Shown here one piece after another: positions 1 to 64,000 of a DNA stretch of 64,000 nt. Where the stretch lies: the NCBI GenBank assembly GCA_965649765.1, contig OZ287748.1, positions 75,082,001 through 75,146,000 of the forward strand. The letters are read 5' to 3'. This DNA comes from Bispira polyomma (taxonomy: Eukaryota). The position numbers were made by a program, and so were the translations under genes. The notes below the pieces were generated by a model. The model saw only the letters and a list, made by a program, of their open reading frames with translations. It made no database searches and was not told where the DNA came from. The first letter of the stretch is position 1. Each line of letters opens with the position of its first letter.

Positions 1-121
1 ACAGAAAAACAGATACCATTGACCAACTACCCTGTTCCAATTTCCTCTACCACTGAACTGCCTGTGTCATTATACGACACAAGACGTGTTAAAAGTGGCG
101 TAAAAACCCAAAACTAAACTG
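1..121 (+). mobile_element. 3' tail of a tRNA-derived SINE (truncated by window edge)
   Basis: tttcctctaccactgaactg...gtgttaaaagtggcgtaaaaacccaaaactaaact resembles the SINE tails at ~15880-15945 and ~39860-39910. Confidence 0.55.
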
Positions 122-158
122 ATTAGAATTCAGACTTTATGTATTGGCTATAACTTAC

Positions 159-389
159 CTGTCCCAAACCCATGATAAATCTCAGAGGAAGTATTAGATA
201 TGGGTGCAGTCTAGCAGCTGTTGGTATCAGAGTGTTGGCAACAATAGTCAGTAACATCCCTCCTTCCATGACGTATTTGCCTCCATATTTGGTGGCAAGC
301 CAACCACCTGGTACTTGAGTTATAATATAACCCCAGAAAAAGGCAGACAGCATCAATCCTTGGAGATGTTTTTGCCAGGCGAATTCCCC
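159..389 (-). CDS. SLC17 (sialin-like MFS anion transporter) paralog A, internal exon (GEFAWQKHLQGLMLSAFFWGYIITQVPGGWLA...RFIMGLGQ)
   Basis: cag|GGG acceptor at 392-390 and CAG|gtaagt donor at 158. 231 nt, the same length and phase as the paralog B exon 40682-40912. Carries the SLC17 signature SAFFWGYIITQVPGG. The gene continues left of the window. Confidence 0.93.
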
Positions 390-529
390 CTGTGAGATTC
401 ACATATACATAGTTGTTAGAATAAACTATTATCATAGGAGCAAAGTGTAAAGATGACATTAAATTGTGCTTTGGTCAAGTGAATTCTCTAATGGTATCAT
501 ATATATGTACATATATAGTCAACATATCA

Positions 530-763
530 GGGGCTGTATTCTCGAACAACTACTTAACTTAAAGTCATGCTCAACCTAAAACTGGATTCTTTATAACCAT
601 GGATATGGATAGTAAAGATATCCAAAATCTGACTTCATATTTGAAACTCTATTAACGAATGATCACAAGTATCAGGTAATTCCATGTACAAGGACTCGCA
701 TATAGCCTATATTTGATGAGGATGTATGAGTTTAGACATAAGTTTATTTCGAGAATACCAGCC
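530..763. mobile_element. MITE with GGGC-type termini (Harbinger-like), degenerate
   Basis: ggggctgtattctcgaa ... ttcgagaataccagccc inverted termini; a related left end occurs at ~6846. Confidence 0.5.
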
Positions 764-1499
764 CAGCAGTATAAAAGTATGTTCACGATAGTGTGTGCTT
801 TCATAATTTTCCGCCAAATTGTAAGCATGGAATAAATGGACTTCTTTAAACAGATTACCTACAGTATTTCTGAACCCATCTATCTGTCTGGGTCATTTGA
901 TGTCGATTTTACATTATATATCAATCTCACTGGGCCTTAAAATGCACTGGTTCGAAGATATAGTACAATGAAATTCTCAGACAGTTGCAATAAGTCTTTA
1001 TAACCTCCGTATAACTCCTCCAACTAAACTTTTGCCAGTATTTTATGATAAAGTACTCAGTATTTTACCAACACAGCAGTCAATGTGTACAGGTTATGGT
1101 TCATCATTGGTCTTCTCTCTTTGATAAATTATCAGTCACTAAGGCCCCAAATGGACCGAGTAATGGTACTCTATTATCAAAGAGAAAACATTAACATTAG
1201 GGACCCTCACCTGTACTCTGTGATATCTTGGCTAAAACCATGACTACGCATGCAGTGTATAACAGATGTTTAACCTAGGTTATTAAACCTGGTTATTTAT
1301 TTATTGCATTTTACCAATTGCACTAATTTGTGTCTGGGGATTATAACCATTAAATTTCTAGGCTAAATCAATCAATTTAGAAGCACGATACAGACGAATA
1401 GTAAACTAGTAAAAATTAATAATGAACTAATTAATATAACTCCATATATCAATACAATGTATATATTGAGTAGTATATTGTATGAGCTTTGCTTCTTAC

Positions 1500-1825
1500 A
1501 TCTTCCTGTGAGCTTTCTGCCATGAAGTCAATGCATAACCCTTCTCCTGGATCAATAAGACTACCAGTTGTATCGACCTCTGTAACTGGACGCCGTCCGA
1601 ACAGAAGCTCCGATTTATTGGTTTTGAGAATATATGCATCATAATCCAGTAGTGGCCACTCTGTCGATTGGTCATTGATCGCCGAGAAATTCCCCTTGGT
1701 CGGTTGTGACGTGCTGGTCATGCACATAATGGCAAAGCCAAAGTTGGCCCTGAGGAGGTATGCTACCGTAATTGCGAATGTGCCTTGGAACGCCAGGGAT
1801 AACCTTGCTGAGAGACACATTGGAG
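1500..1825 (-). CDS. SLC17 paralog A, TM1/loop-1 exon (PMCLSARLSLAFQG...YLLRANFGFAIMCM...ESSQED)
   Basis: Pyrimidine-rich tgcag| acceptor at 1828-1826 and GAT|gtaaga donor at 1499. Phase 0 join to exon 159-389. SLC17 TM1 motif Y-x-L-R-x-N. Homologous to 42038-42324. Confidence 0.88.
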
Positions 1826-4800
1826 CTGCATAGAAACAAGAGAGAGAAAAATGGATCAATACACAGTATTATGGTAATAGGGTATTACAACTATGCATTA
1901 CGCTGGAAAGACAGAGTTTGCATATTTTTGCATCTATCAATAAAGGTTGTTTGTGTTTTTTCCCCAGCTAATGGTGTTGGACGGTGAAGGCCATGTTTGT
2001 GTTGATGTTGTTTTTTTGCCTGCTGAGCACGTGGTATATTGTAGATCCATGTAGCCTCCAATTTTCACTGACTTCCCTTTTATTGTGGGGGTCTTATAAT
2101 GAAACTCTAGTGGTCAGAATTGTTTGGTCCACACCAGGCTTACAGTAGTTTCGAATTTCAAAGTTATATACATATGTGCTTTATTCACAGTATAATATTC
2201 AGTTGTTTTATATGTTAGATAACGTAACGCGAATTACGATTTATATGACACAACTTAAACTTGCTTGTTTCGTACAAGATACAAAACTTACATATAGAAT
2301 TGATAGAAATGATAGAATTAGTTATTACTATAATTTGATACATGTACCGACATCTGTGTGACATGGAATTACACTGTTATAAAACCTTAATTTAAATATT
2401 TTTTAATCCTACTTTGCTAAGCCCAAAGCTTAGATTGTCTATTGCAAATTAATTGCGTGGTATGCTTTATGTCAATTGCAAAAGTATTCAAACTTAAAAG
2501 TATTTAAACCACTAACCCTTTTCATACTCCATGGCTTCCTTTTCTTTGGTTGGCATGTTGATCTAATTTAAAAACATTCACTATAATAAACAACAAAATG
2601 TGTATTTTCCACAGTATTTACACATCCATGTAAACCTTCCTTTGTGTCAAGAATGATAAAATAATATATAAAAGTATCTCTCTTTAAAATGTATCTTTAT
2701 CATATAACATCCATTCAACTTGAAACTTCTTTGCAGAAAAAAAGGAGAATATTTCTTTTTTTGTTCACAATTTCTGCTGCCCAGATATATCTGTTTTTGT
2801 TTATGTATCTCTTGTCATCCTTTGAACAAAAATCAGGATCTTTCTACTCGTTTATATACCATATTACTCAATGACGAGTCTTGACGACAATGAATTGGTA
2901 TGGATAATAAGCATTCATTCCACATAGACCTTAAGTGCCCAATGCTACCAATGGTCACAAATTGTAAACAAAGAGCCCACGTGCTCTAGCACCAAAGAAC
3001 CAAGAGGTTAAGTCCTCTGACGCAGAATATTCATTCATTTGCATAAATCTGCATGCAACATGCTAAATAGCCTGCATTTAGCACTGCATGCGTAGCCTTG
3101 CCTAGCCTGTTTACGACATTAGTGGGGGGGGGGGGGGGGGGGGGGGCACAACATGTGCAGGGAAAATACTAACATGCGAATGATAAAATGTTATTCTCTT
3201 CACTTTCAGATACACAGGTCTACTTAAATGACACTCTTAATACACTTTTGGATCGGCATGAAGGTTATGGGTTCTACAATTTTATTACCCTTAAAATGCA
3301 TAAATTGGGTGAATTTTATTAATTTATTTTTGTTTTTGTATTTCAAACCACAAAACGACTTGTTTATTGGCCAATTGTCCGTTGATAATGCGAGTTTCTA
3401 GCGAGTTAAGTGTTTTGTAGAGAAAATGCCCTGATAATTGTAACACTGTTGATAATAGTTACAGTGTCACTTTATACAAGGCTTGTAATGCTAGCATTTT
3501 ATTATTATTTTTTTCATTTTAAGACACAGCAACTGTATTGTAGTCAATATGTAATCAAGTATAGAATCCAGATATCTTTTATTATAGTTTGCTGCAACCG
3601 ATTACAATATGTAAAATATATTAGCTATAGACACATTATGTAAAACGTTACATTACTAAAATAGTACTGGTCGTTGCTGTTTGGTAAAGTCATTTGGTAA
3701 AGTTTCAGAGGATGTGTAATTTCTTTCTTTCATTAAGAGACTAAATGTATAACATGCATTATCCATCAGTGGCATACTTTTCCCACGTGATAGTAGAAAC
3801 AATGGGATCTAGTTCACTACTGTAAGGAGGTCAGTAAACTATCAAGGAAATATATTCTAGTCACAAGGCCACATAACAAACCCCATGGCACCTCTTCCCC
3901 AAAGGGTTACCCCCATATCCTACAATCTACTCCTGGAGAGACTTGGGGATGTAGGCCAGTAAATGTTAAAATATCTCCAAAAATCCTTGCTGGGGATTTA
4001 GCAGACTGCCTCCCATTTCTATTGCTTTTCATGTGTGCACAATGAACATCTTTGAAAATCAGGAATCTGGTTCCTATGTTTGCCCTCCTCTAACTCTAAC
4101 ATAACCATTAACAGTACATGCAATGTTATAAAGAGTTGGTAGTAAAGTCCAAGTTAGTTTGAAGTAATAAAGTTAAAAAATTGTTGACAAAATAATACAT
4201 CTTTTGAGGTGTTTGTGTTCTCCAAGAGATCTAAAACATACTTGTGATGTCATTTTTTTTTACAAGAATTCACATTTGTTTTCTGTTAAACATTTTGATG
4301 AAAAGTATATGTTCGTTTTCCGAATCCACACTTTTCCAGATGCATGAAAGTCATTTATGACAAATGCATTACTGGACGAGGTAAAAAAAATAGTCAAGAC
4401 AAATGCTCAACAAATATACCATATTAAAATATATTTAAAACATATTAAAATAAACGATTTTGCATTTTTTTGTATATTCTTTTCCTTGCTTGTATAAGAT
4501 TAGATATACCTATTCCAGACATACATATTCCAGTTATTTCTATTGTTAGTGCCACTGTTTTTTATATAAAGTTCAACCCACCAATAATATCAATTGGTCT
4601 GAATATTGATGGCCCCTATATCTTGAGATTTCACATTTTGAAATCAAACTATTGTTTCTCTTGCATGCTACCAAAAACTTAATTCTGCAAAATCTATCAT
4701 TGAAAATTCACTATATAAATCATAAAATGGCAAGCTTGAAAATGAAAGAGTAATGTAAATATTCGGTACTATTCTAAATAAAACTACAATGCCTAATTTT

Positions 4801-4871
4801 TTACAGATATTACAGCTGGGGAAAGACTATAATCAGAAGGGATTCATTCTTGTGTGGTCTACTTAGTGCAC

Positions 4872-4965
4872 CTGGAAGTAACGCAATACACGAACACGTG
4901 TATTTTTTGTGTTGTACACGAGTAATGAACCACAAACAGAATGGCTCCATCTTCGCCTCTTCCAT
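4872..4965 (-). CDS. Candidate first coding exon of SLC17 paralog A (MEEAKMEPFCLW...ALLP)
   Basis: tttttcag acceptor at 4982-4980, ATG at 4965, 94 nt ending CCA G|gt. Phase 1 matches the acceptor at 1825. The donor (gtgcac) is weak and there is no homology support. Confidence 0.25.
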
Positions 4966-7848
4966 TAAATTAAATCTTTCTGAAAAACAACATACATCTG
5001 AATTTAAGCACGATATATATGGTGTTTAATCTACAAAAGTTTGGCGTATAAATATCAAGAACTTTGGTACGGATAATAATTTAGTAGTATACAAATATAT
5101 GACAAATGTTATTGTAAATTTCTAAGACCAGAATTACTGGAAGTAGAAAGTATGGTCTTGTTTTGGGTCACGTGAGTCGTGACGTGCATCATCCTTGTAT
5201 ATGTCATGATTTCCCGCCTTCTTGGCAGACTAGAGTATTATTATACAAACTAAATACTGACAGATGTACAATTATTAATGTGTTGTGATTTTATTTAATA
5301 CTCTGTTTAGGAAATAAAGAACATCTCTGTTTATTGGAGTTTTAGATAGTTTGAAATGGGGATTTTTTGTATATGCCTTGAATTTAAGAGTGAAAGATTT
5401 TTCACGTTTGACTTTCAAAGTCTCACTTTTCTTGTTGAATCTATTGTATTTATATATTTATCTACCTTTATCAAAATGCTAAATGAACCTTTTCTAGACT
5501 GTCCAACTATGATATTCAGTATAGTAAACACTTATTTTAAAATGTTAACCAAAAATACTGACAAGTTTCTATTTGATTGTGTTAACAAAAAACGCTATAC
5601 TTATATGAACCCGAAAACAATATCTGCAATATGGGGATTAAGTTCCTACTACTTAAATGCTTATTTGTAAATTATTTTTTTTTAAATAATGGACACAGGG
5701 GCGTGTGTGAACCTTGTATAGGTATCTTGCTCTGACGTAAATAGTGGGCATGGGCAATGGCGGACAATGACCTCTACTTCATGGTGTTGTTTTAATAAAA
5801 AATATTTATCACTTTATTTATTGCTATACTTTAAAATGTTATTAACTTTGTCAGAAATGACTCCTCCCAACTTTGTTGAAAAGAAAAGATCTAATGAAAT
5901 AACCCTTTGCTTACACAAACACAGAATCAATGCCATTTTGATATTTAAACTATAATTTACCATCAATAAACATTTTACCCCATATTGTCGCCAGGCACCA
6001 TGCAGTGAAACCTGGTCGAATTATGACAAGGTGGTTCACATAGCCTTGTCAATGGCTCTTATTCATCAGGAGATTGTGTTATTGAACCATTATCTAGTAG
6101 AAAGGATTGAGGCCAAAAGTGGTCTCAGTTAAGACAAAATTTCAAGTTTGTATTCACAAAAAGTAGCAAGGCTTGAAACAGTTGTAACTTTGGGACCAAA
6201 TCTGAGAATAAATTTGATCCCAAATCTTTTATGAATATCTATCCATCCTAAGGCTGTTTTTTCTTTCAAAGTAAAAAGCAAACATTGAGATGTGAAACAT
6301 AATTTAGACTTAGCCACTTCTGTGAATATCGCCCCAGAAGATTGAGTTATTGAACTAATATCTAGTATGAGGGATTTGAAATGCAACTAAAGAGAGATGT
6401 TTGAGGGTGACAATTTATTAACTGTCCCAAAATTCTTTAACTTGTCACAGGGTATAGAACTTGAGAGAACATCACATTGTGTCTGTACGAGTTGAATTCG
6501 AATTTAGTTTGGTTTCACATAGCTTTTAACAGATTAGGTCATATCACACGAATGGCCAGATTCAATGGTGGAAGAAACCAGTGCTGAAACACTATAATTA
6601 AAGCTACAGCAAGTACCCAACGAGCTTTCCCACCTGAAGGAACAAAACAGGATTTGAACCCACATTGGTGAGAGGCCAGTGATTTTGAAGCAGGCACTTC
6701 TAACCACGAGGTGTTTCTGTTTTGTATGAGAGAAAATGGTTAATTTATTGAGTTGTTTGTGGTTAGCTTTGTGTTTGCTAGCTTTTCTGTTGCTAGCTTT
6801 GTGTTTGTTGCTAGCTTTTGCTGCTGCATATTGTGATGAAAGTCCAGGGCTAGTATTTTCGAACGTATACTCAGTTTAAACTTATACTCATATCCAAAGT
6901 CTAAAACTTAAAGTCATGCTGAAACTTAACTAACACATATAGAAGTCCGATATTAAAGAGATTAACCTAAACATGCTACCCGTTAGCTTTCAGTGACAAA
7001 TTCAAACATGTCTTCACGTTTTATGTATCTTACTTGTGGAAACAGACACATCACAGGACATATTTAGAAATTTATTGTGAGGTTTAAGTTCGCGACTTTT
7101 GATAAATACAGGTACAGATAAATTGGACCAAAGTTTATCTCGCAAAATGTGTTCGAATACATCCACCCATTAAACGTTACATTTGACAATATCGCCTGAA
7201 TATAGAATATGGAAATTAAGTGCAATATTTAGTAGCCGAAGTATATAATTAATTCAACAATAAATGTGTAAGGTAGCCCGAAGGGGCTAGCAAGGTCAGT
7301 GCTAGTAAGACCTTTTATTAAAACCATTCTTGTCCTGGTGAACCCAGAAATGATTGGTGCTAATTAACCCAATTAAGGCAAGAACTCCCGCCAAATAGCC
7401 TAAGGGGTTCATTATTAAGCTAAAAGTCAACAAGGCAGGACGCCATTTTTAAATATATACATTTTGTTTTTACTTGTGTGTTTCTTGGACTTTAATGTAA
7501 TAACCTGAAACCGAATCAGCAAGGAATGTACTAGATGACCAACTGAAGGCTCAGCCATCCTACTGGAGTGTTTCTAGGAATCAAATGCTTTGATAAATGC
7601 GAATATTGCTCTGGCTTTATTGTGGGGGCAACTTGTGAAGGGACGTTCTCAGTTCATTAATATCTAATCGTCTTCTAAACTATATTATCAAAACCACAAG
7701 CCCAAATATCTGCAATTATCAAAGCACGATTCTGTATATTATCTTTCAGTGAAATTAGATATAAACATTTATAGTGGGAGGACTATAAACCCATGGAACT
7801 TTGGACTAGAAACTGTAATAAGGTAACTCTATATGAACTGCACGAGGG

Positions 7849-8827
7849 ATGGCACCCCGTAAACTGAAGATAATGCTAGTGACTCTGCTCTGTCGGCAGC
7901 TGAGGTAAACTTGAGAATACTCCAAGAGCTGAAAGATCTAGGAAAAGCAGGATGTTGAAAGTTGAAAAGAGGGTGGAAACTGATGGACAGTCTAAAGTTA
8001 ATCCCGTTCAGAGAGCATCAGCTGTACCTGTAATAAACAAACATTCACTCTCAAATGCTCAGTCAACGAGCCAACCTCAGCCAGTTAACCCCTTGCACAC
8101 GACAGATTATAGCAGGCAGCAGACCCGCTGGACCACAGACTTAGATGACCTTGTGGTACCATCACTCCAGACCCTCAGGCAGTCGGATCAACTACAGAGA
8201 GCTGTTGACACCAGACTGAAGGACTTACAACGGATGAACCAAACAGGTAATTTCAAGTCACAAAGGGGGGGAACAGAGACTGTCTGGGTCAGGCAGCAAG
8301 TACCATGGCCACAAAACTTTATTTTGGGCGGACAAACTAAAACTCGTATGTCATACGACAATTTGTCGATGGCGCAATGTGTATCTGGATTTAGTACCAT
8401 AATAAGGGAAGAAACTAACCTCGAGGTAAAAAACGCAATGCTTGAATATATGTCTGAGGTAATGGAAGATTGCCACGACTTTGGTTGGAATGCTGCCAAA
8501 GGCAGCCATGCTGTCCTCCTGTGTAAGATGGAGGAGGGCAAGGCGAATTGGCTCGAAACCCAAAAAATTGACAGAATTCGGCGAGCTCATGCTCAAAGGG
8601 GATCAAATTTGCATGGTTTTTCACATTCCCAGGGTCAAAACAAAAGTAACAGTAAAAAAGGTATGCCGTGTATTTATTTTCAGAAAGGTACATGTCCTCA
8701 AAAAGGGGACCATGACACGGCTGGTAGATTGTATTCCCATGTTTGTGCAACTTGCTCTGCTCTAGGCAAAAATCTCCCACATTCGGAAAAAGATTGCAGA
8801 AGAAAAAACAATGCAAAAAACGAGTAA
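7849..8827 (+). pseudogene. Gag-like ORF of YR retrotransposon with C-terminal Cys/His finger
   Basis: ORF 7952-8827 ends in CIYFQKGTC...H...HVCATC...H...C. The upstream ATG at 7849 (MAPRK) and the coiled segment ILQELKDLG connect to it only via frameshifts. Confidence 0.75.
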
Positions 8828-11121
8828 GGCACTGCAAAACGGCAGTGCCACTCAAGATTTACAATAAGACTGACAGATGTAGTGACTATCAGAGCAGACC
8901 ACGTTTCACCTCTGTAAGAAACATTTACAATTCTCATGTATATAATGGTAGGAGTGACAACTGGAGAGCAGACTGGGCCAGGTTTGTACATAAATCCTAT
9001 GCACAAGTTGTGCAGCAAAACCCCCTAAATGTCATTAAAACCAACAGCCAAATTCAAGTCGAAACAGACAAAAACAACAAAAGGTTAGGGAAAGTCAAAA
9101 CTCTCCCCAGCAGTCACCCTAATAGTGTGTATATTGTAAATAAAAATAAATGTGTACTGTCAGATTCTACTAGCCCATTCAGAGCTAGAAATGTGTGTAG
9201 CCAAAAAGGTGTCGAATATAAAACAGCATTGTGTGCTAGGTCCACAGTAGAATCAAATACTAAGGGTGAAAAGGTTGACAAATCCTTTACTGGTAAAATA
9301 CCAATCAAGCAACACAATAGAGTCAAGCTCCGCAACCGATTTGACCCCCTTGTATCTGTCATTGAGTGTGATATCCCTGAATGTGACACTCGTGTTGCTA
9401 TTAGCCCATTACACAAAGGCAAAATAATCACTCATTCTGCTGACACACACGAGGATAAATACAACCTTCAATTACAAGTAAAACCTCGGCATAGGGAAAT
9501 ACTAGCCAAGGCTAAAACTGATGAAACTTTTCAAAAATAGAACAGTCAAAATCGGGCCAAATTTGGTTATATTCCTCTGGGGCCATTAAAAAACCCATAA
9601 CTGATCAGGAAAATGAGCATAATTTTTCAGCTCTGCAGCTCCACAAAGAAATAAAAGACAGCAATAAATTCAATTTTATGAACAAGCAATTCACTGTCGA
9701 ATCGGAACTGAACCACGTGCGCTGAAACGAACTCCTAAAGGGTTATTGGGACACCCAATTACCGTTTTTAATCCAGTATGGTTTTCCCCTTGACTTTGAT
9801 AGGATTTGTAAATTAGCACATAAAGATCAAAATCACCACTCGGCGTGTGAGTTCACAGATGACGTTAAAGCTTACCTAACTGAAGAGAAAAATCATGGTG
9901 CCATATTAGGCCCTTTTAAAGAACCCCCGATCAAGGATTTACATATATCCCCGTTTATGACAAGGGAAAAACCTGGCGCCCCTCACAGAAGGGTTATTAT
10001 AGATTTAAGCTTTCCTCGGGGTCAATCAGTTAACGCAGCTATACGTCCAAATCAATACCTTGGCTCAGAATTTCTGTTAACACTTCCCACATTGACGACG
10101 TCACCAACAACATCATAAAACTGGGTAGAAATGCCCTGATCTATAAGCTAGACATAAGTCGTGATTTTCGCCACGTTAAGCTAGATCCAGCGGAGTACCC
10201 AGCAGTGCCTACCATTTGGCTACAGGCACGGAAGTGCTATTTTCCAGCACCTCAGTGACGCAATGCGTTTCATAATGCGCGTCAGAGGTTATGACGTCGT
10301 CAACTATATCAATGACGTCATTGGGTACGGCAACGCACCTGACGTCCATGGCGCCTATAAAACTTTACAGGAACTGGTCAAAGATCTAGGTTTTGCGATT
10401 AGTGCAAAAAAGCTCGTGCCTCCGACCAGCAGAGTAACTTGTCTTGGAGTCCTTATTGACGCAAAAAACTTTACAGTGGAAGTTCCACCTGAAAAATTAA
10501 GCCTAATTATTCAAATATGCGACACCTGGGCAGATAAAAAGCATTGCTCCAAAAGAGAATTACAATCACTGCTGGGCTCGCTTCTCTACATATCCAAGTG
10601 CGTAAGGATCTAAATTGGTTCACAAAATTTGTAGGCAAATTCAATGGCAAAGCATTCTTTGACCATAGCCCGGTCACTGACCATATTGAGCTAGACGCAT
10701 GTTTAACAGGTCTGGGTGGCAGATGTAATAACATAGTGTACACAAAGGAACTTCCTCTCAATTACCTAGAGATGACCATAGTGCATCTAGAAATGCTGAA
10801 TATATTGGTAGCCCTCAGAGTGTGGCAAGATATATGGCAAGGCAAAAAACTGGTCATTCATTGTGATAACCAATTCTGAACTCAGGCAAAACCAGAGATC
10901 TAACCCTGGCAGCAATTGCACGCAACATTTTTATGGAAGTAGCCAAAGCTGACATTAATATCAGGCCGGTCCACATCTTAGGCAAACTTAATGTAACAGC
11001 AGATCTGTTATCTAGGTGGCACAAGGTTATTCACCCAGAAAATATATTACAGCAATTAGTAACAGAACCATGCTGGGTGACTGTCCCAGATCAAATGTTG
11101 GCAATTGACTGGAGTATATAA
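8743..11121 (+). pseudogene. Reverse transcriptase-RNase H (pol) of YR retrotransposon, disrupted
   Basis: RT motifs LIQYGFPLDF, HGAILGPF, ISPFMTREK, RRVIIDLSFP, YKLDISR.FRH, LPFG, and YINDVIG (YxDD mutated). RNase H motifs LDACLTGLGG, HLEMLNILVAL, HCDN, NVTADLLSR. Stops at 9540 and later, plus frameshifts and deletions. Confidence 0.88.
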
Positions 11122-11131
11122 TTTATTTCAG

Positions 11132-12121
11132 ATTTACCTCCCTTGGTGTGTCGGCTAGCAGGGCAAGCGGCTCACACAGCCCATCAGGCTTTCAGGCCTG
11201 CCACTCAGCAGGCCTACCAAAATATGTTCAAGGTTTTCATGGCTTACACAGTATTTGTAGGTGTCGATTTGACACAGATTTCAGTTTTATTTGTTCTTTC
11301 ATTTCTGCAGGTTCTATTAGCCAGTAAAGTATCCCAGCCATCAATTGCCAACTATTTGGCCGCTATAAAAGCAAAGCTTAGCCTATATGGCATTGACACA
11401 AGTCCATTTGCAGATCCACGTATAAAATACTTTCAAAAAGCAATGATTCTACAAAGACCTTTCAAAGCTAAAATCAATAAAGTCATTGACATCTCGCTGC
11501 TAACTCAAATAGTACAGACCTGTGATTCAATGTACATGGGCCAGGTGTTTAAGGCAGCCTATCTACTAGCCTTTTTTTTCCTTTCTAAGAATTTCTAACC
11601 TGGTCCCACACACGGTGGCTACCTACAATCCGCTAGAACAGTTGGCCAGGGCTGATGTGTTATTTGCACCCCCGGGGCTTCAACTTATTATTAAGTGGTC
11701 CAAGACTCTTCAAAACAGAAATTTAATCAAAATTCTTAAAGTTCCGCGTATACACAACTCAGTCTTGTGCCCAGTGGCAGCCATAAGAAACCTTCTTGCC
11801 ATTTGTCCAGGCTCAAATAATTCACCTCTGTTTCAGTTTAAGGCAGTAAATGGATGGATGCCTCTCACGGATTCAAAACTAAGACATAACCTAAAGCAAA
11901 TTTTGTCAAGACTTAGTCTAAATCACTCCCCAATTGCCTTTCATGATTTCAGACGATCAGGGGCCACCCTGGCTTTCAACAACCATGTCCCTCTCCAAGA
12001 AATTCAAAGCCATGGCACTTGGACATCTGAGTGTGTCTGGAAATACATAACAACAGATCATAACGCCTCAGACCAAGTAGCCCTGGCTTTTCAAAATTTG
12101 CTTTCTCTCCCTACTTTCTAA
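11132..12121 (+). pseudogene. Tyrosine recombinase (integrase) of the retrotransposon, frameshifted in the T-run at ~11572-11579
   Basis: N-terminal AFRPATQQAY..., catalytic R region (LRISNL across the frameshift), WSKT, HDFRRSGAT, HGTWTS...KY. The frame opens without an ATG directly after a tttatttcag acceptor. Confidence 0.88.
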
Positions 12122-12235
12122 GTTGGGTTTGGTGTTGTTTTTACTTGAAAATATACATAAAATAATATACTCATGTTATCAAGGCTAAGCCCTCCTGTAT
12201 CACAAACTCAAAACTGAAAAAAAAATAAAAACTCT

Positions 12236-12420
12236 ATTTAAGGTTACCCTAAACTTAAAACACCATCTTCAAGTTAAGATGGCCTTAAACTCAAACTTGG
12301 CATCTTAAATTAAGATGACCTTATACTCGGAAACTTAATCTCACGTTAGGGTAACCTTAACTTAAAACTTTTAACTTAATCTCAGTTTAAGCTGTCGCTT
12401 ATGACAACCTTAAACCTGGT
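12236..12420. repeat. Cluster of nested palindromes
   Basis: ttaaggttaccctaa (~12238) and ttagggtaaccttaa (~12346) are inverted copies enclosing ccatcttcaagttaagatgg and catcttaaattaagatg hairpins. Confidence 0.7.
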
Positions 12421-13769
12421 GGGCTTAGTCTTCAGTTCTGTATATAAAGTAGATTAACATAGAATAAACTAATTATCCCAAGGCTATTCTCTTACTTAGT
12501 TATCATCACTTCAAGGTCAAATAGGGCACTGTACAATATACTCTGTTTAATGTAGAGTACGGTTTCATAAATTGTTAATTAGTCAGAAGTAATTAGAGAT
12601 GTTCTGAGAATAAAAATAAAGCAGGTTTATAGGGTGTCATTGAATTAAGCTGTTGTGTTATGGTCAATTAAATCTGGGTTTTCAAGGAGAGCTTCTACTG
12701 TGAATAAATGTCAGTAAACATACATGAGATTTAATTTGGTCTAAAGTATGAACTCCATAATACTCACTGGTTTAGAGGTGATTCAATCATAGGTAATAAT
12801 ACTAGAAACAACATTTCTCTATATATTAACTATATAAACTTCCAGAGAAAAGGTGACTGAGGGCTTGTACACAGGAAATAAAACTTACACCTACTATTTT
12901 GTTCAGAGTTGCACTAACATTTGATGTAGGTAGTCTTCAAGAACATGTTAATGACGTCATGTGAGTATATTTTGCGCACAAAGAGCATGTCTTAGGCATG
13001 TGGCTTTGATGCAATAAGCAATGTTTATGGAATGACTCAGTGGCAAAAACAAAACCTTGTCCAAAGCTCTATAATTTCCAATATACATGTAATGGTAATA
13101 AAGTGTAAATTACTTGAACCTGAATAATATTGTGTGCTATTGTATTAGCTTTTGTTAGCATTTATATAGCACCAAATTGACGACCCAATATATCCCTACT
13201 TTAGGTTGCTAATTCTTATAGAAGGGATTGAACTACGAAATAGCATGTGTCGTCCTCAGAAGGCAATTAATTGTGTTCCCATCTGATCCAATGTTATACA
13301 AACAAAAACCATTGAGATTCAGGAGGGGTTTAACTCGGACAGTATTAAAAATGCTTCTGACCTAGCCAAAACTTGGGCTTATCCATGACTTAATTTCGAA
13401 GTCTTTGTTTTAGCCAAGGCATTGTTTAACATGATTAAGGACTTAAAACGCTAAAACACTAATATGATGTGTCATTTGAAACTTTTTAAAAATTGCACAC
13501 ATTAACATAAATTTCTGTGTAAATGACATTGACCAAATATTGCAATGGACAAATGTATTGGTAAAAGAAACCAGTAACATATACATGTACAGGAATTTTT
13601 ATATTTACTTTAAACCAGCGATTCACTAAAATTACACACCTTCCCACCTTGAATTTAGAGTTCATTACAAAAGCTTGCCTGTGAGTAATTTTGGCCTCAT
13701 TCTGAAAAACAAGATGGACGCCAGACGGGCTTTCTTTGAAAATAATCAGGATTTTAACTGTTTTTCTTA

Positions 13770-14630
13770 GCTGTAGAAGGATGAATCTCTTCACATGTGA
13801 TATGTTTAACGGATATATATGTCCTGTATAAGCATGCAGACATTTGACCTTGAATCTCCTCATTTAAGGTCTTTGACAGAGTGCCAAAGTACCCCAAGTG
13901 CCTCATTTTGGTTAAACTTAAAATGTCCACACCTCTCTTAAAATTAGTGCTCAGATTTGACCAGGGCCTCTCCTTCAAGGTCAAACAGGGATGGCCAAAG
14001 TTAAAAGTGCCTATATCTCGGATTATTTTTGGTCAAACAGGTTTTGGATGTGAAACCAACCTATAGAAAATCATGGCCTGGAAATCTTTTGATGTGGTCC
14101 GATTTGACCTTGGGCCCCTCGTTCAAAGTCAAATGCAGATGGCCAAACTTAAAAGTGCCTATATCTCGCTTATTATTAGCCCCAGAGGTTTGGAATATAA
14201 AACCAATCTGTAGGAAATCGAAACCTGGGAATCTTTTGATGTGGTATGATTTGACCTTGGACCCCTCGTTCAAGGTCAGTCTTGGTCAAACTTAAAAGTG
14301 CCTATATCTCGCTTATTATTGGTTGTAGAGGTTTGGGATGTGAAACAAACCTATAGAAAATCATGGGCTGGTAATCTTTTGTTGTGGTCAGATTTGACCT
14401 TGGACCCCTCTTGCAAGGTCAAATGAGTAGGTCAAACTTTAAAGTGCCTATCTCACACTTATTATTGGTCCCACAGGTTTGCAATGTGAAACCCACTTGT
14501 GCCATTTAAGGCTTTAGCATAAACGCATAGGCTTCTAGCTTGTGTGCTAGCTAGGGTGCTTGCTACCTAGGGTGCTTTGTCTTTCTGGTGGATACAAATA
14601 TGCATCAGTTCTCCGATGTGCTAGGTCTAG
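13770..14630 (+). mobile_element. HINE/Helentron-like non-autonomous rolling-circle element with ~147-bp internal tandem repeats
   Basis: Units start gatttgacc at 13954, 14101, 14248 and 14391. The 3' end has the subTIR tggtggatacaa, a hairpin gcatc...gatgt, and CTAG-TT. An inverted homologue lies at 35249-35768. Confidence 0.75.
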
Positions 14631-15730
14631 TTTAGTTTGGGTTTAACTTTGCTATGTATAAGTATGTACTACATCACAGTAGCCTATAGCTTCCTGGTAG
14701 AGAAAACCAATACTGTACACCACCAACCATAAGCAAATCTACTGCCAACTTTCCCATATGTATACCCATGGCCGAAATTGAAACCCTCGATTGGAGAGGT
14801 GGGAGTCACAAGTGTTACTGGTACATCACCGAGACCTGGAAGTGATTCTGAAACCAAAACTCTTTTTACCACAAGGCTTGATACAAATAACTTTGTGACA
14901 AAAGCTCTCAAATTTCTTGCAAATAGATCAAGGTTCATCACCAGAACAATGCCTTGTCATGTGCTTGATTTCTATTTATAAATGAAACAAAAGAACGAAA
15001 ACATTCCTATTTCCGTTTCTCTTTCAGTTTTATCTCAAGTGTGATTTACATGTGATCATATGAAGTGGCGTCAGCTGATAATGTTTATCCATTCTACCAA
15101 AAGGACAGAGCCAACAGAGGTATATCCAGGACATATTACTGATAACGACAATATATATTAATAGCACTTAGATACACACTCTGGAGTTATGTGATAAAGT
15201 TTGCTGTTGTTTCTTCCACCAAATACATCATGTTTCTGACTCTTCTGCTCCAGAAATAATAACTAGATGGACTTGGTACGCAGCACTTGGCAAAAAACAC
15301 AAACTCTAGCTTGTCTGTTCAAATAGTTGTAAAACACATTTTCTTGACTCTCCCTTGTAGACACATACAGATTAACACATTAAAGTGGAACAGAGAAAAA
15401 TACCTCTTTCCACTTAACAGGGTGAATTTGAAAGAACATGGCCTTTGTAGGACTACACACTTATCTGGTTCTACTTAAAGTGGTTTTGACTGTATTATTA
15501 AAACTAGTTTGTTGCAAAAATGATCAGCTTGCCAATCTTCTAAAGGCAGAACAAATTCTTTTTTTTTTGATAAAATTGTGTTGCAAAGGTATTGCAGAGT
15601 TTGATTACACTACTGATCAGTGTTCATGCAAATGTGCAGATATGAAGTTAAATGTAGATTCTCATGGGGAGTAAAAAATGGTATTGTTTTTTCTGAATGC
15701 AGATTTACTGTCTTCACTAACCAGCTGTTA

Positions 15731-15945
15731 GGGGCCGCAGTGGCCTAGTGGTAACAAGTGCCTGCTTTAAAATTACTGGCCTCTCACCAATGAGGGTTCA
15801 TATCCTGTTTGTTCTTTCATGTGGGAAAGTTTGTCAGGTACTTGCCATAGCTCGGTGGTTTACAGTAATTTACCACTGGTTTTTACCACTATTAAATTTG
15901 GCCGTCACAATATGGCCTAAGCAGTTGAAAGTGATGTTCAAACTC
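15731..15945 (+). mobile_element. tRNA-derived SINE, older copy
   Basis: ggggccgcagtggcctagtggt A-box, ggttcatatcc B-box, and a ...ttgaaagtgatgttcaa tail. The head resembles the SINEs at 28707 and 34145. Confidence 0.7.
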
Positions 15946-16176
15946 ACTACCCTGCTATCGGTACTGGGATACCAGCAATTATTAACCTTAAACAGGTTTC
16001 TAAGCCATCAAAAAGTGTTTTAACTGTAGACACTATAAACCTCATCTATATAATACCATGTTTAAAAAAAGGTCAAAAAGTGTCAAAAAGTGTCAAAAGT
16101 GGTATTTTGTGACCTTAAAGTGGCTCCCATGTAGCCATATATATATGTGGCATTAATACCAAGATATTATTATATG

Positions 16177-16530
16177 GTCTTTGTGGCCTAGCTGTTAGAG
16201 TGTCAGATCTGAGGGTCCAGGTTCAATCTTCCTGCAAGCCTAAAGATTGTACTTTTGGACAAGGTACTTTACACAAAGTTGTCTGGCTCCACCTAAGTTT
16301 ATAAATGGGTATCTAGCTGCTAATGGGCGTTAGTCTGTGCACCTATGTGGCGATTGGCTAGTATGCTTCATAAGGGATCTGAGAGTGAACAATTGGTTGA
16401 CAGAGCTGGAAATGGAGAATTGGTTGACCAGTGGAAAAAGTTTAAAGAACCTAGGCTGGGAGTGTAAACTATGAACAGCACAATAAAAATAAGCACTATA
16501 TAAATGCAAATGTTTTACATTTTATTTATT
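16177..16530 (+). mobile_element. tRNA-derived SINE with CORE-like central domain and L2-like tail, degenerate
   Basis: tggcctagctgtt / ggttcaatc boxes; ttggacaaggtactttacaca...tccacctaagtttataaatgggta central segment (fragment also at ~36215-36330, minus); taagcactatataaatgc tail. Confidence 0.55.
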
Positions 16531-18395
16531 TTAAGTACTTTTATCACAACTCATCCAACAACTAAAATCCAATGGTTTAATATGCCTTTTTCAGATATTG
16601 GCCTATATATTAACTGCCCTAGATGGAAATCTTTAATGACCTCAAGGTAACCTTAAAAGTCTGCAGATTTTCGACCTACTCATAAAGCACATTTAGGAAA
16701 AAACAGTTATATCTACCTTACTGTTTTTGGGATATGGAGCAAAAAAAAGAAGAAGAGAAATATGACATGTAGGTGACCTTAAAGTGAATATATTTTTGGG
16801 GTTTAACGAATTAGGTTTTAAGGTCACCTTAAAATAGAGATTACTTTCAGGTCTACATAGAGCCTTTGTTTCAATATTAAATGAAATGTTTCAAATTTTA
16901 TTGAACGACGACCACACTGATTATACTGAGACCAATATAGCTTTAACTTCCCTCCAAAGATATAAAATCTATCATGAATAAACTAGAATCGACTGTATTG
17001 TTCTGGCTATATATGTATACGTTATGGCGTTGTTACAAGATGACAAAAAGTCATTACAATATTCTTGTATCTCTGGACAGGCTACATATAGGGGGCCAAG
17101 TTGAAACTAATGCCCCATTCACACATTGGAGCTATGGTAGGCAGTACCAGAAGGTACTTTCACTTATTCTGCCTGTTATATTGGCTGATACATCTAGGAG
17201 AAATATATACTAGCAACTTGTCCAGATAAGTTTCACAGACAATAAACAGATGGAAAAAGATGATTACTGGCATGGAAGAGTTAAAGTAGTGATGTAGAAA
17301 TACTAAGAAATAGTCTGAATGGGCGGAAATATATGCTTACTGGGACGAAACAGTTACAGTAGTCATTCAGCAATACTCGGAAATATTTGAAAATGGAAGA
17401 ATTTGTCCGTACTTCTCCACCTTGGTGATGCAGAAATTTTGACCATTTTCCAAACTTCCACCTCGCACGGCCGACTGTAGAAGAGTCAGGAAAGAAGCTG
17501 AAGTTAAGGGAAGTTAGATAACGGTTTTCCAAGATACAAGGTGATTTTCATGTCTCTTACCGCCTCTCCATTACCGTCATAGTGTGAACCGCACATTAGG
17601 GAGCAAAACAACTAAATACCAGGATAGCCATAGGCAGGATTCACAGCTGATATGGTAGTTTTTAATGATTTTTTTTATAGAAGCAGACATTAATTTATGT
17701 TAGGTTTCTTGTTAACTTAATGTGAGACAGTGGACATTTATTTGAGCCCCATAGGTGTAGTAATTTATATATTTAACATGGCAAAGGCTTGGGTGAAAGG
17801 TATAATAATGTGTATTGAATTTAGAATTATGAAACAAGAGTTGTCTTTTAAAAAAAGACATTGGCATACAGTGTGACTGACACCACTTATTTTGGCCTAA
17901 ATTGTATTTCAAAAAAGAGTGAAATAATAGATACTCTTTCTGCACTAGTGGTACCACGGCTCGGGTCCCACTAGGACATCAGAGACCTTCTTTATTTCAC
18001 ACTTCCCGGCTTTACCTAATAATCACCTGATAATGTATAATCTGACACCCCTCAGTTTGGCCAGGTAGATTGCTTCCAACAAATCCATGAAGGCTTTAAA
18101 TATTTCCAACATTACAGAGTGAAAACAATATCAGGCTGCACCTGATATCAACTGTGATCCATCTCCACATAAATGGTGATGTGATGTATGTACAAGCAAT
18201 CAGTTAAAACACATCAGAATAACGAGGAGCTATCACTGAGAAGACTTCTACTTAAGCGGTTAAATTCTAAACTGTCTTCACAAATATGGCAAACCTGGAT
18301 TGATTGTCTTTCCGTTGCCTTTGAATTACATTTTTTAAAGCTTCAAGATTTCTACCCAACAATGCAGAAATCTAATATTTTTTTCCCCAACTCTT

Positions 18396-18578
18396 TTAAC
18401 ATTTTTCTGAGTTTGGAGTCTCCTTTTTCACTTCCACCATCAACACGTCAGCGTCTTTTGGTCCTACTTTTGCCCAGTCCTGTTCTTCTCCACTTGCAAA
18501 GATAAGGTACACAACACAGCCCAGTGCGTACACCCCTCCACAGATAAAGAACACAAACTGCCACTCTCCTCTGGTTCC
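18396..18578 (-). CDS. SLC17 paralog B, terminal coding exon (GTRGEWQFVFFICGGVY...FASGEEQDWAK...EKC*)
   Basis: ttgctag acceptor at 18581-18579. 61 codons including TAA at 18398-18396. SLC17 TM12 motif W..VF...Y...ASGE.Q.WA. Confidence 0.92.
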   Translation of the reverse strand, partial: GTRGEWQFVFFICGGVYALGCVVYLIFASGEEQDWAKVGPKDADVLMVEVKKETPNSEKC

Positions 18579-18776
18579 CTAGCAACAAGACAACAAATAA
18601 TACTAACTATCAGCCTAGATTTAACACGCCTTATTGATGCAAAGCACAATAATAGTATCAATTAACGAAACGAGAAGTCCCAAAAAATATGGCTAGGTCA
18701 TAAGGATGTGGCTGTACAGGGACAGAACTAAAGGACGTAAGTGAGTTCCCTTGCAATAAGAGAACAAATACTATTA

Positions 18777-18961
18777 CAGTAGAACCTCTATTATCCGACC
18801 TTCCATTATCTGAATATTTGATTTGATGAACTCATTTTCCTCTCCCAAATTTACATTCTCTTATTGTTTTGTACTATAATGTCCCTTCTATTTTATGAAC
18901 CTTCTATTATCTGAACAAAATCTTGCTCTTCCAATATGTTCGGATAACAGAGTTTGTACTG
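18777..18961. mobile_element. pogo/Tigger-like MITE, family 1 (TIR CAGTAGAACCTCTATTATCCGA, TA TSD)
   Basis: ta|cagtagaacctctattatccga...tcggataacagagtttgtactg|ta. Further copies at ~24745, 25883, 27000, 31460, 33838, 34400, 36993, 40495, 54060, 56170, 58198, 61440 and 62520. Confidence 0.8.
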
Positions 18962-19944
18962 TACTATTACTACTGTTACTAATAATTAGTCTAGATTTCC
19001 AAACAAACACAATTGAGTAGAATAGATTTGTCCACATTTGATCCCAAAGACTGTATATGCGGTACTGTTATATAAATTTAAATTAAAATACAGCCTTTTG
19101 TGTAAGCTAATTATGTTAACCTTGGGACCTCGATAACTGTACTCTATTGTCAAAGAAAGAATATTAACATGTATCCTACCCTATACGTAGGGTATGTGTT
19201 ATACTTTTGATATGTGACACCGTTAATGATTATCAGCGTGACGCATATTCATTAGCGTCAAAGACTTCAGAGGGTGATAATGAAGGTCAGGGTGATATGC
19301 TTTTGAAATAAGACATTGTCACTGATTATCAGCCTGGCACATTCATTAACATCCAATATTTGCAGAGGGTTATAATTAATAATTAATTAAAAGATCAAGA
19401 ACTATTGTTAAAGGGTCACTTCAAAAGCACATGGCACATAAGAAACTTTTTATTATTAATATTAGCTAATATAAAACTTAGTTTTTTAAGGATAGAATGT
19501 GAATGCGATACAAAAAATTACAATTTATGAGTGTGGATATGAGCTCAAAACAACTGAATATTTAGAATAATAGAAATATGAATAACCAAAACTGCACTAT
19601 AAAAGATTAGTAGAAACCCTTTTGTCCAAACTTTTTTTCTCTGAATATGAGATTTATGATACTTATTTTTGCTCTCGCCAAACTTTACTGTTATTTTGAG
19701 TTATGCCTAATTGCTAATATTCACTTATAACAACAGCTTCATATTGGTAGCAAATAGTTTCAGTGCGGTGGGAGGTCAATGAGGTTTCAGAGACTAGTTT
19801 CAAACAAGGCGTGTGTGTGCTTTGCAGTTAATTTTAGGCACCAACTGGTAGCACATGGGGTAAAATTTGTCTCCCCCCCCCCCACACTTTACCCAAACCC
19901 GTATATGTGTTAATCTTACTCAGTATACCTAGTTCTTATCTTAT

Positions 19945-20195
19945 TATCCCCGCGGTATAATGGTTAGGGTGTTGGTCTGATGATCAAAAAGTCTCTGGTT
20001 CTATTGCCGGTACCAGCTGCTAGTTTCAAGATGTGAACACAAGTTTGCCTACTGGCTCAGATGACCAGTTAAAAGGATGTTGCTAAATGGTCATTTTCAA
20101 GCTTGCTTCGGCGCCTATGTATGGCTGCCCATAAGAAAGCGCATTTGAAACGGCCCTGTGTTATATAAGTGTGCTATAAAAATGTCCCATTTTAG
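19945..20195 (+). mobile_element. Degenerate tRNA-derived SINE
   Basis: cgcggtataatggttagg A-box, ggttctattgcc B-box-like, tail aagcgcatttgaaacggccctgtgttatataagtgtgctataaaa. Confidence 0.45.
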
Positions 20196-20954
20196 ATTCA
20201 TTTCATGATGCATTGTCTATTTAGCCATTAAAAAACGGAGTGGGGGAAAGGGTATCATATATTTTTACCTTGCTTTATGTGATACGAGGCATCTTCTAAA
20301 GAGCAAGAACCGGATCAATCAACGAATCATTCTTCAACATAGCTTGGGTGATCATCAGTAGAAAATGGCATGTTCTCAGACCAACTCCCTAACCACTAGG
20401 CCACGGCTGACCACAAGGTAGACACACTAAAGGTGTCTAACTGATGTTTGGACACCTTTTCAGATGCCGTACTTAATTACTTAATTAATAATGTAATTTT
20501 CTCAGCAAAATATCTGAATACATGTGTATTTCAGTTTGATAAACCCATTTTTACTCTTTCCAAGGTTTGTTTTCCTTTGAATTACTTTCAACCCCTTTCA
20601 ACCCTTTCAGACTTTCTACATAATGAAGTCTCATAATTATCAGTTATTTTACCAGTAATTTGAACACATATTTTAATTTTGATATACAGTCAAGCAAACC
20701 CCCTTTTAGTGGAACTTTATTGGAAGTCAATTTCCCATTTATTTGAGAAAGAATCTTATTATTGTAATAAGTTCTACAGAAGATATAATATTACAGTACA
20801 AAATGTCACTGCCTTATATACAGTCCAACCAGTGTAAAGTGGGTAGTGTATTTACTGAACACATGTTCATTGATAATATATAGTGAGACACTGATGAATA
20901 TTTGTACAGAATTATAACACATTTTGGCTTAGCAAAGCAAGGGAAACATATAAA

Positions 20955-21150
20955 ACTAGAAAGGCATTCAGTAGAGCGCATCTCTCCACCAATTTGCCAC
21001 AGTGCCAAAACATGAAAAAATTCCTAGATCTGGCCCATTAACCCCATCTGTCCATCAACTTTAATGCAAATCGATTCGGTAGTTTTTGTGTAATCCTGAC
21101 AACAAACAAACAAATGAACACGGGCATAAACATTATATCTTGACACAGGT
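20955..21150 (-). mobile_element. Short Helitron/HINE-like element (…ggagagatgcgctctactgaatgcctttCTAG-TT)
   Basis: 3' hairpin plus CTAG terminus. Related copies at ~53280-53540, 57475-57700, 57975-58140, 60655-60910 and 62750-62950. Confidence 0.55.
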
Positions 21151-22214
21151 AAAAGCTGTGTATCACTAACTAATATTCCTGTTTGGGCCAGTGTGGCTGA
21201 ATATTTGAACATGTACAGGATTATGAATTTTTTTTGGTTTGATTACACAATATATTTATTAATTTCTTTGTGCTCTTTAAACATGGAAAAGCTTTTAGTC
21301 ATAAAACCAGTACAGTAGAAATATATATTGTTAAACTCCTTTCAAGAAACCAGGAGAAGTACCTATACTCACACAGGATTTCCACTTAACAGGGTACTAT
21401 AATTTTTTTTCCTCATATAAAAAGGAAATTGACATAACATAGTTCCACTAAAAGTGGTTGTTTGGCTGTATATCAAGATTAACATATGTTCAAAATACTG
21501 GTAAAATAACTGAGAATTGTTTTATGAGAATTAAATGACCTGTGTTTTTATTTATTTATATATACCATTGTGGTATATATGTGGTTGTGGTACATACATT
21601 TTGCATCTGTAAACATCCCAACCACAGAAATGGGATACCCTTGTTTATTTGTGTGGTAACAGGACCCATCAAGGGGCTGCAAAAGTGTGCCAAAGTTATG
21701 AACACATGACACGATTGCATGTTGAACTTATTGTCAGGACAAACCCAGCCCTTGTTTACAAACTATTAATAGAACTTATGAGAAAGAACTGAAGTGATAA
21801 CTGCGTCGTACAAACCTACACACCGATGTTACCAAATATTGACAACATGGGCTGCGCATATTACTTGAACATATAACTAACAGTTTTTAATTTCTTGTAT
21901 AAGCATTTCCAAATGACTTACATTTAACCCACAAATATAGATTAAGACTACGTAGCAAGCGATCCCTGGATCAAAATATATTTTCTTCAAATTGGTAAAC
22001 ACATTTTTTTTTTCTCATAATATTACTGTAACTCATTTTTCTTGGTCATACTATTAGCCTTATTAGGTTAATATACATTTTAACCAGATGTTTGACTAAT
22101 TTAATTATACTTTCTGGCACTTAAGCTCTAAGAACCCAAGGTATTTTTTTACCATTTACCACCAGTTTAAATTATGCAGCTGTGATGAGAAATAAAACCA
22201 TCTACCCACACATG

Positions 22215-22705
22215 CTGCCCCCTTCGCCTAAAATATAATTTAATTCTATATTGTCAACTCCTGTGGATAAATAAAAAAATTTAAATATAAATACAGATTT
22301 ATATTGGGCACAAGAATGTTTAATAAATTCTGCTATGAAAATTACTTTCAAACTTTTCCAAAATGTAGATATTTCTCTGATAACATATATAAAACATCAA
22401 ACATAAATCAGGTTGTTTTTGTTTATTATTTGTTTTTTTTAATAGAACTAATGAGAAAGCTGCCCCCTCCCCCTTAAAAAAAAATTAATTCTATATTGTC
22501 AACTCCTGCGAATTAATATGAAAATTTAAATATAAATACAGATTTATATTGGATGTAGAATGTTTAATAAATCCTGCTATGAAATTAAGTTTCAAACTTT
22601 TCCAAAATGTAGATATTTTCCTGATAACATATATAAAACATGGAACATAAATCAGGTTGTTTTTGTTTATTATTAGTTTTTTTTTAGTTGGATTTTTTTT
22701 GTTAT
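22215..22705. repeat. Direct tandem duplication, ~246-bp unit x2
   Basis: gctgccccct...ttaattctatattgtcaactcctg...ttccaaaatgtagatatt...aaatcaggttgtttttgtttattatt occurs at ~22215 and ~22460. Confidence 0.85.
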
Positions 22706-24295
22706 TGAAGGTAAAGTTTGGCACAAAACGTTAAACTTGAGTTTCAGTTTGACTCTATTACTGTCACTGCGGCCCAGAGCTTCTACTTCCAAGACAGTAC
22801 AGAATAACAGATTGGGAAATGGGAAGACATAGTGCCCCTTTAGTCTTGTCTTAGGCTCCAACCAGTTGACTTTATGTAATAACAACGGAATCTTTTAGAA
22901 TTCTCAGTTATATACATGTATAATTATACACCTAGGCTGGCATTTACAAAGATTCTTATTTGTAAATATTTGTCTCAAGCAATTTGATTGGCTGTAAACA
23001 ATTTTTCAAAGTTTCAAATTTGCTAAAAACTACGAAAATTCAAAGAATTGTACTCTTTAGAATATGTTTGTAACTGTGGCCTCAGTAGAACACTGTGTTC
23101 TCTTATGTCAGTAGTTTCCTTCCCTTGTGATAGGCTTAAAAGAACGTAGATATAAATGTATGGCTGCTCATGTCCAAATTTGAATATATATAAAAAATAT
23201 ATTAACATATTTGAATTCCTTCAAAATCACGAGAGTAACGATCAGATTTGAGCCTTAGGCAAGGCTAATGTCCCTTAACACGGTGAATAACACTAAGGCA
23301 AACATGCAAATATGTAGAACTGCAATTTTTTGTTATGTTAGAGAAAGGTATATAAAAAATACATGTAAAAAAGCATGAGGACCAAAAACCTGTAAATATT
23401 TCGTATATATATCACTGATTGTCCTAATTTCAAATCACAAAATAAGTACTAAGTGGCAAATTGTAACAAATTACTCCCTCCGTCCCCCCTTCTCCTTGTT
23501 TATGTTATGTTTATACAACAAAATGGGAAATTAATTGTGGGACTGAACAATTAACTAGAAATTGCCATGACTCGGCGGGTCAAAAGAAGTTGTCAAAATT
23601 TACGCCTCAGTTTTCCGTTTTGAATATCCCTGAATGGGACATATTTCTGTGCAGGCTGTCAGAAATGGGACATGTTTTTGGTATCAACCACATGACCAGT
23701 AACTGTAATTCCCCTAACCTAAGACAGAGACTTGACGATGAATGTCTAGCAACAACCCCTAGTTGTTTTTAGTACATCACTAGAGAAAGGAACCAGTGAC
23801 AACTTGAAGACAGAGACACTCAATGTAGAACTGGTTGTACAGATGTGACAATACTTGTCAGCTGCAGTACTTCAGGTACCTTCTAATACTGTTGGTGGTA
23901 TGGTTGACCAAGAATATGTCCCATTTCTGACAGCCTGCACAAAAATATGTCCCATCATGTGTGAATGCCCCCTTATTCCACGTGTTGTTCAGACAGTGCG
24001 AGAAACAAAATTAATCCCAAGCTATACCCATGATAATCACATGCATTAAATCTAGGGAAGATATTTGCAATACTTTCCCTTTAAATGAGCAGAAACCATT
24101 TTCATGTTTGGGGTAACGGTGGCCATCTTGTTTTTAAATTTGGGAATGTGGCAAAAGATTAACAGCTATGGTACACTTATGTGTGGAGGATACATGCAGT
24201 ATTTTTCTGTAAATAAGTGGAAGCCAAAATCAGATGATGGATGGTGAATGACAGATAGCCTGACAGCAAAGCAGGGGGGAACTAAGTTAACGTAA

Positions 24296-24566
24296 AGGTA
24301 GATCCACATTGCAGCGTATCCGGATCCGTATAATGATCCAAAAATGGATATTGTTTGCTTCAAGAAAATCTGCCCAAATCATGCAAAATTTGTAGGTGCT
24401 TGCTAGATATCCACTTCACGGATCCACCAAAAATTAACAATTAAATCTGTGTACTTTATCCGGGCCGGATCAGTGGATCCATCTTCTGTACGGACGTCCA
24501 CCATGTTTCATTTGTATTAAAATTGTCCGGATTTGTGATGTGGATCCGAAATGTGTGAATCGACCT
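24296..24566. mobile_element. Harbinger-like MITE rich in GGATCC motifs
   Basis: taa|aggtagatccaca ... gtgtgaatcgacct|taa: imperfect TIRs with a TAA TSD. Confidence 0.65.
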
Positions 24567-24589
24567 TAAGGATGTAGAAAATGTCTTAC

Positions 24590-24680
24590 ATTTTGAGTGA
24601 TTGCAGCAGCAATATAGGGAGACACCATCCCAGGCAGTGTGGCCACAGTGTTAGTGATTCCAAACAATATCCCTGAATAT
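24590..24680 (-). CDS. SLC17 paralog B exon (YSGILFGITNTVATLPGMVSPYIAAAITQN)
   Basis: ctcag| acceptor at 24683-24681 and AAT|gtaaga donor. 91 nt, phase 2 to 0, consistent with flanking exons. TM11 motif G.TNT.AT.PG.V.P. Confidence 0.93.
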
Positions 24681-25657
24681 CTGAGGACACAACACAAAAA
24701 ATAGACACTAGAGACCAGTGTATGTGTTATAAATAAAAACAAATACAGTAGAACCTCTATTTTCTAAACCTGTTTGGGGAGAGCAAGATTTTGTTCAGAT
24801 AATAGAATGTTCATAAAATGGAATATGCATTTCTGTATGGAACAATAGGCATAAATTTGGAAAAGACTGAGTTTGTAATTTGGGATAAAAGAAATTTGGA
24901 TAATAGAGGTTCTACTATTTTCGCATTTGGAGCAATTAAAAAATTTAATTGTCAACTGCCACTATTTTTGGTAACATGTATCTCCACATGGTGACCTTAA
25001 GCTTTAAATGTATCACACTTACTATACTTACTATAATTTTACTATAACTGACAAAATGTGAACAAGAATAATATCTCAAAGTGTAACAGCATAGTTGAGT
25101 GTCCCACTGAGAGTTCTAGAAAATCAGACTGTGATATGCCAAAATATTTACATATATACCCAGTAATAAGGAAAATACATGTACAGTTTTACTCCTTTAA
25201 TTCAAACCTTGTGTGACCATTTGCCACCTAACAGGGTAGTTATATTTTTTAAAAAGGAGAGGCCTTATTTTGTGGGATATCTACATAAAAAGGAAATGTG
25301 ACTCAACAAAGTTCTACTTAAAGAGGTTCAACTGCATGCAGTATACAAGTTTAAACATTGGACTTAGTTGAACCCTTCCGAACCATAGGTTGTCACCTAA
25401 CAACCAACAGCATTTGTTACTCTCAGAACCTGCGTCTGTCAGTAAGCAGTCATCACCTCAAAAATTAAACATATATTCCTTCAGTTCGTTTGCAATAGGA
25501 AATTTTTAGTACAGCAGACGTCTCTGTTTACAAAATTATACCTGAGGCCGTTATTGACAGCCGGAAGTAGTCTGTGGTGTGTGTTTAAGTAACTTCAGTT
25601 ATTTGTAACCAGTCACTGTCCATTTATATACATGCAGATATCTTAGAAATCCCCTAC

Positions 25658-25808
25658 CTTGGAGCTATATCAACATGGTTAATCGAGTAACCACATCGAC
25701 CAAATGCAGTGAAAGTGATGGCAATCGTCAAGAATGCTACAGCCAAGTATCGCCTCTCACAATCCATGTATCCCACGGCAATGATAAATGCTGACGGCAC
25801 AAGGGTGG
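25658..25808 (-). CDS. SLC17 paralog B exon (ATLVPSAFIIAVGYMDC...GYSINHVDIAPR)
   Basis: ttttgcag acceptor at 25811-25809 and AG|gtaggg donor. 151 nt. NH.DIAP motif. Confidence 0.93.
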
Positions 25809-38559: not shown

Positions 38560-38655
38560 CCGATGAGTAGAAGATAAAAGGCCAGCCATTGTTGAGTTGT
38601 ATTTCACACAGAAATCCAGACACAGACATGGCCAAGATTGTACCCAACATAGTAC
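38560..38655 (-). CDS. SLC17 paralog B exon (GTMLGTILAMSVSGFLCEIQLNNGWPFIFYSS)
   Basis: cacag acceptor and G|gtgagt donor. 96 nt. GWP..FY motif. Confidence 0.93.
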
Positions 38656-39355
38656 CTGTGGTACAAATACAGTAAAGAATCTATATATTGCCACATATTT
38701 GAATTTATGACATGTAAACACATGGACAAAAATAAATCAATTGGAAACCAAATTACCTGTATTAAATGACACCATTTTTATATATTTTTTATAATGATAA
38801 CATATAAGGATTTCTTAAGACAAAAAGTTAACATTGTCATTGAATTAGTGAAAGTTTTACAGGTGGCCAGTATTGAATATGAAAATTTTCTATTTTTGTC
38901 ACTCACTTATACAGCCTAACATCTAGCCTGCTCTAGCTAGCATCATATTAGTCACTTTAGAGGCTGAAGTTAAGCAAAGCCAGGCCATGGGAGATGAAAG
39001 TGTGTTTTGTTTTCTTAAGAAGTGATGTGAACAGGTTATAATTGAACACACACACTTAATATCAGATATGATAGTTCTTATTATCTCACTCAGTACTAGT
39101 TTTTACACTCAACATTTTCAAGTGCTCACTTCACAAGTAATGAGATGTCGTAGTATCTCTATGGTACTTGTAAATTCATATCCTGTTTATCTTCGAAGGA
39201 AATACAACTTTTTTAATGATCTGGATATCCAGAAGAACATTTACTACAAAAAAGTGAAGCAAAATTTAACTGCTATTTATTGTAAGAATTTTTATCACAC
39301 ATTATATCTTTCCTGCAGATAAAGTCATTTCTAGACAAAAGAAAAAGTGCTTGGT

Positions 39356-39427
39356 GTTATAATTTGACAGAAGAGTTATAATTTGGCCGAAGAGTTATAA
39401 TTTGGCAGAAGAGTTATAATTTGGCAC
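39356..39427. repeat. 19-nt tandem repeat x~4 (gttataatttggcagaaga)
   Basis: Read directly from the sequence. Confidence 0.85.
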
Positions 39428-39719
39428 AAAAAAAAGAACATGTTATGTCTGGCCTTATTTGTGACCTTATGGCAAAATTTCACTCGTCATATATAAATTG
39501 CTACATCAGAAATGTTTCCTCATGTTTTGGTTCATTAGTATCGTGTTTAAGTAATAGTCATTAAACATTTGTGCCAAATGAAAACACCCTGTGTCAAATA
39601 CCAATGCCAAGCATTAGGTTCAGTTCTCTAATGTTATTCACAGGTCAACATAATTCATTCCGGAATCCAAGACACTTACATAAATATCTGGTATGTCTCT
39701 CAGTCAAGCAAGAATCATA

Positions 39720-39910
39720 GTGTCCTCAGTGGTGCAGTGCTAACACACTTACCTTTTACCTCGACCGTCACAGATTCAAATCTCGGTCCTGGTGTGTATG
39801 TGGGAAATTTGGAGTGAACTTGCTGAAAGCCGTGGTGGTTTGCAGAGCACAAAAACTTCCAGTCATGACATGACACAAATGAGTTGAATGTGATCTTAAA
39901 CCCAAACTAC
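39720..39910 (+). mobile_element. Degenerate tRNA-derived SINE
   Basis: tggtgcagtgctaacac A-box, agattcaaatc B-box, tgtgggaaa segment, gttgaatgtgatcttaaacccaaact tail. Confidence 0.5.
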
Positions 39911-39937
39911 GCCACACTCAAGCATGCATGTAATCAC

Positions 39938-40025
39938 CTGCATATGTAGACGCTATAAGTTTGCTACGTTCCAAAGGCGGGGCCCATCTTCCCCACAAGC
40001 TGTGCATTGCAGGAAACACTACACC
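39938..40025 (-). CDS. SLC17 paralog B exon ([29 protein letters not shown])
   Basis: tacacag acceptor and G|gtgatt donor. 88 nt. Diagnostic [10 protein letters not shown] motif. Confidence 0.95.
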
Positions 40026-40076
40026 CTGTGTAAAATTGAGACAGACAAACCAAAAGTTATGCATAAGATTAACATA

Positions 40077-40251
40077 CAGTCAAACATCTTAAGTAGAACT
40101 CTGTTAACCCGATTTCCCTCTTATGTAGAGAGAAAAATTGTAGTACTACAAAGGTCCTTTTCTTTTATAATGTAGCCTGTTATGTAGAAATCCTGCTTAA
40201 GTAGAGGTATTTATCCTGGTCCTTTAAAATTTCACTTAAAGGGGTCAACTG
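40077..40251. mobile_element. pogo/Tigger-like MITE, family 2 (TA TSD)
   Basis: ta|cagtcaaacatcttaagtagaa...ttcacttaaaggggtcaactg|ta. Related copies at 56608-56776, ~21320, ~25185 and ~15400. Confidence 0.65.
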
Positions 40252-40681
40252 TATATGACTAACTACTTCTTATTATATGGTTTATGAATCTATTTCAATC
40301 CTGCAATAAAAACCAATGTGGCATGGTGAAGTTTGGATCATGAATTTATAAAGGTCCAACCTTTGCCGCAGTAACCATTTTTTTTATAAAATATTTATTA
40401 AAATCCATTGCTGGAAGTTAGTGTGATTTGTGATAGAAGAATAAAATGAAACACTAAGGCAACACAAAGCAGAGACTTTGGTAATTTGTACCATACAATT
40501 CTCTATTATCTGGATTCCTCTTTTCTGAATATTCAGTTTTATGAACTCATTTGTAATCTCCTGAATGCATGTTTTCCTACTGTTTCAAACAGCAATTCCT
40601 CTTCTATTATATAAACCTATTATCAGAATAGATTCTTCCTCTTCCAACATATTTAGATAATAGAGTTTCATCTGTACTTAC

Positions 40682-40912
40682 GTGAGTCAGTCCCATGATA
40701 AACCGGAGTAGAATCACAAGGTAGTGGTTTATCCTGGCTGCCGCTGGTATTAACATATTGGCCACCACACTGATGATCATGCCAATCCCGAGGACATGTT
40801 TCCCACCTAATTTCGTGGCCAGCCAACCTCCAGGAACTTGCGTAATGATGTAGCCCCAGAAGAAGGCAGTCAACATGAAACCCTTCAATCTCTTGTCCCA
40901 GTAAAACTCACC
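40682..40912 (-). CDS. SLC17 paralog B exon (GEFYWDKRLKGFMLTAFFWGYIITQVPGG...RFIMGLTH)
   Basis: ttgtag acceptor and CAC|gtaagt donor. 231 nt, same as the paralog A exon. Confidence 0.94.
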
Positions 40913-42037
40913 CTACAATTAAAAGTTACCAATTTTCGCAACAAAATACTACAAATGACAGTAAGTGCAGTAAGAAAGTTAATGTACTTGGCTAGTGAAA
41001 AAATGATTCCCTTAGCTAGTGACATGTTAAATTTATATTAAGTCTTTTAGGTAAAGCAATGAGCGATATTGAAAATAAATTCAAGTGAATTCCTTAGGAA
41101 CTGTAATTTAGTGAAATTTCATATAACAGCTGTATAATGTCCATTTAAATGTATTTTATTATTGTGTTACATTGGAGGTTCTATCAGAACATTTGTAAAC
41201 AGATAACTGAAATTTCATCAACCCTTTCCACCCCTAGGTTGTCCGCTAGTAATCGACAAAATTACTGATTACTCACAGAACCTGTGTCTGTATGATTTCC
41301 CTCAGAAATTGTTTATATATCAGTATCCGTTAAAAAAATTATATGAGGCCATTATTGAATGCTGGAAGTATTCTGTGGTCTGTGTTTTAAAGACTATGGC
41401 TATCTGTAACCTATCTCCGAAAAATTTTCTTTGGTGTTCCTGGTAATAGTTTTCTCTTAGGGCCGAAGGGTTAAACCATTAGTACAAAATAGTACAGGTA
41501 TAAAAAGGTAATATGTCAACAATTGAGAATATTCTGATAATAAACATTTTACTGTATCAAACTGTTGTTATGGTAAAATAAATACATGTACTACAATGCT
41601 TTGCAAAAGTTGAGTATGCCTTATTTATTAAAAATGATGCAAAAAATATTTTAAGAAGTCTGTAACAGATTAGCAGTATAACTTGTAAAGAAAAGAGAAC
41701 TAATTTAATTAATGTCATTTTATCATCACCAGTAAAACCAGAGTATCACAACTATCAATGAATACAACAAGGTCAAAGGGACTCTCTATCCACCCAAGAC
41801 CTGCCTGACAACACAAAATCAATGTCTATTCAACAAGGTCTATGGTTTTACCCAAAATGTTCATGCAATATAAACTTATATAAAATAGCGCCAACAAAGA
41901 TTCCGGTAAGTAAAAGGAAAATTGATGTTGCATGTCTACACACTAAGATTTACAGTGGATACAAATAAGATATTGCTCAATTAAAATTAACACTGAGCCA
42001 TAAGAGGTCTGTTAATTTGGGTTACAGATATACATAC

Positions 42038-42324
42038 CTCCAAATTTTCTGCTTTAGCATTTAAATCTCCACAAACTTCATCATCCCTAATCAAAGAAGC
42101 TCCGGTAGTTAATTCACTAATATTATTGGCAGTGTTTTTATCAGTTGTTGGCAGTATTGTTGTGTGATTGATCCACGTTTCATTACCATAGTATTCAGTA
42201 GGAGGCATTGTTGTCGTCATACACACAATAGCTACACTGAAGTTTATCCGTAGTAGGTAGAGTAACATAAATGTGAAGGTTCCCTGTACGGCCAGTATTA
42301 ACCTGGTAGAGATACACATAGGAG
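42038..42324 (-). CDS. SLC17 paralog B TM1/loop-1 exon (PMCISTRLILAVQG...YLLRINFSVAIVCM...ENLE)
   Basis: ttcttgtag acceptor at 42327-42325 and GAG|gtatgt donor. ATG at 42319. All ten exons join in frame (1541 nt). Confidence 0.9.
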
Positions 42325-42515
42325 CTACAAGAACAAAGAACACTGAATCAGTTACAGTGACATAAATGTGAATGTCCTCTGTACAGCCAGTACTTTAACC
42401 TGGTAGCGATACAATATACAAGAACAAAGAACACTGAATCAGTGACCATGGGATGAACTAAATTCATATGCTTATTCACGTTGATATTCAGCACATCTAT
42501 CTAATTTTACCTGGC

Positions 42516-43001
42516 TGTTACATTTAAGGGGAAAATGTAGGCATAGAATCGTTTAGTGATGCTCTAACTAGATTTATTAAAACAAAGAAACCGGAATCAT
42601 TGACAAATTAACTGGCGCCAGTGTATACAAACAAAACTCAACAAATGATTACTAACCAAATGAAATATAATATACAATAATTTTGTAGATAAAATACAAC
42701 AATACATAAACAGTCTACTGGAGGGGTGATCTAAACTGACTGACTTTTGAGTTCTACAAGTTCCTAAATTAGGCTGGTCACAGTATATCATAAAACAGTC
42801 CGGTAGAAAAGTTGTTCAAATTAACATCTGAGGTAAACCCATAGGTGAGAAGATACACGGAAGAACCCTGTTCCTGGATCCCTGGACAATACACTAGATA
42901 AGTACGCTCAATCCGGAAGTGGGAAGTGGCAATTGGTGGAGCGGTAAACGATACACCGCTGTGAAACAGCTCAGTAGTTACAGGTCAGAAGTTACACAAC
43001 A
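42516..43001 (-). repeat. 3' LTR (486 bp)
   Basis: Differs from 47930-48413 by 4 substitutions and 2 one-base indels (manual comparison). Confidence 0.96.
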
Positions 43002-43074
43002 TACCTACACCCTTAGACAATACTCTGTATTGTACCAAGCTCAAAATAATAACCTTCACAAGAACCTTCTAAAC

Positions 43075-44870
43075 TTACACTCTACTTAAGTAATCTGCAG
43101 CCACATTCTCAGAACCCTTGATGGCTCTAATTCTAAAACTAAAGGACTGTAAACATAATGCCCAACGCATTAACCTACTATTATCCAGCTTGGCTCGAGT
43201 GAGATAAACAAGAGGGTGATGGTCTGTCTCAACTTCAAATTCCCTTCCATGTAAGCTGAAAATTTCTTTACAGCCCATACTAAGGCATAGCACTCCTTTT
43301 CTATCACCGAATAGTTCTTTTCTCTGGGCAATAGCTTTTTGCTGGCATATTCAACAGGAAATTTTCTGTCCTCATATTCTTGAAGTAGCACCGCCCCAAT
43401 ACCATTTTCAGATGCATCACATTGCAAAACAAATGACTTGTTGAAATCTGGCAAGTGTAAAATGGGCCTCTTGGACAATAATTCTTTCAAAGCTCTAAAA
43501 GCCTTCTCCTGTGGCTCTTCCCACCTCACTTTATTTGGTAGTCCTTTCCTGGTCAGATCTGATAGTGGTGCTGCAACAGCGCTGAAGTTTGGAATGTACT
43601 TCCCATAATAGCCAATAAAACCCAGAAAACTGCGCACTTGTTTTTTGGTAACTGGAGCTGGTACAGATAAAATATCCAGAATTTTATCTTCCTCCGGCTT
43701 CATTCCTCCTTCACTGATCTGGTTGCCAACAAACGTGAGGTCCTTAAATCCAACCCGGCACTTGGATGGTTTCACGGTAAGTCTGGCTTGTTTCAGCCTT
43801 TCAAAGAGACTCCTCAACTCACACATATGGTCCTCCCAAGTAGCAGTATGACAAAGTACATCATCTATATAGCTGTCAGAGTTACTCAGGCCCTTAAGCA
43901 ATTTGCGTGCCATCTTGTTGAAAGTGGCTGCTGCATTGACAAGTCCAAATGGCATCTTGAGGAAACAAAAACTGCCCTGAGGTGTAAGAAAACAGGTTTT
44001 TCCTTGGCTACTTTCATCAAGCGGAATCTGCCAATACCCCTTGGTCATGTCAAATTTGCTGAGATATACATGTCCATGCAATTTTGTGTAAATATCATTG
44101 GCTATCATCATAGGTTCCGTCGAAAATATGGTCTGTAAATTCAGCAGCCTAAAATCAATACAGAAACAAATCTTCCCATCTTTCTTTTTGACCAGTACTA
44201 TTGGTGATGCAAATGGGGAGTCACAGACACGGATTACCCCTAGCTTCAACATTGAATCAACTTCCTCAGCTACTGTATCTCTCATATGATATGGAACTGG
44301 ATAAGGCCGTCTCCTAACTGGTTCTTCATTGTGAAGCACAATTTTGTGTTCTACCAGATCTGTAGTACCAGATAAATCTGAGAATATACTACTGTATTCC
44401 AACAGTAACTCCATCACCTGATGTTTCTGCTCAACTGTCAAATCTGGATTGACTCTCACATCTCTATAAGTCTCTGTCTTCTGCTGAGGATACGTGTCCA
44501 TTAGATCTTCCTCCAGAACAGCGTTACCTTCAGGCTCTTCTTCAATCAGGGAGACTGCCACCACATCAAACGGGGAACCTCCTGAACTCGCAACTATTGA
44601 GTCTTCACCTTCCCCCCTCTGTTGTAAGTACTTCTTTAACATGTTTGCATGGAATATTTTTTCCTTGTCTTTCATTCTAATGGCATAATCATTTAACCCC
44701 TTGACCGCCACCACCTCATATGGACCCTTCCACGACATCAACAGTTTATTGGCCTCAGTGGGAAGTAACACTAAAACTCTGTCACCAACTTTGAAATTTC
44801 GGGGTTTGGACTTTTTGTCATACCCAGTTTTTGATCTCGACTGTGTCTTCCCAAGTTCCTCATGAGCTCA
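43075..44870 (-). pseudogene. Gypsy pol C-terminal part: integrase C-terminus, RT, RNase H
   Basis: WKGPY, SPIVLVKKKDG, FDMTKGYWQ, MPFGL, YIDD, CDAS, IEKE, TDH and NVAADYLSR motifs. Frameshift at ~43250. In-frame TGA at 44870-44868. Confidence 0.92.
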
Positions 44871-46277
44871 TTTACAGGTTTCTTCTAATCTGTTCCTGAG
44901 ATCAACCACATATCCATAAGTTGTCTTGACTTCATCTGATGTTCCTTCTTTAGTCCACAATTCATGTAGTATATGCATGGGTCCTCGAACTGTCCTTCCA
45001 TACAATAGCTCAAATGGTGAAAAACCTAGGCTGGCTTGCGGTGCTTCCCTGTATGCAAATAACACAGCTGGAATGTATCGGTCCCAATCCTTCGGTTTTT
45101 CCTGACAAAGTCTTTTTATCATGGACTTCAGCACGAGATAAAATTTTTCCACTAACCCATTACACATCGGATGGTAAGGCGTGGTTACCATTTGTTTGAC
45201 GCTTAAAAGTCTTCCAATTTCCTTCATGAGATGACTCAAGAACTGTGTACCCTGATCACTCAGAATCTCTGACGGTATACCAACCCTGGTGAAAATGTTG
45301 ACCAGTCCTTCAGCCACTGACTCTGTGTCGATAAATTTCAAAGGTATAGCTTCTGGATATCTTGTCACATAATCTATCAAGGTCAACATGTAGCGATGTC
45401 CACGATCAGATACGGGAGTGATTGGACCAACCAAATCAATAGCCACCCGTTTGAAGGGTGTGTCGATGAGCGGCATGTTTTGAAGTGGCACTCTGGATAC
45501 TCTTCCCTTTGGGGTAGTTCGCTGACAGATGTCACAGGAATTACAGTATCTGTTGACATCATCCTGGAGACCAGGCCAATAAAAGTTCGACATGATTTTG
45601 TCGCACGTCTTTCTGATCCCAAGATGCCCTCCCATTATTGTTTCATGGGCTAACCTCATGACTTTATTCCTCAGACTGCGTGGCACAACAAGTTGCTTCA
45701 CTAAGTTTCTATGAGACTGAAACCTTCTATACAGCAATCTGGATTTAATCTCGAACCAGGACAGATTCTTCCCTCTAGTTCTTGACTGGCGACCTGACTC
45801 AGCCATATCCCAGTACCGCCTCAAACTACTGTCATCCTTCTGGTCTTGAATTAAACTTTCAGCAGTAACACTGATGTCTAACTGTGGACTCGTATGCAAA
45901 TGCTTTGCTGGTGACTTGCTTTTAGCCACTTGATGTCTAGTTTGAACCGCACCAACACAGTCACTAACAACCGGACTCGCACATCCAACTGAAGGTATCG
46001 TCTCTTTGCTGTTCCAATTAGGGTCAGGATCACCAGGTGATCTGACTCCTGGAATGTTTCCTAATACCAGGGGACACACAGGCTTGTCCATGCACATTGC
46101 TTCTACTATCCCAACATAAAAGGGTGTGTTGACCTTTATCCTAGCCGTCTGTACTCTTTTCACCGACCCATCTACTAAGATACACAAATGCGTTTTGCCG
46201 GTAAGCTGCTTGTCGTCGACCAAGCTGCGCTGAACCACTACTCCTGAACATCCTGTATCCCGTAATGTGTCTATCAC
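44868..46277 (-). pseudogene. Gypsy pol N-terminal part: aspartic protease and integrase
   Basis: LRDTGC protease motif; HHCC (HETIMGGH...CDIC); DDE residues in DLVGP, SDQG and GLVE. Confidence 0.92.
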
Positions 46278-47406
46278 TTGAGAGTCAACACGGTCATATT
46301 TCTCAAAACCGATCTTCTTTCTTTAGTCTGGTCACAGGCTCCACTAACTATAGGCACATGTCTTCCACAGGCTAATTTTAAGGAGTCTTTCCCGACACAG
46401 TCCTGTTCACATGAATGTACAATGCAAGACGAGGCTTCTTGCACATCTTTGTTACCCTTTTGCTGCATATGACCCTTCACTAACCCTCGTAAATCTTCTG
46501 ATATAACTGAGGCCACAGTTTTTGTCCAGGACATGACCTTGACTCGACAATCCTTGGCAATGTGGCCCAACTTGCCACCCTTGAAACACTTCCTGTCCTT
46601 ATTTCCTGTCCTTACGGGAACACTGTTTTCTTTTACCGGCTTCCCAGGTTTAGCCGATGCATGAAAAGTGTTTAACTCTGAATGGGCTTCCAAATACATC
46701 TCAGAGAGTTCCGCCATTTCCACAGCCGTCTTTGGATTCCTCTCCTTAAGAAAAACTGCCAGGCTCCTACTACTAGCATTCAGAAACTGTTCTCTGACCA
46801 ATAAATCCACAAGTCCATCATATGTGTGTTCAGTCCTGCTAAGATCCACCCATCTTTTTAAATAGTTATGTAGCCTAACCGCAAACTGACTTGAGCTCTC
46901 ACCATTGACTATCTTGCTAGAACGGAACTTGATGCGAAAACCTTCATCATTCATCTGATATCGTTTGAGTAAAGCCAACTTAAGCACTTCGTAGTCATCA
47001 GCCTCAACGTCACTCAGTCGAGAATAAACCTCTAGAGCAATTCCTGTCAAAAGCGCACTCAAGTGTCCGCAGGCCAGTCTTGACTTTCAGCAAAACGCTC
47101 AAATCGTAGAAGATAAGCATCAATATCTGTCTTTCCATCCTCGAACACAGGTAACTTAGGTACCCGAGACTTGGCAGAGCTGTCTCTCGCTGGAACATTT
47201 GGTTCAGCTCTACTGGAAATATTTGCAGCTTCCACCTCTAACTCCTTTACCTCTTTTTCTCTCTCTACCATCTCCCTTTCATGTTCTCTTCTAAGCCTTC
47301 GTTCCTCCCTTTCTCTCCCTTGTTCTTCACTAACAAAGTCTCTGAGCTCTACTCCCTCATAACCTAACTCCTTTCCGAGTTTTACCAGCTGTTCTAGCTG
47401 ATCCAT
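46274..47406 (-). pseudogene. Gypsy gag with SCAN-like capsid C-terminal domain and mutated zinc knuckle
   Basis: DIDAYLLRFER; LVDLLVREQFL...FLKERNPKT; CFKGGKLGHIAKDC (second Cys lost); frameshifting deletion at ~47060. Confidence 0.88.
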
Positions 47407-47529
47407 AATGTAATAGGTGCCTTACAAACTCTTATTCTTTTTGGGGAAAATTTACCTTAGGCAAGGCCTTGTAAGACAACTGCACCTACTACAACACCTA
47501 CACACCGTCTGACTAATCACACAGACACT

Positions 47530-47750
47530 GAGAATCCACTCAAAATTAGCAATTAAGAGAATCCACCCAACTACTTTTGCTATGATAACCATACAGCCAA
47601 CTAAATTAGTTGCAATGAGAATCCACTCAATTAAGTTAGTTATAAATGAGAATCCACTCAATTAAGTTAGTTATAAATGAGAATCCACTCAATTGGTACT
47701 AATCCCACCAATATTTCACCCAGTTTTCCTTTCAATGAGAATCCACTCAG
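47530..47750. repeat. ~31-nt tandem repeats in Gypsy 5' leader (gagaatccactcaattaagttagttataaat)
   Basis: gagaatccac repeated at least 6 times. Confidence 0.8.
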
Positions 47751-47910
47751 AGAACTAATACAAAGCTAGGAACACACTCAATCCAGCAGTCTAATAAAAT
47801 ACCTTACTGCTGACCACAAATAATACTATATACCAACCCTGAACTTACTAACACCTACAGCCTACAAGGACTAAACCACCATTATACAACACTATTAACC
47901 TAATTTGAGC

Positions 47911-47928
47911 ATCATGGTCATGGCACCA
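47911..47928 (-). promoter_or_regulatory. Primer-binding site, tRNA-His-like
   Basis: tggtgccatgaccatgat directly after the 5' LTR; 14/18 match to TGGTGCCGTGACTCGGAT (tRNA-His 3' complement, recalled from memory). Confidence 0.7.
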
Positions 47929-47929
47929 A

Positions 47930-48413
47930 TGTTACATTTAAGGGGAAAATGTAGGCATAGAATCGTATAGTGATGCTCTAACTAGATTTATTAAAACAAA
48001 GAAACCGGAATCTTGACAAATTAACTGGCGCCAGTGTATACAAACAAAACTCAACAAATGATTACTAACCAAATGAAATATAATATACAATAATTTGTAG
48101 ATAAAATACAACAATACATAAACAGTCTACTGGAGGGGTGATCTAAACTGACTGACTTTTGAGTTCTACAAGTTCCTAAATTAGGCTGGTTACAGTATAT
48201 CATAAAACAGTCCGGTAGAAAAGTTGTTCAAATTAACATCTGAGGTAAACCCATAGGTGAGAAGATACACGGAAGAACCCTGTTCCTGGATCCCTGGACA
48301 ATACACTAGATAAGTACACTCAATCCGGAAGTGGGAAGTGGCAATTGGTGGAGCGGTAAACGGTACACCGCTGTGAAACAGCTCAGTAGTTACAGGTCAG
48401 AAGTTACACAACA
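47930..48413 (-). repeat. 5' LTR (484 bp)
   Basis: Direct repeat of 42516-43001. Confidence 0.96.
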
Positions 48414-51345
48414 CTGGCATTCAAATTAGTAATGAAGTTTCACGATTGCTCAAATACAACCAGTCAGCCCCAGTAACTGTCATTCCCCTTAACTGAAGAT
48501 AGGAATGAGGATGACACCATTTATCAATGCCCCCAAGGTTCCTCAGCCTGCCACTGTGAATAAGACCCAATGACAGAGGACCACTATTTCAAGTTGTCAA
48601 CCTAGCTACTATGCCCTTGTCTCTGCCTGGAAACCCCAGTGTGGGATCAAACCCAGGGTTGAAGTGTCCCCAAGTGATTGTGTTTACCCACTAGGTCATA
48701 GTGGCAGATGTGTCATGGATATATATACTGCACCAGTACAGTCAATAAGCTCCATCTAAGAACTATCAGGAAATACATTGCACTACAAAAAGACAGAAAC
48801 TGCAGGATGACCATTGATCAATGGCCCCAAAGTTCTTCAGTTTGCCACTGTGTACGTACAATGTATCAATATGTAGTTGGGATCCCCAGACTAGGATCAA
48901 ACTCTAAGCAAGTGTTTTTGTCTACTCAGCTGTACTGGCAGGTGATTATAAGACAATATTCTACAACAAGTGGAATAGGGAGGTAGGTTTGGAGTTACCA
49001 CAGATATATCTACTGGAGCTAACCTAATCTAACTAAACCTTCTGGTCAATAATCTGTGTACCAGCAGATTATAAGGTGCAACTATCTAATAAGTATAGGT
49101 CATTAACTGTAGAGCGGTTAGACAGAAAATGGTCTTATCCTTTCAACCTGTTGGGATGAAACAGATTTTAACACCTTTTATTGGACTAAATCAGCCAATT
49201 AACCCCTTGATTATTGAGCAAACAGCATTTATGTGAAGAATAGCATTTCCTGGTGATAGGTTTACTTGGGGTCAATAAAACACACACCACTAAATACTCC
49301 TGGGCTTTTCTAGAGATGGTTATAAAACTGCTGAATATCCAACTGTAAATACTAAATATAAAAATATGGCCTAAGTTTATAAGACAAAAATTGTGAAAAT
49401 AAGTATTATTGTAAAAGAAAATAAAGACCACCATATTTGTATTTACATTTTTTGGCAGCGAAATGCATTTGGTTAATAATGATAGCATATCCCCATGAGG
49501 TAAAACAGGTACACTGCAGAACGTTTGTATGTATATTGTTAATATCTTCTTGTCATGAAGCTAATTGCTCAAGACAACTAGATCAGGCTTATGTGTAGCC
49601 ATTTGTCAATCACTGCAAAAAATTAGAAAGACATCTGGACAGTTGTTTTGTATGGTATTATAAAATGTATATGCTTCAAACCCAGGTCCTTTGCATTCTA
49701 CAGTGAGTTTGATGGGAAGCACAAGAATTTTGTTGAACAAATCGTCTTTTAGATTGATTAAAAATACATGTATTTATGTTATTGTAAGCCTTAAAAGCTC
49801 TTGACAAGCCCAGAACTTTAAATCAACAGCAGCTATCAATCATCGATAACCTACGCTACAGACCAACATTAAAAAAAATTGAAAATATAAAGATTCCTGA
49901 AAGTACTATTGATTAGCTTGTCATAATGTTTATTCCCATGTATAAGAAATTCTACATCTACGTAATTGTACTGGATCAATCTGCGGGATACTATGGATTG
50001 TACATGGCTATGCCGTCACTGGCTGCAGAATGATTGTTCTCATTATCATTCTTACGCCTAAACTATAGTGGGGATATCTTATTAAATTTGCTATGTTACA
50101 TGAGAATGTTATGCTCCTCCAACTTTATACCCTTATTCATTAAAATAAAATTGTCTGTGATCCACCTTACAAAAGCTTCTTTTCAGCTGTGTTATGGTGA
50201 TGCTATTGTTTACTTTTTTGTGAAATCACGTATTGGCCTACTTTTTGAGAAGTGTTACGATGTAGTAAAGGGCTTTCCAGACTGCCGACGACACAATAAA
50301 AAAATATAGAAATAAGATATAGAGGTTACATATACTGCTCCCTAAAGAGTGTGTGTGTGTGGAGGGAGTGGCGGGGAGGGAGGTGCCGGGAATTCACACA
50401 TATTGTATGGATTATGCAGTGCTGTCATCTTTGATGTGAATAGTACTGTAGTGTAGTGTAGTCGGCAGTGTAAAAATCCCTTTGTTTCAAGTCTAGCTCT
50501 GTCGTAAAATAAATAATTGCTACATTGAGTATTGAATAAGTATTTTACATTTAACCTATGATCTCTTTGCTGTCTGAAAATTGTTGTCAAATAAGTTGTT
50601 CATCCACATTCACTTACAACAGAGCTGTAATTAGGACCGTGTCTAGTTGGTAATTAAATCCTGCCTACCTTAAATAGCTTATTATACAGGTATTTAGCCT
50701 TTAAGTGAGAAACAATGAGAAATGGGGTGTTCTTGACAAAACATTAAGTTTGTTATGGGTCTGGGCCAACTTGGTCCAATTTTCATGCCATTTGATTTGA
50801 CTATAATTTTGGCTGTTGGGCCTTAGAATCCGCTAGTGTGGAGATTAAGCACCATTACAGAATTGATTAGATGATCTGATAGTATTACTACATGTTCAGT
50901 TAAATAAACTGATTGCAATGATACAGAAACTCTGTACCCGCACTGCTTCCTTTCTTACACAACTCACTCAAGCACAGCATGCAAATGAACAAACCATAAA
51001 ATTTATTAATACATTTTATTTATTTAAAAAATAATAATAATAATATTTCTTCATACAAAAGATTTTTAAACTTAGAAAATATTGTACATACTCTTTATAA
51101 AATAATTTTTTATTATAATAAATGCTTTCATTACACGTGTTATATACCATATTTTCTATAATAAAATCCCCCCTCTTTAATGACCCCTCCCCCCTCCCCC
51201 GTTTTAGCAGATATTTATATCACTAAATGACAATATTTAAGCAGGTACTACACTAAATTATATATTGGGAAATGGTTACATCTTTCCTTCAGGTGGTGAT
51301 AAACATGTGAACATAGAGGCTGCTACTAAATAATTGTATCATGAT

Positions 51346-51735
51346 GCAGATTAGACCGAGTTTTCTGTTCTCGACAATGCTTTGATTTTCTTACTTACGT
51401 TTGTCAAGGGACAGAGTTGTCTACTATAGCAAATCGTTGCAAATGTGTAAAGGCACAATTAACAGACAAACAGAATAATTTTCAAATGTAGTTTAGGGTT
51501 ATATTGATTAATACAATAGCCATACACAATATTATAACTTATGGTCAAATTAAAAGTACTTGATTAATTAGACATGATTATTTCAAAATATTGACGTATA
51601 TTTCCCGTGGTATAGTGTATAGTAAATTACCGTTTACATTTACAACGATTTGGTATGGGAAATGACTTTGTCCCTCAACAAGCGTACATCAGTAAATCAA
51701 AGAATTGTCAAGAACAGAAAACGCAGTGTAAATGC
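51346..51735. mobile_element. MITE/foldback with ~100-bp imperfect terminal inverted repeats
   Basis: gttttctgttctcgacaatgctttgattt versus aaatcaaagaattgtcaagaacagaaaac; caaatcgttgcaaatgt versus acatttacaacgatttg. Confidence 0.7.
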
Positions 51736-51736
51736 T

Positions 51737-52050
51737 GGGGCCGTATTCACGAACAAGTGAAATCCTATTCCTAATTTAGATTTCAAGTATTGTGGCTATT
51801 TTACAAACTTAGAGCCAAGTGGTATTCACGAAAGAAAACTTACTTACTTTGTAGATAAAACTTACTCAGATTTCAAGTAAGCAGATGAGGTACCTCAGAC
51901 TTCTTTCCTAACTTTGATTCTTAGTAAAACTTAAGTAAGTAGAGTTTTTCACTTGTTGGTGAATACCATTTCTAAGGAAATCTTTGGAAAAATGTACTTA
52001 CTTTGGAAAGTAAATGAATTTTTTTTTCACTTGCTCGTGAATATGGCCCC
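51737..52050. mobile_element. Harbinger-like MITE (TIR GGGGCCGTATTCACGA.CAAGTGAAA)
   Basis: ggggccgtattcacgaacaagtgaaa ... tttcacttgctcgtgaatatggcccc. Confidence 0.8.
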
Positions 52051-54332
52051 AGATCAGCATGTTAATGTTATTGGCCTATGCTAAAGTATCCAGAAATTCT
52101 GTGCGTACTTTAATTAATTGTTTTGTACATATGACTATGATTTTTGTAGTAGTGAGTTAGACCACCACATGTAATCATTGTTTCTGTTAATAATAGCTCC
52201 TCTTTTGGAAAAATGCAAAGCCACGAGGGTGTTTATTACAGAAACGACAGTATAAATTTTTGATTATATTCCTTACTGACAAAAATACCAAAGGCCCCTG
52301 ACCATTAGCAATGTCTAAACATTGTACATTAATTTAGACTTTTTATATCTGAGATGATACCAATAAATGCACTTTGTAAATGCAACACAAATAGTATATT
52401 CTAAGGGCAATGTCCTAACTTTCATTTTACACCATCACAAAAGAGAGTGATTTTATGTCAATGTTTTCAACACACACATTTACTTTTACAAATTCTGTAA
52501 TACATTCACATTGACATGCAAAATTGCATGTGTGGAACAATGGTTTGCATAACAAATAAGTTTAACTTTATTATCTACATAACAGCCAAAAACACATACA
52601 AAATCAAAATTATCCAAGAAGGAACTTTTTGAAAATAAAAAACCCCAATCCCAGTATGCCCAAACACCCCAAACAAAATGAAAATATTATTTCATATTGA
52701 CTTTGAGTAATTTATAAAACGATCTAAATGCATATGTACATTGAATACAGGACAGAATACTCTTCTGATATTTTGCTTCATGACATGTTCACATTTTGCA
52801 TCTTACATCTAACTTTGCAAAAAGTGAAATTACTAGAACATCATGAAATGATGGTTTCAATGAACTTCTTTTACTCCCCCTTAATAGTCACATGCTAGTA
52901 TGTGTGACTGCTATCAATAAAACACCTGCATGTGTATACTGTAAACCACCATCTTGTCACAAAAAAATCACTTTACATACAATTAATCAGTACATTTTCT
53001 ATATGCTCCTATTGCTGTAACAATACATTATAATTACATACACTGTCACAGGCCCAGGATCTGATATATGTCAATATTCAATCAGTCACAGTCAGAATGA
53101 CCAGAACATCATTTTAATATTGATATTGATTGACGAGGATTTAATATATTTGTGGAAGGCTAATTACATCAAATCCTAATAATACTGACAGAAAAATAAT
53201 AAACACTGTAAACAAAAATCATATGTGTCATACTTGTATTGGTCCTTTCATATAATCTATTATATCAATGTATTTATCACCTCTCCCAAAGGAGGTCATG
53301 TTTTTACAAGTGTCCGTTGGTTTGTTTGTTGGTCACCACGATTACACACCATAACTAATAAACTGATTTATTTAATATTTGTTCGAGGGATTGGGGAATT
53401 GGTAAACGGAAAAACCCTTTACAAAATTTGCAACAGATTAATTTGGAATATAAGGATCAGGAATAAGGAATTGTTCTTTCACTGTATTGCACTGTGAAGC
53501 CTTGGCAGAGGTATGCACTCTGCTGAGTGCCCTTCTAGCATTATGTGTGGAAATAATTTCCAATAAGTACGACACATATTGCTGGAAATTAGGCATAACA
53601 TATTTGACTATATCACCCACAATGTACAACAAATTATGTATTTCAATACTGATCTACATTTATATGGCAGTATAAATTTGTTATCAGTATTGATATCAAT
53701 GTCTGATATAAATTTATAATAAACTATTTCATTTACCAGATGCCACACTAAGAAATTTTTCAAGCGTCAAAAAATAAAAAACAATCAGTCTAATTCATTG
53801 TATATATGGTACATGTAACAACGATATACCTTGGTCAAATGTGACAGACTTATTTTCACTCTCCCAAACTTATTTTTTGCTATGTTTCATACTAAAATGC
53901 CACTTCTATTTTACGGACCTTTAAATGCTCAGTCTCCTAAGTTGTCTGTAAAAACTATGCTTAAAATATGACCTGATATTTGATTCCAATTGTCTGTTAT
54001 ATTGAAATGAATAGTCACAATAATGGTCACTTGTATAGTATCTTCCCACATAAAGTGCAACATACATTAACCAAACATGTTAGGAGAGTTAATGATTATG
54101 TGTTAGAATAATAGAAGGTTCATCAAATAGAAGAGGTATTTTAGTAACAAAATACAGTTGGAGAATATAAATTTGAGAGAGTTTGACTCTGTGCTCATAA
54201 ATTCAGATAACAGAACTTTGTATAACATAGTTTCGACTGGATAAAGATTTCAACTTTTGTGAATTTGAAACTGACCATAAATTTACTACTGAGACAACTA
54301 TGGGCCCCAGAAGCAAGTTCTAACACAGAGAA

Positions 54333-55481
54333 TCAGTCTTTCCACCATCTTTCTAGTTGTGCCTCGCTGTCCTGCCAGTTACTGTTTTTCACCGCTTGCC
54401 ACTGTTTCTCTTCACCCCGCTCAGTAGAAGGTGGCGATATGTCCTCCAGTCCAGAGGTCAAGGTTGTCATTCTTCCAAAAGAGTCATTCAGACCATGCTT
54501 CGGTGAAGGAAGTTCATCCCACAATTCTTTGTTGTGACTATGACCCTGTACAATGTCTGATTCTACTTGAAATCTTAAAAATTTCTTCTTACTTAAGTCT
54601 TCTCTACGTGAAAGGATCCTGTACTTTTCTTTCGGATGAACCTTCATTTGATTTAATCTAGCACCTTGGTTTTCAGAAGGAATGACAACCAGTTTATTTG
54701 TCTGTCTGTTTAAAATTCTTTGTTTTGAAGGAAACCGTAATCTTGGCGTTTCTGCTTCGTATTCATCTGTATCACTACTTGAACTACAATCAGGCACTAT
54801 ATCTCTTGGCGTAACTACATTTATATCCACTACGTTGATGCTGTTTGGTTTTCCTTGTCTCTGTCTCAATAATGGACTTCTCTTTGTCAGACACTCCTGC
54901 GTAGCACGGCTTATGTCACTATGCCACTGTCTAACACTAGAACGTTCACATCTGTTAACATTGCGAGGCGTGTTCCATGAGGTAATAGGGCCAAGGGATT
55001 GTCTCAGGACATTCTGCTTTTCCTTCAGTGCATCTTTCCCCAGACGAGGAGTCTTGGGACTATTATTTTCATTGCTACTATTCTCTTCATCCTTGACCTT
55101 TTCAGATGCTGGGGACGGTTGCAACAAGCATGCAATATCCAAGGCTGGTAGGAAGGTGGGTCGCTGAGGCCGCTGCTGTGGGGCTGCCTCGTGGTTTTTG
55201 GGGGTAAATATAACATTTCCTTTTGGGGTCACAATACTCCCGAGGTCTATGACGGAAACATTGTTTCTGTAGTGAGGAGTAGCAAACGACACCTCCGGTT
55301 TCCAGAACACGTTTTTCTTGTTACTCTGCGTCCTCTTTGGGGAGACACTACAGTCACCACTTCGATCTGTACCGAGCGCTATCCCTTCCAATGTCAGATT
55401 CAAACCTTCACTATCCTCGTTAATATCCAGAAGATTCAGCTTTGGAACAAAATTTTTAGACACCATGATATTCGCAGTCAT
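54333..55481 (-). CDS. Uncharacterised 382-aa, largely disordered protein encoded by a single exon
   Basis: 1149-nt ATG-to-stop ORF in AT-rich DNA where long ORFs are otherwise confined to genes and TEs. Acceptor-like tattgtag| at 55535-55533 upstream. No TE motifs. Confidence 0.75.
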   Translation of the reverse strand: MTANIMVSKNFVPKLNLLDINEDSEGLNLTLEGIALGTDRSGDCSVSPKRTQSNKKNVFWKPEVSFATPHYRNNVSVIDLGSIVTPKGNVIFTPKNHEAAPQQRPQRPTFLPALDIACLLQPSPASEKVKDEENSSNENNSPKTPRLGKDALKEKQNVLRQSLGPITSWNTPRNVNRCERSSVRQWHSDISRATQECLTKRSPLLRQRQGKPNSINVVDINVVTPRDIVPDCSSSSDTDEYEAETPRLRFPSKQRILNRQTNKLVVIPSENQGARLNQMKVHPKEKYRILSRREDLSKKKFLRFQVESDIVQGHSHNKELWDELPSPKHGLNDSFGRMTTLTSGLEDISPPSTERGEEKQWQAVKNSNWQDSEAQLERWWKD

Positions 55482-58197
55482 ATTGTATAGAGATATATGT
55501 TATTTTGATCATGCACTATATTGATGATATACCTACAATATATATAGATGAGTAAATACAAAACAGAAGGTCTGCTTTATAAAATACATGGACCTCTTTG
55601 ATAGACATTTCATAAATAGCTGTTCAGAAATCTCTCTATTAGAATCATCTCACACAACAACAAAAGGTGTGTTTACTGCCTTGATGTTTTCTGGTTGTTA
55701 GGCATATACACATAAACGGACACACACGCACACAAGCTGAGCAAAGCTGAGCTAAGCTATTGATTGGTTGATGACCTCGCTGCATTAAGCAATGGGACGG
55801 GATCTCCATAATAACAACAATGTGTGTAACCATAACTAGCGCACTATAACTAGCACAGGGAAAACCTATTTATTGATGGGATTTGTTGGGCTAGAAAAAA
55901 AAAAGGCAAAATGTTTGAACAAACTGGAGACATTTCTGTATGCATGCCAATACTCTGATATGTTTTATGCATCACATTGTATACAAACACTGTTGTCAGG
56001 TACTTTTTGTTTAGGGTGGATCAGTGATTTGGTTTTCAGAGTAACTTCACCTTTTTTTTTCTTCTTTTGTAATGTGACTTGTGGGTGGAAGTAGAAAAAA
56101 AGGTGCAAATTCAGTTTGGGTCTTAATTTTAACCATTGTAGGCGATGTATAAATATATATAAATAAATGTAGTGAATCTCTATTATCCAAACTTATAATT
56201 TCTGAATCTTAAAATTTATAACTAATTTCCACTCTCTCGCATTTATATTTTGTTGAAATTACTGTCAGCACCACATCTACTAAAATACAAGCTTCTATAC
56301 CTGCTATTGTCTGAATAAGATGTTGCCCCTCAAACTATTTGGATAATAGGGGTTCTAAAATGTATTAGATACCTAATACAGAATCCATACATTTTAAAGG
56401 CCTATTTAAGAAAAGGAAATCAATTCATCTGTTATTATATACATGTATAATGATAACATATCACCTCACATACAGAATCCATACATCTTATTATTACAAG
56501 TGTCTACTTAAATATAAGAAATCAGTTTCTGCTGTTTTTATTTATATATTATAATAATCAATTAAACTACTTAAAGAAATAGAAACAATTTCTACTGTTA
56601 CTATGTCCAGTAAAATCCCTTTAAGTAGAACTCTGATAAGTGGAACTGTTGACTAGAAGTTAGTTTAAAATCCCATTGCTACCTTTTTAATTGAAATTCA
56701 TACTGTTAAGTAGAATTTTTGTTCAGTAGAACAAATATTATGGTCCGTTCAAATTCGACTTAACAGGGTTCCACTGTAAATTAATTATAATGACGTATTC
56801 AATTAGCTATAAAGTATTACCCTGTAAAAAACAAAATACTATAGCCTATGTCCAAAAATACTATAGCCTATGTCCAACTGCAAGATTCTTTAATACAGGT
56901 GTGTGGGAAGAACTAAATGAAATGTCAGACGCCACAAGATTCAGACGATTATGAACAAAGACCTTTGAGACCCAGTCTTCAGTCGGATGTGTGGGGATAT
57001 ATTGTTACCTTTATTACTCTGTGCTCAGTGGAAATACATGTATCACAATAGATAAAAATAGATGGCTTGCTCTGAGGCATTTCCACAGAAATTACTGTAA
57101 GCACTACATCTTTACATTACATCTACATTACATTTATATTTAATTTTAAAGCGCCTATTTATAAAGGCTTCACAATTTTAAAAAGTATAAAGAAGGTACT
57201 AAAAGAAAAATGAAGGCATTTTAACAGTTGTACACTGATTTAAATAAGTAGGTTTTGAATTGTTTTGTGAACATCTAAAACTGTATTGCAACATGTCAAC
57301 CTGATTGGCCGTGAGTCTGTTCCACAATTATGGTACTGCTGAGCTAAATGCACAATCTCCCAAGGGTTTTACAGTTAGTTTTTGGGACTGACAGTATCAC
57401 AGAATACTGTATAATTGAAACACCCATATTTGAACATATGGAAAAAATCACAGTCAAGATACCTTTAGTATTATATCTGCTGCCAAGAAGGTATTATGTT
57501 TTTGGCCTGTTTTTATTTGTTTGTTATCTCCACCAAGAAGTTACTACTTCCTTTACATGACTTTGTTTGTGGAAGGATGGGGCATGGGTTCTGGAGTGGA
57601 TCGTATAAGGTTTGATACAGGATTATTTTTTACTTTTTTTTGGCACAAAGCGGTTGGTACATGGTTAGAAGTATAGTCCAGTCTACGGAGTGCCTTCCTA
57701 GATTTAATTAGAATATTTAAATCTGTGCTGTGCTTCATTTAATACTAAAGCAAAGCCTTCATTATCCAAATACAACAAGATTTGTCACAAAATGGAAGGT
57801 TCAGAAAATTATAATTTGAATTTACATACAAGTTTGAAGAGTAAAAATGAGTGACAAAAATTTAATATTTAGATAACAACGGATCAGTGACATCTGACTC
57901 CAAAAGTTTGGCTTTAAAAAACATTTTCTGCAACAATCTTGTGTGATAAAATGCAGACCACAAGTAAAAGTTAGCAACTAGAAGGGCACCAGGTATAGCA
58001 CATACCTCTGGAAAAAACCTAAATCCTGATACCACCTTTTTACCCAGATCTGTTCAGTAATTTTTATAAAATCTTGGTGACAGACAAATAAACAAACCAA
58101 CGGACAAAGGTGGAAAGCTAACCTCTTCGGCAGAGGTAAAATTGTCATTACTTACTCAATTTTTTTGTAAGATTACTAGTTTGTATAATTAATTATA

Positions 58198-58354
58198 CAG
58201 TAGAACCTCTATTATCCAAACATATTGGGAGAGAAAGATTTTGTTCAGATAATAGAAAGTTCATAAAAAGAAGTTACATTTTTGTGTAAATCATTAATTT
58301 GGGAGGGTGGAAACAAGTTCATAAAATTGAATTTGGATAATCGATATTCTACTG
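58198..58354. mobile_element. pogo/Tigger-like MITE family 1 copy
   Basis: ta|cagtagaacctctattatccaaa...tttggataatcgatattctactg|ta. Confidence 0.8.
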
Positions 58355-58636
58355 TATTATATAAAAACATATTTCTAGGTTCATACCTAAAAAGGCTTAC
58401 AAAATTTAAAGTCAAATGAGAAGAAACGACACACTAAAAGATTACAATAATTATAATTATTCTAGTCTCGACAGCGACAAAATGAGAACAATTTTGTTAC
58501 ACTTGCTTAATCTTTTTTAGCAGGATGATATTTAAATAAAATCACACTAATATGCTGTCTCAGGTAATGACTTCTCATTATACAAAAGAAACCTACTGCA
58601 CACATTGACGTCAACATCAAATATTCATGGCTGCTA

Positions 58637-59842
58637 ATCTAATCTAGTCGTACTTTTATAGCGCTTAATCTTTGTACAACAAATTCTAAGGCGCAACAAA
58701 CCCAAAACGTTAATCGCAAATCAAAAATAGTGGGCGGATGGAAGTCGTAACCAGGGAGACTACCGTAGATGGTTGCGACGGCTAAGGTGGAAAAGCCTGT
58801 TCAAAAAGATAGGCCTTCAGCTTACTCCTGAAAGAGGAGAAAGTTTGAGCCAGGCGAACATGATCAGGTAGGCTGTTCCAAATGAGGGGGCCATCATGAG
58901 CTAGGCAGTGATTGAACTGAACTTTGGATTTGTGGATGCGAGGGTCGAAGGTGGGAATGTTAAGGTATAATTTATCAGGGTTACTGCGCCTAGTCCTGAC
59001 TGAGCATGTATATTTGGATAAATGGGGGCTAAAATAAGTGGGTAATCCAGAATTTAGAAATTTATATATTATTGTTGCTGTTTTGAAAGCAACACGATAT
59101 TTTATTGGGAGCCAGTGCAGTGACTTGAGTACAGGAGTAATGTGGGAAAATTTAGATGTTTTGGTCACAATACGTGCCAATGAGTGTTGGATATTCTGAA
59201 GGCGTCTGAGATCACTACGAGATAAGGAACGGAACAGAGAGTTGCAGTAATCAAGCCTGCTGCTGACCAAAGCATTGGCAACAGTGACTGCAGTGGATTT
59301 GGAAAGATAGCATCGAATCCGCCTGAAATCACGGAGGCCAACAAAACATGATCTACACACCGATGCGACATGGTTCGAGAAGGAAAATTCAGAGTCGAAC
59401 ACCACGCCCAGGTTTCGTACTTTTTCAGCTGGAAAAAACCTGCTGCCAAGAATGTCAAGTGGAAAACAGCTGGACAATTTTTCCCGTTGCGACTTGGAGC
59501 CAAACAAAATAAACTCAGTCTTCTCAGGGTTCAGCTTGAGTTTATTTGCTGCCATCCAGTGTTGTACATCAACAAGGCAGTTCTGTAAGGAAGTGAAAGC
59601 TACCTGGGCAGAGTCAGGTGTAAGGTGGATGTACAGTTGGGTATCATCAGCATAGAAGTGAAAGTTTATGTTTTTGTATGCAGCAATAATCTTGCTGAGT
59701 GGGGTGGTGTACATGGAAAACAAAATGGGACCCAGGACGGAACCTTGGGGAACACCAAATTTTAACCATGTTGGGTCGGATAAGATATTGCCAATTTTGA
59801 CTGATTGGAATCTATCAGATAAATATGCCGTGAACCACTTAA
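58637..59842 (-). mobile_element. 5'-truncated L2/CR1-group LINE (RT C-terminal half, open frame 59842-58782)
   Basis: GVPQGSVLGP, FYADDTQLY, SRLDYCNSL, LHWLP and LKAYLF motifs; 3' UTR ending aagcgctataaaa...(GATTA)n; TSD gctgcta at 58630-58636 / 59843-59849. Confidence 0.92.
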
Positions 59843-62800
59843 GCTGCTATGTTTTTGCTCTACCTTATAGCCTAGCCTTGGCCAAATAACTATTTCAATG
59901 ATAATACTACCATTTATTTGAAGTTGAACATTAAATATATCCCGTTCTAAAAAGGTTTAATAAGTATATCAATTATCAGCCTATTCAAGTAGTGCGTACA
60001 TCATTTCATTTCTATTGTAAATTATTAAGGTGCTTAATGTTTGCACGAATAAATTTTAATGCACGAAATTTACTGTGGTAAGGGGACAGTGGTATGAACT
60101 AACTATAATCCAATCACATTTTAGGTGTCTAACAATCAAAAAAAAAAATTTTTCATCAAAAACCATAGATACGCCAGGACTATTATGAACATTCTATCAA
60201 ATCTGATCTAATCAGACTTTAGATGCTTAATCTCTGTTATAATAATAATTATAGTATTCATAGAGTGCAAAATTCACGAAAAAACATTCTCTAAGGCGCT
60301 GATATCCAAAAAGGAAGGTTATGATAGATATTAAGGCACAACAAGCCAAGTATCATTCCATTTCATCAAAATCCTTTCAAATATACTGTGATTATAAGCT
60401 AACTATAAAGTGGATAAGACTTGATGAACAGGTTGGTTTTGAGTTTCTGCTTTAAAGAAAAAAGGAGCTGACTGTATATCTTCAGGTAAATCAGATTGAA
60501 AGAAGATCAATACCATATACGTGTCAAATCTGATTTTTAGACTGAATTGTGTAAATGGTGGCGCTTTCAAGTAAATTTTTGTCAGGATTGCTACAAGCAT
60601 GGCAGTCTGTATGAAAACAGAAGTGAAGTCAATCAGTCTGGGAGCCATATGTTTACCTCTGTCAAAGAGGTTATGTTTTTTTCCCACTACTGTTGGTTTG
60701 TCGGTCACCAAAGTTACACAAAAACTACCAAAACAATTTACATGGAATTTGTTGCAGGGATGGCTGATGGACAATAACAAAATCCCTTAAATTTGGGAAA
60801 GGATCTAGATAGATAAGGGCAGATCTACTCATTTTTCTTTTGCCCCTTTGGGGACTAAATGGCACTTTAGCGGGGATTACTTTGCACTTTGCTAAAAGCC
60901 CTTCTAGTTTAGTCATGTATTCAATTCTTTTTTACAATTGTAAGTGATAACTACAAAATATTATCCAAATTGATGGAAGTGGGTCTAAAAAGAATTATTT
61001 ACTTGTTCAAAGGCCTAGTTATAGATTCTCACAACAGGATCAGGTGATATGTATGTCAAACCAAATATATTACCTTTCCATTGGATGGTCCAAGTTGCAG
61101 TGGGGGCCACTTATTAACCAGTTCTCTTGAACAACTCTTGCTAAAGAAAGGCTAGCTCCCTTCTAATCTAGCACTAATCTATATAGCATTCTAACATCCT
61201 CAAAGTCAATTAACACCTGGCTGATTATTAGAGTGGGGAGTAGTAGGAGTACCATTCAAACATTTAGTCAATAGCCTGACATGGATCTTTGCTCTGTGTG
61301 GTTCAATTAATGGCGATTATTTGTTGGCACTGTATATTCTATATAATAGCTGCCTCTTTACAATAACTTCCACATAATAATTGTCACGTAAAGATGCTTC
61401 AAAAAATGTGTAAGTTATTGTCTTTTACACTCTCCATATACAGCAGAGTCTCTATTATCTAAACTTTTATTATCCAAACATTTAATTAGCATATCTCCAG
61501 GCTGCCAGTTTTATATTTTCCTGTTAGTTTATACTCAAGTGCCTCAGCTATTTTAGGAATGTTCAATTATTTGAACAACTGTTGCTCTCTCAAAATGTTT
61601 GGATAACGGAGGTCCTTAAATATATTTATTGGCAAAGCACACATATATCTTAATGGAATGGTGACTTCAGCTATCTGTAACTTGTTTTTTATAATATCCA
61701 AAAATTTCCTTCAGTTTCCGTTGAAAATTTTTTCTTTTGGTCGGAAGGGTTAAAGACTCAAACCCTGACTCAGGTCAAACAGAGGCTATTGGGAAGTCAC
61801 TCTATGAGGCAATAGTCTATACTCGTGGCCATTCATTTTATTAAAGTTTGCAGTGTTTAATTCAAACATGCAGTCAGATTTTACTTAAATTGATTTTAGT
61901 TTGAGTCTGAGTTAAGCTATCAATATGTTGAACAAGTTTTTTTTAAATTTAAAACTTTAATATTACATATAGTGTGATAATAATAAATAGTGTGGTTTAT
62001 GCACAGTAAAAGTTGAAAATATTAAAAAAAAATCGTAAATTAATTGGAATTTTAAATAGGTATCATAACGAACACTATTTTCTTTACTTTCGTCTTAGCT
62101 AAACATTTTTTTTTTGTGAATCCCAACTTATGACAAATTTAATCAAGATAAAAGTCTCAACTTTAAGGCTGGTCTAAGCAAATATTTAGACTAAAGACCA
62201 TTTTTTATATCCAGTCCATGCTTAGGTACATGTGTTTTATATTTGCAATTGATATACCGCCAATATATTTTAAAGAATACCTCTAAATAGAGGCTATCTG
62301 TCTATTGTGAGATAACGACCACTTAACTCTATCAGGCTTCTAGGTTTGCCTTATTCTAAACTGATATTGGGAGACCAACACTTTCTTAAGATCGTGTTAG
62401 TGGCTTCCAATAGGTGGTCTTTACACACAAGTTTTTTTTTCAATGTTTAAAATAACATCGAACTTCTTGTTAACAATACAAAACTGTTATCCTTGAGCTT
62501 TGCAAACAAAAATAAATACAACATGTAGGAGAGCAACATTTTGTTTAGATAATGGAAGGTTCATGAAAATAGAAGTGGGATTGCTGTACAAAATTAGAAA
62601 ACATAAATTTGGAGGGTGGAAATGAGTTAATAAAATAGAATATTTTTATAACAGAGGTTCTACTGCAATTGATTTCGGGAAGTTACCTTTTTCCTAATCA
62701 AAGATGGTTTGTTAGGTATGGAACAAAGTGGTTCTTTATTAAAAGCTCACTAAGGGCACCTCCACTAACGTCCTTGAAACAGACCAAAAAGTAAAAAACC

Positions 62801-63639
62801 AATCTCTGATTAACGCTTCTACCTAGATACCAAAATTGTATAGATTTTACCTTGGTCCATACCCAGTCCCTCCACCAAATGTCACATAAGACGGTTCAGT
62901 ACAAATAATCAAACCAACAAACATGGGTGAAGACAACCTCTTTGTCGGAGGGTAGTATCAATATTGCTAAAACCTTAATTATTATTAAATATTGCTGTGT
63001 GTACCTTTGTGTAGATCTACATGAATCTAAAACAGTCAACACTTTTGAGGAACTGGAAAGTTGGTATTAATTTCACTTATTTCTACTGAACAAGAAATAG
63101 ACTTTATAATATTTTGTCGTGTTTAAAAAACTAAAACTAAATTAAATAGCACTTAATTTATCAATATTAATTTATCCTGTTCTAATACAAACGTACCTGT
63201 CTCACAATCCATAGACTCTTTTTCTGTTTTATAATCCATTTTCACTTAAAAGAAATCCAACAATCTTATGACTGCCGTAATTGCGCCAAATAACCAACAG
63301 CTTTAAAATAATTATTTACAATAGATGCAACTATGATTAGTGAAACACTTTTTGGGGGCTTCTGAATCGTTATCAGATATGTACTAAATGTGAAATATAA
63401 TAACAAAATATATTGCTTGTCTTATCAGTTCTTTTCTTATCACCAGTATATTATAAACATGGGCCAAAATTTAAATCACTGACTATATAATTGATAAGGA
63501 TGCCTTTTCCCATATATTACCATCTTTAATGCACGACTGTGAAGTGTCACCTTAAAAAGGTACAAGGGATAAAACACCTGAGGTTGTGACCGCTAAAGTG
63601 ATCACTCTAGCCTTAAGGCTCAAGATGTCAATTGTATTT

Positions 63640-64000
63640 TAACCGCGCCTTACTGATGCGAGACATCTTTTAAAGTGCAACAGCAGAATCAGTTAACTAA
63701 TCGAGAAGTCCAAAAGACATAGCTACGGTCGTAAGGAAGAATGTGGGAGTGTACAGGGAGGGAACTAAGGGGGTAAGCAAGTTTGGAGAGATGGGGTTTG
63801 AGCTTTTTTCCAAACCCAGAAAGTGTTTCTGGTGATCTAAGCGCAACTGGGGGGCCATTCCATAACATATGGTCAGCAATAGTAGATTTTACAGAGGTAA
63901 GAGAAAGTCTATTTCCCTTGTTAGGTTGCTGAAGGAAACGCGTGCAGCAAGGTATGAGGGCTGTTGAGAGATAACAGATTAAAAGTGATTAAATGCATTT
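63640..64000 (-). mobile_element. Degenerate 3' end of a second L2-like LINE
   Basis: Frameshifted translation MLWNG.P...ETLSGFGKKLKPHLSKLAYP resembles the C-terminus of the LINE at 58782 (LIWNSLP...TFSSFRSKLKAYLFEQAFPP). Confidence 0.6.

Follow-up and report, generated by a model that had tools for sequence, protein, structure and literature searches.

Conserved splice signals suggest a Gag-recombinase fusion mRNA in a clade of Ngaro-like retrotransposons

Introduction

How can a retrotransposon translate a recombinase gene that lies behind its pol and opens without a start codon? The question is raised by gag-like, reverse transcriptase (RT), RNase H (RH) and tyrosine recombinase (YR) sequence found on the same strand, from about 7850 to 12120, of a 64,000-nt stretch of Bispira polyomma DNA (contig OZ287748.1; in the following, the window). 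An initial annotation had proposed that a putative spliced mRNA fuses the N-terminal part of Gag to the recombinase and had called YR expression poorly resolved. The latter needs qualification: a hypothesis is in print, namely programmed frameshifting, while the data given below speak against a frameshift for this clade. Instead, we consider it probable (roughly 0.78) that the clade makes YR from a spliced subgenomic mRNA, which would join a phase-1 donor within gag to a phase-1 acceptor behind the RH stop.

Anatomy and classification of the element

The features are listed in Table 1. Judged from its sequence, the window copy is a decayed Ngaro-like YR retrotransposon. Its gag 5' end, RT, RH and YR are each interrupted; with all four coding parts broken, the copy is dead and cannot itself make the fusion protein predicted here. 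Since about 90 nt of its pol are deleted, the intact intron would be longer than the one measured in the window. In three runs of one organism, contigs span the entire stretch (all 30 bins; >1200 records each), and most of these records show less than 95% identity, which together argues for a diverse multi-copy family.

Table 1. Features of the element in the window (a slash marks the predicted exon-intron border).
Feature	Position	Strand	Remarks
Likely gag start codon	7849..7851	+	M-A-P-R-K, cf. relative P0061; out of frame with main gag frame
Main gag frame	7904..8827	+	conserved helix block, core, C-terminal Cys/His fingers; 374 relatives
Predicted 5' splice site	8244..8252	+	CAG/GTAATT; phase 1, within conserved Gly codon
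Predicted intron	8247..11131	+	2885 nt; would remove Gag core, RT and RNase H
Pol leader frame	8728..9540	+	-1 relative to gag; little conserved
Predicted -1 frameshift signal, gag to pol	8815..8853	+	A AAA AAC in codon phase, then hairpin
Reverse transcriptase, fragmented	9624..10604	+	weak RVT_1 match in pieces
RNase H, fragmented	10538..11121	+	end I-D-W-S-I-stop; no methyltransferase after
Branch-point-like motif, tract and predicted 3' splice site	11105..11131	+	TTGAC (weak), T-rich tract, TTTCAG; phase 1
Tyrosine recombinase	11132..12121	+	without ATG near start; frame change near 11570-11598
3' non-coding region	12122..12600	+	multi-copy, rich in hairpins; element ends undefined

The candidate Gag-like ORF1 is compatible with order DIRS in position, size and Cys/His motifs; its frame has no Pfam match, its Atlas matches are unnamed clusters only, and a cluster look-up yielded no informative names. 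The RT_RNaseH match is weak in the window pieces. These RT/RH pieces map at 38-46% identity to L006, an intact distant relative described below, in which RVT_1 and RVT_3 are above cut-off. The window YR is matched by Phage_int_SAM and Phage_integrase (Pfam; E 7e-4 to 4e-5), which is below the curated cut-offs in this broken copy, while its relative P0001 is above the Pfam cut-off. Of the 8 frames scanned, none gave an rve match (Pfam), and the window element shows no hydrolase ORF; Rfam yielded nothing at gathering level in 6500-13500 of the window or in L006.

As in order DIRS, a YR ORF takes the place of a DDE integrase, and RT and RNase H are present. Within the order, presence or absence of a methyltransferase separates DIRS1-like and PAT elements from Ngaro (PMC4157794), and both the former carry this domain (PMC4157794 and PMC9210276). 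We found no methyltransferase between RH and YR of the window element nor any match in the L006 pol; YR begins within 13 nt (window) or 9 nt (L006) of the RH end. The window element thus points to the Ngaro-like rather than the DIRS1-like or PAT type, a label given by structure. It shares with Ngaro-like elements the order of gag, RT-RH and YR on one strand, the missing methyltransferase and little or no ORF overlap. With DIRS1-like and PAT-like elements it has YR, RT and RH in common, as well as a zinc-finger Gag like that of Pat1-like elements. DIRS1-like elements differ in having their own inverted repeats with ICR, long ORF overlaps and the methyltransferase absent here; instead of inverted terminal repeats with ICR, the window offers only a 16-nt inverted match (7541/12422), and the methyltransferase domain that marks PAT-like elements is missing as well. 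Split direct repeats (A1-ORFs-B1A2B2) were not found between 6000-7900 and 12051-14000; the copy may be truncated. The assembly of L006 is circular, its ends overlapping by 197 nt, which is compatible with collapsed direct repeats and is not proof of them. High abundance of Ngaro elements is described for one mollusc and one cnidarian (PMC4157794).

Predicted splice sites in the window

The proposed sites were recomputed and hold. That is, the donor (G8246, followed by GT at 8247-8248) is in phase 1 of the gag frame 7904-8827, the acceptor AG (11130-11131) is in phase 1 of the YR frame 11122-11598, and the gap between them is again 2885 nt. Equally, YR follows the RH stop (TAA, 11119-11121) without an ATG, its first in-frame Met being at 11224, i.e., beyond the conserved N-terminal helix. 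With a GT donor, an AG acceptor, a T-rich tract, matching phases and, as detailed below, conservation of the signals in relatives, the predicted intron looks like a U2-type spliceosomal one.

We scored the sites with approximate matrices. Among the GT sites in 7271-12120 the donor ranks 1st of 241 (17/3503 in the window), although it is without the consensus +5 G; the acceptor ranks 5th of 327 AG sites (57/3570 in the window). Because equally good sites are common in the window (about 0.3 per kb for the donor, about 0.9 per kb for the acceptor), the pair by itself is only suggestive, modestly above chance. The same frequency favors a reading in which both sites are coincidental, i.e., constraint on the protein would explain why the Gag motif is conserved, and the spacer in front of YR would just be AT-rich. 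The direct junction (8246 to 11132) is absent among the 15 of 139 contig joints listed (three runs, kind of contig unrecorded).

Donor conservation among Gag relatives

We found 374 Gag relatives, of which the 120 among the matches listed were analyzed (core identity 32-99%, median 54%). Here and for YR, most of the conservation evidence is read back from protein rather than DNA, and many of the relatives seem to come from few assemblies.

The initial annotation had suggested comparing the conservation of both sites and their phase among relatives. Both turned out to be kept. For the donor, the Gly whose codon it splits is found in 116/117 rows without a gap at that position. The residue that precedes this Gly (-1) is always one whose codon can end in A. 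The residue after it (+1) is chemically mixed (K 99, T 9, M 7, R 2, A 1), and in 117/118 rows it can be encoded by a codon that starts with A and ends in G. For the next residue (+2; F 65, L 34, C 8, S 6, Y 2, I 2, V 1), a codon starting with T is possible in 115/118 rows. Taken together, these constraints spell the consensus donor. The whole pattern is fitted by 109/118 rows, compared to 48/113 for the next-best Gly column, and the +2 column is the sole one of 132 variable columns with at least 97% agreement in the first base.

Changes were also counted on a tree built from the downstream columns only (118 of 121 rows). The +1 column shows 9 residue changes and no first-base change; 4 other columns of 175 behave alike, all by conservative swaps. 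The +2 column ranks only 12/175 on the tree, and the -1 property is common to 7/137 columns. That three adjacent columns at a prespecified position all lie in such a tail is unlikely to be due to chance.

For the coincidental reading it speaks that the residues after the donor Gly are strongly conserved as protein, too, within the motif G-K-F-K-S-Q-R-G-G. On the other hand, radical replacements (K to T/M; F to C/S) occur only if they leave the bases of the donor intact. We regard a splice from this gag donor as likely.

Acceptor conservation among YR relatives

For YR we found 168 relatives, 82 of which align to the N-terminus of the profile; 28 of these extend at least 6 residues further upstream and are thus informative (median pairwise identity 33%). 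At the protein level, a phase-1 acceptor preceded by T-rich codons should be visible as the dipeptide [STPALIV][GDE]. In 24/28 relatives it occurs no more than 7 residues from the YR helix start, compared to 250/1057 internal windows (24%), and the share of F/L/I/Y/C/V falls from 84% before the junction to 20% after it. The upstream extensions are T-rich, lack conservation and run up to a phase-1 AG signature. A back-translated matrix score of at least 3 bits is reached by 24/28 sequences in phase 1, 2/28 in phase 0 and 9/28 in phase 2, a comparison that is biased since phase-0 TAG acceptors cannot appear in open frames. Across 200 shuffles the mean is 13.6 and the maximum 20.

These data also bear on the coincidental reading of the two sites. 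It is T, not A, in which the spacer before YR is rich, the dipeptide far exceeds its background, and the same acceptor recurs in the DNA of L006 (see below), such that a mere coincidence appears very improbable.

If only the acceptor were real, the main donor could lie upstream of gag, in a non-coding leader as for retroviral env, or elsewhere, and YR would be made as a free protein from its own ATG or a near-cognate start. Upstream of the gag ATG there is indeed a donor-like AAG/GTAACT at 7823 (rank 4/241), and P0001 carries a Met six codons after the acceptor, at a place where starts are called in 27/82 relatives. At the helix start, however, ATG is indistinguishable from GTG or TTG in such called starts; the window has GTG (11146) where some YR relatives carry Met. 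Among the 28 informative relatives, only P0001 has Met at the helix start, which speaks against a free YR; a Met within the first 16 residues is present in 8/28. Furthermore, a non-coding leader needs no fixed acceptor phase, yet phase 1 is seen in 23 to 24 of 28 relatives, and a main donor upstream would leave the donor signature in gag unexplained. We thus deem this alternative unlikely. It was also stated beforehand that intact copies with their own YR ATG would speak against the fusion. Such an ATG probably exists, at least in the subclade of P0001, and this part of the objection stands; P0001 nevertheless keeps the acceptor signature.

An intact distant relative

Of 8 loci obtained by motif scans, one (L006) proved a true relative by tblastn, and the remaining 7 were set aside. 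Locus searches that used YR queries returned nothing in viral or metagenome contigs. The L006 ORFs are intact, with Gag about 24% and YR about 39% identical to the family proteins. L006 and the window are the only two elements in which donor and acceptor are observed on one molecule.

In L006, TAATTTCAG adjoins the RH stop; the acceptor is in phase 1 (rank 4/229), and the first Met of YR follows only 52 codons in. The Gly-Asn aligned with the donor holds a weak phase-1 GT (rank 23/263), and the best GT in the L006 gag is found 12 codons further on, likewise in phase 1. RH ends in I-D-F-S-I-stop at the place homologous to the RH end of the window, on which ground we rejected the idea that the RH stop of the window is a decay mutation. 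Stop and AG are 13 nt apart in the window but 9 nt in L006, and in one contig of the window's organism an insertion lies within the T-rich tract before the acceptor, both of which is expected of intron sequence. Altogether, a splice into this acceptor is very likely.

Alternatively, YR could be made from the pol frame, i.e., as an RT-RH-YR polyprotein obtained by programmed ribosomal frameshift or stop read-through. For Ngaro, an overlap of YR with RH in the -1 frame and a probable synthesis of YR by programmed frameshifting are described by Poulter and Butler (2015), cited here via PMC13003380; fungal Ngaro elements have YR in either frame relative to RH (PMC3783388). The -1-frame overlap is present in L006 (49 nt) and absent in the window copy, where YR is in the RH frame, directly past the TAA with zero overlap, and P0289 presents RT-RH-YR as a single frame. 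But the frame of YR relative to RH differs between the two elements (0 in the window, -1 in L006), and a drifting frame with a fixed acceptor phase is what an intron predicts. A slippery heptamer is found at neither RH end, although the scan used does detect such heptamers at the end of gag. Adding the homologous position of the RH stop and the unconserved, T-rich extensions of YR up to the AG signature, frameshifting or read-through from RH to YR fits this clade poorly and seems quite improbable. It is here that the element departs from what is published for Ngaro: where a frameshift was proposed for YR, the conserved signals suggest a spliced Gag-YR mRNA.

Predicted Gag-Pol frameshift

The heptamer scan reports two hits at the gag end of the window. 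A -1 slip at A AAA AAC enters the pol frame, and the hairpin behind this heptamer has an energy of -19.7 kcal/mol, which is reached by 0/1000 base shuffles. Among the complete Gag relatives, 73/96 end in K-N plus at most one residue. Given the heptamer, the hairpin and these K-N ends, Gag-Pol is probably made via -1 frameshift at the gag end. In L006, pol follows the gag stop in frame and a phase-1 AG (rank 12/229) lies right behind this stop; in this one case, pol may be reached by splicing too.

Proposed expression plan

According to our reading, the unspliced RNA would serve both as genome and as message for Gag, and a -1 slip near the end of gag would let it yield Gag-Pol as well. From the spliced RNA a protein would be made in which about 330 YR residues are preceded by about 130 residues from the N-terminus of Gag. 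If the splice occurs, the start codon for YR is surely supplied by the Gag exon.

The predicted Gag exon covers residues 1 to about 129 (range 115-164). It comprises two conserved blocks that flank a variable Ser-rich linker, and an N-terminal Cys/His motif in 71/120 of the relatives listed, though not in the window copy; the conserved core and the C-terminal fingers are omitted. As a guess, the Gag piece might tether YR to Gag assemblies.

The splice proposed by the initial annotation is thus backed by both sites and their phase in distant relatives, and in the DNA of L006; the fused protein itself was not found. Among 150 profile hits there is no Gag-YR fusion, and the search of proteins longer than 392 aa gave one match, the RT-RH-YR read-through P0289, and again no such fusion. 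Both libraries appear to consist mostly of unspliced gene calls, which makes these results weak.

Discussion

In retroviruses and insect errantiviruses, one long intron removes pol from the env mRNA so that the 3' gene is translated, while the unspliced RNA is the genome and gag and pol are joined by a frameshift. The plan proposed here would share the pol-removing intron, the genomic unspliced RNA and the gag-pol frameshift (predicted in our case) with these subgenomic env mRNAs. It differs in that the integration enzyme is encoded by the 3' gene and that about 130 Gag residues, not a short leader, would be attached. Plant Ty1/Copia elements have a spliced subgenomic RNA, too (PMC5580714). 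There it reportedly makes Gag, whereas it would make the recombinase here. Common to both would be that splicing balances the retrotransposon proteins.

No report of a Gag-YR splice was found in the literature searched; the original Ngaro paper, the 2005/2015 reviews and Repbase reports could mention one. The element is of a known kind, with a likely undescribed, conserved way to express its recombinase. Extending this, there may possibly be a whole animal clade of Ngaro-like elements in which the unspliced RNA yields Gag, a frameshift or a second acceptor gives access to Pol, and YR is made as an obligatory fusion to the Gag N-terminus that docks into the Gag assembly holding the cDNA; we offer this tentatively.

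The translation of YR in YR retrotransposons has so far rested on an untested frameshift suggestion. The conserved donor and acceptor define an exact junction, which is checkable in existing RNA-seq data. If our reading is true, current ORF annotations lack an N-terminal extension of the recombinase that stems from Gag, and splicing would be a step at which the amount of genome RNA relative to integration enzyme is controlled. The docking, if true, would solve how the recombinase can reach its substrate without being part of the Gag-Pol polyprotein.

Gag-pol boundaries and putative splice signals

At the gag-pol boundary of the Ngaro-like copy, a slippery heptamer is found together with a strong hairpin (Table). 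The C-terminal Gag end K-N is kept in 73/96 complete Gag relatives. Another slippery heptamer lies at position 8803. Further upstream lies a donor-like site, a possible alternative leader donor.

We also considered L006, a distant intact relative known from its DNA locus. The element is intact over positions 1-5882, and its assembly forms a cycle with a terminal overlap of 197 nt (98% identical). The long Cys-rich N-terminal part of its pol (about 290 residues) is without Pfam match. Here, a phase-1 AG is located 10 nt past the first base of the gag TGA. Pol would be accessed either by read-through or by splicing, in which case the gag donor predicted for YR would also join to this AG as a second acceptor.

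Sequence features of the window and of L006
Feature	Position	Strand	Remarks
Donor-like AAG/GTAACT	window 7820-7828		~26 nt 5' of likely gag ATG
Slippery heptamer, strong hairpin	window 8815-8853		at gag stop, into pol frame
gag TGA and phase-1 AG	L006 2949-2959	-	pol in frame behind TGA
Tandem array	window 13774-14632		~142-nt units
Tandem array	window 29892-30492		39-nt units
Tandem array	window 32643-33831		44-nt units
LTR retrotransposon	window 42682-48393	-	LTRs 300 nt, 99% identical
Stop-free frame	window 54336-55499	-	388 aa, no Pfam match
RT-bearing frame	window 58785-59846	-	354 aa, RVT_1

Other repeats and retroelements

The array of ~142-nt units has an inverted copy near 35250-35730. 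Within the LTR retrotransposon, gag carries SCAN and CCHC, and the integrase precedes RT-RNase H, an order we take to be Gmr1-like. The RT-bearing frame looks LINE-like.

Region behind the recombinase frame

Region 12238-12437 contains several short hairpins and a perfect inverted repeat of 15 nt (12238/12346), and shows higher contig depth than the ORFs. An inverted match of 16 nt pairs 7541 with 12422. Behind the YR stop, a G/T-rich motif is alike in the window (12124-12133) and L006 (~5125-5135); at its place, two relative proteins (P0015, P0016) read on as S-W-G-L-G. The motif may be a conserved cis signal.
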